Translations under genes and position numbers: made by a program
Notes under the pieces: generated by a model
Seen by the model: only the letters and a program-made list of their open reading frames with translations
Databases searched by the model: none
What the model was told of the DNA's origin: nothing
Assembly: GCA_051294905.1 (NCBI GenBank)
Contig: CM119372.1
Span: 34,102,001 to 34,166,000, forward strand
Direction of reading: 5' to 3'
From: Botryllus schlosseri
Lineage: Eukaryota
DNA length: 64,000 nucleotides
Part shown: piece after piece, positions 1-64,000 of the stretch
Position numbering within the stretch: the stretch's first letter is position 1
Layout of the letters: each line of letters starts with the position of its first letter

Positions 1-1048
1 GGCAGCTTCCTGCCGGTCCGCCAAATGAACAATAATATTATATACCAGTTCCAAAACGCGAGAAGTTGTGCATTATTAAAGAAGTACGACTTCAAATTTT
101 AAATTGATTCAGGGTATTTCTGCATAGTGTCGTAATAGGGAGCTCATTGTCTACTTTGGTCGTACGTCACAATCAGGACCATAACCGCCGCACCCCAAAC
201 CCCCCAACAAATATCGCCTACATGTAGCGCGGAAAACGTATGTCACGGCGGGGGTAGGGGGTGTGGAGGGCCTAAGACCAACATTTTGGGGGGGGGGGGC
301 TGACGAAGTGCTGTTTCAGCGCTGGTCATAATGATACAAGTGTTGTGCGAAACTGTTTGAAAGTAGCCTACTACTTCGAACAAGTTACGGAGATTTTTTA
401 ACAAACTTCGTTAATTTCCGACAACGCAATCAAGCGACACTTCGCAGTATAATAAAATCTATAGGAGGGGTGGACAGACCTGCTTCATGTGCGAACCTCA
501 TAAAAAAATCTTAATTTTAAGAAAGCCACAACCACAACAAAAAAAATTCAAAAATACGAATTCATTTCGTCATACAGAAATGTGGGGTATCGAATGAAGT
601 TTACTATAGTGTGATGATATGGTGCGTCTCCATCTGGGCTGCAAGGTGTTTGAAATCAGGCTGATATGATGTTGAATCAGTGCGGAGCAATTCCTTCAAG
701 TTATAATAAGCATTTAAGGTAGATTTCAGCTCGGTAATCACAGTACTTCGTAAATCCGTCTTCGTTTCAAGTTACTAGTTTTGTAATTCTTAGGCGGATT
801 TTGATAGATAAGACACATTGGCTTATACCTTCATTATCACTGAATGCAAACTCTTCCTCTCATTCTGTTTTGCAAGGTTTATATTCCTGTTCATACTTTC
901 TTTTATTTTTGCAATTATCGCTCAACGACATTTTCTTGGTCAAACTCTGCAGTTATTGCTACCCTTTACAATGAAAATAGAAGATCCGTATTCACCATCT
1001 TTAGCCCAGAAATGATGTGAACTGCGCTGCCGTGGTTAACCGTTGAAC

Positions 1049-4021
1049 CATAGTGTCCTATATGGTATCGACACAAGCAAATCGCACGGTTCAATGAAAT
1101 TGTATCACGTCACAGTTTCCATTTGGCTACAGGCAATTTGACGGTGATTTTTGCCCGACTTGCCGAGCATTAAATTTGATGAAGCGGGTATCAATCGAAA
1201 GCTGACGCTGTACTGCTTGCGAAAATATAAATTTCATTCCACTCATGGCCCTGGAACCCCCACAATCTGCCCCAAATTATTCATTGTCTAGTAGATTGGC
1301 AGTGTGACGCAACAATGATGTCTGGCGAAACGAGAGACTAGCTCAAGAGCAAGGATGCGGCCGAGCGGCGAGAGTGGGATCAGCTGACGTCGCGGCAATA
1401 GCAATGTGCAACCGCGCCACAGAGAAACGCTGCGCTGTTGATACTTTTTCTATGCGTTCCGGTACAAGCGAGCACACACCAGCCTTTCCTTGACTTGTAA
1501 AGGTAGAACTGGGTCCACGGAATGTATTAGGGCCCTACCAATTTTCGCGCAATATCCTTCAGCTGATAGAGATATGTAGTCTACATTGGATATGTCAGAT
1601 TATTATGATATCGATTGCCTTAGCCCGCTTGTTGCGTAAGGCTCCAGAGCAGACTTGGACAACTAGATAATTCTAGTTGTCTAATTTCACTAAATTAGAG
1701 CGAAATGCCAGTAATCTAATTCTAATCTAATTTGTGAAATGTTTCCATGCTCTAATTCTAATTCTAATCTAATTTGTGAAATGTTCTTCTGCTCTAATTC
1801 TAATTCTAATCTAATTTGTGAAATGTCCCTATTCTCTAATTCTAGTTCTAATCTAATTATTGTTTTAATGAAAATGCCTCTTTGTCCGAGGCATATTGCA
1901 CTATTGCGCAGGGAAATCCAGTGCCAAGCCGCCATCGCCTTACTTACACCGTGCAGTCATAGTAGATATTATGACGAATAATAGCCTGCTAGAGTAGCTT
2001 GTAGTCTGCGAACAAAATTCTAGTTTTTAAAACTTTACGTTAGTACATCGCCGTTCTGACTAACATGGGCGATGTCCATGGTTATTATGAAGAAGTAATA
2101 TTGTATTGGTGTACAGAAGTTAATGGGAATGCACTGATGTTGTTGTTGTTGTTTATTGAACAAAAATATGTGGCGCTTATCGCGTGACGGCCTTTTGCAC
2201 CACGCACTGTGATTTGATATGAACTGGATTTTGCTGTGTTCATTTCCCATATACAATTTCATTCAATTTCCAATTTTTTGCGAACTAAGTAGCTCTAATT
2301 CTAATTCTAATCTAATTTGGAAAAAACTTAGTAGCTCTAATTCTAATTCTAATCTAATTTGGAAAAAGCTGTGGAGCTCTAATTCTAATTCTAATCTAAT
2401 TTGGAAAAACTGTGTAACTCTAATTCTAATTCTAGTCTAATTTGAAAAAAACTATGGAGCTCTAATTCTAATTCTAATCTAATTCAGAAAAGCTGAAAAT
2501 TTTCTAGTTGTCCAAGTCTGCTCCAGAGATGCGTGGCGCTGTTGATACTTTTTCTACGCGCTTCGCTAAAAGCGAGCACACACCAGCCTTTCCTTGACTT
2601 GTAATGGTGAACTGGGTCCACAGAATGTATTTGGTCCCTACCAATTTTCGCGCAATCCTTCAGCTGTTAGAGATATTTCTAGTAAGAAAAATATACTTTC
2701 AAGTAATAAGATTCACTCAAGACAGCAAATTTAGATAATGTAAATATATCATATTGTAGTAATACAACTACAGTGTTGAGTTTTCACTCTAGTCCCCATA
2801 AGCACCACGTCGGTGACCTTGCCAAATTCCGAGAAGGCGAAAAAGTGCAAACTCTGTTGGGCCGAATGGACAATGGACATTCAGTTATTCACAGATGCGA
2901 AAAAAATACTGCAAATCCGTTTTAGGTAAGTTACATTAGGAATATATATACAGACTACAGAATGAGTATAATTCAAATATCTGTGATACCACTGTATTAC
3001 TTTTGACGCAAAATATCCCCGGCATTCAAAAAAACTATTTGGTGATTGAAAAATGCTAAACCAAATTCCAACGTCAACGTTTATAGTGATATCAGATATA
3101 TTCCAATGAAAAACAAAGGTATGAATTTGGTGCTAACATTTTGGAATCATTTGGCAGGTATGGCCCGCAAGCTTTCTAGTAACGGATTGAATCCGGACAG
3201 CGATTCCAGTTTAATTCGACACTCCTGCTGTTAAACTTTATTCAACAATCAACATTTTACCTGCTGCATTCGCGGACCAAGTCCCACCCATACGGATCAA
3301 ATAAAAGCTTGTAATGTATGCTCATGCTCAATGCTCCTTGCTCACACTTAACCATAAAAGCGACTATAGAAAGTATCTACACCCGCCATCAACAGCGCGA
3401 CGTGTCTCTGGAGCCCTACGCAACAAGCGGGCTAAGGCAACCGATATAATAATAATCTGACATATCCAATGTAGATTACTTAGACGTAGCCTACATATCT
3501 TTATCAGCTGAAGGATATTGCGCGAAAATTGGTAGGGCCCTAATACATTCTGTGGACCCAGTTCTACCCTTACAAGTCAAGGAAAGGCTGGTGTGTGCTC
3601 GCTTGTACCGAAACGCATAGAAAAAGTATCAAAAGCGCAGCGTTTCTTTGTGGCGCGTTTGCACATCGCTATTGCCGCGACGTCAGCTGATCCCACTCTC
3701 GCCGCTCGGCCGCATCCTTGCTCTTGAGCTAGTCTCTCGTTTCGCCAGACCGCATTGTTGCGTCACACTGCCAATCTACTCGACAATGAATAATTGGGGG
3801 CTGATGGTGGGGGTTCCAGGGCCGCGAGCGGAATAAAATTTATATTTTCGTAATCAGTGCAGAGTCAGCTTTCGATTGATATCCGATTCATCAAATTTAA
3901 TGCTCGGCAAGCCGGTCAAAAATCACCGTCAAATTGCCTGTAGCCAAATGGAAACTGTGACGTGATACAATTTCATTGAACCGTGCGATTTGCTTGTGTC
4001 GACACCATATAGGACACTATG
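1049..4021. mobile_element. Non-autonomous foldback element with ~630-bp TIRs, P/Galileo-like
   Basis: Ends CATAGTGTCCTATATGG...CCATATAGGACACTATG; 7-bp direct repeat GTTGAAC at 1042-1048 and 4022-4028. Left arm 1049-~2547 (interrupted by a MITE) is the reverse complement of ~3388-4021. Internal direct duplication ~1431-1575 / ~2535-2676. No transposase ORF. Confidence 0.8.
1650..2520. mobile_element. hAT-type MITE (871 bp) nested in the foldback left arm; present in all three units
   Basis: 18-bp TIR CAGACTTGGACAACTAGA; 8-bp TSD CTCCAGAG (1642-1649, 2521-2528); subterminal arrays of CTCTAATTCTAATTCTAATCTAATT. Confidence 0.93.
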
Positions 4022-4339
4022 GTTGAACACAATGATTTATCATTGATTCATGAACATGACCACGACCATGCACCATTGGTGCGGGTGAAACGTTCATGTG
4101 GAGTCGATTTGAGCGTTCAATTGCAACTTTCTAACCCTGTATAGTCCCACCGTTCTCTCAATTTTACATGTGTTACATAAACTATAAGGAAAGACGACAC
4201 GAAAACCCTACAGATATCGTTAATACGTGATAGAATGCATAAATTTGATAATCAGGTTAAATCTCTCTAACAAAATGGCGAAACGCATGAGCATGTACAT
4301 TGTATACATTGTACAATCAATGAAGAGACGTAATCGAAG

Positions 4340-4385
4340 CCTAACATCCGCAAGCGTCTGGTGAGCCGCAGTTTGCCCATCCCTG
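4340..4385. mobile_element. Isolated hAT (Charlie/Buster-like) terminus
   Basis: GAGCCGCAGTTTGCCCATCCCTG followed by AGCTATAG (nnnTAnnn-type target); partner end not found. Confidence 0.45.
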
Positions 4386-4733
4386 AGCTATAGCAATCAT
4401 TAAAGTCGCATTTCTTTTAAAGGATACTGGACATTTACAATCAAGTTTGTGCTGTTCAACTTAGGGATACCATATGTCCTTAGCCGGACTTCGCGAGCTT
4501 CGTTAGCAGAAACTTCTATAGAATGATGTATGCCTTATAAATATCTGATTTTAAAGGGCAGCGTTAAATAAAGTTTTAAATATTACATTTGAGTTGCGTG
4601 CATTTGTTGTAATTAGATTTAGAGTTTGGGGCCCTAGGGGACGCGTAACACGGTTTGGAAAACCTTGTTCAACACCATTGTCTTTAGTACAACATTAAAA
4701 TAACGGGGCGCCCAAACAAGAATAGTCCTAGGG

Positions 4734-4835
4734 CAGTGGTTCCCAAGTGAGGGGGGGGGGGGGGAATTCCCCCCTTGGGGGAATTTTGAAATTTTTAGGG
4801 GGGAATCTGGTTTAAATTTCTTAGGGGAAATCTGG
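4734..4835. mobile_element. Isolated hAT Charlie/Buster-like left end
   Basis: CAGTGGTTCCCAA preceded by TCCTAGGG (nnnTAnnn), then GGGGGAATTCCCCCC-type subterminal motifs; partner end not found. Confidence 0.55.
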
Positions 4836-5483
4836 CTATGGCATTGTATTGGAAGATGCACTGGGTTCGCAAGGTTTTCAGAATTTTATGGTGTAGAACT
4901 GTTAAGTAGAAATTAGTTCTTTGCAATTGTATGTTTCTTTGGCGGATTTCAAGCTAGGTGTATATTTAAAAGCCTTCCGTAGATATTACACCCCCTGATA
5001 AAGTCGAGGCTCACGAGGCGATTTCGTTGTGTCAGCGACAGCCTCTCGACCAAATTGTTACTAGGCAGGAAAACGTCGAGCCGAATTCAGCACAAGGCCG
5101 CTAGTGAAATTGTTTAACTTTTTAAACCAACATATGAGCTAACGGGAAAAACATACCGTACCAAATTCATCGATTCAACTCAAGTCCATAGCAAGCGGAC
5201 TTGTTGATTTATTTTTCGTCAGCGGCTACCCGACCGGGCACACACAGGTCAAATTTGACTGTACTGACTGACTGGGGGTAGGGGGGGGGGGGTGCATGTA
5301 AAAGAGTATACGACACACTGATCATGTTTGTGTTCTGCTTTGCAAATCAGTTCGATTGATACTCTATTCTAATCGAAAGTAGCGGAAACGTTGATCACTA
5401 GTTGGGCCAGTTGTAGATGTACTAATGTTCTCGTTCATAATAGATAAAACCCAATTTTCTTGGTGACTCGTATTGCGGAAACG

Positions 5484-6978
5484 ATGCGTGTACTTTTAAT
5501 GACTCTTGTTTGGCTATTGCTTCATAACGCGGAATCGAGTGAAGTACCGGGAACGAAAGGCGCTGAAGATTCTGGATCACCGTCTGTCGACGGCAACGAC
5601 CCACAAAACAGTACATTACCTTCGAACAAAAAAGATGAAAAACTACCGCCTGGACATGCCAAAGGCAATAGCAGCAGTAAAATTAAACCTAAAAAGAATA
5701 ATGGTGACAAAGGTGGAATAAAGAATATGAAAGTCCCCGGTGAGACAAGGCAAGTGTCGCTTCTGAGCAGTCACTCACGTTATGCGAAACACTGTCCGTC
5801 CCTGGCATTCGATTTGCGTCGATAAGAAAGGTTAATGGGGTCCCGGGAACCTTTATTTGTGTTGATCATCACGCCAGTGTCAACTTCTTTGTTTCATTCG
5901 ATGGGTAATGATTCACAAGGAGTTGACAATAGGCCATCTACAACAGCAAGCATGTAAAGTAGGCTACGAGGTGTAAAATGTCAAAGGATATGTCCACCGT
6001 CAATGCAACCTCTATAACACCAACGAAATTAAGTTTGCAAAATAAATTTGACTTTGTTAACAATTTTGACAATATTTTGACCTAACACTACAATTTTTAC
6101 AAAATTTTGACTTTTCAGCCACGTCAAAATATAACTGTCCTAGTTAACATGTATACGATTTAGATTTTAACAGCATTATTTCTCAGCAATATCTTTCCCT
6201 TGTTTTTTAGGTACCACAACTGTCCACCAGGATGGCGCAATTGCGTCCAGAAGTGAATCTGCCCACACAGGTAAAATATCCGCCTCTACTACGGAGTAAT
6301 GCGCAGCACTCCCATATTATGCATTGGAAGCATCATGTGAAGAACTTCCTCTTTACCTACGTCACAAACAGCTTAGCCTTAACTACCGCTTCCACCTCAG
6401 ACGCTACTAGGCCCACGAACCCCCACCAATAGAAGTTCTCGAAGGCACGTGGCATGAGATATACAGCATCATGAACCCAAAATTCAATACCCCCAACATG
6501 ACCAGGAATGCCACGTCTCCCAATAACCTCGTACTGGAAAGAAAATCGCATCCAGATTTCACGACATGGTTGATGCAATCACAAAACGTTGATCTAGACC
6601 TGACAAATATCATTAAAAAAGGCATCGCACCTCTGTCGCATAAACCCATAGTCCTGGACTTCATATTCGAACGCTATAACGAAGTCATTGAAATATACAC
6701 TTGACGGCTTTAAATCAACAGAAGGAGCCGGTTATGCGTTTACTATCCCGTCGCTGATGATAAACTTTTCTGAACCTTGTTCGATTTGTTGTAAATGGGT
6801 CTCCTTAAAAGCATCTTGGGAACCACTTCTAGGTGTTGAGTCCTTGATTTGGCACCTTTTCGTTAAGCATACATTAGGCAAATTTATGTTTGCCTACGAT
6901 AATTATCAAAAAATACACATTTATTTTGCAGAACTCATTGACCAATCCATGGAGGGGACGAAAATTTGCTGTGAATAA
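5484..6978 (+). CDS. Predicted 3-exon gene A, 120-aa secreted low-complexity protein (exons 5484-5739, 6211-6270, 6932-6978); may be a truncated pseudogene
   Basis: Signal-peptide-like MRVLLMTLVWLLLHNAES/S. Donors G|GTGAGA and CAG|GTAAAA; acceptors tgttttttag and ttattttgcag; both introns phase 1, giving ...KVP-GTTTVHQDGAIASRSESAHT-ELIDQSMEGTKICCE*. The copy-3 indel in exon 3 is in-frame (+GAT). Confidence 0.55.
6275..6770 (+). mobile_element. Degenerate non-LTR retrotransposon fragment (I/Nimb-type; RT C-terminus to RNase H start) in intron 2 of gene A; also ~27990-28485 and ~52820-53315
   Basis: Frameshifted translation IRLYYGVMRSTPI/ALEASCEELPLYLRHKQLSLNY...IEIYT/DGFKSTEGAGYAFTIP, resembling the RL..GAMRSTP..AL..E..ELPL.LR and IYTDGSK...G.G.AF motifs of I-group LINEs. 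Confidence 0.8.
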
Positions 6979-7328
6979 TCGGCATACGGGCAAAATCCAT
7001 TATTTTCTATAATTAAGTCGTGTCGGTGATTGTGTATAAGTATTTATTGCATTTCATAATTATTTCGATACGGAGAAACCTGATTATGGATTTGGTGCGA
7101 GTCTTATGCGTTATCTGAAAAGATAGCGAAGTAATTATTCAACGCTCATTTGTGTCTACTGCATACTGATAATTGACTGCTGTGTGATATTAAAGAGTGT
7201 TGCGCAGGCTTACGTGTTACGTGTGTGCTTGCTCAATATTTGCAAGAGGGTTCGAACCTCCGTTACTTAGCCCAGCTTGATCGTTACGCCAGAAACAGTA
7301 ATATCGATTCCAATCCCGATATCCACAC

Positions 7329-7835
7329 CAGTGATGAGCGGATAGTAATTTCTGAGAATCCGAATCCGTCTGACAGCTCGCGTATCTGAGGAACTATCAG
7401 TCCGAATCCGAACAATCTCATCCAAAAATCCATTCGAATCCGAACAATGTCGTCCAGAATACGAAAAGTCCGAATCGAATAACTTTTCCGAAGAATCCTG
7501 ATTGCACGACTGAGCCGAGATACGATTAGGGCGTAGTCTTCACAAAGGCTAAGGTTAGGGTTTGCTGATTTGTATGTGCTTGGACCATTTACAGAACAAC
7601 TTTAGAGTACTACCAGTCTTATCAGAACGTGTTTACTGTCCGTGTTTGGTTGTTCAGTTCAAATGACAAATCACGTCTGGTAAGAACTATTCGAAAATAT
7701 CCGAAGCAGAAGTTACAACTATCCACAAATATCCGAAACAAAATATGCAATAGAATGCGAATCCCATCAGACTGTCTCAAAATTGTGCGAAATCAGGCCG
7801 GAACCCTATCCGAGTCCGTCCGATGCTCATCACTG
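7329..7835. mobile_element. hAT-type MITE (507 bp); in all three units
   Basis: TIR CAGTGATGAGC; TSD ATCCACAC (7321-7328, 7836-7843); many ATCCGAA subterminal motifs. Confidence 0.92.
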
Positions 7836-7972
7836 ATCCACACATGCTTGAAATGCCAAGAGTGAACACTCATATTATGTCGTATCGATACGACGATTAT
7901 ACTTATTGCCAGATCTACATAGTTTATCTGACATGTACAAAGCAATACTACAAACGTGAAATATGTTATAGG

Positions 7973-9259
7973 CAGAGGTGGTCAAAGTAGTCAAGAAAGC
8001 TACTCAAGTAGAAGTAGAAGTAGCGACGAAAAAATCTACTCAAGTACGAGTAGAAGTACTTCTTCCATAAGCCACCTAAAACTACTTGAAGGAAAGCTAG
8101 AATTGACTGACGTTAAATTTACTCAAGTAAGTAAGTGGTTTTGAAAACAGTCTCAATTCGTTCGCACGGACTGTCAAATGCTGCAAATTGAGCTATGCGG
8201 AAGATGCAGAGAGATTGATTCGTATTGATGCATCCCAGGAGGTATCAATTTGCGACAGAAGAAGCATTCTTTAGCATCATGGGATGCAAATGATAGTAAT
8301 GATATGAAAATGCGATATTAACCTTGTTTACTAAGAGACACCATTTTAGAGAATATCATGGCATGGCGCCCTACATCATGTTATAAGGCCCCAAGTTTAG
8401 GCGAAGAGCAATACGTAGAAGTTGCATCGGATACGGTTTCAACATTTTGCGAGATTGGTATACAAATATTGTATGCAAATTAGTATACAAATATTGTGGA
8501 TCGTAAAATTTATATTTAGTGTAGCTTTATTTTCGGAAAATAGAGGCATTACTACACTTGCTTTTATGCTTCAACATGTATATTCTGCAGACAAAAGAAC
8601 TGAAAGTAATTAGAACTCAAAGTATGATACTCTGAGTATCATACTCGGAACTGCAATTGAAATACAAATACTTCAAACACTTCTAAAAAGCGGAAAATAT
8701 ATTTCATGTCTTTTGTTCATAAAGCTTCAAAGGTAGGTAATCTGCTAAAAAAGGCGTAGCGTTCCAAACAGCCAGAATTTCCAGATTAACAAGACACGTC
8801 ATGGGCTGCTAGATAACGATAGGTAATTGCTAAATTGCGAAACGGTGGTTTCAAACGCCATATTTACTGTGATGAAATATTTGATATGGGTGACGATGCA
8901 GTATGAGCGGAACCATAAGCAATCTGGTACCTAAATTATATTCATATATTTGGCATTCCATATACTGTGCGCGAAGCGCAATAATATTTCTGGGCTTTAC
9001 TTTACTTTTTTAATATTAAATGGTGGCCCTCCGTGAAACCAGCCCCGAAATTCCTCAGGCTATCTTTCGTATTGGGGGGTTAAACTACTTCTACTTGACA
9101 AACTGAAAATAGCGAAAAGTAAGTAAGTAGATCACAAAATATTACGAAGTAGTAATAGAAGTAGAGAAAATCATATCTACTTGAGTAAGTAGCAGAAGTA
9201 GAGGAAAACTACTTCAGTACTTCCAAAAAGTAGAAGTGCATCGTTACTGACCACCTCTG
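7973..9259. mobile_element. Non-autonomous hAT element (1287 bp); in all three units
   Basis: TIR CAGAGGTGGTCA; TSD GTTATAGG/ATTATAGG (one mismatch); AAGTAG/CTACTT subterminal repeats. Confidence 0.88.
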
Positions 9260-11663
9260 ATTATAGGCTACATGATGAAGAAAAGGATTAATTCAATTGT
9301 CCGAATTTTTCGCTGCTGATGGTGAAGATTAATTTTACGGAATGACAGTTTTAAAGTTGCAACCCTCTTACGGGCCGTGGTAATCTTTATTATTTATCTT
9401 GAGCTAATATGTTCACACCACACGTTAAGACTATCCATGAGTTTTCGAACGGTGAGCATCGGGCGGGCCACTAGTAATTACTTACTTAGTTAAAGCATGC
9501 TGTTTTGTCGCGACTTCCGGAAAATGTTGTCGCCACTCAAAAGTTATCTCACGCGTACCACAACTCAATAAAAAATTGGTAAGATACGCACGGTTCCCAA
9601 TTTGCATTTATTCACAGCGCGCAAAATTTATTCCTCTGCTTCTTAGCATTTGTACCGTGGGACTCAGATTGCAATTAATGAGCCATCCCGCGCGATCTTA
9701 GGACAAGGTTCTAACGCCGGCGATATTTCTGGGATCGCACTTCGTGTTGGCTAAGACATATCTGCCTTGGTGTGTCTTTTTAGCGCCGTAAAGCTGATAC
9801 CTAATAGTCCCGCAACCGCTGGCAGCACACGCATATAATTAGATTCAATTCTGAATATCGTGCGTTTCTTTATTCAGGCCTATTTTTTGATTTTTTGATT
9901 TATCAAGAGGCGGGCACGCTATAATTAACATACCACTGAAACCATATATCGCGCAAAGCGCGATGAAAAATTTCAAGTCGGATACATATGGTCAATAATA
10001 ATAAACCTATATTAAGTTTTGAAAAATGTTCAAAAATTATTGGGAGCACGGCCCCATTCTCCCAGTCCTGGCGACGCCAGTGCTATTGTATATATACATA
10101 GGCCTATGTATTAATACCGCTAACAGACTGTTTTGCGATATTAAAGAAAGCTCGGTGGATTTACATGCGTGCTCAATACTTGCAGGAGATTGTAAGACAC
10201 TAGTACATGTAGTGTTTTGAGGCAGAAACTGTATAATATCAACTGCAAATACATATAATTACACATTATTGAAATGATAATAACGCAACCCCTTCATAAG
10301 AAAACAAAAATCACAATTCGAGCTCATAACATTATGTCGCTTCGGTACGTCGATTATACTTCCTTCTAGATATACATAGCTAATCGGAGATAATCAGATA
10401 AGCATAAAACAGGAATACTAGCGACATACAATAATATACTAAATATGATCCAGAGACGGGTCAATACAATCATCGAGATTTTTGGTTTCTGATGGGAAAA
10501 AATGTTAGCGAATGACTTGTTGAACGTGACAACTCCCTATGTATGGGATCTGGTAGTCTATAAGGACGATTATACACTGCTTACGCCTCTATACCGACAA
10601 CAGCTCACCATCGCTTCTGAAATCAATAATGGTGACAATATCAGAACTTATTGCCAATGAGTTTACATCCCTGTCGGTATACATGCCAAGGCGATCACAC
10701 GAAGACGAAGACGGTCATTAAATCTGTTTGTTTGTTTGAGGTATTCATTGTGTTTGTCGACTACTTTGTACATTTACACCACGCCAATTTTCTTCATTTT
10801 TATTCCGTAGCTGCCGACTTGTAGCACTGCCCACTTCCAGGCTTTTCATAAGACACCGCTTACGCGGATAAGATGGCGAGGATGAGCCTGGATAAACCTC
10901 CAACACTTAGGTAATTAAATCTCTATTCGCAGTCGACTAGTCACGAAACATCTTAGGGTTCACGATTATAATAATTATTAATTGTAATCACTGGTTTGCC
11001 TGGAAAATAAGGATCACTTCGTGGAATAATTTTGAATTTCCTGAAGAGTTCAACCCAAGCATTGCTCACCGAGGACTGACCGGTATAGCTGCGGTACCGG
11101 CGGATAGAATATAATACTAATCTGTGTGCTGCGTAGGCCTGCGGAACGCGCATCCCCCAAACTGAAAAGAGAGTGGCCTCTCACTGTCTTCGAGCTTCAG
11201 ATCCATATTTTAGTCAGTCTGACGTGGAATGCATAGTGCGGACGCTATACAAAATGGTAAATGGTAAGCGAGTAACAAATTGTGCGAATCCCTGGTTTAG
11301 TTAAATGCCTTGAATGAGCTTGAACTCGCCCGGCAGCTACTTTCCACCATAACGTTGTAGCAAACTACAATGAATTGGCGAAGTATAAATGAAAATTAAT
11401 TTCAAGGTCAGTGGCCATATCGATGTTCATTACTCACCCTCAAGCGGAATGCTTCGGATCCGTGTTCAGACAGCACAATCGAAAACAGAATTCCCATTTG
11501 ATCAGGAATCCTAACTGGATTGGATCCGGATCTTCAATAACACGACCCTTGCTTGTGTAATTATAATTGAGTCACCGCGGTACGCCCGCGAAGCAATTTC
11601 AGGTTATGCTCGACTAATTCATAATTATTCACTTCGTTGCACGCATCTAGCCGTTGAAATATC

Positions 11664-11815
11664 GAGAGAGAGAGAGAGAGAGAGAGAATCTTTATTCGTA
11701 TACATTACATATCAACATAACACTACAAAAAATGTAACAGTGAAATGCGACATGCAAGGTAGACGGGAGGCTCGATATGACATAGTCTTCAGAGCCGAGC
11801 CACCCAGGACAGGAG
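11664..11815 (-). mobile_element. 3' end of a CR1/L2-group LINE with (TC)n tail
   Basis: Minus strand reads GGCTCG...CGAGCC stem-loop, a T-rich tract, AATAAAGAT, then a (TC)n microsatellite (GA repeat on +, ~11664-11687). Confidence 0.55.
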
Positions 11816-12326
11816 CAATTTTCACAGTCGATAACTAATGAAAATCGATGTTTATGTGAGTAACGTAAACTAGCGATAGTCTACACTACATACGCATTTG
11901 GGCTTTGGGCTTTCCCAAGACGATATAGCTCTTCAAAATAACTTGGCGTATTCGTAGCCATTACTGCGACGAGCTGATGTGGATCAGGTGGGAATGAACT
12001 GGTATTAAGTATATTTGACTTGTGGTCATCAACGTTTCGGGATGCGTGCTAAGGTAGGCCTACCCAATAAAATGGTTCTACCCGTCAGTCACTCGAGAAG
12101 GTTATCGAATATTTGCACCGAAGGTCTTTGTCCACTAAGCGTCAGTAAATAGTTTTTCGTTTTATGGCGGTAATTTTAATATGAAACTGTCGCTCTTTTC
12201 CGAAATGTAGCCTACATGGTTATCCCAAATCGAGAAAATCAATGCTTATTGACTGCACAACAAAACGGTATGTGAAACTTGACCTCAAGCTGTCGACAGG
12301 GCTGTTGAAATGAAGGCAATTGTTGA

Positions 12327-13675
12327 CTATTGGCGGGTGCTGTAATGCGCCCAAAAAGTGAAGCCACTTGACACCACTGTTAACCCGGATAGCATGTGCA
12401 GCTGGATCGATACGCATGCAAGATCTGTCAAGATATAAACGATCATTGTACCACAGGCCAAACCAAAAGTTTGCACGACGTAAGCTGAATTGTGATCAAT
12501 AAAATAGGTACCGGAAATCATATAGGCCTACACAGTCACTCTACGTAGAGCGTGCGTCGCACCCATCAGGATAGCCAGAACGGTCCGTGGACATATTGTG
12601 CGACCTAATTGACGGTTGCCAAATGGCAGCCACTGAATATCCAGATGCTTCCACCACCAAACTCAGTATCAGTAGAAATGGCATCGGTGTGTAATTTCCG
12701 AGTGCGGTTACCGATGAACAGACAAGGAATGAAGTATATACGTGACGAACAAAACCTTATCTAAATGATCAACACCGAGCACACACGAGCCATAAGCGCG
12801 TGACATGTCCGACCAAATGAAACCAGCAATGAAGCCTTGCTGCAATAGGGCTGGAATGGTCAGCAAACCTGGCTTTGAAACCACGTGACGAATCAAACGT
12901 TAAAATTAATTTTTACAATCTACCATCAATTCCGTGAGATACCCCAAATTTCTATTTTCGCTTGACACGGCATACCATTGAACCAATATATACCCAGTAC
13001 TTGAACTCCGCAACATAAGCACAGGTACATACGTATAGAAATTAACGTCGGTACCAATTGTCTACTAGAATCAGTCGCAAACGCGTAATCAGACGGGCAA
13101 TCGTTTGCTGCGCGTTTTGTCAAGTCACGAGTCGAGTCTGAGAAATTGGTGAAGTCATCAGTGATTTCCCTTTTTAAGAACAAGTCAGGCACAAGGCTGA
13201 AGATAGCTTGACCCAGCCCCAGAATGGCGACGAATATTCCGACAGCCGCTTCAGTACCGACTTGTTTGTCACTTGGCTGCGTCGACTGCGATATTGATGA
13301 GATTATGACTCCGAGTGCGGGCATTATTAGGCCCCCGCCGACACCCAGCAGCATGCCTGCGGGCGTTACAGTCCAAAATCGAGGGTAGCCTATAGCAACG
13401 CTAGAGTAAATAACAACGAAGGAACTTGGCCTAAATGTAAGCACGCTTTCTTCCCCAAAATACTAATAATTGGTACGTAAATCAGCAGTGTCACAATGCA
13501 GAGAGCTTCGTAAACCACTACACTAATCGATCCCAGTTCCCAGTGCGCCCTTCACTCCAATGCTTCACTGTAAGGCAGTAAGATTGTACTGCAGGCCAGC
13601 AACCATTGCAAAGCCAATTGAAACTTCATAAATGCGTAGTTTAGCGGACATTGCTCTTCGCCCCAAATCCACCAT
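12327..13675 (-). pseudogene. Intronless UNC-93-like (UNC93A-family MFS membrane protein) pseudogene
   Basis: Reconstructed: MVDLGRRAMSAKLRIYEVSIGFAMVAGLQYNLTALQ*SIGVKGALGT/...ILGKKACLHLGQVPSLLFTLALL/YPRFWTVTPAGMLLGVGGG...AANDCP...LLTIPALLQQGFIAGFIWSDMSRAYGSCVLGVDHL...SGTYFIDHNSAY...LACVSIQLHML. Collinear with recalled UNC93A motifs; ~450 codons; several stops and frameshifts. Confidence 0.85.
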
Positions 13676-14491
13676 TGTAAATCATATAAGCTGTTGTGTG
13701 CATATTAGATATGCAACACTCCGTTAAAATTCAATTGTGTGATCGATTATGAGCTGGTCTGATCGTATCAAACAATCTCGATTGTCGTCATCCAATCGTG
13801 ACTATGCAAGTGTATAGGTAGGGCTGTTGAAAACAAAAAAAAATTCTTCCAAATCTTTCTTGCTACCTGATTAAATTGTCAGGTTACCAAAAAAAAACGA
13901 TGCACACCAAATTTGACTCAATTCCAACCAGCAGATGCCGAGTTCTTACAAATTGAAATTTTGGCCATTTTTTAAATAACAGTATTTACGGTGGCAAATT
14001 TCGTCACTCCAACATGACGAAAAATCGTGTTCAAGGCATGCCCGAAGGCGCAGGGATGCTTTTTCTACCCGTTTACATCTTGACAAGGGCCTATGGTAGA
14101 GTTTGGATTTTAACATCGTCAGTTAACGAAAAAAAAGATATGAGACGGATTAGCTGGAAATAAGTCGACTTCATTGAAATAGCTACGTGCAAATGATGGT
14201 GATATAATTTGCAAATAAAATCCCTTTCACATTAAAATTAACGACCACGGAAACGAAATAAACTGACAAGCAGGTAAATACACGGTCAAATATATTTCTC
14301 AATTGATAGTTACGATTAGTAATCGTAATCGATTACGACGATTACAGCATTTTCAAGTAATCGTAATCGCAATCGATTACATTTGAAAAAATACCGAAGT
14401 AATCGTAGTCGTAATCGACTACTTCACATATCTAATCGATTTATTTGTTCATGAACGATTACTTTATATGAGTGCCTTTATTTTGTACATG

Positions 14492-14550
14492 CAAGCTAAT
14501 GAAAAGCTAATGAAGCTAATTAAGCTAATGAAAAGCTAATGAAGCTAATG
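14492..14550 (+). repeat. Short minisatellite (AAGCTAATG[A]n)
   Basis: About six tandem AAGCTAAT units. Confidence 0.85.
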
Positions 14551-14762
14551 GAAAGCACAATGACTATGACATAAACTGAACATTAGTGAACAAGGAGATA
14601 TATGTGGCGCCAAAATGCCTATTCCTGTAACTTAGCCATGCTTTTATTCTTGAGGGAGTGACGTTTGAATTTGAAAATCAAGCAATTAAGAGACATTAAA
14701 TTGCGACGCTCGAAGAACATTTTCAAGTTGATTAAATTTCTCGAAAATCTCTCACTCCCCAC

Positions 14763-15234
14763 CGGGGTTGCAACCAAGTTACAATGTTCCGAGTCACCAG
14801 TCAGTCTCACTTTTTTAGTTTTGACTTGAGTCAAGTCGAGTCATTTTCTATATGTTCACTGTTCAGTTTTCAGTTCAATTCGGTTCAACCCACTTTTTTA
14901 ACTCTGCTGGAGTGATATAGAAGACTCGCATTCATAATATAGTAATTTTCCTCAGCCTTAACACTTTGTGACTATATTTTCCGAGTATCAGAACTGATAG
15001 ACGAAAAATCAATATTGTGTTACCAGAACTATTCTTCGAAGTTGCAATGAAATGTCTGTCTTGAGTGCCCGAGTCTCGAGTAGCATGACTTGGTTCGAGT
15101 CATGGACAATGACTCGAGTACAAGTCGTGTCAATGCAAAAATTGACTCGAGTCGAATCGTTTTACGCCTTTGAAAAAATGACTCGAGTAGAGTCGCGAGT
15201 AACCAAAATCGCGACTCCAGTCACTACAACCATG
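14763..15234. mobile_element. hAT MITE (472 bp) nested in the GTAATC element
   Basis: TSD CTCCCCAC (14755-14762, 15235-15242); imperfect TIR CGGGGTTGCA / TACAACCATG; GACTCGAGTC-type palindromic subterminal motifs. Confidence 0.8.
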
Positions 15235-15599
15235 CTCCCCACCCGATTGGGGAGTTTGGGGTACGGTAGTTACGGACCTGGCAAGAAAGCGAATGGGTGG
15301 ATGCGATAAATCGTCCCCTATAAAGTTGGACATTCGTTATATTATGACGTATTATGATGTATTATCTATAAATAAAGTTATCTCATTACGACTTTTCATC
15401 GCAATCATTATATTGTCTACCAATATCTTCTAAGATTAGTTCTAAGAAGCAAGATAAATGTAATCGTGAGTAATCGTGATTACTTTTCCAATGTAATCGT
15501 AATCGTAATCGTAATCGCGTGACACTGAAGTAATCGTAATCGCAATCGATTACATTCATAAAGTAATCACCCCATGTCTGATCCATAGCCCATCTTAGT

Positions 15600-16320
15600 A
15601 CCAGCCGGCTGCAGTGTCGTTGTTTTACTCCAGTTGCCATTAGGAAGAAGTCGGTGTCATCGTAACCCGATTTCGAGAAGGCAATAAGTCTACTAAGTTC
15701 AGAGTTTTATGGAAAATTATACCCAAAACACAGTTATTCACAGAAGCGAAAACGCCAATGCGAAGCCGCTATATGCAGTTTATATGTAAAAATATATTGA
15801 TTTATACAACCATATAATCCAAATATCTGTGGTTGCACTGCGGTGACACTTTCGGCTTAAAAGGTGCCACTGCCCAGCCTCCAGTCAAATCCGAATCGAG
15901 ATTTAAGATTTATTATGAACCAAATTCCAACGTCTGCGTTTACTGTTCAATCTCTTGTATTCCTCACCCATCTTGCGCAGGGCTGACTCCAGATTACGAC
16001 TAAAGGAGACGAAGCATAGATATATGCCAACTTATATCATCGTTAGCGCCAGTGTTTTGGCGGTTTATATCCGTATTCAACCGGCCAATCATGGTATTTT
16101 TGCCAATTTCATGGTCCGCGAATAAAATGTTGCTGCTTGTTAGAATAAAACCCCTATGATCCGTGGTACAACGTAAAATACTATTATGTCTATATACTTG
16201 ATAACAAAGTGAAAAAATAGAGAATCAGGTAACATTTTCGAATTAGTTGACTGGTGCGGCCCGCGAGTGATTTGAAGGCTCGTATCTGGCCCGCGACGCA
16301 ATTTGAATTTGACACCCCTG
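15600..16320. mobile_element. 5'-truncated relative of the Buster/Charlie-type MITE at 18761-19713
   Basis: Ends GGCCCGCGACGCAATTTGAATTTGACACCCCTG followed by GTTTAAAG (nnnTAnnn); visibly alignable to ~18965-19713. Confidence 0.75.
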
Positions 16321-16642
16321 GTTTAAAGGATTGATAGATGTTAACCGGTACTGACGAAATTGCATTTAATCGCGACATTTCGATTCATCTGGTGTGATGC
16401 ACAGATTTGAAGCAATATTTCGTTGTCATAACAATCATTTGGAAATAAAAATTCATGAGAACGAATGGTATAGCAATACGAATCACCGGTTTGACCCGAG
16501 TACATCGCTACACCTACTCGCACCTTGGCGAGTTGACCTTAATTGAGCCATGTTAACCAATGATCCGAAAGATGTAAATTTGTGAGTGTCATCTAGGGCA
16601 TGACGTACTCTAAGTAGGTCTATATATACAAGAGCAAATAAG

Positions 16643-16680
16643 TATAAAAGTTATTCACTTTGGTGGACAAAACAATCAGT
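16643..16680 (+). promoter_or_regulatory. Putative TATA box and Inr-like motif for gene B
   Basis: TATAAAAG at 16643-16650 and TCAGT at 16676-16680, ~45 nt before ATG 16724; spacing is slightly longer than canonical. Confidence 0.4.
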
Positions 16681-16723
16681 GTGCAAACAATTTGGTATCA
16701 CAATCGCTACAAGGCCAGGAAAT

Positions 16724-17681
16724 ATGCGAGTCAAACTGATGGTGTTCATCACCATTGCCACCCTTTTGACCAACGGGACATGTTCGTCCGATACTGAAGA
16801 AAGTAACAGATATCGTTCTGACGGTTTGTAAATGATAAGTTCGACATCAACTGAAAACGACAAATTGCAAGTAATTCCAGGTGCACATGGTGGTGAAATT
16901 ACCCCTGTGAAGTGGTCTGCTGCGGCAAAGAATAAACTGCAATCGGAAATATCTTACCGTCATGAAGACCGCATGGCTGGCAGAGAGACACGGTAAGCAA
17001 ATATAGGCCCTACCCGAAGCGACATTTCTGCGCAACTCATTTGCAGAATATTTTCGCATAACGTAACTCGAAGGTCTCGAGATCTTATTCAACAGTTATT
17101 CTCCCATTATTTAGTCAGTCGGATACTTAATTTCCTTTTTTCCCTTCATTTTAAGAGCATGGCCTTCTATAAAAGCAGGAACATCCCCCCTTCATAAAAT
17201 GTACCGAGTTTTCATTCTCCGGAGAAATACATCTCCAATTATCGGCGATCCCATTGTGGTTAAAATTGAATAGTAGATTCATATTGAAATACACCCGCAT
17301 ATTTCGACTGACACTCGTCAGGGATACTCGTCAGCAAATAATAGAGAATTGGAAATAACATTGTATAACAGCAATCGCATAACCAAATCTGACGTCACCA
17401 GCATAAAAAGAATAATTGAGGCGAAGAGATCGCTTAACGACAATGTAATATTTACATGGTAGCGTACTCGAACTTCTTCTATTGGCACAAACTAGGTTGG
17501 TATATTTTGATACAAATGGGTAAAATTAGCTCCACAGATGATACTCTGAAATTATGCGGAAAATGTAATTCGATTTATGCCACACCCTCATTTTGTCATC
17601 ACAACTAGAATGGTTATGAAGTTCCTATATTTATTTTCTTCTACTTGCAGCTATCATCCCGATGTACCCGGATGGCCTTAG
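16724..17681 (+). CDS. Predicted gene B, 80-aa secreted peptide precursor (exons 16724-16823, 16881-16992, 17651-17681), or a pseudogene
   Basis: MRVKLMVFITIATLLTNGTCS signal-like N-terminus; 57-nt GT..AG intron that removes an in-frame TAA; strong donor CG|GTAAGC; strong acceptor ttttcttctacttgcag; ends ...MAGRETRYHPDVPGWP*; AATAAA at ~18304. Confidence 0.5.
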
Positions 17682-18760
17682 TTAACCTATGACGAAGCGA
17701 CAAAGGATTAAAAAAATAGCGATTGTTCCAAGTCCAACGATAATATTTGATGTAATTTTGATGCTACACATGGAACAAAGTATATTGTCGCAAATTTGAC
17801 TGGCTATTTCGGTTATCCGGGGCGTCGCAGGTTAATTGCGGGAATAAGGTGACTCTCACGTCCTTCGTGTCCAGAGATTCAATGATGGTTTACCTATAGC
17901 ATAGTGACGTGCGTTCGAAGGACGTCTCACCTGTTGTCATGACCGCAAAAGAAAATTGTGAAAACTTTCAATGAGGGATTGGTATTATTCTACCGATGTT
18001 AATGAATGACTAATCCTGAACATGTTTACACGCAAGATGATGCGATTTACATATTTATTGTTCACAAATACTGAGAGAAGAGAGACGTGGTGCACAGACG
18101 AAACAAGCCTAATCTGTGTTTGCGCAAATACTCGTCAAGAGCGCTGAATTTATAATTCATTGTTTTAATCAAATGCCATTATTACACTGATTTCGAAGAT
18201 CAAGTAATATTAATTACCAATCGCCAAAACAGCAGGACCCCCTTGTAATTTCCATGAAGTTTGGAATTTTTTTTTCTTGCGTTCAATGACTACGCAGTGA
18301 CTCAATAAAACTTGAGATAGAAATTTATACACCTTGCCAATTGTTCGTTATCAATCCAACAAGCGCAGAACATTGAAACAATGCGCTATCGGTTATCGAC
18401 AGAGATAGTCAAAGCAGTCAAGAATTCAGTGCATGTATTCAAACATTCTCAAGGAATTTCGAAAGGTAATCATAAATACTATCTCATGGGCTGTCACAGG
18501 CCGCAAATTGACCTATGAGAACTGTGCAGAGAACTGGATTCGTGTTGCTACATCCTAAGATGTCTAAATCTTCAATGGCATAAAAATTCGACACCATCAT
18601 CTGAAGTAAGTTTTGTTATATATAACAACGGCTCTTAACCTTTTTTTAGCTCATCTCCCTTTCCAGAAATGTAATATTAAGGTTCCGTCCACCGTAATAC
18701 AATCCCCGTGACGATGAAGCTGAAATGGGGCATATCGTAAAGATGTAGGCCTATTTACGA

Positions 18761-19713
18761 CAGGGGTGTCAAACAAACGGCCCGCGGGCCGCCAGACGAT
18801 TTCATCCGGCCCACGAAGCAATTCTGATTAGATTGAAAACTGCTTATGTTTTCCAGCACATTTTTAACTAATGTTGAGATCTTATTTAAGGAAATACTTC
18901 CATTTAAATAATCTCAAAAGGCAGCGAATGCCGACAATGGTAATTGTTCAAGGTTACATTTTAACCACCCCGACTGCAGGTTTGTGGTTTCACTCTAGAC
19001 TTACCACTTGGAACAATTCGGTGACTTTGATACTCGATTTCGAGAAGGCAAAAACGAGCAGACTGACATCAGACTTTTATGGAAAAACGGACCGAAATGC
19101 AGTTATTCGCAGAAGCGAAATCGCCAATGCGGAATCGTTTTTTTGCAGTTTACATGGATAATATATTACTTATATACAAAAATACATTTTAGATATCCGT
19201 GTCGTTACTGCTATGTTACTTCTGACTCAAAATGTTCCCTGACTCCAGATAAACCAGAATCGCGATTTAGAAAAATGAAACAAATTCGAACGTCCGCGTT
19301 TGCGGTTAAATCTCTTGTGGTCCTCACAATGCATGGGCAGGGCTAACACCTGAAAGAATAGGGAGCATAGAAATATACCATCTTATATTGTAATTAGCGC
19401 CACTATTTTAGCCATTCATAACTGTATTCAGCCGGCTAGTCATCGGATTTTGGTCAATTTCATAATTCGCGAATATAGGTGTTGCTACTTGCTACAGTAA
19501 AAATAACCTGTGATCCATGACATAGTAAAAAAAAAACTGTGATTCATGACACAATGTGATATAGGCTACTATTATCTTTATCAAATATTGAAGTATTCGA
19601 GTGAAAAGCAATGACATGAGGTAACAATTTTTGAATCAGTTGATTGGTCCGGCCGGCAAGCGATTTGAAGGTTTGAATCCGGCCCGCGACGCAATTTGAG
19701 TTTGCCACACCTG
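18761..19713. mobile_element. hAT Buster/Charlie-type MITE (953 bp); also in copy 2
   Basis: TIR CAGGGGTGTCAAAC / GTTTGCCACACCTG; TSD ATTTACGA (nnnTAnnn) at 18753-18760 and 19714-19721; CGGCCCGCGGGCCG subterminal palindrome. Confidence 0.92.
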
Positions 19714-20630
19714 ATTTACGATATATAAATATATGAAAATTTATCCTTAGAAATAGGAGCATTCAAACAGCAAATTTCAGTTGATAATATGACAGCAAAA
19801 ATTATCTAAAATCCCATTCAAGTGCTGTAGGAGTAGGCTACATCAAATTATAGCAATGACGATAATGACTTCTTAAAACATTGCAAAAAATTGATATGCA
19901 TCCGGTACAGCACATCAAACCTTCTCTATTCATTAGATCAACAAACAGAACTTAAATTTTATTGACCTCAAAAAAGTGATGGTTAAAACTACGAAGCAAA
20001 ATGTCGATTGTAGATGCAAGGGATCAAATGGGTTTGGTGATAGAAACTTTTAAGTAATAATAGGGCTAATACCAGCAAGCATATATTGCCTTCGATAAAA
20101 CTGATTCCTAATCTTCAGTACTTCTGGAGTCATTATGTGCGTGCAACTATAATATGTCCATTCCATACCCATTTCCTCGGCACATTGTACAAATGGCGTC
20201 ATTTCTGGCAGATAGTGGGTGCGGCGGGATATTTGCAGGGCATGCTGTCAGTCAGGATTTCACACATTCAGTTTGTAAGATCAATCCATCTCAGCTTACT
20301 TAATGCCTACATCACACTGTTAATTTAAGATCCATAATCGCTCTTGATCCTGCTCTGATATCATTGTGAAGCACGCCATTTAAAGCTTTGTGATACAGCT
20401 CAACTTATTTGCGATGAATGCTGCAAAATGTTCGCATGATAGAAAGGATATAAAGGGACGCAAACGCCCAGTGAACTTCTTTACATTATGTACTGCAGCA
20501 GACTAAGCTGACCAAGCCTATGATTAATCGATGAAATTGCACTGAGAAACTATATAACCTCGGAAATAAAATCATCGTCATGGAGTTAGGTCAGCTGCTG
20601 CAAATAACTGAACATGGCTCGTGTACCGAT

Positions 20631-20823
20631 CAATGTTCCCTCTAAGCTGCGCACGTTCGCAATTTCGGACTGCCGACACGGTCTCTGCGCACATAAAATT
20701 TAAGCTGCGCACAAAAATTCCGAAATGATGACCTTTTTCTAGTCGTTATGCACTGTTTTCTAAGGGACCGCGCAGTGAGTTGGTGAGTGCGCGCAGACTC
20801 GTGAAAAATTAGAGGGAACATCG
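20631..20823. mobile_element. Small hAT MITE (193 bp; Tip100-like TIR); also in copy 2
   Basis: TIR CAATGTTCCCTCTAA / TTAGAGGGAACATCG; TSD GTACCGAT; TGCGCA subterminal motifs. Confidence 0.9.
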
Positions 20824-21479
20824 GTACCGATGCAGATTCTATTAGAGGGCGCACTGGGTATATTTTCCCTCACTTGTCTTGAGATTCGCAGGCCTGTGTT
20901 GTGTTTAGCTTTACATAACGAGTCCAATTTCCGTTTTGTAGTCGGATAAGTGGTTCATAAAGTGGTCGCCAGCGTCCGGCTGGGTGACGTTTACGACCTC
21001 GAATGGGGTTGATAGCTACAATTTGGGCGGTCGGGGGCGCTGAGAGTAAACGTAGGCTGTTTGACCTATGAGTAACTGTTTGGGTGAGTCCTTGAATTAG
21101 AGCTCTCTCTGTGCGCCAATGTAAGATTTATGAATTTATGATCACGTCGTTCACGGTCGTACAAGGTGGATTCAATCGAAAATCGTCACGCACGCTCTCC
21201 GCATATGTTCATTGTGAAGGAGGATTGAGTGTTCTAACTGACCAAACAATCAATCAAACAACGAATAGACTAATTATTCAGTGACACTTATTGTACGATT
21301 GTTTTCACTGACTGTGTCTGTCCGGAAATTCGTACAAAAAGGGACAGATCAACGCGAAAAATCTATGCGACAATGCAGTGACTGTGCAATGAGCCAAATA
21401 CCTTTTTTTTTGGGGGGGGGGGGGGGAGCAGGAAGGGGCTAGGGACTGTTCGATACCTGGTTTGCTGTGGAGGTGGTCG

Positions 21480-21507
21480 ATGTGCAGAAAAAGTTTGGCA
21501 AACACTG
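21480..21507. mobile_element. Isolated Charlie/Buster-like right end
   Basis: AAAAAGTTTGGCAAACACTG followed by CTCTAGTA (nnnTAnnn). Confidence 0.55.
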
Positions 21508-21692
21508 CTCTAGTATAACGGGCTGATTACCAACGTCCAAAACAGGCAGGCAGGTTTTCCCAAGCATATAATTGCAATAATATTGCACGTGCCTAGCCCA
21601 AGGAACTGAACGAGATCATTCCGACGGTGTCTAGATGCGCATAACTTGCTGGCGGCTGGAATAAAACGACTCTTATATTTCTAGTCTAGGAG

Positions 21693-21745
21693 CAATGGTT
21701 CCCAACCGCCTGTCCGTGGCAGCTTCCTGCCGGTCCGCCAAATGA
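21693..21745. mobile_element. Isolated Charlie-like left end
   Basis: CAATGGTTCCCAACC...GTCCGTGG...CCGGTCCG, typical of Charlie-type termini. Confidence 0.5.
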
Positions 21746-22764
21746 ACAATAATATTATATACCAGTTCCAAAACGCGAGAAGTTGTGCATTATTAAAGAA
21801 GTACGACTTCAAATTTTAAATTGATTCAGGGTATTTCTGCATAGTGTCGTAATAGGGAGCTCATTGTCTACTTTGGTCGTACGTCACAATCAGGACCATA
21901 ACCGCCGCACCCCAAACCCCCCAACAAATATCGCCTACATGTAGCGCGGAAAACGTATGTCACGGCGGGGGTAGGGGGTGTGGAGGGCCTAAGACCAACA
22001 TTTTGGGGGGGGGGGCTGACGAAGTGCTGTTTCAGCGCTGGTCATAATGATACAAGTGTTGTGCGAAACTGTTTGAAAGTAGCCTACTACTTCGAACAAG
22101 TTACGGAGATTTTTTAACAAACTTCGTTAATTTCCGACAACGCAATCAAGCGACACTTCGCAGTATAATAAAATCTATAGGAGGGGTGGACAGACCTGCT
22201 TCATGTGCGAACCTCATAAAAAAATCTTAATTTTAAGAAAGCCACAACCACAACAAAAAAAATTCAAAAATACGAATTCATTTCGTCATACAGAAATGTG
22301 GGGTATCGAATGAAGTTTACTATAGTGTGATGATATGGTGCGTCTCCATCTGGGCTGCAAGGTGTTTGAAATCAGGCTGATATGATGTTGAATCAGTGCG
22401 GAGCAATTCCTTCAAGTTATAATAAGCATTTAAGGTAGATTTCAGCTCGGTAATCACAGTACTTCGTAAATCCGTCTTCGTTTCAAGTTACTAGTTTTGT
22501 AATTCTTAGGCGGATTTTGATAGATAAGACACATTGGCTTATACCTTCATTATCACTGAATGCAAACTCTTCCTCTCATTCTGTTTTGCAAGGTTTATAT
22601 TCCTGTTCATACTTTCTTTTATTTTTGCAATTATCGCTCAACGACATTTTCTTGGTCAAACTCTGCAGTTATTGCTACCCTTTACAATGAAAATAGAAGA
22701 TCCGTATTCACCATCTTTAGCCCAGAAATGATGTGAACTGCGCTGCCGTGGTTAACCGTTGAAC

Positions 22765-25737
22765 CATAGTGTCCTATATGGTGTCGACACAAGCAAATCG
22801 CACGGTTCAATGAAATTGTATCACGTCACAGTTTCCATTTGGCTACAGGCAATTTGACGGTGATTTTTGCCCGACTTGCCGAGCATTAAATTTGATGAAG
22901 CGGGTATCAATCGAAAGCTGACGCTGTACTGCTTGCGAAAATATAAATTTCATTCCACTCATGGCCCTGGAACCCCCACAATCTGCCCCAAATTATTCAT
23001 TGTCTAGTAGATTGGCAGTGTGACGCAACAATGATGTCTGGCGAAACGAGAGACTAGCTCAAGAGCAAGGATGCGGCCGAGCGGCGAGAGTGGGATCAGC
23101 TGACGTCGCGGCAATAGCAATGTGCAACCGCGCCACAGAGAAACGCTGCGCTGTTGATACTTTTTCTATGCGTTCCGGTACAAGCGAGCACACACCAGCC
23201 TTTCCTTGACTTGTAAGGGTAGAACTGGGTCCACGGAATGTATTAGGGCCCTACCAATTTTCGCGCAATATCCTTCAGCTGATAGAGATATGTAGTCTAC
23301 ATTGGATATGTCAGATTATTATGATATCGATTGCCTTAGCCCGCTTGTTGCGTAAGGCTCCAGAGCAGACTTGGACAACTAGATAATTCTAGTTGTCTAA
23401 TTTCACTAAATTAGAGCGAAATGCCAGTAATCTAATTCTAATCTAATTTGTGAAATGTTTCCATGCTCTAATTCTAATTCTAATCTAATTTGTGAAATGT
23501 TCTTCTGCTCTAATTCTAATTCTAATCTAATTTGTGAAATGTCCCTATTCTCTAATTCTAGTTCTAATCTAATTATTGTTTTAATGAAAATGCCTCTTTG
23601 TCCGAGGCATATTGCACTATTGCGCAGGGAAATCCAGTGCCAAGCCGCCATCGCCTTACTTACACCGTGCAGTCATAGTAGATATTATGACGAATAATAG
23701 CCTGCTAGAGTAGCTTGTAGTCTGCGAACAAAATTCTAGTTTTTAAAACTTTACGTTAGTACATCGCCGTTCTTACTAACATGGGCGATGTCCATGGTTA
23801 TTATGAAGAAGTAATATTGTATTGGTGTACAGAAGTTAATGGGAATGCACTGATGTTGTTGTTGTTGTTTATTGAACAAAAATATGTGGCGCTTATCGCG
23901 TGACGGCCTTTTGCACCACGCACTGTGATTTGATATGAACTGGATTTTGCTGTGTTCATTTCCCATATACAATTTCATTCAATTTCCAATTTTTTGCGAA
24001 CTAAGTAGCTCTAATTCTAATTCTAATCTAATTTGGAAAAAACTTAGTAGCTCTAATTCTAATTCTAATCTAATTTGGAAAAAGCTGTGGAGCTCTAATT
24101 CTAATTCTAATCTAATTTGGAAAAACTGTGTAACTCTAATTCTAATTCTAGTCTAATTTGAAAAAAACTATGGAGCTCTAATTCTAATTCTAATCTAATT
24201 CAGAAAAGCTGAAAATTTTCTAGTTGTCCAAGTCTGCTCCAGAGATGCGTGGCGCTGTTGATACTTTTTCTACGCGCTTCGCTAAAAGCGAGCACACACC
24301 AGCCTTTCCTTGACTTGTAATGGTGAACTGGGTCCACAGAATGTATTTGGTCCCTACCAATTTTCGCGCAATCCTTCAGCTGTTAGAGATATTTCTAGTA
24401 AGAAAAATATACTTTCAAGTAATAAGATTCACTCAAGACAGCAAATTTAGATAATGTAAATATATCATATTGTAGTAATACAACTACAGTGTTGAGTTTT
24501 CACTCTAGTCCCCATAAGCACCACGTCGGTGACCTTGCCAAATTCCGAGAAGGCGAAAAAGTGCAAACTCTGTTGGGCCGAATGGACAATGGACATTCAG
24601 TTATTCACAGATGCGAAAAAAATACTGCAAATCCGTTTTAGGTAAGTTACATTAGGAATATATATACAGACTACAGAATGAGTATAATTCAAATATCTGT
24701 GATACCACTGTATTACTTTTGACGCAAAATATCCCCGGCATTCAAAAAAACTATTTGGTGATTGAAAAATGCTAAACCAAATTCCAACGTCAACGTTTAT
24801 AGTGATATCAGATATATTCCAATGAAAAACAAAGGTATGAATTTGGTGCTAACATTTTGGAATCATTTGGCAGGTATGGCCCGCAAGCTTTCTAGTAACG
24901 GATTGAATCCGGACAGCGATTCCAGTTTAATTCGACACTCCTGCTGTTAAACTTTATTCAACAATCAACATTTTACCTGCTGCATTCGCGGACCAAGTCC
25001 CACCCATACGGATCAAATAAAAGCTTGTAATGTATGCTCATGCTCAATGCTCCTTGCTCACACTTAACCATAAAAGCGACTATAGAAAGTATCTACACCC
25101 GCCATCAACAGCGCGACGTGTCTCTGGAGCCCTACGCAACAAGCGGGCTAAGGCAACCGATATAATAATAATCTGACATATCCAATGTAGATTACTTAGA
25201 CGTAGCCTACATATCTTTATCAGCTGAAGGATATTGCGCGAAAATTGGTAGGGCCCTAATACATTCTGTGGACCCAGTTCTACCCTTACAAGTCAAGGAA
25301 AGGCTGGTGTGTGCTCGCTTGTACCGAAACGCATAGAAAAAGTATCAAAAGCGCAGCGTTTCTTTGTGGCGCGTTTGCACATCGCTATTGCCGCGACGTC
25401 AGCTGATCCCACTCTCGCCGCTCGGCCGCATCCTTGCTCTTGAGCTAGTCTCTCGTTTCGCCAGACCGCATTGTTGCGTCACACTGCCAATCTACTCGAC
25501 AATGAATAATTGGGGGCTGATGGTGGGGGTTCCAGGGCCGCGAGCGGAATAAAATTTATATTTTCGTAATCAGTGCAGAGTCAGCTTTCGATTGATATCC
25601 GATTCATCAAATTTAATGCTCGGCAAGCCGGTCAAAAATCACCGTCAAATTGCCTGTAGCCAAATGGAAACTGTGACGTGATACAATTTCATTGAACCGT
25701 GCGATTTGCTTGTGTCGACACCATATAGGACACTATG
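22765..25737. mobile_element. P/Galileo-like foldback element, copy 2 (with nested MITE)
   Basis: Same termini and GTTGAAC flanks as 1049-4021. Confidence 0.8.
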
Positions 25738-27197
25738 GTTGAACACAATGATTTATCATTGATTCATGAACATGACCACGACCATGCACCATTGGTGCGG
25801 GTGAAACGTTCATGTGGAGTCGATTTGAGCGTTCAATTGCAACTTTCTAACCCTGTATAGTCCCACCGTTCTCTCAATTTTACATGTGTTACATAAACTA
25901 TAAGGAAAGACGACACGAAAACCCTACAGATATCGTTAATACGTGATAGAATGCATAAATTTGATAATCAGGTTAAATCTCTCTAACAAAATGGCGAAAC
26001 GCATGAGCATGTACATTGTATACATTGTACAATCAATGAAGAGACGTAATCGAAGCCTAACATCCGCAAGCGTCTGGTGAGCCGCAGTTTGCCCATCCCT
26101 GAGCTATAGCAATCATTAAAGTCGCATTTCTTTTAAAGGATACTGGACATTTACAATCAAGTTTGTGCTGTTCAACTTAGGGATACCATATGTCCTTAGC
26201 CGGACTTCGCGAGCTTCGTTAGCAGAAACTTCTATAGAATGATGTATGCCTTATAAATATCTGATTTTAAAGGGCAGCGTTAAATAAAGTTTTAAATATT
26301 ACATTTGAGTTGCGTGCATTTGTTGTAATTAGATTTAGAGTTTGGGGCCCTAGGGGACGCGTAACACGGTTTGGAAAACCTTGTTCAACACCATTGTCTT
26401 TAGTACAACATTAAAATAACGGGGCGCCCAAACAAGAATAGTCCTAGGGCAGTGGTTCCCAAGTGAGGGGGGGGGGGGAATTCCCCCCTTGGGGGAATTT
26501 TGAAATTTTTAGGGGGGAATCTGGTTTAAATTTCTTAGGGGAAATCTGGCTATGGCATTGTATTGGAAGATGCACTGGGTTCGCAAGGTTTTCAGAATTT
26601 TATGGTGTAGAACTGTTAAGTAGAAATTAGTTCTTTGCAATTGTATGTTTCTTTGGCGGATTTCAAGCTAGGTGTATATTTAAAAGCCTTCCGTAGATAT
26701 TACACCCCCTGATAAAGTCGAGGCTCACGAGGCGATTTCGTTGTGTCAGCGACAGCCTCTCGACCAAATTGTTACTAGGCAGGAAAACGTCGAGCCGAAT
26801 TCAGCACAAGGCCGCTAGTGAAATTGTTTAACTTTTTAAACCAACATATGAGCTAACGGGAAAAACATACCGTACCAAATTCATCGATTCAACTCAAGTC
26901 CATAGCAAGCGGACTTGTTGATTTATTTTTCGTCAGCGGCTACCCGACCGGGCACACACAGGTCAAATTTGACTGTACTGACTGACTGGGGGTAGGGGGG
27001 GGGGGGTGCATGTAAAAGAGTATACGACACACTGATCATGTTTGTGTTCTGCTTTGCAAATCAGTTCGATTGATACTCTATTCTAATCGAAAGTAGCGGA
27101 AACGTTGATCACTAGTTGGGCCAGTTGTAGATGTACTAATGTTCTCGTTCATAATAGATAAAACCCAATTTTCTTGGTGACTCGTATTGCGGAAACG

Positions 27198-28692
27198 ATG
27201 CGTGTACTTTTAATGACTCTTGTTTGGCTATTGCTTCATAACGCGGAATCGAGTGAAGTACCGGGAACGAAAGGCGCTGAAGATTCTGGATCACCGTCTG
27301 TCGACGGCAACGACCCACAAAACAGTACATTACCTTCGAACAAAAAAGATGAAAAACTACCGCCTGGACATGCCAAAGGCAATAGCAGCAGTAAAATTAA
27401 ACCTAAAAAGAATAATGGTGACAAAGGTGGAATAAAGAATATGAAAGTCCCCGGTGAGACAAGGCAAGTGTCGCTTCTGAGCAGTCACTCACGTTATGCG
27501 AAACACTGTCCGTCCCTGGCATTCGATTTGCGTCGATAAGAAAGGTTCATGGGGTCCCGGGAACCTTTATTTGTGTTGATCATCACGCCAGTGTCAACTT
27601 CTTTGTTTCATTCGATGGGTAATGATTCACAAGGAGTTGACAATAGGCCATCTACAACAGCAAGCATGTAAAGTAGGCTACGAGGTGTAAAATGTCAAAG
27701 GATATGTCCACCGTCAATGCAACCTCTATAACACCAACGAAATTAAGTTTGCAAAATAAATTTGACTTTGTTAACAATTTTGACAATATTTTGACCTAAC
27801 ACTACAATTTTTACAAAATTTTGACTTTTCAGCCACGTCAAAATATAACTGTCCTAGTTAACATGTATACGATTTAGATTTTAACAGCATTATTTCTCAG
27901 CAATATCTTTCCCTTGTTTTTTAGGTACCACAACTGTCCACCAGGATGGCGCAATTGCGTCCAGAAGTGAATCTGCCCACACAGGTAAAATATCCGCCTC
28001 TACTACGGAGTAATGCGCAGCACTCCCATATTATGCATTGGAAGCATCATGTGAAGAACTTCCTCTTTACCTACGTCACAAACAGCTTAGCCTTAACTAC
28101 CGCTTCCACCTCAGACGCTACTAGGCCCACGAACCCCCACCAATAGAAGTTCTCGAAGGCACGTGGCATGAGATATACAGCATCATGAACCCAAAATTCA
28201 ATACCCCCAACATGACCAGGAATGCCACGTCTCCCAATAACCTCGTACTGGAAAGAAAATCGCATCCAGATTTCACGACATGGTTGATGCAATCACAAAA
28301 CGTTGATCTAGACCTGACAAATATCATTAAAAAAGGCATCGCACCTCTGTCGCATAAACCCATAGTCCTGGACTTCATATTCGAACGCTATAACGAAGTC
28401 ATTGAAATATACACTTGACGGCTTTAAATCAACAGAAGGAGCCGGTTATGCGTTTACTATCCCGTCGCTGATGATAAACTTTTCTGAACCTTGTTCGATT
28501 TGTTGTAAATGGGTCTCCTTAAAAGCATCTTGGGAACCACTTCTAGGTGTTGAGTCCTTGATTTGGCACCTTTTCGTTAAGCATACATTAGGCAAATTTA
28601 TGTTTGCCTACGATAATTATCAAAAAATACACATTTATTTTGCAGAACTCATTGACCAATCCATGGAGGGGACGAAAATTTGCTGTGAATAA
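27198..28692 (+). CDS. Gene A, copy 2
   Basis: Exon translations and splice sites identical to copy 1. Confidence 0.55.
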
Positions 28693-31600
28693 TCGGCATA
28701 CGGGCAAAATCCATTATTTTCTATAATTAAGTCGTGTCGGTGATTGTGTATAAGTATTTATTGCATTTCATAATTATTTCGATACGGAGAAACCTGATTA
28801 TGGATTTGGTGCGAGTCTTATGCGTTATCTGAAAAGATAGCGAAGTAATTATTCAACGCTCATTTGTGTCTACTGCATACTGATAATTGACTGCTGTGTG
28901 ATATTAAAGAGTGTTGCGCAGGCTTACGTGTTACGTGTGTGCTTGCTCAATATTTGCAAGAGGGTTCGAACCTCCGTTACTTAGCCCAGCTTGATCGTTA
29001 CGCCAGAAACAGTAATATCGATTCCAATCCCGATATCCACACCAGTGATGAGCGGATAGTAATTTCTGAGAATCCGAATCCGTCTGACAGCTCGCGTATC
29101 TGAGGAACTATCAGTCCGAATCCGAACAATCTCATCCAAAAATCCATTCGAATCCGAACAATGTCGTCCAGAATACGAAAAGTCCGAATCGAATAACTTT
29201 TCCGAAGAATCCTGATTGCACGACTGAGCCGAGATACGATTAGGGCGTAGTCTTCACAAAGGCTAAGGTTAGGGTTTGCTGATTTGTATGTGCTTGGACC
29301 ATTTACAGAACAACTTTAGAGTACTACCAGTCTTATCAGAACGTGTTTACTGTCCGTGTTTGGTTGTTCAGTTCAAATGACAAATCACGTCTGGTAAGAA
29401 CTATTCGAAAATATCCGAAGCAGAAGTTACAACTATCCACAAATATCCGAAACAAAATATGCAATAGAATGCGAATCCCATCAGACTGTCTCAAAATTGT
29501 GCGAAATCAGGCCGGAACCCTATCCGAGTCCGTCCGATGCTCATCACTGATCCACACATGCTTGAAATGCCAAGAGTGAACACTCATATTATGTCGTATC
29601 GATACGACGATTATACTTATTGCCAGATCTACATAGTTTATCTGACATGTACAAAGCAATACTACAAACGTGAAATATGTTATAGGCAGAGGTGGTCAAA
29701 GTAGTCAAGAAAGCTACTCAAGTAGAAGTAGAAGTAGCGACGAAAAAATCTACTCAAGTACGAGTAGAAGTACTTCTTCCATAAGCCACCTAAAACTACT
29801 TGAAGGAAAGCTAGAATTGACTGACGTTAAATTTACTCAAGTAAGTAAGTGGTTTTGAAAACAGTCTCAATTCGTTCGCACGGACTGTCAAATGCTGCAA
29901 ATTGAGCTATGCGGAAGATGCAGAGAGATTGATTCGTATTGATGCATCCCAGGAGGTATCAATTTGCGACAGAAGAAGCATTCTTTAGCATCATGGGATG
30001 CAAATGATAGTAATGATATGAAAATGCGATATTAACCTTGTTTACTAAGAGACACCATTTTAGAGAATATCATGGCATGGCGCCCTACATCATGTTATAA
30101 GGCCCCAAGTTTAGGCGAAGAGCAATACGTAGAAGTTGCATCGGATACGGTTTCAACATTTTGCGAGATTGGTATACAAATATTGTATGCAAATTAGTAT
30201 ACAAATATTGTGGATCGTAAAATTTATATTTAGTGTAGCTTTATTTTCGGAAAATAGAGGCATTACTACACTTGCTTTTATGCTTCAACATGTATATTCT
30301 GCAGACAAAAGAACTGAAAGTAATTAGAACTCAAAGTATGATACTCTGAGTATCATACTCGGAACTGCAATTGAAATACAAATACTTCAAACACTTCTAA
30401 AAAGCGGAAAATATATTTCATGTCTTTTGTTCATAAAGCTTCAAAGGTAGGTAATCTGCTAAAAAAGGCGTAGCGTTCCAAACAGCCAGAATTTCCAGAT
30501 TAACAAGACACGTCATGGGCTGCTAGATAACGATAGGTAATTGCTAAATTGCGAAACGGTGGTTTCAAACGCCATATTTACTGTGATGAAATATTTGATA
30601 TGGGTGACGATGCAGTATGAGCGGAACCATAAGCAATCTGGTACCTAAATTATATTCATATATTTGGCATTCCATATACTGTGCGCGAAGCGCAATAATA
30701 TTTCTGGGCTTTACTTTACTTTTTTAATATTAAATGGTGGCCCTCCGTGAAACCAGCCCCGAAATTCCTCAGGCTATCTTTCGTATTGGGGGGTTAAACT
30801 ACTTCTACTTGACAAACTGAAAATAGCGAAAAGTAAGTAAGTAGATCACAAAATATTACGAAGTAGTAATAGAAGTAGAGAAAATCATATCTACTTGAGT
30901 AAGTAGCAGAAGTAGAGGAAAACTACTTCAGTACTTCCAAAAAGTAGAAGTGCATCGTTACTGACCACCTCTGATTATAGGCTACATGATGAAGAAAAGG
31001 ATTAATTCAATTGTCCGAATTTTTCGCTGCTGATGGTGAAGATTAATTTTACGGAATGACAGTTTTAAAGTTGCAACCCTCTTACGGGCCGTGGTAATCT
31101 TTATTATTTATCTTGAGCTAATATGTTCACACCACACGTTAAGACTATCCATGAGTTTTCGAACGGTGAGCATCGGGCGGGCCACTAGTAATTACTTACT
31201 TAGTTAAAGCATGCTGTTTTGTCGCGACTTCCGGAAAATGTTGTCGCCACTCAAAAGTTATCTCACGCGTACCACAACTCAATAAAAAATTGGTAAGATA
31301 CGCACGGTTCCCAATTTGCATTTATTCACAGCGCGCAAAATTTATTCCTCTGCTTCTTAGCATTTGTACCGTGGGACTCAGATTGCAATTAATGAGCCAT
31401 CCCGCGCGATCTTAGGACAAGGTTCTAACGCCGGCGATATTTCTGGGATCGCACTTCGTGTTGGCTAAGACATATCTGCCTTGGTGTGTCTTTTTAGCGC
31501 CGTAAAGCTGATACCTAATAGTCCCGCAACCGCTGGCAGCACACGCATATAATTAGATTCAATTCTGAATATCGTGCGTTTCTTTATTCAGGCCTATTTT

Positions 31601-34040
31601 TTGATTTTTTGATTTATCAAGAGGCGGGCACGCTATAATTAACATACCACTGAAACCATATATCGCGCAAAGCGCGATGAAAAATTTCAAGTCGGATACA
31701 TATGGTCAATAATAATAAACCTATATTAAGTTTTGAAAAATGTTCAAAAATTATTGGGAGCACGGCCCCATTCTCCCAGTCCTGGCGACGCCAGTGCTAT
31801 TGTATATATACATAGGCCTATGTATTAATACCGCTAACAGACTGTTTTGCGATATTAAAGAAAGCTCGGTGGATTTACATGCGTGCTCAATACTTGCAGG
31901 AGATTGTAAGACACTAGTACATGTAGTGTTTTGAGGCAGAAACTGTATAATATCAACTGCAAATACATATAATTACACATTATTGAAATGATAATAACGC
32001 AACCCCTTCATAAGAAAACAAAAATCACAATTCGAGCTCATAACATTATGTCGCTTCGGTACGTCGATTATACTTCCTTCTAGATATACATAGCTAATCG
32101 GAGATAATCAGATAAGCATAAAACAGGAATACTAGCGACATACAATAATATACTAAATATGATCCAGAGACGGGTCAATACAATCATCGAGATTTTTGGT
32201 TTCTGATGGGAAAAAATGTTAGCGAATGACTTGTTGAACGTGACAACTCCCTATGTATGGGATCTGGTAGTCTATAAGGACGATTATACACTGCTTACGC
32301 CTCTATACCGACAACAGCTCACCATCGCTTCTGAAATCAATAATGGTGACAATATCAGAACTTATTGCCAATGAGTTTACATCCCTGTCGGTATACATGC
32401 CAAGGCGATCACACGAAGACGAAGACGGTCATTAAATCTGTTTGTTTGTTTGAGGTATTCATTGTGTTTGTCGACTACTTTGTACATTTACACCACGCCA
32501 ATTTTCTTCATTTTTATTCCGTAGCTGCCGACTTGTAGCACTGCCCACTTCCAGGCTTTTCATAAGACACCGCTTACGCGGATAAGATGGCGAGGATGAG
32601 CCTGGATAAACCTCCAACACTTAGGTAATTAAATCTCTATTCGCAGTCGACTAGTCACGAAACATCTTAGGGTTCACGATTATAATAATTATTAATTGTA
32701 ATCACTGGTTTGCCTGGAAAATAAGGATCACTTCGTGGAATAATTTTGAATTTCCTGAAGAGTTCAACCCAAGCATTGCTCACCGAGGACTGACCGGTAT
32801 AGCTGCGGTACCGGCGGATAGAATATAATACTAATCTGTGTGCTGCGTAGGCCTGCGGAACGCGCATCCCCCAAACTGAAAAGAGAGTGGCCTCTCACTG
32901 TCTTCGAGCTTCAGATCCATATTTTAGTCAGTCTGACGTGGAATGCATAGTGCGGACGCTATACAAAATGGTAAATGGTAAGCGAGTAACAAATTGTGCG
33001 AATCCCTGGTTTAGTTAAATGCCTTGAATGAGCTTGAACTCGCCCGGCAGCTACTTTCCACCATAACGTTGTAGCAAACTACAATGAATTGGCGAAGTAT
33101 AAATGAAAATTAATTTCAAGGTCAGTGGCCATATCGATGTTCATTACTCACCCTCAAGCGGAATGCTTCGGATCCGTGTTCAGACAGCACAATCGAAAAC
33201 AGAATTCCCATTTGATCAGGAATCCTAACTGGATTGGATCCGGATCTTCAATAACACGACCCTTGCTTGTGTAATTATAATTGAGTCACCGCGGTACGCC
33301 CGCGAAGCAATTTCAGGTTATGCTCGACTAATTCATAATTATTCACTTCGTTGCACGCATCTAGCCGTTGAAATATCGAGAGAGAGAGAGAGAGAGAGAG
33401 AATCTTTATTCGTATACATTACATATCAACATAACACTACAAAAAATGTAACAGTGAAATGCGACATGCAAGGTAGACGGGAGGCTCGATATGACATAGT
33501 CTTCAGAGCCGAGCCACCCAGGACAGGAGCAATTTTCACAGTCGATAACTAATGAAAATCGATGTTTATGTGAGTAACGTAAACTAGCGATAGTCTACAC
33601 TACATACGCATTTGGGCTTTGGGCTTTCCCAAGACGATATAGCTCTTCAAAATAACTTGGCGTATTCGTAGCCATTACTGCGACGAGCTGATGTGGATCA
33701 GGTGGGAATGAACTGGTATTAAGTATATTTGACTTGTGGTCATCAACGTTTCGGGATGCGTGCTAAGGTAGGCCTACCCAATAAAATGGTTCTACCCGTC
33801 AGTCACTCGAGAAGGTTATCGAATATTTGCACCGAAGGTCTTTGTCCACTAAGCGTCAGTAAATAGTTTTTCGTTTTATGGCGGTAATTTTAATATGAAA
33901 CTGTCGCTCTTTTCCGAAATGTAGCCTACATGGTTATCCCAAATCGAGAAAATCAATGCTTATTGACTGCACAACAAAACGGTATGTGAAACTTGACCTC
34001 AAGCTGTCGACAGGGCTGTTGAAATGAAGGCAATTGTTGA

Positions 34041-35389
34041 CTATTGGCGGGTGCTGTAATGCGCCCAAAAAGTGAAGCCACTTGACACCACTGTTAACCC
34101 GGATAGCATGTGCAGCTGGATCGATACGCATGCAAGATCTGTCAAGATATAAACGATCATTGTACCACAGGCCAAACCAAAAGTTTGCACGACGTAAGCT
34201 GAATTGTGATCAATAAAATAGGTACCGGAAATCATATAGGCCTACACAGTCACTCTACGTAAAGCGTGCGTCGCACCCATCAGGATAGCCAGAACGGTCC
34301 GTGGACATATTGTGCGACCTAATTGACGGTTGCCAAATGGCAGCCACTGAATATCCAGATGCTTCCACCACCAAACTCAGTATCAGTAGAAATGGCATCG
34401 GTGTGTAATTTCCGAGTGCGGTTACCGATGAACAGACAAGGAATGAAGTATATACGTGACGAACAAAACCTTATCTAAATGATCAACACCGAGCACACAC
34501 GAGCCATAAGCGCGTGACATGTCCGACCAAATGAAACCAGCAATGAAGCCTTGCTGCAATAGGGCTGGAATGGTCAGCAAACCTGGCTTTGAAACCACGT
34601 GACGAATCAAACGTTAAAATTAATTTTTACAATCTACCATCAATTCCGTGAGATACCCCAAATTTCTATTTTCGCTTGACACGGCATACCATTGAACCAA
34701 TATATACCCAGTACTTGAACTCCGCAACATAAGCACAGGTACATACGTATAGAAATTAACGTCGGTACCAATTGTCTACTAGAATCAGTCGCAAACGCGT
34801 AATCAGACGGGCAATCGTTTGCTGCGCGTTTTGTCAAGTCACGAGTCGAGTCTGAGAAATTGGTGAAGTCATCAGTGATTTCCCTTTTTAAGAACAAGTC
34901 AGGCACAAGGCTGAAGATAGCTTGACCCAGCCCCAGAATGGCGACGAATATTCCGACAGCCGCTTCAGTACCGACTTGTTTGTCACTTGGCTGCGTCGAC
35001 TGCGATATTGATGAGATTATGACTCCGAGTGCGGGCATTATTAGGCCCCCGCCGACACCCAGCAGCATGCCTGCGGGCGTTACAGTCCAAAATCGAGGGT
35101 AGCCTATAGCAACGCTAGAGTAAATAACAACGAAGGAACTTGGCCTAAATGTAAGCACGCTTTCTTCCCCAAAATACTAATAATTGGTACGTAAATCAGC
35201 AGTGTCACAATGCAGAGAGCTTCGTAAACCACTACACTAATCGATCCCAGTTCCCAGTGCGCCCTTCACTCCAATGCTTCACTGTAAGGCAGTAAGATTG
35301 TACTGCAGGCCAGCAACCATTGCAAAGCCAATTGAAACTTCATAAATGCGTAGTTTAGCGGACATTGCTCTTCGCCCCAAATCCACCAT
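34041..35389 (-). pseudogene. UNC-93-like pseudogene, copy 2
   Basis: Same ORF fragments and lesions as copy 1. Confidence 0.85.
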
Positions 35390-38300
35390 TGTAAATCATA
35401 TAAGCTGTTGTGTGCATATTAGATATGCAACACTCCGTTAAAATTCAATTGTGTGATCGATTATGAGCTGGTCTGATCGTATCAAACAATCTCGATTGTC
35501 GTCATCCAATCGTGACTATGCAAGTGTATAGGTAGGGCTGTTGAAAACAAAAAAAAATTCTTCCAAATCTTTCTTGCTACCTGATTAAATTGTCAGGTTA
35601 CCAAAAAAAAAACGATGCACACCAAATTTGACTCAATTCCAACCAGCAGATGCCGAGTTCTTACAAATTGAAATTTTGGCCATTTTTTAAATAACAGTAT
35701 TTACGGTGGCAAATTTCGTCACTCCAACATGACGAAAAATCGTGTTCAAGGCATGCCCGAAGGCGCAGGGATGCTTTTTCTACCCGTTTACATCTTGACA
35801 AGGGCCTATGGTAGAGTTTGGATTTTAACATCGTCAGTTAACGAAAAAAAAGATATGAGACGGATTAGCTGGAAATAAGTCGACTTCATTGAAATAGCTA
35901 CGTGCAAATGATGGTGATATAATTTGCAAATAAAATACCTTTCACATTAAAATTAACGACCACGGAAACGAAATAAACTGACAAGCAGGTAAATACACGG
36001 TCAAATATATTTCTCAATTGATAGTTACGATTAGTAATCGTAATCGATTACGACGATTACAGCATTTTCAAGTAATCGTAATCGCAATCGATTACATTTG
36101 AAAAAATACCGAAGTAATCGTAGTCGTAATCGACTACTTCACATATCTAATCGATTTATTTGTTCATGAACGATTACTTTATATGAGTGCCTTTATTTTG
36201 TACATGCAAGCTAATGAAAAGCTAATGAAGCTAATTAAGCTAATGAAAAGCTAATGAAGCTAATGGAAAGCACAATGACTATGACATAAACTGAACATTA
36301 GTGAACAAGGAGATATATGTGGCGCCAAAATGCCTATTCCTGTAACTTAGCCATGCTTTTATTCTTGAGGGAGTGACGTTTGAATTTGAAAATCAAGCAA
36401 TTAAGAGACATTAAATTGCGACGCTCGAAGAACATTTTCAAGTTGATTAAATTTCTCGAAAATCTCTCACTCCCCACCGGGGTTGCAACCAAGTTACAAT
36501 GTTCCGAGTCACCAGTCAGTCTCACTTTTTTAGTTTTGACTTGAGTCAAGTCGAGTCATTTTCTATATGTTCACTGTTCAGTTTTCAGTTCAATTCGGTT
36601 CAACCCACTTTTTTAACTCTGCTGGAGTGATATAGAAGACTCGCATTCATAATATAGTAATTTTCCTCAGCCTTAACACTTTGTGACTATATTTTCCGAG
36701 TATCAGAACTGATAGACGAAAAATCAATATTGTGTTACCAGAACTATTCTTCGAAGTTGCAATGAAATGTCTGTCTTGAGTGCCCGAGTCTCGAGTAGCA
36801 TGACTTGGTTCGAGTCATGGACAATGACTCGAGTACAAGTCGTGTCAATGCAAAAATTGACTCGAGTCGAATCGTTTTACGCCTTTGAAAAAATGACTCG
36901 AGTAGAGTCGCGAGTAACCAAAATCGCGACTCCAGTCACTACAACCATGCTCCCCACCCGATTGGGGAGTTTGGGGTACGGTAGTTACGGACCTGGCAAG
37001 AAAGCGAATGGGTGGATGCGATAAATCGTCCCCTATAAAGTTGGACATTCGTTATATTATGACGTATTATGATGTATTATCTATAAATAAAGTTATCTCA
37101 TTACGACTTTTCATCGCAATCATTATATTGTCTACCAATATCTTCTAAGATTAGTTCTAAGAAGCAAGATAAATGTAATCGTGAGTAATCGTGATTACTT
37201 TTCCAATGTAATCGTAATCGTAATCGTAATCGCGTGACACTGAAGTAATCGTAATCGCAATCGATTACATTCATAAAGTAATCACCCCATGTCTGATCCA
37301 TAGCCCATCTTAGTACCAGCCGGCTGCAGTGTCGTTGTTTTACTCCAGTTGCCATTAGGAAGAAGTCGGTGTCATCGTAACCCGATTTCGAGAAGGCAAT
37401 AAGTCTACTAAGTTCAGAGTTTTATGGAAAATTATACCCAAAACACAGTTATTCACAGAAGCGAAAACGCCAATGCGAAGCCGCTATATGCAGTTTATAT
37501 GTAAAAATATATTGATTTATACAACCATATAATCCAAATATCTGTGGTTGCACTGCGGTGACACTTTCGGCTTAAAAGGTGCCACTGCCCAGCCTCCAGT
37601 CAAATCCGAATAGAGATTTAAGATTTATTATGAACCAAATTCCAACGTCTGCGTTTACTGTTCAATCTCTTGTATTCCTCACCCATCTTGCGCAGGGCTG
37701 ACTCCAGATTACGACTAAAGGAGACGAAGCATAGATATATGCCAACTTATATCGTCGTTAGCGCCAGTGTTTTGGCGGTTTATATCCGTATTCAACCGGC
37801 CAATCATGGTATTTTTGCCAATTTCATGGTCCGCGAATAAAATGTTGCTGCTTGTTAGAATAAAACCCCTATGATCCGTGGTACAACGTAAAATACTATT
37901 ATGTCTATATACTTGATAACAAAGTGAAAAAATAGAGAATCAGGTAACATTTTCGAATTAGTTGACTGGTGCGGCCCGCGAGTGATTTGAAGGCTCGTAT
38001 CTGGCCCGCGACGCAATTTGAATTTGACACCCCTGGTTTAAAGGATTGATAGATGTTAACCGGTACTGACGAAATTGCATTTAATCGCGACATTTCGATT
38101 CATCTGGTGTGATGCACAGATTTGAAGCAATATTTCGTTGTCATAACAATCATTTGGAAATAAAAATTCATGAGAACGAATGGTATAGCAATACGAATCA
38201 CCGGTTTGACCCGAGTACATCGCTACACCTACTCGCACCTTGGCGAGTTGACCTTAATTGAGCCATGTTAACCAATGATCCGAAAGATGTAAATTTGTGA

Positions 38301-38438
38301 GTGTCATCTAGGGCATGACGTACTCTAAGTAGGTCTATATATACAAGAGCAAATAAGTATAAAAGTTATTCACTTTGGTGGACAAAACAATCAGTGTGCA
38401 AACAATTTGGTATCACAATCGCTACAAGGCCAGGAAAT

Positions 38439-39396
38439 ATGCGAGTCAAACTGATGGTGTTCATCACCATTGCCACCCTTTTGACCAACGGGACATGTTC
38501 GTCCGATACTGAAGAAAGTAACAGATATCGTTCTGACGGTTTGTAAATGATAAGTTCGACATCAACTGAAAACGACAAATTGCAAGTAATTCCAGGTGCA
38601 CATGGTGGTGAAATTACCCCTGTGAAGTGGTCTGCTGCGGCAAAGAATAAACTGCAATCGGAAATATCTTACCGTCATGAAGACCGCATGGCTGGCAGAG
38701 AGACACGGTAAGCAAATATAGGCCCTACCCGAAGCGACATTTCTGCGCAACTCATTTGCAGAATATTTTCGCATAACGTAACTCGAAGGTCTCGAGATCT
38801 TATTCAACAGTTATTCTCCCATTATTTAGTCAGTCGGATACTTAATTTCCTTTTTTCCCTTCATTTTAAGAGCATGGCCTTCTATAAAAGCAGGAACATC
38901 CCCCCTTCATAAAATGTACCGAGTTTTCATTCTCCGGAGAAATACATCTCCAATTATCGGCGATCCCATTGTGGTTAAAATTGAATAGTAGATTCATATT
39001 GAAATACACCCGCATATTTCGACTGACACTCGTCAGGGATACTCGTCAGCAAATAATAGAGAATTGGAAATAACATTGTATAACAGCAATCGCATAACCA
39101 AATCTGACGTCACCAGCATAAAAAGAATAATTGAGGCGAAGAGATCGCTTAACGACAATGTAATATTTACATGGTAGCGTACTCGAACTTCTTCTATTGG
39201 CACAAACTAGGTTGGTATATTTTGATACAAATGGGTAAAATTAGCTCCACAGATGATACTCTGAAATTATGCGGAAAATGTAATTCGATTTATGCCACAC
39301 CCTCATTTTGTCATCACAACTAGAATGGTTATGAAGTTCCTATATTTATTTTCTTCTACTTGCAGCTATCATCCCGATGTACCCGGATGGCCTTAG
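38439..39396 (+). CDS. Gene B, copy 2
   Basis: Same structure as copy 1. Confidence 0.5.
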
Positions 39397-41957
39397 TTAA
39401 CCTATGACGAAGCGACAAAGGATTAAAAAAATAGCGATTGTTCCAAGTCCAACGATAATATTTGATGTAATTTTGATGCTACACATGGAACAAAGTATAT
39501 TGTCGCAAATTTGACTGGCTATTTCGGTTATCCGGGGCGTCGCAGGTTAATTGCGGGAATAAGGTGACTCTCACGTCCTTCGTGTCCAGAGATTCAATGA
39601 TGGTTTACCTATAGCATAGTGACGTGCGTTCGAAGGACGTCTCACCTGTTGTCATGACCGCAAAAGAAAATTGTGAAAACTTTCAATGAGGGATTGGTAT
39701 TATTCTACCGATGTTAATGAATGACTAATCCTGAACATGTTTACACGCAAGATGATGCGATTTACATATTTATTGTTCACAAATACTGAGAGAAGAGAGA
39801 CGTGGTGCACAGACGAAACAAGCCTAATCTGTGTTTGCGCAAATACTCGTCAAGAGCGCTGAATTTATAATTCATTGTTTTAATCAAATGCCATTATTAC
39901 ACTGATTTCGAAGATCAAGTAATATTAATTACCAATCGCCAAAACAGCAGGACCCCCTTGTAATTTCCATGAAGTTTGGAATTTTTTTTTCTTGCGTTCA
40001 ATGACTACGCAGTGACTCAATAAAACTTGAGATAGAAATTTATACACCTTGCCAATTGTTCGTTATCAATCCAACAAGCGCAGAACATTGAAACAATGCG
40101 CTATCGGTTATCGACAGAGATAGTCAAAGCAGTCAAGAATTCAGTGCATGTATTCAAACATTCTCAAGGAATTTCGAAAGGTAATCATAAATACTATCTC
40201 ATGGGCTGTCACAGGCCGCAAATTGACCTATGAGAACTGTGCAGAGAACTGGATTCGTGTTGCTACATCCTAAGATGTCTAAATCTTCAATGGCATAAAA
40301 ATTCGACACCATCATCTGAAGTAAGTTTTGTTATATATGACAACGGCTCTTAACCTTTTTTTTAGCTCATCTCCCTTTCCAGAAATGTAATATTAAGGTT
40401 CCGTCCACCGTAATACAATCCCCGTGACGATGAAGCTGAAATGGGGCATATCGTAAAGATATAGGCCTATTTACGACAGGGGTGTCAAACAAACGGCCCG
40501 CGGGCCGCCAGACGATTTCATCCGGCCCACGAAGCAATTCTGATTAGATTGAAAACTGCTTATGTTTTCCAGCACATTTTTAACTAATGTTGAGATCTTA
40601 TTTAAGGAAATACTTCCATTTAAATAATCTCAAAAGGCAGCGAATGCCGACAATGGTAATTGTTCAAGGTTACATTTTAACCACCCCGACTGCAGGTTTG
40701 TGGTTTCACTCTAGACTTACCACTTGGAACAATTCGGTGACTTTGATACTCGATTTCGAGAAGGCAAAAACGAGCAGACTGACATCAGACTTTTATGGAA
40801 AAACGGACCGAAATGCAGTTATTCGCAGAAGCGAAATCGCCAATGCGGAATCGTTTTTTTGCAGTTTACATGGATAATATATTACTTATATACAAAAATA
40901 CATTTTAGATATCCGTGTCGTTACTGCTATGTTACTTCTGACTCAAAATGTTCCCTGACTCCAGATAAACCAGAATCGCGATTTAGAAAAATGAAACAAA
41001 TTCGAACGTCCGCGTTTGCGGTTAAATCTCTTGTGGTCCTCACAATGCATGGGCAGGGCTAACACCTGAAAGAATAGGGAGCATAGAAATATACCATCTT
41101 ATATTGTAATTAGCGCCACTATTTTAGCCATTCATAACTGTATTCAGCCGGCTAGTCATCGGATTTTGGTCAATTTCATAATTCGCGAATATAGGTGTTG
41201 CTACTTGCTACAGTAAAAATAACCTGTGATCCATGACATAGTAAAAAAAAAACTGTGATTCATGACACAATGTGATATAGGCTACTATTATCTTTATCAA
41301 ATATTGAAGTATTCGAGTGAAAAGCAATGACATGAGGTAACAATTTTTGAATCAGTTGATTGGTCCGGCCGGCAAGCGATTTGAAGGTTTGAATCCGGCC
41401 CGCGACGCAATTTGAGTTTGCCACACCTGATTTACGATATATAAATATATGAAAATTTATCCTTAGAAATAGGAGCATTCAAACAGCAAATTTCAGTTGA
41501 TAATATGACAGCAAAAATTATCTAAAATCCCATTCAAGTGCTGTAGGAGTAGGCTACATCAAATTATAGCAATGACGATAATGACTTCTTAAAACATTGC
41601 AAAAAATTGATATGCATCCGGTACAGCACATCAAACCTTCTCTATTCATTAGATCAACAAACAGAACTTAAATTTTATTGACCTCAAAAAAGTGATGGTT
41701 AAAACTACGAAGCAAAATGTCGATTGTAGATGCAAGGGATCAAATGGGTTTGGTGATAGAAACTTTTAAGTAATAATAGGGCTAATACCAGCAAGCATAT
41801 ATTGCCTTCGATAAAACTGATTCCTAATCTTCAGTACTTCTGGAGTCATTATGTGCGTGCAACTATAATATGTCCATTCCATACCCATTTCCTCGGCACA
41901 TTGTACAAATGGCGTCATTTCTGGCAGATAGTGGGTGCGGCGGGATATTTGCAGGGC

Positions 41958-44900
41958 CAGAGATGGAAGTCGGGCCGGGCTTTTCGGGTTCGGGCCGGGT
42001 TCGGGCCGGGCTCGGGCCGGGTTCGGGCCCAAACTTATAAAAATTATCGGGATTGAATCGGGCCGAATAGTCACTACGAAAAGCATTGACTTCATTTACA
42101 AATTTGATTTGCAATTTTGTTCGAAAGTGGCACAACTACATATAAGACACACCAATACCATATCACGTAAGTATGGCAATATCTGTGAATAAATTTTATA
42201 CGCAGTACGAACCCAGATAAACTTCATTATAAGACGGCCCGAAGACTATGATTGAATAATGAAACAATGTCAGCTAAATAGTAAACAAGTGTCCCAAATA
42301 CGCCAGACATTGATCATTGTTCAGGCCACATTGTGACGAAAACATGACTTACGGATGGATGGATTACCATGCTGGAGCCTGGATTACTACCAATTTAGTT
42401 ATAATTTCGATGTGGCATGCTGAACTGAACAGCTAGAAGCAAGTGATGAGACGACGGCTTCCGTTGTGGCACAGCAGAATTGATCGATAGATGTGTTACG
42501 GCGGTGTTAATATTTATTAAAGAAAGCTTTTAGATGCGCCATAGTGATTTTGTCGTCCATGGTGAATTGCTTTAGGTCTATACGGAAACTAACTTATATT
42601 GTATTAGGCTATGTGACAGCGGTAGTATTGTTATATAGTAGGCTACACTAACAGTAAATAATGCAGACGACACATGAATTATCAAAAGAATTGCAAAGAC
42701 ATCCAGAACGATTTACGTTTTCTCCTGCTCCAGGTCGATCAGAGTTTTGGAGGACAATGAAAGTCGTAGCACGGCGTTGTCAGCTTACTAATGCTGTAAT
42801 TGGTGTCACACCGGAAATTTTGACCGGAATAGTTTCATGCGGTGTTTGCAAACTAGTATTAAAATACGATTGCCAAAAAACAGGGTCGTCCCATATCAAG
42901 CGCCATTCCGAACATTGCAAGCCTGGGTCTCATGGGAAAAAGAAGCAGCAGCTAATGTTACAGTTTGCAAATAAAACGCTTAGACTAAGCGAATCTGAAA
43001 AGCTGGACATAAAAACTGCTGAATTGGAGTTTTGCGTTCGTGGCTATCATGCCTTTCAATCAGTTGAAAATGACGGCCTGATCAAGCTATTACAGCAATT
43101 TGTGAACATGTCCGCGACGCATGGACGTTTTAATGTATCAGACGTGATATATGGACGTAAAACTATATCGTTATATTGCAAGGAAAAAGCTGCAGTAATA
43201 AGGGAAAGGACAACAGAGGTTTTAGTTGAACCACAGTTAGCCGAAGCCGTCGCAGTAACGTTGGACTTGTGGACGGACGAATACAAGCATACGTCATACC
43301 TAGACGTACACGTCTTCTGGATTGATAAGTCCTATGAACTGAAACATCAAGTTTTGGCGGTACGTCATTTTGGGACTGAACGTCACACTGCTGAAAATAT
43401 TTCACGGGTTATACAGACTATATTGGCTGAATATGCTATTGATGCTTCAAACATTACGGCAACTACCGACCACGGTGCAAATGTTGTCGCTGCCTTTCGA
43501 GTAGGAATGTTGGAAACGTCCGCACGCCTTGACTGTATGGCACATAGGCTACACACTTGCTTCTCAACCATGTGGTCACGGGTATGCACTTCACAGTCAG
43601 AATTGCTCGATTACGATAACAATGCATCTTCTCTGGTAAAGTATTGTAATCAAGCCTCCGGTGTGCAGGAACAACTGCCCGTGTCGTTGAAAAAAGGCTC
43701 GTCAACTCGGAGATGGCAAGGCTATATTGATAGAGCATATTCCATCAACGAAAGTTATGAAGCTTTGGTGCGCATTCTTTCAGAACCACACAGAGACCGC
43801 ATGCAGCTCATAGCATCTGTTAATCGAAGAATGAACGCGGAAATTTTACAATTCATGAAACCATTCGGCGATATATTTGATGTTATGCAATTTAATTCCA
43901 AACCAACGATAGGCTACGCCGTGCTAGCGTATTATAAGGCGTTTGAACTTGCAAAACCTTGCCAGAATGACCATCCCGTTATCAAGGCCATGAAGACAGA
44001 ACTTAGACAACTTTTGGACACAGTATATTTTAAATCTTCGCTGAAGGCCCATCACTGGCTAGCTACCTTTCTCGATCCAAATTTCAAACGATTTGAATTT
44101 CTGCCACTTATTAGTAATGAAGAGGTCTCATTCAAGATAAGATTGCTCTCGGACATTGATAAATGGGTAATTGAACACATGGAAAAGGTTGCCGACAATA
44201 GCCCAGGAAATCAAGACTATGTTCGATCAGAAGCAAGAGAAATGCGACCAATCGAACTTGATGATCCATTCTCCCAATTTCGCGACGGTCTTGACAGACA
44301 TTCTGCTCCAAGCTTCGCTTCGTCTGACAGTATCAAGCGAAACTTACTTCAGGAACTTCAACGGTACAAGGAATACCAAAATGCATCATCGCACCCCAAT
44401 CCGCTGAACTTCTGGAGAAACCATGAACGGGACTTTCCAACGCTCTCCTGGGTGGCTAGAAAGATGTTTGCAGCCCAGTGCTCAAGTGCGCAATCCGAAA
44501 GAGATTTTTCTTCGTGCGGTCTGACCTTGTCGCAGAGACGAACCCGACTGTCTCCAGTAACTGTTGAGGCTATTGAAATAATCAATTCTTCGTATAACGT
44601 GTGAATGCAACGCCCTTTGTATGGATGACATTTGACTTGTATTTTGAACAGACTATTTTTTCTCATCTTGGCCAATTTCATTCCTTTATTTCTTTAATTT
44701 AGTTTAATATTGAACCATTTAATACAGTTCACATTTTGCAAAAAGCATGGTGGAACTAAGTTAACAGTGGGGCTGTTTTCAGCGTATTCTCATTCAGATA
44801 TATTAAGTTCTCTTGCCATGTGCAAGATTGCTATCAAAAGAAAACAAAGTGAGAGCATTGAAAGCGTTGAAAAGCTCGAAATTTGAATCGTATATCAGCT

Positions 44901-45055
44901 TATTTGCTCGCAACAGTTGAAAATTGCTATTTGAACTTGGTTTCGGGCCGAAACGGGCTGAAAACTCGACCGAGGGGTTCAGGCCGGGTTCGGGCTGAAC
45001 TTGTCGGGTTCGGGCCGGGTTCGGGTCCGGCTCACCCGGCCCGCTTCCATCTCTG
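41958..45055 (+). mobile_element. Apparently autonomous hAT DNA transposon (Ac family, Hermes/hobo-like), 3098 bp
   Basis: Perfect 12-bp TIR CAGAGATGGAAG / CTTCCATCTCTG, extending as (T)CGGGCCGGG. 8-bp TSD TGCAGGGC at 41950-41957 and 45056-45063. TTCGGGCCGGG-type subterminal repeats at both ends. Copy 1 has a single TGCAGGGC (empty site, ~20234-20241). Confidence 0.97.
42661..44604 (+). CDS. hAT transposase (BED zinc finger, DDE catalytic core, C-terminal hATC domain), 647 aa, intronless
   Basis: CGVC...HIKRHSEHC BED finger; TLDLWTD and TTDHGANV (two catalytic Asp); CMAH (CxxH); TRRW; FLDP; PLNFW...FPTL; SSAQSERDFS (catalytic Glu). Motif order matches Hermes-type transposases. Confidence 0.96.
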   Translation: MQTTHELSKELQRHPERFTFSPAPGRSEFWRTMKVVARRCQLTNAVIGVTPEILTGIVSCGVCKLVLKYDCQKTGSSHIKRHSEHCKPGSHGKKKQQLMLQFANKTLRLSESEKLDIKTAELEFCVRGYHAFQSVENDGLIKLLQQFVNMSATHGRFNVSDVIYGRKTISLYCKEKAAVIRERTTEVLVEPQLAEAVAVTLDLWTDEYKHTSYLDVHVFWIDKSYELKHQVLAVRHFGTERHTAENISRVIQTILAEYAIDASNITATTDHGANVVAAFRVGMLETSARLDCMAHRLHTCFSTMWSRVCTSQSELLDYDNNASSLVKYCNQASGVQEQLPVSLKKGSSTRRWQGYIDRAYSINESYEALVRILSEPHRDRMQLIASVNRRMNAEILQFMKPFGDIFDVMQFNSKPTIGYAVLAYYKAFELAKPCQNDHPVIKAMKTELRQLLDTVYFKSSLKAHHWLATFLDPNFKRFEFLPLISNEEVSFKIRLLSDIDKWVIEHMEKVADNSPGNQDYVRSEAREMRPIELDDPFSQFRDGLDRHSAPSFASSDSIKRNLLQELQRYKEYQNASSHPNPLNFWRNHERDFPTLSWVARKMFAAQCSSAQSERDFSSCGLTLSQRRTRLSPVTVEAIEIINSSYNV

Positions 45056-47592
45056 TGCAGGGCATGCTGTCAGTCAGGATTTCACACATTCAGTTTGTAA
45101 GATCAATCCATCTCAGCTTACTTAATGCCTACATCACACTGTTAATTTAAGATCCATAATCGCTCTTGATCCTGCTCTGATATCATTGTGAAGCACGCCA
45201 TTTAAAGCTTTGTGATACAGCTCAACTTATTTGCGATGAATGCTGCAAAATGTTCGCATGATAGAAAGGATATAAAGGGACGCAAACGCCCAGTGAACTT
45301 CTTTACATTATGTACTGCAGCAGACTAAGCTGACCAAGCCTATGATTAATCGATGAAATTGCACTGAGAAACTATATAACCTCGGAAATAAAATCATCGT
45401 CATGGAGTTAGGTCAGCTGCTGCAAATAACTGAACATGGCTCGTGTACCGATCAATGTTCCCTCTAAGCTGCGCACGTTCGCAATTTCGGACTGCCGACA
45501 CGGTCTCTGCGCACATAAAATTTAAGCTGCGCACAAAAATTCCGAAATGATGACCTTTTTCTAGTCGTTATGCACTGTTTTCTAAGGGACCGCGCAGTGA
45601 GTTAGTGAGTGCGCGCAGACTCGTGAAAAATTAGAGGGAACATCGGTACCGATGCAGATTCTATTAGAGGGCGCACTGGGTATATTTTCCCTCACTTGTC
45701 TTGAGATTCGCAGGCCTGTGTTGTGTTTAGCTTTACATAACGAGTCCAATTTCCGTTTTGTAGTCGGATAAGTGGTTCATAAAGTGGTCGCCAGCGTCCG
45801 GCTGGGTGACGTTTACGACCTCGAATGGGGTTGATAGCTACAATTTGGGCGGTCGGGGGCGCTGAGAGTAAACGTAGGCTGTTTGACCTATGAGTAACTG
45901 TTTGGGTGAGTCCTTGAATTAGAGCTCTCTCTGTGCGCCAATGTAAGATTTATGAATTTATGATCACGTCGTTCACGGTCGTACAAGGTGGATTCAATCG
46001 AAAATCGTCACGCACGCTCTCCGCATATGTTCATTGTGAAGGAGGATTGAGTGTTCTAACTGACCAAACAATCAATCAAACAACGAATAGACTAATTATT
46101 CAGTGACACTTATTGTACGATTGTTTTCACTGACTGTGTCTGTCCGGAAATTCGTACAAAAAGGGACAGATCAACGCGAAAAATCTATGCGACAATGCAG
46201 TGACTGTGCAATGAGCCAAATACCTTTTTTTTTTTGGGGGGGGGGGGGGGGGAGCAGGAAGGGGCTAGGGACTGTTCGATACCTGGTTTGCTGTGGAGGT
46301 GGTCGATGTGCAGAAAAAGTTTGGCAAACACTGCTCTAGTATAACGGGCTGATTACCAACGTCCAAAACAGGCAGGCAGGTTTTCCCAAGCATATAATTG
46401 CAATAATATTGCACGTGCCTAGCCCAAGGAACTGAACGAGATCATTCCGACGGTGTCTAGATGCGCATAACTTGCTGGCGGCTGGAATAAAACGACTCTT
46501 ATATTTCTAGTCTAGGAGCAATGGTTCCCAACCGCCTGTCCGTGGCAGCTTCCTGCCGGTCCGCCAAATGAACAATAATATTATATACCAGTTCCAAAAC
46601 GCGAGAAGTTGTGCATTATTAAAGAAGTACGACTTCAAATTTTAAATTGATTCAGGGTATTTCTGCATAGTGTCGTAATAGGGAGCTCATTGTCTACTTT
46701 GGTCGTACGTCACAATCAGGACCATAACCGCCGCACCCCAAACCCCCCAACAAATATCGCCTACATGTAGCGCGGAAAACGTATGTCACGGCGGGGGTAG
46801 GGGGTGTGGAGGGCCTAAGACCAACATTTTGGGGGTGGCTGACGAAGTGCTGTTTCAGCGCTGGTCATAATGATACAAGTGTTGTGCGAAACTGTTTGAA
46901 AGTAGCCTACTACTTCGAACAAGTTACGGAGATTTTTTAACAAACTTCGTTAATTTCCGACAGCGCAATCAAGCGACACTTCGCAGTATAATAAAATCTA
47001 TAGGAGGGGTGGACAGACCTGCTTCATGTGCGAACCTCATAAAAAAATCTTAATTTTAAGAAAGCCACAACCACAACAAAAAAAATTCAAAAATACGAAT
47101 TCATTTCGTCATACAGAAATGTGGGGTATCGAATGAAGTTTACTATAGTGTGATGATATGGTGCGTCTCCATCTGGGCTGCAAGGTGTTTGAAATCAGGC
47201 TGATATGATGTTGAATCAGTGCGGAGCAATTCCTTCAAGTTATAATAAGCATTTAAGGTAGATTTCAGCTCGGTAATCACAGTACTTCGTAAATCCGTCT
47301 TCGTTTCAAGTTAGGCTACTAGTTTTGTAATTCTCAGGCGGATTTTGATAGATAAGACACATTGGCTTATACCTTCATTATCACTGAATGCAAACTCTTC
47401 CTCTCATTCTGTTTTGCAAGGTTTATATTCCTGTTCATACTTTCTTTTATTTTTGCAATTATCGCTCAACGACATTTTCTTGGTCAAACTCTGCAGTTAT
47501 TGCTACCCTTTACAATGAAAATAGAAGATCCGTATTCACCATCTTTAGCCCAGAAATGATGTGAACTGCGCTGCCGTGGTTAACCGTTGAAC

Positions 47593-50565
47593 CATAGTGT
47601 CCTATATGGTGTCGACACAAGCAAATCGCACGGTTCAATGAAATTGTATCACGTCACAGTTTCCATTTGGCTACAGGCAATTTGACGGTGATTTTTGCCC
47701 GACTTGCCGAGCATTAAATTTGATGAAGCGGGTATCAATCGAAAGCTGACGCTGTACTGCTTGCGAAAATATAAATTTCATTCCACTCATGGCCCTGGAA
47801 CCCCCACAATCTGCCCCAAATTATTCATTGTCTAGTAGATTGGCAGTGTGACGCAACAATGATGTCTGGCGAAACGAGAGACTAGCTCAAGAGCAAGGAT
47901 GCGGCCGAGCGGCGAGAGTGGGATCAGCTGACGTCGCGGCAATAGCAATGTGCAACCGCGCCACAGAGAAACGCTGCGCTGTTGATACTTTTTCTATGCG
48001 TTCCGGTACAAGCGAGCACACACCAGCCTTTCCTTGACTTGTAAGGGTAGAACTGGGTCCACGGAATGTATTAGGGCCCTACCAATTTTCGCGCAATATC
48101 CTTCAGCTGATAGAGATATGTAGTCTACATTGGATATGTCAGATTATTATGATATCGATTGCCTTAGCCCGCTTGTTGCGTAAGGCTCCAGAGCAGACTT
48201 GGACAACTAGATAATTCTAGTTGTCTAATTTCACTAAATTAGAGCGAAATGCCAGTAATCTAATTCTAATCTAATTTGTGAAATGTTTCCATGCTCTAAT
48301 TCTAATTCTAATCTAATTTGTGAAATGTTCTTATGCTCTAATTCTAATTCTAATCTAATTTGTGAAATGTCCCTATTCTCTAATTCTAGTTCTAATCTAA
48401 TTATTGTTTTAATGAAAATGCCTCTTTGTCCGAGGCATATTGCACTATTGCGCAGGGAAATCCAGTGCCAAGCCGCCATCGCCTTACTTACACCGTGCAG
48501 TCATAGTAGATATTATGACGAATAATAGCCTGCTAGAGTAGCTTGTAGTCTGCGAACAAAATTCTAGTTTTTAAAACTTTACGTTAGTACATCGCCGTTC
48601 TGACTAACATGGGCGATGTCCATGGTTATTATGAAGAAGTAATATTGTATTGGTGTACAGAAGTTAATGGGAATGCACTGATGTTGTTGTTGTTGTTTAT
48701 TGAACAAAAATATGTGGCGCTTATCGCGTGACGGCCTTTTGCACCACGCACTGTGATTTGATATGAACTGGATTTTGCTGTGTTCATTTCCCATATACAA
48801 TTTCATTCAATTTCCAATTTTTTGCGAACTAAGTAGCTCTAATTCTAATTCTAATCTAATTTGGAAAAAACTTAGTAGCTCTAATTCTAATTCTAATCTA
48901 ATTTGGAAAAAGCTGTGGAGCTCTAATTCTAATTCTAATCTAATTTGGAAAAACTGTGTAACTCTAATTCTAATTCTAGTCTAATTTGAAAAAAACTATG
49001 GAGCTCTAATTCTAATTCTAATCTAATTCAGAAAAGCTGAAAATTTTCTAGTTGTCCAAGTCTGCTCCAGAGATGCGTGGCGCTGTTGATACTTTTTCTA
49101 CGCGCTTCGCTAAAAGCGAGCACACACCAGCCTTTCCTTGACTTGTAATGGTGAACTGGGTCCACAGAATGTATTTGGTCCCTACCAATTTTCGCGCAAT
49201 CCTTCAGCTGTTAGAGATATTTCTAGTAAGAAAAATATACTTTCAAGTAATAAGATTCACTCAAGACAGCAAATTTAGATAATGTAAATATATCATATTG
49301 TAGTAATACAACTACAGTGTTGAGTTTTCACTCTAGTCCCCATAAGCACCACGTCGGTGACCTTGCCAAATTCCGAGAAGGCGAAAAAGTGCAAACTCTG
49401 TTGGGCCGAATGGACAATGGACATTCAGTTATTCACAGATGCGAAAAAAATACTGTAAATCCGTTTTAGGTAAGTTACATTAGGAATATATATACAGACT
49501 ACAGAATGAGTATAATTCAAATATCTGTGATACCACTGTATTACTTTTGACGCAAAATATCCCCGGCATTCAAAAAAACTATTTGGTGATTGAAAAATGC
49601 TAAACCAAATTCCAACGTCAACGTTTATAGTGATATCAGATATATTCCAATGAAAAACAAAGGTATGAATTTGGTGCTAACATTTTGGAATCATTTGGCA
49701 GGTATGACCCGCAAGCTTTCTAGTAACAGATTGAATCCGGACAGCGATTCCAGTTTAATTCGACACTCCTGCTGTTAAACTTTATTCAACAATCAACATT
49801 TTACCTGCTGCATTCGCGGACCAAGTCCTACCCATACGGATCAAATAAAAGCTTGTAATGTATGCTCATGCTCAATGCTCCTTGCTCACACTTAACCATA
49901 AAAGCGACTATAGAAAGTATCTACACCCGCCATCAACAGCGCGACGTGTCTCTGGAGCCCTACGCAACAAGCGGGCTAAGGCAACCGATATCATAATAAT
50001 CTGACATATCCAATGTAGATTACTTAGACGTAGCCTACATATCTTTATCAGCTGAAGGATATTGCGCGAAAATTGGTAGGGCCCTAATACATTCTGTGGA
50101 CCCAGTTCTACCCTTACAAGTCAAGGAAAGGCTGGTGTGTGCTCGCTTGTACCGAAACGCATAGAAAAAGTATCAAAAGCGCAGCGTTTCTTTGTGGCGC
50201 GTTTGCACATCGCTATTGCCGCGACGTCAGCTGATCCCACTCTCGCCGCTCGGCCGCATCCTTGCTCTTGAGCTAGTCTCTCGTTTCGCCAGACCGCATT
50301 GTTGCGTCACACTGCCAATCTACTCGACAATGAATAATTGGGGGCTGATGGTGGGGGTTCCAGGGCCGCGAGCGGAATAAAATTTATATTTTCGTAATCA
50401 GTGCAGAGTCAGCTTTCGATTGATATCCGATTCATCAAATTTAATGCTCGGCAAGCCGGTCAAAAATCACCGTCAAATTGCCTGTAGCCAAATGGAAACT
50501 GTGACGTGATACAATTTCATTGAACCGTGCGATTTGCTTGTGTCGACACCATATAGGACACTATG
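47593..50565. mobile_element. P/Galileo-like foldback element, copy 3 (with nested MITE)
   Basis: Same termini and GTTGAAC flanks as 1049-4021. Confidence 0.8.
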
Positions 50566-52028
50566 GTTGAACACAATGATTTATCATTGATTCATGAACA
50601 TGACCACGACCATGCACCATTGGTGCGGGTGAAACGTTCATGTGGAGTCGATTTGAGCGTTCAATTGCAACTTTCTAACCCTGTATAGTCCCACCGTTCT
50701 CTCAATTTTACATGTGTTACATAAACTATAAGGAAAGACGACACGAAAACCCTACAGATATCGTTAATACGTGATAGAATGCATAAATTTGATAATCAGG
50801 TTAAATCTCTCTAACAAAATGGCGAAACGCATGAGCATGTACATTGTATACATTGTACAATCAATGAAGAGACGTAATCGAAGCCTAACATCCGCAAGCG
50901 TCTGGTGAGCCGCAGTTTGCCCATCCCTGAGCTATAGCAATCATTAAAGTCGCATTTCTTTTAAAGGATACTGGACATTTACAATCAAGTTTGTGCTGTT
51001 CAACTTAGGGATACCATATGTCCTTAGCCGGACTTCGCGAGCTTCGTTAGCAGAAACTTCTATAGAATGATGTATGCCTTATAAATATCTGATTTTAAAG
51101 GGCAGCGTTAAATAAAGTTTTAAATATTACATTTGAGTTGCGTGCATTTGTTGTAATTAGATTTAGAGTTTGGGGCCCTAGGGGACGCGTAACACGGTTT
51201 GGAAAACCTTGTTCAACACCATTGTCTTTAGTACAACATTAAAATAACGGGGCGCCCAAACAAGAATAGTCCTAGGGCAGTGGTTCCCAAGTGAGGGGGG
51301 GGGGGAATTCCCCCCTTGGGGGAATTTTGAAATTTTTAGGGGGGAATCTGGTTTAAATTTCTTAGGGGAAATCTGGCTATGGCATTGTATTGGAAGATGC
51401 ACTGGGTTCGCAAGGTTTTCAGAATTTTATGGTGTAGAACTGTTAAGTAGAAATTAGTTCTTTGCAATTGTATGTTTCTTTGGCGGATTTCAAGCTAGGT
51501 GTAAATTTAAAAGCCTTCCGTAGATATTACACCCCCTGATAAAGTCGAGGCTCACGAGGCGATTTCGTTGTGTCAGCGACAGCCTCTCGACCAAATTGTT
51601 ACTAGGCAGGAAAACGTCGAGCCGAATTCAGCACAAGGCCGCTAGTGAAATTGTTTAACTTTTTAAACCAACATATGAGCTAACGGGAAAAACATACCGT
51701 ACCAAATTCATCGATTCAACTCAAGTCCATAGCAAGCGGACTTGTTGATTTATTTTTCGTCAGCGGCTACCCGACCGGGCACACACAGGTCAAATTTGAC
51801 TGTACTGACTGACTGTGGGTAGGGGGGGGGGGGGGGGTGCATGTAAAAGAGTATACGACACACTGATCATGTTTGTGTTCTGCTTTGCAAATCAGTTCGA
51901 TTGATACTCTATTCTAATCGAAAGTAGCGGAAACGTTGATCACTAGTTGGGCCAGTTGTAGATGTACTAATGTTCTCGTTCATAATAGATAAAACCCAAT
52001 TTTCTTGGTGACTCGTATTGCGGAAACG

Positions 52029-53526
52029 ATGCGTGTACTTTTAATGACTCTTGTTTGGCTATTGCTTCATAACGCGGAATCGAGTGAAGTACCGGGAACG
52101 AAAGGCGCTGAAGATTCTGGATCACCGTCTGTCGACGGCAACGACCCACAAAACAGTACATTACCTTCGAACAAAAAAGATGAAAAACTACCGCCTGGAC
52201 ATGCCAAAGGCAATAGCAGCAGTAAAATTAAACCTAAAAAGAATAATGGTGACAAAGGTGGAATAAAGAATATGAAAGTCCCCGGTGAGACAAGGCAAGT
52301 GTCGCTTCTGAGCAGTCACTCACGTTATGCGAAACACTGTCCGTCCCTGGCATTCGATTTGCGTCGATAAGAAAGGTTCATGGGGTCCCGGGAACCTTTA
52401 TTTGTGTTGATCATCACGCCAGTGTCAACTTCTTTGTTTCATTCGATGGGTAATGATTCACAAGGAGTTGACAATAGGCCATCTACAACAGCAAGCATGT
52501 AAAGTAGGCTACGAGGTGTAAAATGTCAAAGGATATGTCCACCGACAATGCAACCTCTATAACACCAACGAAATTAAGTTTGCAAAATAAATTTGACTTT
52601 GTTAACAATTTTGACAATATTTTGACCTAACACTACAATTTTTACAAAATTTTGACTTTTCAGCCACGTCAAAATATAACTGTCCTAGTTAACATGTATA
52701 CGATTTAGATTTTAACAGCATTTTTTCTCAGCAATATCTTTCCCTTGTTTTTTAGGTACCACAACTGTCCACCAGGATGGCGCAATTGCGTCCAGAAGTG
52801 AATCTGCCCACACAGGTAAAATATCCGCCTCTACTACGGAGTAATGCGCAGCACTCCCATATTATGCATTGGAAGCATCATGTGAAGAACTTCCTCTTTA
52901 CCTACGTCACAAACAGCTTAGCCTTAACTACCGCTTCCACCTCAGACGCTACTAGGCCCACGAACCCCCACCAATAGAAGTTCTCGAAGGCACGTGGCAT
53001 GAGATATACAGCATCATGAACCCAAAATTCAATACCCCCAACATGACCAGGAATGCCACGTCTCCCAATAACCTCGTACTGGAAAGAAAATCGCATCCAG
53101 ATTTCACGACATGGTTGATGCAATCACAAAACGTTGATCTAGACCTGACAAATATCATTAAAAAAGGCATCACACCTCTGTCGCATAAACCCATAGTCCT
53201 GGACTTCATATTCGAACGCTATAACGAAGTCATTGAAATATACACTTGACGGCTTTAAATCAACAGAAGGAGCCGGTTATGCGTTTACTATCCCGTCGCT
53301 GATGATAAACTTTTCTGAACCTTGTTCGATTTGTTGTAAATGGGTCTCCTTAAAAGCATCTTGGGAACCACTTCTAGGTGTTGAGTCCTTGATTTGGCAC
53401 CTTTTCGTTAAGCATACATTAGGCAAATTTATGTTTGCCTACGATAATTATCAAAAAATACACATTTATTTTGCAGAACTCATTGATGACCAATCCATGG
53501 AGGGGACGAAAATTTGCTGTGAATAA
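52029..53526 (+). CDS. Gene A, copy 3 (121 aa; extra Asp in exon 3)
   Basis: Same structure; ELIDDQ versus ELIDQ. Confidence 0.55.
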
Positions 53527-56500
53527 TCGGCATACGGGCAAAATCCATTATTTTCTATAATTAAGTCGTGTCGGTGATTGTGTATAAGTATTTATTGCAT
53601 TTCATAATTATTTCGATACGGAGAAACCTGATTATGGATTTGGTGCGAGTCTTATGCGTTATCTGAAAAGATAGCGAAGTAATTATTCAACGCTCATTTG
53701 TGTCTACTGCATACTGATAATTGACTGCTGTGTGATATTAAAGAGTGTTGCGCAGGCTTACGTGTTACGTGTGTGCTTGCTCAATATTTGCAAGAGGGTT
53801 CGAACCTCCGTTACTTAGCCCAGCTTGATCGTTACGCCAGAAACAGTAATATCGATTCCAATCCCGATATCCACACCAGTGATGAGCGGATAGTAATTTC
53901 TGAGAATCCGAATCCGTCTGACAGCTCGCGTATCTGAGGAACTATCAGTCCGAATCCGAACAATCTCATCCAAAAATCCATTCGAATCCGAACAATGTCG
54001 TCCAGAATACGAAAAGTCCGAATCGAATAACTTTTCCGAAGAATCCTGATTGCACGACTGAGCCGAGATACGATTAGGGCGTAGTCTTCACAAAGGCTAA
54101 GGTTAGGGTTTGCTGATTTGTATGTGCTTGGACCATTTACAGAACAACTTTAGAGTACTACCAGTCTTATCAGAACGTGTTTACTGTCCGTGTTTGGTTG
54201 TTCAGTTCAAATGACAAATCACGTCTGGTAAGAACTATTCGAAAATATCCGAAGCAGAAGTTACAACTATCCACAAATATCCGAAACAAAATATGCAATA
54301 GAATGCGAATCCCATCAGACTGTCTCAAAATTGTGCGAAATCAGGCCGGAACCCTATCCGAGTCCGTCCGATGCTCATCACTGATCCACACATGCTTGAA
54401 ATGCCAAGAGTGAACACTCTTATTATGTCGTATCGATACGACGATTATACTTATTGCCAGATCTACATAGTTTATCTGACATGTACAAAGCAATACTACA
54501 AACGTGAAATATGTTATAGGCAGAGGTGGTCAAAGTAGTCAAGAAAGCTACTCAAGTAGAAGTAGAAGTAGCGACGAAAAAATCTACTCAAGTACGAGTA
54601 GAAGTACTTCTTCCATAAGCCACCTAAAACTACTTGAAGGAAAGCTAGAATTGACTGACGTTAAATTTACTCAAGTAAGTAAGTGGTTTTGAAAACAGTC
54701 TCAATTCGTTCGCACGGACTGTCAAATGCTGCAAATTGAGCTATGCGGAAGATGCAGAGAGATTGATTCGTATTGATGCATCCCAGGAGGTATCAATTTG
54801 CGACAGAAGAAGCATTCTTTAGCATCATGGGATGCAAATGATAGTAATGATATGAAAATGCGATATTAACCTTGTTTACTAAGAGACACCATTTTAGAGA
54901 ATATCATGGCATGGCGCCCTACATCATGTTATAAGGCCCCAAGTTTAGGCGAAGAGCAATACGTAGAAGTTGCATCGGATACGGTTTCAACATTTTGCGA
55001 GATTGGTATACAAATATTGTATGCAAATTAGTATACAAATATTGTGGATCGTAAAATTTATATTTAGTGTAGCTTTATTTTCGGAAAATAGAGGCATTAC
55101 TACACTTGCTTTTATGCTTCAACATGTATATTCTGCAGACAAAAGAACTGAAAGTAATTAGAACACAAAGTATGATACTCTGAGTATCATACTCGGAACT
55201 GCAATTGAAATACAAATACTTCAAACACTTCTAAAAAGCGGAAAATATATTTCATGTCTTTTGTTCATAAAGCTTCAAAGGTAGGTAATCTGCTAAAAAA
55301 GGCGTAGCGTTCCAAACAGCCAGAATTTCCAGATTAACAGGACACGTCATGGGCTGCTAGATAACGATAGGTAATTGCTAAATTGCGAAACGGTGGTTTC
55401 AAACGCCATATTTACTGTGATGAAATATTTGATATGGGTGACGATGCAGTATGAGCGGAACCATAAGCAATCTGGTACCTAAATTATATTCATATATTTG
55501 GCATTCCATATACTGTGCGCGAAGCGCAATAATATTTCTGGGCTTTACTTTACTTTTTTAATATTAAATGGTGGCCCTCCGTGAAACCAGCCCCGAAATT
55601 CCTCAGGCTATCTTTCGTATTGGGGGGTTAAACTACTTCTACTTGACAAACTGAAAATAGCGAAAAGTAAGTAAGTAGATCACAAAATATTACGAAGTAG
55701 TAATAGAAGTAGAGAAAATCATATCTACTTGAGTAAGTAGCAGAAGTAGAGGAAAACTACTTCAGTACTTCCAAAAAGTAGAAGTGCATCGTTACTGACC
55801 ACCTCTGATTATAGGCTACATGATGAAGAAAAGGATTAATTCAATTGTCCGAATTTTTCGCTGCTGATGGTGAAGATTAATTTTACGGAATGACAGTTTT
55901 AAAGTTGCAACCCTCTTACGGGCCGTGGTAATCTTTATTATTTATCTTGAGCTAATATGTTCACACCACACGTTAAGACTATCCATGAGTTTTCGAACGG
56001 TGAGCATCGGGCGGGCCACTAGTAATTACTTACTTAGTTAAAGCATGCTGTTTTGTCGCGACTTCCGGAAAATGTTGTCGCCACTCAAAAGTTATCTCAC
56101 GCGTACCACAACTCAATAAAAAATTGGTAAGATACGCACGGTTCCCAATTTGCATTTATTCACAGCGCGCAAAATTTATTCCTCTGCTTCTTAGCATTTG
56201 TACCGTGGGACTCAGATTGCAATTAATGAGCCATCCCGCGCGATCTTAGGACAAGGTTCTAACGCCGGCGATATTTCTGGGATCGCACTTCGTGTTGGCT
56301 AAGACATATCTGCCTTGGTGTGTCTTTTTAGCGCCGTAAAGCTGATACCTAATAGTCCCGCAACCGCTGGCAGCACACGCATATAATTAGATTCAATTCT
56401 GAATATCGTGCGTTTCTTTATTCAGGCCTATTTTTTGATTTTTTGATTTATCAAGAGGCGGGCACGCTATAATTAACATACCACTGAAACCATATATCGC

Positions 56501-58874
56501 GCAAAGCGCGATGAAAAATTTCAAGTCGGATACATATGGTCAATAATAATAAACCTATATTAAGTTTTGAAAAATGTTCAAAAATTATTGGGAGCACGGC
56601 CCCATTCTCCCAGTCCTGGCGACGCCAGTGCTATTGTATATATACATAGGCCTATGTATTAATACCGCTAACAGACTGTTTTGCGATATTAAAGAAAGCT
56701 CGGTGGATTTACATGCGTGCTCAATACTTGCAGGAGATTGTAAGACACTAGTACATGTAGTGTTTTGAGGCAGAAACTGTATAATATCAACTGCAAATAC
56801 ATATAATTACACATTATTGAAATGATAATAACGCAACCCCTTCATAAGAAAACAAAAATCACAATTCGAGCTCATAACATTATGTCGCTTCGGTACGTCG
56901 ATTATACTTCCTTCTAGATATACATAGCTAATCGGAGATAATCAGATAAGCATAAAACAGGAATACTAGCGACATACAATAATATACTAAATATGATCCA
57001 GAGACGGGTCAATACAATCATCGAGATTTTTGGTTTCTGATGGGAAAAAATGTTAGCGAATGACTTGTTGAACGTGACAACTCCCTATGTATGGGATCTG
57101 GTAGTCTATAAGGACGATTATACACTGCTTACGCCTCTATACCGACAACAGCTCACCATCGCTTCTGAAATCAATAATGGTGACAATATCAGAACTTATT
57201 GCCAATGAGTTTACATCCCTGTCGGTATACATGCCAAGGCGATCACACGAAGACGAAGACGGTCATTAAATCTGTTTGTTTGTTTGAGGTATTCATTGTG
57301 TTTGTCGACTACTTTGTACATTTACACCACGCCAATTTTCTTCATTTTTATTCCGTAGCTGCCGACTTGTAGCACTGCCCACTTCCAGGCTTTTCATAAG
57401 ACACCGCTTACGCGGATAAGATGGCGAGGATGAGCCTGGATAAACCTCCAACACTTAGGTAATTAAATCTCTATTCGCAGTCGACTAGTCACGAAACATC
57501 TTAGGGTTCACGATTATAATAATTATTAATTGTAATCACTGGTTTGCCTGGAAAATAAGGATCACTTCGTGGAATAATTTTGAATTTCCTGAAGAGTTCA
57601 ACCCAAGCATTGCTCACCGAGGACTGACCGGTATAGCTGCGGTACCGGCGGATAGAATATAATACTAATCTGTGTGCTGCGTAGGCCTGCGGAACGCGCA
57701 TCCCCCAAACTGAAAAGAGAGTGGCCTCTCACTGTCTTCGAGCTTCAGATCCATATTTTAGTCAGTCTGACGTGGAATGCATAGTGCGGACGCTATACAA
57801 AATGGTAAATGGTAAGCGAGTAACAAATTGTGCGAATCCCTGGTTTAGTTAAATGCCTTGAATGAGCTTGAACTCGCCCGGCAGCTACTTTCCACCATAA
57901 CGTTGTAGCAAACTACAATGAATTGGCGAAGTATAAATGAAAATTAATTTCAAGGTCAGTGGCCATATCGATGTTCATTACTCACCCTCAAGCGGAATGC
58001 TTCGGATCCGTGTTCAGACAGCACAATCGAAAACAGAATTCCCATTTGATCAGGAATCCTAACTGGATTGGATCCGGATCTTCAATAACACGACCCTTGC
58101 TTGTGTAATTATAATTGAGTCACCGCGGTACGCCCGCGAAGCAATTTCAGGTTATGCTCGACTAATTCATAATTATTCACTTCGTTGCACGCATCTAGCC
58201 GTTGAAATATCGAGAGAGAGAGAGAGAGAGAGAGAATCTTTATTCGTATACATTACATATCAACATAACACTACAAAAAATGTAACAGTGAAATGCGACA
58301 TGCAAGGTAGACGGGAGGCTCGATATGACATAGTCTTCAGAGCCGAGCCACCCAGGACAGGAGCAATTTTCACAGTCGATAACTAATGAAAATCGATGTT
58401 TATGTGAGTAACGTAAACTAGCGATAGTCTACACTACATACGCATTTGGGCTTTGGGCTTTCCCAAGACGATATAGCTCTTCAAAATAACTTGGCGTATT
58501 CGTAGCCATTACTGCGACGAGCTGATGTGGATCAGGTGGGAATGAACTGGTATTAAGTATATTTGACTTGTGGTCATCAACGTTTCGGGATGCGTGCTAA
58601 GGTAGGCCTACCCAATAAAATGGTTCTACCCGTCAGTCACTCGAGAAGGTTATCGAATATTTGCACCGAAGGTCTTTGTCCACTAAGCGTCAGTAAATAG
58701 TTTTTCGTTTTATGGCGGTAATTTTAATATGAAACTGTCGCTCTTTTCCGAAATGTAGCCTACATGGTTATCCCAAATCGAGAAAATCAATGCTTATTGA
58801 CTGCACAACAAAACGGTATGTGAAACTTGACCTCAAGCTGTCGACAGGGCTGTTGAAATGAAGGCAATTGTTGA

Positions 58875-60223
58875 CTATTGGCGGGTGCTGTAATGCGCCC
58901 AAAAAGTGAAGCCACTTGACACCACTGTTAACCCGGATAGCATGTGCAGCTGGATCGATACGCATGCAAGATCTGTCAAGATATAAACGATCATTGTACC
59001 ACAGGCCAAACCAAAAGTTTGCACGACGTAAGCTGAATTGTGATCAATAAAATAGGTACCGGAAATCATATAGGCCTACACAGTCACTCTACGTAAAGCG
59101 TGCGTCGCACCCATCAGGATAGCCAGAACGGTCCGTGGACATATTGTGCGACCTAATTGACGGTTGCCAAATGGCAGCCACTGAATATCCAGATGCTTCC
59201 ACCACCAAACTCAGTATCAGTAGAAATGGCATCGGTGTGTAATTTCCGAGTGCGGTTACCGATGAACAGACAAGGAATGAAGTATATACGTGACGAACAA
59301 AACCTTATCTAAATGATCAACACCGAGCACACACGAGCCATAAGCGCGTGACATGTCCGACCAAATGAAACCAGCAATGAAGCCTTGCTGCAATAGGGCT
59401 GGAATGGTCAGCAAACCTGGCTTTGAAACCACGTGACGAATCAAACGTTAAAATTAATTTTTACAATCTACCATCAATTCCGTGAGATACCCCAAATTTC
59501 TATTTTCGCTTGACACGGCATACCATTGAACCAATATATACCCAGTACTTGAACTCCGCAACATAAGCACAGGTACATACGTATAGAAATTAACGTCGGT
59601 ACCAATTGTCTACTAGAATCAGTCGCAAACGCGTAATCAGACGGGCAATCGTTTGCTGCGCGTTTTGTCAAGTCACGAGTCGAGTCTGAGAAATTGGTGA
59701 AGTCATCAGTGATTTCCCTTTTTAAGAACAAGTCAGGCACAAGGCTGAAGATAGCTTGACCCAGCCCCAGAATGGCGACGAATATTCCGACAGCCGCTTC
59801 AGTACCGACTTGTTTGTCACTTGGCTGCGTCGACTGCGATATTGATGAGATTATGACTCCGAGTGCGGGCATTATTAGGCCCCCGCCGACACCCAGCAGC
59901 ATGCCTGCGGGCGTTACAGTCCAAAATCGAGGGTAGCCTATAGCAACGCTAGAGTAAATAACAACGAAGGAACTTGGCCTAAATGTAAGCACGCTTTCTT
60001 CCCCAAAATACTAATAATTGGTACGTAAATCAGCAGTGTCACAATGCAGAGAGCTTCGTAAACCACTACACTAATCGATCCCAGTTCCCAGTGCGCCCTT
60101 CACTCCAATGCTTCACTGTAAGGCAGTAAGATTGTACTGCAGGCCAGCAACCATTGCAAAGCCAATTGAAACTTCATAAATGCGTAGTTTAGCGGACATT
60201 GCTCTTCGCCCCAAATCCACCAT
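58875..60223 (-). pseudogene. UNC-93-like pseudogene, copy 3
   Basis: Same ORF fragments and lesions as copy 1. Confidence 0.85.
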
Positions 60224-63200
60224 TGTAAATCATATAAGCTGTTGTGTGCATATTAGATATGCAACACTCCGTTAAAATTCAATTGTGTGATCGATTATGA
60301 GCTGGTCTGATCGTATCAAACAATCTCGATTGTCGTCATCCAATCGTGACTATGCAAGTGTATAGGTAGGGCTGTTGAAAACAAAAAAAAATTCTTCCAA
60401 ATCTTTCTTGCTACCTGATTAAATTGTCAGGTTACCAAAAAAAAAACGATGCACACCAAATTTGACTCAATTCCAACCAGCAGATGCCGAGTTCTTACAA
60501 ATTGAAATTTTGGCCATTTTTTAAATAACAGTATTTACGGTGGCAAATTTCGTCACTCCAACATGACGAAAAATCGTGTTCAAGGCATGCCCGAAGGCGC
60601 AGGGATGCTTTTTCTACCCGTTTACATCTTGACAAGGGCCTATGGTAGAGTTTGGATTTTAACATCGTCAGTTAACGAAAAAAAAGATATGAGACGGATT
60701 AGCTGGAAATAAGTCGACTTCATTGAAATAGCTACGTGCAAATGATGGTGATATAATTTGCAAATAAAATACCTTTCACATTAAAATTAACGACCACGGA
60801 AACGAAATAAACTGACAAGCAGGTAAATACACGGTCAAATATATTTCTCAATTGATAGTTACGATTAGTAATCGTAATCGATTACGACGATTACAGCATT
60901 TTCAAGTAATCGTAATCGCAATCGATTACATTTGAAAAAATACCGAAGTAATCGTAGTCGTAATCGACTACTTCACATATCTAATCGATTTATTTGTTCA
61001 TGAACGATTACTTTATATGAGTGCCTTTATTTTGTACATGCAAGCTAATGAAAAGCTAATGAAGCTAATTAAGCTAATGAAAAGCTAATGAAGCTAATGG
61101 AAAGCACAATGACTATGACATAAACTGAACATTAGTGAACAAGGAGATATATGTGGCGCCAAAATGCCTATTCCTGTAACTTAGCCATGCTTTTATTCTT
61201 GAGGGAGTGACGTTTGAATTTGAAAATCAAGCAATTAAGAGACATTAAATTGCGACGCTCGAAGAACATTTTCAAGTTGATTAAATTTCTCGAAAATCTC
61301 TCACTCCCCACCGGGGTTGCAACCAAGTTACAATGTTCCGAGTCACCAGTCAGTCTCACTTTTTTAGTTTTGACTTGAGTCAAGTCGAGTCATTTTCTAT
61401 ATGTTCACTGTTCAGTTTTCAGTTCAATTCGGTTCAACCCACTTTTTTAACTCTGCTGGAGTGATATAGAAGACTCGCATTCATAATATAGTAATTTTCC
61501 TCAGCCTTAACACTTTGTGACTATATTTTCCGAGTATCAGAACTGATAGACGAAAAACCAATATTGTGTTACCAGAACTATTCTTCGAAGTTGCAATGAA
61601 ATGTCTGTCTTGAGTGCCCGAGTCTCGAGTAGCATGACTTGGTTCGAGTCATGGACAATGACTCGAGTACAAGTCGTGTCAATGCAAAAATTGACTCGAG
61701 TCGAATCGTTTTACGCCTTTGAAAAAATGACTCGAGTAGAGTCGCGAGTAACCAAAATCGCGACTCCAGTCACTACAACCATGCTCCCCACCCGATTGGG
61801 GAGTTTGGGGTACGGTAGTTACGGACCTGGCAAGAAAGCGAATGGGTGGATGCGATAAATCGTCCCCTATAAAGTTGGACATTCGTTATATTATGACGTA
61901 TTATGATGTATTATCTATAAATAAAGTTATCTCATTACGACTTTTCATCGCAATCATTATATTGTCTACCAATATCTTCTAAGATTAGTTCTAAGAAGCA
62001 AGATAAATGTAATCGTGAGTAATCGTGATTACTTTTCCAATGTAATCGTAATCGTAATCGTAATCGCGTGACACTGAAGTAATCGTAATCGCAATCGATT
62101 ACATTCATAAAGTAATCACCCCATGTCTGATCCATAGCCCATCTTAGTACCAGCCGGCTGCAGTGTCGTTGTTTTACTCCAGTTGCCATTAGGAAGAAGT
62201 CGGTGTCATCGTAACCCGATTTCGAGAAGGCAATAAGTCTACTAAGTTCAGAGTTTTATGGAAAATTATACCCAAAACACAGTTATTCACAGAAGCGAAA
62301 ACGCCAATGCGAAGCCGCTATATGCAGTTTATATGTAAAAATATATTGATTTATACAACCATATAATCCAAATATCTGTGGTTGCACTGCGGTGACACTT
62401 TCGGCTTAAAAGGTGCCACTGCCCAGCCTCCAGTCAAATCCGAATCGAGATTTAAGATTTATTATGAACCAAATTCCAACGTCTGCGTTTACTGTTCAAT
62501 CTCTTGTATTCCTCACCCATCTTGCGCAGGGCTGACTCCAGATTACGACTAAAGGAGACGAAGCATAGATATATGCCAACTTATATCGTCGTTAGCGCCA
62601 GTGTTTTGGCGGTTTATATCCGTATTCAACCGGCCAATCATGGTATTTTTGCCAATTTCATGGTCCGCGAATAAAATGTTGCTGCTTGTTAGAATAAAAC
62701 CCCTATGATCCGTGGTACAACGTAAAATACTATTATGTCTATATACTTGATAACAAAGTGAAAAAATAGAGAATCAGGTAACATTTTCGAATTAGTTGAC
62801 TGGTGCGGCCCGCGAGTGATTTGAAGGCTCGTATCTGGCCCGCGACGCAATTTGAATTTGACACCCCTGGTTTAAAGGATTGATAGATGTTAACCGGTAC
62901 TGACGAAATTGCATTTAATCGCGACATTTCGATTCATCTGGTGTGATGCACAGATTTGAAGCAATATTTCGTTGTCATAACAATCATTTGGAAATAAAAA
63001 TTCATGAGAACGAATGGTATAGCAATACGAATCACCGGTTTGACCCGAGTACATCGCTACACCTACTCGCACCTTGGCGAGTTGACCTTAATTGAGCCAT
63101 GTTAACCAATGATCCGAAAGATGTAAATTTGTGAGTGTCATCTAGGGCATGACGTACTCTAAGTAGGTCTATATATACAAGAGCAAATAAGTATAAAAGT

Positions 63201-63272
63201 TATTCACTTTGGTGGACAAAACAATCAGTGTGCAAACAATTTGGTATCACAATCGCTACAAGGCCAGGAAAT

Positions 63273-63541
63273 ATGCGAGTCAAACTGATGGTGTTCATCA
63301 CCATTGCCACCCTTTTGACCAACGGGACATGTTCGTCCGATACTGAAGAAAGTAACAGATATCGTTCTGACGGTTTGTAAATGATAAGTTCGACATCAAC
63401 TGAAAACGACAAATTGCAAGTAATTCCAGGTGCACATGGTGGTGAAATTACCCCTGTGAAGTGGTCTGCTGCGGCAAAGAATAAACTGCAATCGGAAATA
63501 TCTTACCGTCATGAAGACCGCATGGCTGGCAGAGAGACACG
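63273..63541 (+). CDS. Gene B, copy 3 (exons 1-2; exon 3 lies beyond the window)
   Basis: Same sequence as 16724-16992. Confidence 0.45.
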
Positions 63542-64000
63542 GTAAGCAAATATAGGCCCTACCCGAAGCGACATTTCTGCGCAACTCATTTGCAGAATAT
63601 TTTCGCATAACGTAACTCGAAGGTCTCGAGATCTTATTCAACAGTTATTCTCCCATTATTTAGTCAGTCGGATACTTAATTTCCTTTTTTCCCTTCATTT
63701 TAAGAGCATGGCCTTCTATAAAAGCAGGAACATCCCCCCTTCATAAAATGTACCGAGTTTTCATTCTCCGGAGAAATACATCTCCAATTATCGGCGATCC
63801 CATTGTGGTTAAAATTGAATAGTAGATTCATATTGAAATACACCCGCATATTTCGACTGACACTCGTCAGGGATACTCGTCAGCAAATAATAGAGAATTG
63901 GAAATAACATTGTATAACAGCAATCGCATAACCAAATCTGACGTCACCAGCATAAAAAGAATAATTGAGGCGAAGAGATCGCTTAACGACAATGTAATAT

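Follow-up and report, generated by a model that had tools for sequence, protein, structure and literature searches.

Two short insertions at TAGGC(C)TA words in an UNC-93-like pseudogene of Botryllus schlosseri as probable excision footprints of a TA-targeting transposon

The stretch of DNA analyzed here (the window) comprises 64,000 nucleotides of Botryllus schlosseri (NCBI GenBank assembly GCA_051294905.1, contig CM119372.1, positions 34,102,001 to 34,166,000 of the forward strand) and is filled by three near-identical tandem copies of a unit of 21.7 to 24.8 kb, with identities between 99.7% and 99.9%. Because of this triplication, each feature of copy 1 is present three times, and motif counts were therefore restricted to one non-redundant unit of 21.7 kb. 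An intact Hermes-like hAT element of 3.1 kb (41958 to 45055, plus strand), with 21-bp inverted ends and an 8-bp duplication (TGCAGGGC), is found in one tandem copy only and was therefore recently mobile; its open reading frame (ORF; 42658 to 44604) is intact and encodes a Hermes-like product of 648 aa (E = 5.9e-37). In addition, a hAT-like element at 7973 to 9259 shows 12-bp inverted ends (CAGAGGTGGTCA) and a near-perfect 8-bp duplication. A 620-bp repeat occurs in two inverted copies (93% identity; 1042 to 1649 and 3406 to 4028) around two 42-bp tandem arrays, with TAGTCTA in one copy and TAGGCTA plus 15 extra bases in the other. On the plus strand, positions 5486 to 6980 hold exon pieces of signal-peptide type and, after them, a frameshifted fragment that resembles a retroelement RNase H.

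The minus strand carries an intronless UNC-93-like (MFS) pseudogene, running from an ATG at 13651 to a TAG at 12329 to 12327 (feature 12327 to 13651) according to a frameshift-aware alignment to its closest homologue, P0001. This homologue was the one protein matched by a stop-free fragment of the pseudogene (12989 to 13387) used as the query; it is intact and 433 aa long, and it is collinear with the pseudogene without introns, 291 of the 430 codons in the frameshift-aware alignment being identical. No relative closer than P0001 was found (1 of 512 candidates, P0001 alone among 8000 scored, and 0 of 3 further), and two metagenome scans for the DNA of this homologue gave no match. The next homologues, P0002 to P0006, are 34 to 40% identical to P0001. 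P0001 had no Pfam match and the two scanned fragments of the window gave no UNC-93 match; the UNC-93 (PF05978) cut-off was passed by 7 of the 12 scanned homologues, among them P0002, P0003, P0006, and P0007, and phmmer E values against full-length matches passing this cut-off ranged from 1.8e-98 to 1e-46. Moreover, the best Atlas clusters for P0001 were UNC93-like (0.98). Judged from these homologies, the gene is UNC-93-like, as recognized in a preliminary description of this DNA, and belongs to a divergent branch of PF05978 in the MFS clan. A scan of ∼6% of RNA run X24, one sample only, gave zero depth over 11944 to 13841.

Nine lesions were counted against P0001 in the frameshift-aware alignment, namely, three motif or TA insertions and six others without the motif (three stops, +7, +4, and -1), with two further in-frame length differences in a variable loop left out of the count. 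Reading along the minus strand, an in-frame TGA (13565 to 13567), where aligned homologues have Thr/Ser, is followed by an exact tandem duplication of 7 nt (ACTGGGA twice; 13531 to 13544, insertion at about 13537 to 13543), by a +5 frameshift at TA-GGC-TA (site 1; 13386 to 13392, the additional bases at 13388 to 13392, target A-TA-C), by a +2 TA/AT duplication (12987 to 12992, +2 at 12990), by two in-frame TAA stops (12908 to 12906 and 12902 to 12900, from the alignment to P0001), by a -1 lesion (12735 to 12736), by a +4 insertion of less sharply defined position inside the odd palindrome ACGG-A-CCGT (12581 to 12589), and by an in-frame +6 insertion at TA-GGCC-TA (TAGGCCTA) that creates a TAG stop (site 2; 12523 to 12530, placed by alignment at 12528 to 12533, target G-TA-T). 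The preliminary description had listed only three of these nine, and those three were confirmed, as the intact homologues aligned to the region gave indels of +5, +6, and +2 at the predicted positions. The +2 at 12990, previously read as a bare TA duplication near 12986 to 12992, was placed by P0001 and by four of the five homologues P0002 to P0006, and removing one TA/AT unit there was the best of 48 repairs; this lesion may reflect either a bare duplication of the target or slippage within a TATA run. The +4 in the odd palindrome and the +7 tandem duplication resemble hAT-type hairpin or 8-bp-minus-one footprints as described in excerpts of PMC5873905. Two kinds of transposon may thus have visited the dead gene.

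At site 1, the minus strand reads TAGGCTA from 13392 to 13386, in the context CTA TAGGCTA C CCT. All six closest homologues (P0001 to P0006) placed a +5 insertion, TAGGC, at 13388. Removal of GGCTA tied first among 57 distinct 5-nt repairs, whether scored against P0001, the top six, or all 19 aligned homologues, and the tie represents a synonymous one-base shift. The repaired reading is LLYPRFW, the same as in P0001, so that the earlier claim that this removal restores the frame was borne out. In addition, the segment holds 25 residues in 122 of 127 aligned homologues, which is the repaired length. On these alignments, site 1 is unambiguously a +5 insertion lying exactly on TAGGCTA, and we regard this point as settled.

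At site 2, TAGGCCTA lies at 12530 to 12523 of the minus strand, in the context GTG TAG GCC TAT. A +6 insertion was demanded by all six closest homologues, and the segment is exactly 16 residues long in 113 of 127 homologues and longer in 0 of 127, compared with 18 codons in the window; an intact homologue with residues at the insertion, which would have spoken for ancestral sequence, was thus absent. The length of the insertion, +6, is certain from the protein alignments, and its exact letters are ambiguous. Against P0001, removal of GTGTAG or TGTAGG scored 87 and removal of GGCCTA scored 83, ranking 4 to 5 of 44; the proposal that removing GGCCTA repairs the gene therefore stands for the lost stop and the fitting length and falls short in the ranking. 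Likewise, of the two TAGGC(C)TA insertions originally claimed, the one at site 1 and both lengths (6 of 6 homologues) were upheld, whereas the letters at site 2 were left ambiguous by these two scores. The resulting readings are ...RRVTAY for GTGTAG removal and ...RRVTVY for GGCCTA removal, and P0001 itself has RRVVAY. Because the Ala-Tyr of P0001 equals the motif's own GCC TAT (Ala-Tyr), the letters at site 2 are not fixable from the protein.

This ambiguity leaves room for an alternative in which site 1 is a true scar and site 2 an unrelated 6-nt insertion (GTGTAG or TGTAGG) ahead of an ancestral GCC TAT, the motif being formed by accident. Taking out such a hexamer gives the highest repair score, whether against P0001, the top six, or all 19 aligned homologues, and the GTGTAG placement was favored over GGCCTA by five of six homologues; the closest homologues have Ala/Ser ahead of the aromatic residue (VVAY in P0001, Ser/Ala at the same column in P0002 to P0005). 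However, the gap to the scar reading amounts to one Ala/Val change, which is one transition away, and Ala of P0001 corresponds to Val in the pseudogene at 3 of 32 positions. Since the site-2 column moreover has Val in 14 of 127 homologues (Ala in 8 of 127), Val at this position is plausible. The accident would also require an untemplated hexamer to produce the TA-N4-TA word with the greatest excess in the window, and to do so in the context which that word prefers. Motif removal thus appears the more economical reading of site 2, which on this comparison is very probably a motif scar, and an accidental motif is improbable.

The same letters appear in contigs of other studies, which shows that the lesions are no assembly errors. 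An X5 contig (11817 to 13625) and an X6 contig (11917 to 13923) span both sites, the former with one other letter and no gap and the latter with two other letters and one gap, and an X7 contig spans site 2; the motifs are kept in every case. Being nearly identical to the window, these contigs give little information on population frequency. The base at 12548 is peculiar to copy 1, with the other letter common to copies 2 and 3 and to X5, X6, and X7. The sole gap of the X6 contig undoes the -1 lesion at 12735/12736, and as the scars are present in this allele, the -1 lesion is younger than both of them. The two scars are disabling in kind, one as a frameshift and the other as a stop, as previously stated, yet they may have fallen in an already dead gene: given the six previously unlisted lesions, either scar is at most a candidate for the inactivating event. 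No unscarred allele or parent-gene DNA over either site was found among the contig matches listed or in the metagenome scans. In X5 and X6, short contigs of ∼84% identity with 7 gap letters over 13418 to 13662, which stop before site 1 with ends at 13418 and 13427, point to a same-species paralogue that is probably without the +7 duplication. Programmed removal of the motif was also considered and found unsupported, as no contig without the motif occurred among the matches listed.

Both scars are letter-identical in all three tandem copies, and those of copy 2 (34237 to 35106, minus strand; scars at 34237 to 34244 and 35100 to 35106) and copy 3 (59071 to 59940, minus strand; scars at 59071 to 59078 and 59934 to 59940) are not independent events. 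Copy 3 alone shows a further event of this type, independent and recent, in which TA has become TAGGCTA on the plus strand (+5 nt; 47312 to 47318) at a T-TA-C target. In the non-redundant unit, TAGGCCTA was seen 4 times (0.14 expected) and TAGGCTA/TAGCCTA 8 times (1.62 expected), counts that were reached in 0 of 300 shuffles for either word. No enrichment was seen in the same unit for TAGGTA (11 versus 8.05 expected) or TAGCTA (3 versus 4.49 expected), which fits a three-base overhang. TAGGCTA is present on both strands, with 8 in the unit, an observation expected of any dispersed asymmetric word and so weak alone. The empty site was R-TA-Y for 12 of 12 motifs in the unit versus 71 of 283 other TA-N3/N4-TA words (Fisher p = 1.3e-7), and T-TA-Y sites, outside R-TA-Y, belong to the copy-3 event (47312) and to a motif at 42605. 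At the inserted sites, the GGC/GGCC core is no copy of flanking DNA, and a single TA is left after removal at site 1 and at the copy-3 event, as well as at site 2 under the second-best repair class.

The eight five-base scars, at 364, 3487, 5960, 9264, 12208, 13386, 19562, and 19834, all read TAGGCTA followed by C, and core orientation may depend on the flank (a small sample of eight, about p = 0.06 by hand estimate). The scar at 9264 seems older than the hAT-like element at 7973 to 9259, since the 8-bp duplication of the latter takes in the first letters of the motif. Compared with paralogous repeat copies, the motifs at 3487 and 19562 sit within bigger insertions of 15 and 34 nt, respectively. 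A single TAGGCCCTA at 17004 to 17012, at an A-TA-C site, is possibly a longer scar. TAGGGCCCTA (1528 and 3533) was rejected as a longer scar, as a third copy of the repeat family has a substituted version of equal length.

The word is not always an insertion, however. Within the hAT ORF, the two TAGGCTA copies at 43545 and 43910 keep the reading frame and align to Hermes with no gap, both in an R-TA-Y context, and by this alignment they are coding sequence. Two motifs in this ORF compare with about 0.15 expected by chance (hand estimate), a result that speaks against the excision reading; the element as a whole carries four TAGGCTA (42605, 42639, 43545, and 43910), above chance. The earlier proposal that the pseudogene shows the motif to be an insertion without recourse to the copy-3 event thus holds for the homologue alignments and does not extend to these two copies. 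An assembly artefact, or a common word coinciding by chance with ordinary frameshifts, could draw on them, and also on the ∼1.6 of 8 TAGGCTA in the unit that are expected randomly. On the other side, site 1 is bridged gap-free in X5 and X6 and site 2 in X5, X6, and X7, and the insertion length agrees with the motif at both sites. Moreover, the pseudogene holds exactly two motifs, each on an insertion of matching length, for which chance would be ∼1 in 10,000 (hand estimate); we consider this explanation negligible.

We think it likely that a cut-and-paste transposon that duplicates TA and has GG(C) ends left both lesions as footprints of its excision; the element, its ends, and the overhang chemistry are what we infer. 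Such a transposon would target TA (R-TA-Y preferred), duplicate it, and have been inserted twice in the gene and later excised. Its transposase would nick inside the element ends (GGC...GCC), so that the donor keeps some element DNA as 3' overhangs. Three-base overhangs paired across a central mismatch would yield TA-GGC-TA or TA-GCC-TA (+5) upon end joining, and overhangs paired by the self-complementary GC would yield TA-GGCC-TA (TAGGCCTA, +6), the terminal GC allowing this two-base overlap because it is self-complementary. One set of GGC...GCC ends could thus account for both scar classes and for the lack of shorter forms; an alternative overhang would be two-base GG. That excision footprints can disrupt coding sequence is textbook knowledge. 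By analogy, the chemistry of the parent is most likely IS630/Tc1/mariner-like. In Sleeping Beauty and mariner, according to excerpts of PMC6943129 and PMC7827188, the nick in the non-transferred strand falls three bases within the element; the donor is left with 3' overhangs of three bases, and their end joining gives TA, three terminal bases, and TA in either orientation.

A search of positions 1 to 46543 for TA-flanked GG...CC inverted ends found only the inverted repeat at 1042 to 1649/3406 to 4028 and pairs of scars. A stretch of ∼270 bp at 13821 to 14091, with TA on both sides, a GGGC start, a GGCC end, and a G-TA-T site, is partly high-copy and without matching inverted ends; it is a weak lead for the parent element. 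That no parent was found in this search would suit a transposon-free process, in which staggered cuts made by a host enzyme at R-TA-Y gain GGC from a repair polymerase or telomerase-like activity before they are joined, as would the single orientation (TAGGCTA-C) of all eight five-base scars, a small sample (about p = 0.06 by hand). To our knowledge, no host activity adds GGC at R-TA-Y cuts, and the parent search covered 46.5 kb only. Furthermore, Tc1/mariner-type elements are described in excerpts of PMC6943129 and PMC7827188 as leaving, on excision, a few fixed bases between two copies of TA. We hold the host-enzyme process to be very improbable compared with transposon excision.

As for named elements, no paper was found with TAGGCCTA or TAGGCTA as a footprint word in a search mainly of literature outside subscription journals and Repbase Reports, and no GGC-ended TA-duplicating animal element is named in excerpts of PMC9179366, PMC3673617, PMC4122938, PMC8533490, PMC5753468, PMC4423477, PMC7325037, and PMC5873905. 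Several candidates were rejected. The terminal inverted repeats (TIRs) of Sailor start GT/CC and its duplication is TATA, according to excerpts of PMC8533490; ISL2EU duplicates AT at A|AT|T (excerpts of PMC4482050), versus empty R-TA-Y sites in 12 of 12 motifs; PIF/Harbinger elements have a 3-bp TWA duplication and usually precise excision, versus a 2-bp TA and a retained core in the scars; and a hAT footprint would carry an 8-bp duplication with flank-derived hairpin bases, versus a GGC/GGCC core that is not flank-derived.

A parent outside Tc1/mariner, for instance a PHIS-type element (Harbinger/ISL2EU-related) with GG ends and TA duplications, overlaps with the preferred explanation and differs from it in superfamily. 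IS4EU elements of Repbase have TA duplications and occur in marine invertebrates and fish. In addition, ISL2EU TIRs usually begin with GG and those of NuwaI with GGG (excerpts of PMC4482050), and, within PHIS, the PHISTA elements known from rust fungi duplicate TA (excerpts of PMC12730594). Nevertheless, the ISL2EU target is A|AT|T rather than R-TA-Y (excerpts of PMC4482050), and PIF/Harbinger elements generally excise precisely, with no end bases left (excerpts of PMC4561436). A parent outside Tc1/mariner is thus rather unlikely, and Tc1/mariner-like excision is still the preferred reading. More speculatively, and with doubt prevailing, an undescribed, still or recently active GG(C)-ended TA-targeting family with PHIS-like ends and mariner-like excision may have written many 5- to 6-base insertions across several invertebrate lineages and be a main source of small frameshifts there; at the extreme, the agent would be a transposon-free host enzyme writing GGC into R-TA-Y.

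What is new here is the protein-based proof of this word as an insertion, clean at site 1 and probable at site 2. The intact homologue gives the ancestral state, and a very common short word is thereby seen to arise by insertion at TA, so that its occurrences could be read as traces of earlier transposon visits. With two scars in the 1.3 kb of a dead gene and 12 in 21.7 kb, traffic by the putative element would have been heavy. The predicted signature (TA duplication, R-TA-Y target, and GGC...GCC ends) makes this putative element directly searchable in the full assembly.

Compared with the UNC-93 family, the window gene is a pseudogene with nine lesions and lies on a divergent branch. In the PHIS group (ISL2EU, Nuwa, and PHISTA), TIRs usually start with GG/GGG and one lineage duplicates TA, according to excerpts of PMC4482050, PMC4122938, and PMC12730594; in contrast to the predicted parent, ISL2EU duplicates AT, PHISTA is described from rust fungi, and PIF/Harbinger elements mostly excise precisely. 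Stowaway MITEs and plant mariners leave a small duplication plus element end bases that can disrupt coding sequence (excerpts of PMC4561436), a likeness to the present scars, but these are plant elements with known parents and presumably other end bases. A close resemblance in form is to the Sleeping Beauty/Tc1-mariner footprint (TACAGTA or TACTGTA), which likewise consists of TA, three bases, and TA in both orientations with a +5-nt frameshift. Such footprints are described in excerpts of PMC6943129 and PMC7827188 as the first or last 2 to 4 bases of the element, to which the window scars are comparable. The scars differ from those of Sleeping Beauty in their core, GGC/GCC/GGCC rather than CAG/CTG, and in the palindromic +6 form, which makes up 4 of 12 in the window.

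Follow-up and report, generated by a model that had tools for sequence, protein, structure and literature searches.

Excision of Sleeping Beauty leaves TACAGTA or TACTGTA, as described in passages of PMC6943129, and Stowaway/mariner scars are characterized in part of PMC4561436 as keeping the target duplication together with bases of the element ends. The same part of PMC4561436 describes hAT footprints as flank-derived palindromes that carry no element bases, and PIF/Harbinger elements as excising precisely, while published ISL2EU elements, according to the sections of PMC4482050 that deal with them, duplicate AT within A|AT|T. A limited literature search for excision footprints in ascidians found nothing relevant. 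The locus considered here lies in a window of 64,000 nucleotides of the Botryllus schlosseri genome, to which all positions below refer unless stated otherwise, and the window is located within a tandem array of ~6.1 units x 21.7 kb (G000:C2:34051778-34184572) whose units are 99.6-99.9% alike. In unit 3 of this array, a lone TA has become TAGGCTA, a duplicated TA around GGC (47312-47318, with no strand assigned), through a 5-bp insertion private to that unit. These five bases are probably the excision footprint of a TA-duplicating cut-and-paste DNA transposon with the ends 5'-GGC(C)...(G)GCC-3', a reading in which the history of insertion and excision and the identity of the element are inferred.

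Unit 3 reads caagtTAGGCTActag at 47306-47322, while caagtTActag is the reading at 767-778 in unit 1 and at 22483-22494 in unit 2, where the ancestral lone TA occupies 773-774 and 22489-22490, respectively (neither assigned a strand); its ancestral state is drawn from unit comparison in both cases and, for unit 1, also from dispersed relatives. The sequence confirms these readings of the three copies as the original prediction had given them, and the proposed geometry of TA, three nucleotides and TA is exact at 47312-47318. The five extra bases can be written as TAGGC, AGGCT or GGCTA. In a seven-row unit alignment, the short form is present in five of the six units that cover the site and the long form in unit 3 alone; among the 31 indel rows of this alignment, the insertion is the only one of 2-10 bp, confined to one unit, that cannot be put down to a change in run length or to tandem duplication; unit 3 also has a +3 TGA and a +4 ACTA, but both of these are tandem duplications. 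The site is hosted by an old copy of a ~585-bp dispersed repeat (46992-47582, + strand; unit coordinates 453-1038) with the left end TA|CAGGGGTGGGCAGACC, and the genomic relatives of this repeat (n = 13) were used as the outgroup for polarity. Because the short form is found in five of six units and the insertion in none of the 13 outgroup copies, eight of which have TTAC at the site, the long form is the derived state; an ancestral TAGGCTA, the counter-case that the original prediction had itself raised, is not what the outgroup gives. Gene conversion from a dispersed relative was rejected, given that no host-repeat relative carries the insertion and that, at two positions lying between the insertion and the second private change of unit 3, the relatives have other bases, which unit 3 did not acquire. 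The site holds no element in any of the six units, and the proposed check for an occupied allele came back empty among these paralogues.

The second private change is a C at 47335 (no strand assigned), 17 nt downstream of the insertion, where the five other units have T. Unit 3 has just 12 private substitutions across 21.7 kb, and the probability that one of them falls within ±17 nt of the insertion is P = 0.019; we infer that the substitution is tied to the insertion. Ancestrally, the T belonged to the TA|GGC string cTTAGGCgg, whose motif TTAGGC (unit positions 790-795) lies 16 nt downstream of the insertion and matches the new junction gTTAGGCta, and the probability that a private substitution of unit 3 falls inside this 6-nt motif, as the only nearby one does, is P = 0.003. 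Its position hints at a local templated event, that is, a one-off error-prone break repair or replication template switching in which a break at TA was filled with a stretch copied from the downstream TTAGGC and the motif was mutated in the same event. The finding of two private changes no more than 17 nt apart, in a unit with so few substitutions, would agree with such an event, but copying GGC from the motif should by reasoning yield +3 and not +5, and the duplicated TA would need an extra unprimed step. The insertion also recurs at unrelated loci, and a template of at least 6 nt was found within ±100 nt in none of the three other events. Given that the word is enriched genome-wide, at least 10-fold and only with a G/C center, local templating cannot account for it, and a templated origin for the insertion in unit 3 appears unlikely.

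The recurrence of the footprint was apparent in a census of paralogue alignments covering 217,908 bp, which contained four distinct 5-bp, TA-duplicating, non-tandem insertions. Two of the four have GGC or GCC (binomial P = 0.0056), and one 6-bp GGCC and one 7-bp GGCCC insertion were found in the same census. In one repeat family, AGTAAA-TA-TTACATAA is present in four of six copies and AGTAAA-TA-GCC-TA-TTACATAA in the two closest relatives; this event is cleanly polarised and sits in AATATT. Centers of GSC, GGCC and GGCGCC are seen as a series, which would arise from the joining of the 3-nt overhangs GGC and GCC with an overlap of 3, 2 or 0. In the 495-Mb genome, GTAGSCTAC occurs 28,321 times against ~2,600-2,800 expected (2,795 for the reversed pattern), GTAGGCCTAC occurs 10,508 times against ~120-260 expected (119 in one comparison), and TAGSCTA with two outer restrictions occurs 88,396 times against 33,975. 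The excess is restricted to the G/C center, and GTAGWCTAC, with 3,967 occurrences against 3,197, is not enriched. The original prediction had proposed such an enrichment as its check, and it is borne out both by the GSC/GGCC micro-insertions that recur at TA between paralogues and by the over-representation of the words genome-wide. The total of TAGSCTA is estimated at ~1.4 x 10^5 words, which is very many for a family that is not visible and is counted against an excision scar.

Outside the words themselves, the flanking sequences show no relationship to one another, and the words are therefore not fragments of a single long repeat, although some lie inside repeat families. A hand tally of 100 words among the matches listed gave G51 A25 T16 C8 at base -1 and C57 T27 A13 G3 at base +1, and this palindromic flank bias has the appearance that would be expected of a target-site preference around TA. 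Stacked forms of the word also exist, such as TAGGCTACTGTAGCCTA. The 9-mer TAGGCTACT is present in inverted orientation 411 bp upstream of the insertion; it was rejected as a template, its flanks being unrelated, and was taken as a further instance of the word. Addition of TTAGGC by telomerase was also rejected, since contig C2 begins with (CTAACC)n, which is of the TTAGGG type, and the base before the word, in the same tally of 100 among the matches listed, is mostly G or A and not T. Another explanation is that a domesticated or defective transposase or nuclease cuts R-TA-Y and that repair writes GSC or GGCC, so that the micro-insertion is sequence-specific and no mobile TA|GGC element exists. 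The huge number of words with no matching element in the 218 kb sampled, the palindromic flank preference and the stacked forms are what such an activity might produce, but we know of no enzyme that writes a fixed 3-4 nt insert untemplated, and the series from GSC to GGCGCC is the product expected of element-derived overhangs. Moreover, the genome abounds in intact transposons that target TA (pogo) or have GG ends (PHIS), and the missing element was sought in just ~0.06% of the genome. Writing of the word by such an enzyme is, in our estimation, distinctly unlikely.

Whether the long form belongs to the animal or to its assembly was considered from public sequencing runs. Logan contigs of four public runs, from three samples, contain the short form with T only, and nine runs of three studies match 0.60-0.65 of the words sampled from the stretch, with words spanning the variant in none of them. 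Such an outcome is compatible with an assembly or consensus error in a near-identical array, or with a collapsed allelic variant, as is the observation that many of the differences between units are G-run lengths resembling sequencing noise. Logan contigs, however, drop minority variants and cannot show absence, and therefore the form of copy 3 is neither supported nor refuted by them. A non-repetitive insertion of 5 bp with a substitution 17 nt away is atypical of long-read error, and the inserted word is the very one that is enriched in the genome and turns up again between other paralogues, which would not be expected of an error. An artifact of assembly is accordingly regarded as highly improbable.

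Cut-and-paste transposition in this array is itself directly visible. A 3,098-bp hAT transposon (41958-45055, + strand; TIR CAGAGATGGAAG, ORF 42661-44604), with an 8-bp duplication TGCAGGGC at 41950-41957 and 45056-45063 and at least 40 near-identical copies genome-wide, is private to unit 2, and because it is private, it shows that cut-and-paste elements moved into the array after the units had diverged. This element was rejected as the source of the scar. TAGGCTA words are found inside it at 42605, 42639, 43545 and 43910, and the first two were rejected as new events because they are common to all full-length copies and hence inherited. Several hAT or hAT-like elements in the sampled DNA have the ends TAGGCTTACC, TAGGGCC and TAGGGCTGGG, one of them being polymorphic between paralogues, and the 8-bp duplications of these TAGG...CCTA elements are CCAGACAC, TGGTTATC, GTAATAAG and ATTGTAAT. 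It is conceivable that TAGG and CTA in unit 3 are the joined tips of such ends, and the activity of hAT in this very array, with one insertion in unit 2, would be in keeping with that origin. The elements of this type, however, make 8-bp duplications, while no 8-bp direct repeat is present at 47304-47326 or at the words among the matches listed, and published hAT footprints, in the part of PMC4561436 that treats them, are derived from the flanks and carry no element bases. A hAT remnant is therefore scarcely credible as the origin of the five bases.

Candidates for the source were sought among the TA-targeting and GG-ended elements of the genome, and possible sources that have the look of active elements are present. 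Besides an ISL2EU family, the inverted repeats of the form TA|GG...CC|TA detected by scanning 146 and then 218 kb were all either parts of large inverted repeats or hAT elements whose duplications are of 8 bp, and a GGC-ended element with proven TA duplication was not found in the 218 kb sampled, the DNA inspected for elements being ~0.06% of the genome. Transposase profile searches of the genome for Tc1 (PF13358) and mariner (PF01359) gave 0 and 0 matches, the former being a search that misses weak members, as a pogo-like ORF scores 35 bits against PF13358. Pogo-type DDE_1 (PF03184) gave 72 genome matches, many with open frames of 500-740 aa and with identical copies. One pogo-like family, whose ORF has DDE_1 and HTH_psq, has the left end G|TA|GGGTAGAG... 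in 2 of 2 copies, and pogo-like ends, in 2 of ~10 families, start with GGG or CAT and not with GGC. DDE_Tnp_4, of the PIF/Harbinger/ISL2EU type, gave at least 150 matches, mostly open frames; three of its families, with the ends AATAGACAC..., (T)GGCCATTGGG... and others, showed no clear TA duplication with free flanks. Repeated contexts that follow GTAGGCC were rejected as element ends, since the upstream flank is also conserved in all four groups and no inverted partner exists, which marks them as repeat-internal.

A fourth DDE_Tnp_4 family (L042/L043) encodes THAP, HTH, DDE_Tnp_4 and a YqaJ ORF and has a GG-rich TIR tip, and it was assigned to ISL2EU by the combination of a THAP-HTH-DDE and a YqaJ ORF with a TIR starting GG, as given in the pertinent part of PMC4482050. 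The family, which has ~250 copies, is bounded by AATA|GGCC...GGCC|TATT in 12 of 12 of them, and these flanks parse as AT + AGGCC or TA + GGCC. Flanks of 25 and 140 nt (10 copies) and 300 nt (2 copies), matched against all local DNA, gave no empty site; the polarised event from AATATT to AATA-GCC-TATT is compatible with TA duplication only. The GGC-ended element that the original prediction had called for has thus gained a candidate with GGCC ends, and none with proven TA duplication in 218 kb. Its description as an unidentified and recently active family still holds as to "unidentified", while the sole basis for "recently active" is the youth of this event. As to the source, we give nearly equal weight, close to one third, to each of three possibilities: a pogo-like family (Tc1/mariner superfamily), an ISL2EU/PIF-like family with GGCC ends and a source outside the sampled DNA. 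A tentative and rather doubtful extension is that the scars come from the PHIS group (ISL2EU/PIF-type) and not from Tc1/mariner, with TA duplication in R-TA-Y (AATATT in the family seen), GGCC tips and mariner-like scars. Such a source would break two published rules, AT duplication and precise excision, and the imprecise excision would perhaps be due to the YqaJ exonuclease partner; if it were true, ~10^5 palindromic GSC/GGCC marks would have been written over time into a chordate genome.

If the five bases are an excision footprint, the element would have been inserted at the TA of caagtTActag after unit 3 split from its sister units, and staggered cuts would later have released it, with some of its terminal bases staying on the flanks as 3' overhangs. 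End joining might then have paired GGC with GCC over a central mismatch and fixed TA-GGC-TA, and the nearby change from T to C probably arose as a mistake in this repair or through nicking at the similar TA|GGC string 17 nt away. Provided that this is true, a single 5-bp difference between units opens onto a mutation process that marks the genome about every 4 kb, and, among the small insertions of a chordate relative, excision scars would form a sizeable class that is sequence-specific. Used as a probe, the scar word could help to find the element that makes it, and it would be a cheap marker, open to testing, of cut-and-paste activity both past and recent. An ISL2EU source would contradict the published precise excision of PIF/Harbinger relatives, while an ordinary Tc1/pogo scar would be routine, with the abundance of one scar type as its unusual part.

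Polymerase-theta end joining makes templated insertions, and these resemble the event in unit 3 in the shortness of the insertion, the matching motif nearby and the linked point change, but the TA duplication and the genome-wide recurrence of one fixed word are left unexplained by them. Among the elements of the PHIS group (PIF/Harbinger-ISL2EU-Spy, as the relevant part of PMC4482050 defines it), the L042/L043 family of ISL2EU is bounded by TA|GGCC...GGCC|TA, ends that were originally predicted, whereas the published duplication is AT and TA is needed, the target in copy 3 is gtTAct and not AATATT, and PIF-type elements reportedly leave their sites by precise excision. Pogo/Tigger elements target TA, intact DDE_1 ORFs exist here in several identical copies, and the G-rich left end of one family, G|TA|GGG, has G at -1 as in the enriched word; their ends are, however, GGG and CAT and not GGC in the 2 of ~10 families compared. 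The Tc1/mariner footprint, of which Sleeping Beauty and Stowaway/Osmar leave examples, differs in that its inner bases are CAG/CTG instead of GGC/GCC, in that a Tc1 or mariner transposase was not detected here with PF13358 or PF01359, and in that the scar word is present in ~10^5 copies. It agrees with the locus in the conversion of a lone TA into TA, three nucleotides and TA and in a center that can be either a base or its complement, G/C here and A/T in Sleeping Beauty, and the longer GGCC and GGCGCC fit the partial overlap of two 3-nt overhangs.

Direct reading of the sequence gives caagtTAGGCTActag in copy 3, with TAGGCTA at 47312-47318, and caagtTActag in copies 1 and 2, where the single TA lies at 773-774 and 22489-22490, respectively; all three sites were re-read with the same letters as in the original prediction. 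The five added bases can be placed equally well as TAGGC, AGGCT or GGCTA. The window (G000:C2:34102001-34166000 in the genome assembly) contains three units of a tandem array of ~6.1 units of 21.7 kb (G000:C2:34051778-34184572); units 1 and 2 are 99.93% identical, and unit 3 is 99.75% identical to both. When all seven full or partial units were aligned, substitutions fell in 86 columns and indels in 31 rows, the indels being almost entirely length differences in homopolymers (G, A or T) or a GA run. The short form is present in five of the six units that span the site and the long form in unit 3 only, which agrees with the claim that the insertion is private to that copy. Three insertions are private to unit 3: two tandem duplications, +3 TGA and +4 ACTA, and the +5 at the site, where nothing is duplicated except TA. 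Among the only 12 private substitutions of this unit across 21.7 kb, T -> C at 47335 is found 17 nt past the insertion (P of such proximity = 0.019). Array unit Ua (G000:C2:34070282) lacks ~394 bp beside a GA run (unit positions 11321-11714); apart from this, the units differ mostly in G-run lengths (unit positions 288, 4751, 5280 and 21410), which may be sequencing noise.

A dispersed repeat of ~585 bp, of which an old copy spans unit coordinates 453-1038 (left end TA/CAGGGGTGGGCAGACC), hosts the site and has many relatives on other chromosomes with 68-86% identity. The five bases are absent in all 13 relatives aligned over the site, eight of which have exact TTAC, and these relatives have T where the linked substitution lies. 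The short form and T in the relatives indicate that the long form was derived in unit 3, which settles whether TAGGCTA was ancestral and rules out that the other units lost these bases. The positions left unchanged between the insertion and T -> C exclude gene conversion from a relative of the repeat. One relative (L015:1670) has a 5-bp TA-TAA-TA (TATAATA) insertion at the TA of CTAG, 3 bases away from the position homologous to the copy-3 event, with the same geometry but different inner bases. gaaatgTAGGCTAtcgaatg is also part of the 585-bp family consensus (e.g., L016:1522, L020 and L023); were it a scar, the process would be older than the spread of the family (~25-30% divergence). Nested in the repeat, which resumes beyond it, is a ~3-kb element (1042-4028, 22758-25744 and 47586-50572) that has inverted arms of ~620 bp, 93% alike, the ends CATAGTG...CACTATG and, apparently, a 7-bp duplication, GTTGAAC.

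The TAGGCTA insertion is not a one-off, and words of this type are in excess genome-wide. In the whole genome, GTAGSCTAC (S, G or C) occurs at 28,321 sites, against 2,795 for the reversed-pattern control and ~2,570 expected from composition, the latter by our own arithmetic from 40.6% G+C; the corresponding figures are 3,967, 3,197 and ~3,850 for GTAGWCTAC, with A or T at the centre, and 10,508, 119 and ~257 for GTAGGCCTAC. TAGSCTA with a single restricted base on either flank, 12 nt out, was found at 88,396 sites (control, 33,975), from which the genome total is estimated as ~1.4 x 10^5. The window contains 27 TAGSCTA, against 5.06 expected from shuffles, made up of eight per unit, four in the hAT insertion of unit 2 and the new one. 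Over 146 kb of non-redundant local sequence, TAGSCTA was counted 57 times against 19 expected, 13 of them being one homologous site in the 585-bp repeat family, while TAGACTA and TAGTCTA each occurred 16 times against 28 expected and TAGGCCTA 7 times against 1.9. Among 13 TAGSCTA instances examined, C follows in 11 and G precedes in seven, the flanks being otherwise unrelated. In a tally made by hand of 100 listed sites oriented with G at the centre, at least eight of which are paralogous to others, the preceding base is G in 51, A in 25, T in 16 and C in 8, the following base is C in 57, T in 27, A in 13 and G in 3, and G...C flanks occur at 32 sites against ~4 expected. The context is thus palindromic, R-TA-GSC-TA-Y. 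A stacked palindrome, TAGGCTACTGTAGCCTA (TA-GGC-TA-CTG-TA-GCC-TA), was seen within a repeat family (L022:2825; G000:C1:52621-52661). Copy 3 may conceivably contain an assembly error, and contigs of four public runs (three samples) contain only the majority form, as expected either way, but such an error is not expected to yield exactly the word enriched throughout the genome.

Small insertions were collected from all paralogue alignments of local DNA, at first over 146 kb and then over 217,908 bp, where 425 distinct insertions of 2-10 bp passed the flank filter. Four distinct 5-bp events duplicate TA without being tandem, with the inner bases GGC (L014:2193), GCC (L071:484, the same event as L072:1544), TAA and TCG. 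Indels of the GGC/GCC type, predicted to recur at TA sites between paralogues, therefore make up two of four (binomial P = 0.0056), with the copy-3 insertion, the reason for this census, left uncounted, and GGCC was found in the 6-bp class (L014:2032) and GGCCC in the 7-bp class (unit position 17004, compared with a flanking paralogue). For GCC the event is clean: four of six copies have AGTAAA-TA-TTACATAA, and the other two, each other's closest relatives, have AGTAAA-TA-GCC-TA-TTACATAA. Subsequent substitutions obscure the older events, for instance where the consensus has TG in place of the duplicated TA of L014. Local templating from TTAGGC downstream of the copy-3 site would provide GGC without the second TA and would leave the recurrence unexplained; templates of at least 6 nt within 100 nt were found for none of three other events. 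A telomerase origin is excluded because the telomere at the start of the contig (C2) is of the TTAGGG type. The copy-3 insertion is, on balance, probably a transposon excision footprint, which is the best available reading: the derived state, TA duplication, recurrence and word excess all accord with a GGC-ended element, but no source element was found, and the site is occupied in none of the six units.

As to the source, no Tc1-type (PF13358) transposase was found in the genome by a search of low sensitivity (a pogo-like ORF scored 35 bits on the model directly), and no mariner-type (PF01359) transposase was found. Pogo-type DDE_1 gave 72 genome matches, among which many frames stay open for 500-740 aa and several copies have identical scores. 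In one pogo-like family with a 582-aa ORF (DDE_1 and HTH_psq), agreement of two copies starts at G-TA-GGGTAGAGTGGGGCAAAACGCC. At another pogo-like locus, a candidate inverted repeat begins TACATTTAAC. For DDE_Tnp_4 (PIF/Harbinger/ISL2EU), at least 150 of 891 candidates exceeded the cut-off, mostly stop-free. One such family of 4.7 kb, with 220-bp inverted repeats and intact copies at L042:2334-7036 and L043:1794-6497, codes for THAP, HTH_Tnp_4 and DDE_Tnp_4 and, in an opposite ORF, a YqaJ domain; THAP-HTH-DDE plus YqaJ is the coding signature that PMC4482050 gives for ISL2EU. The family has ~500 terminal-repeat candidates in the genome, and its L042 copy adjoins the tip of a related element (ATTGCGCTCGAAAGTCACGTGAC). 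AATA/GGCCTTTTGCAGG...CCTGCAAAAGGCC/TATT bounds 12 of 12 copies, with unrelated DNA outside. The predicted TA/GGC...GCC/TA string is thus present at the ends of this family, but TA duplication is only one of three readings: AT may be duplicated in A/AT/T with tips AGGCC, following the ISL2EU rule stated in PMC4482050, TA may be duplicated in AATATT with tips GGCC, or there may be no duplication. Comparison of element flanks with local DNA yielded no empty site. The clean GCC event sits in AATATT, giving AATA-GCC-TATT, which fits the TA reading only, as a single case noticed post hoc. Since the copy-3 target is gtTAct and not AATATT, at best a related family made the scar, and the precise excision of PIF/Harbinger through cuts inside the duplication, described in PMC4561436, counts against that superfamily.

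The hAT elements in the sampled DNA have the ends TAGGCTTACC, TAGGGCC or TAGGGCTGGG and are each flanked by 8-bp duplications, one demonstrated against empty paralogues; they are rejected as the source because the scar has no flanking 8-bp repeats. The hAT transposon confined to unit 2 (41958-45055, 3,098 bp, terminal inverted repeat CAGAGATGGAAG, 8-bp duplication TGCAGGGC) encodes a 647-aa ORF with a hAT dimerisation domain and has at least 40 near-identical genomic copies. Among 40 listed genomic matches to its segment 42560-42690, 24 end at query positions 78-82, within the GTAGGCTAC word at 42638-42646 (region 42637-42646), which places there one breakpoint of the internal deletion in the common non-autonomous derivative. 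A 1,048-bp non-autonomous hAT (L072:235-1282; ends TAGGGCC...GGCCCTA, 8-bp duplication GTAATAAG) occupies one of three paralogous repeat copies (compared with L071 and L073). A MITE with ends TAGGC(T/G)TACCATA and 8-bp duplications is present twice within the 20 kb left of the array (G000:C2:34045528-34045979 and 34033287-34033831).

If the excised element had the ends GGC...GCC, the overhangs might pair by their outer bases and leave a central G-G or C-C mismatch, to be resolved into GGC or GCC; an overlap of two bases would give GGCC, and no overlap GGCGCC, of which one instance was found, in a repeat family. Such a model would cover the word family, the G/C-only centre and the TA duplication, and the palindromic R...Y flanks might represent target preference. 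The linked T -> C hits the T of a TA/GGC string resembling the element-flank junction, and one might speculate that faulty repair, or nicking at this pseudo-end, produced it. Mutation of this kind is already known, and what is new is the sequence of the scar, how abundant it is and that the search turned up no source. Excision of Sleeping Beauty leaves TACAGTA or TACTGTA, according to PMC6943129, and Stowaway and mariner elements are described in PMC4561436 as likewise retaining the duplication plus some bases of the element ends.
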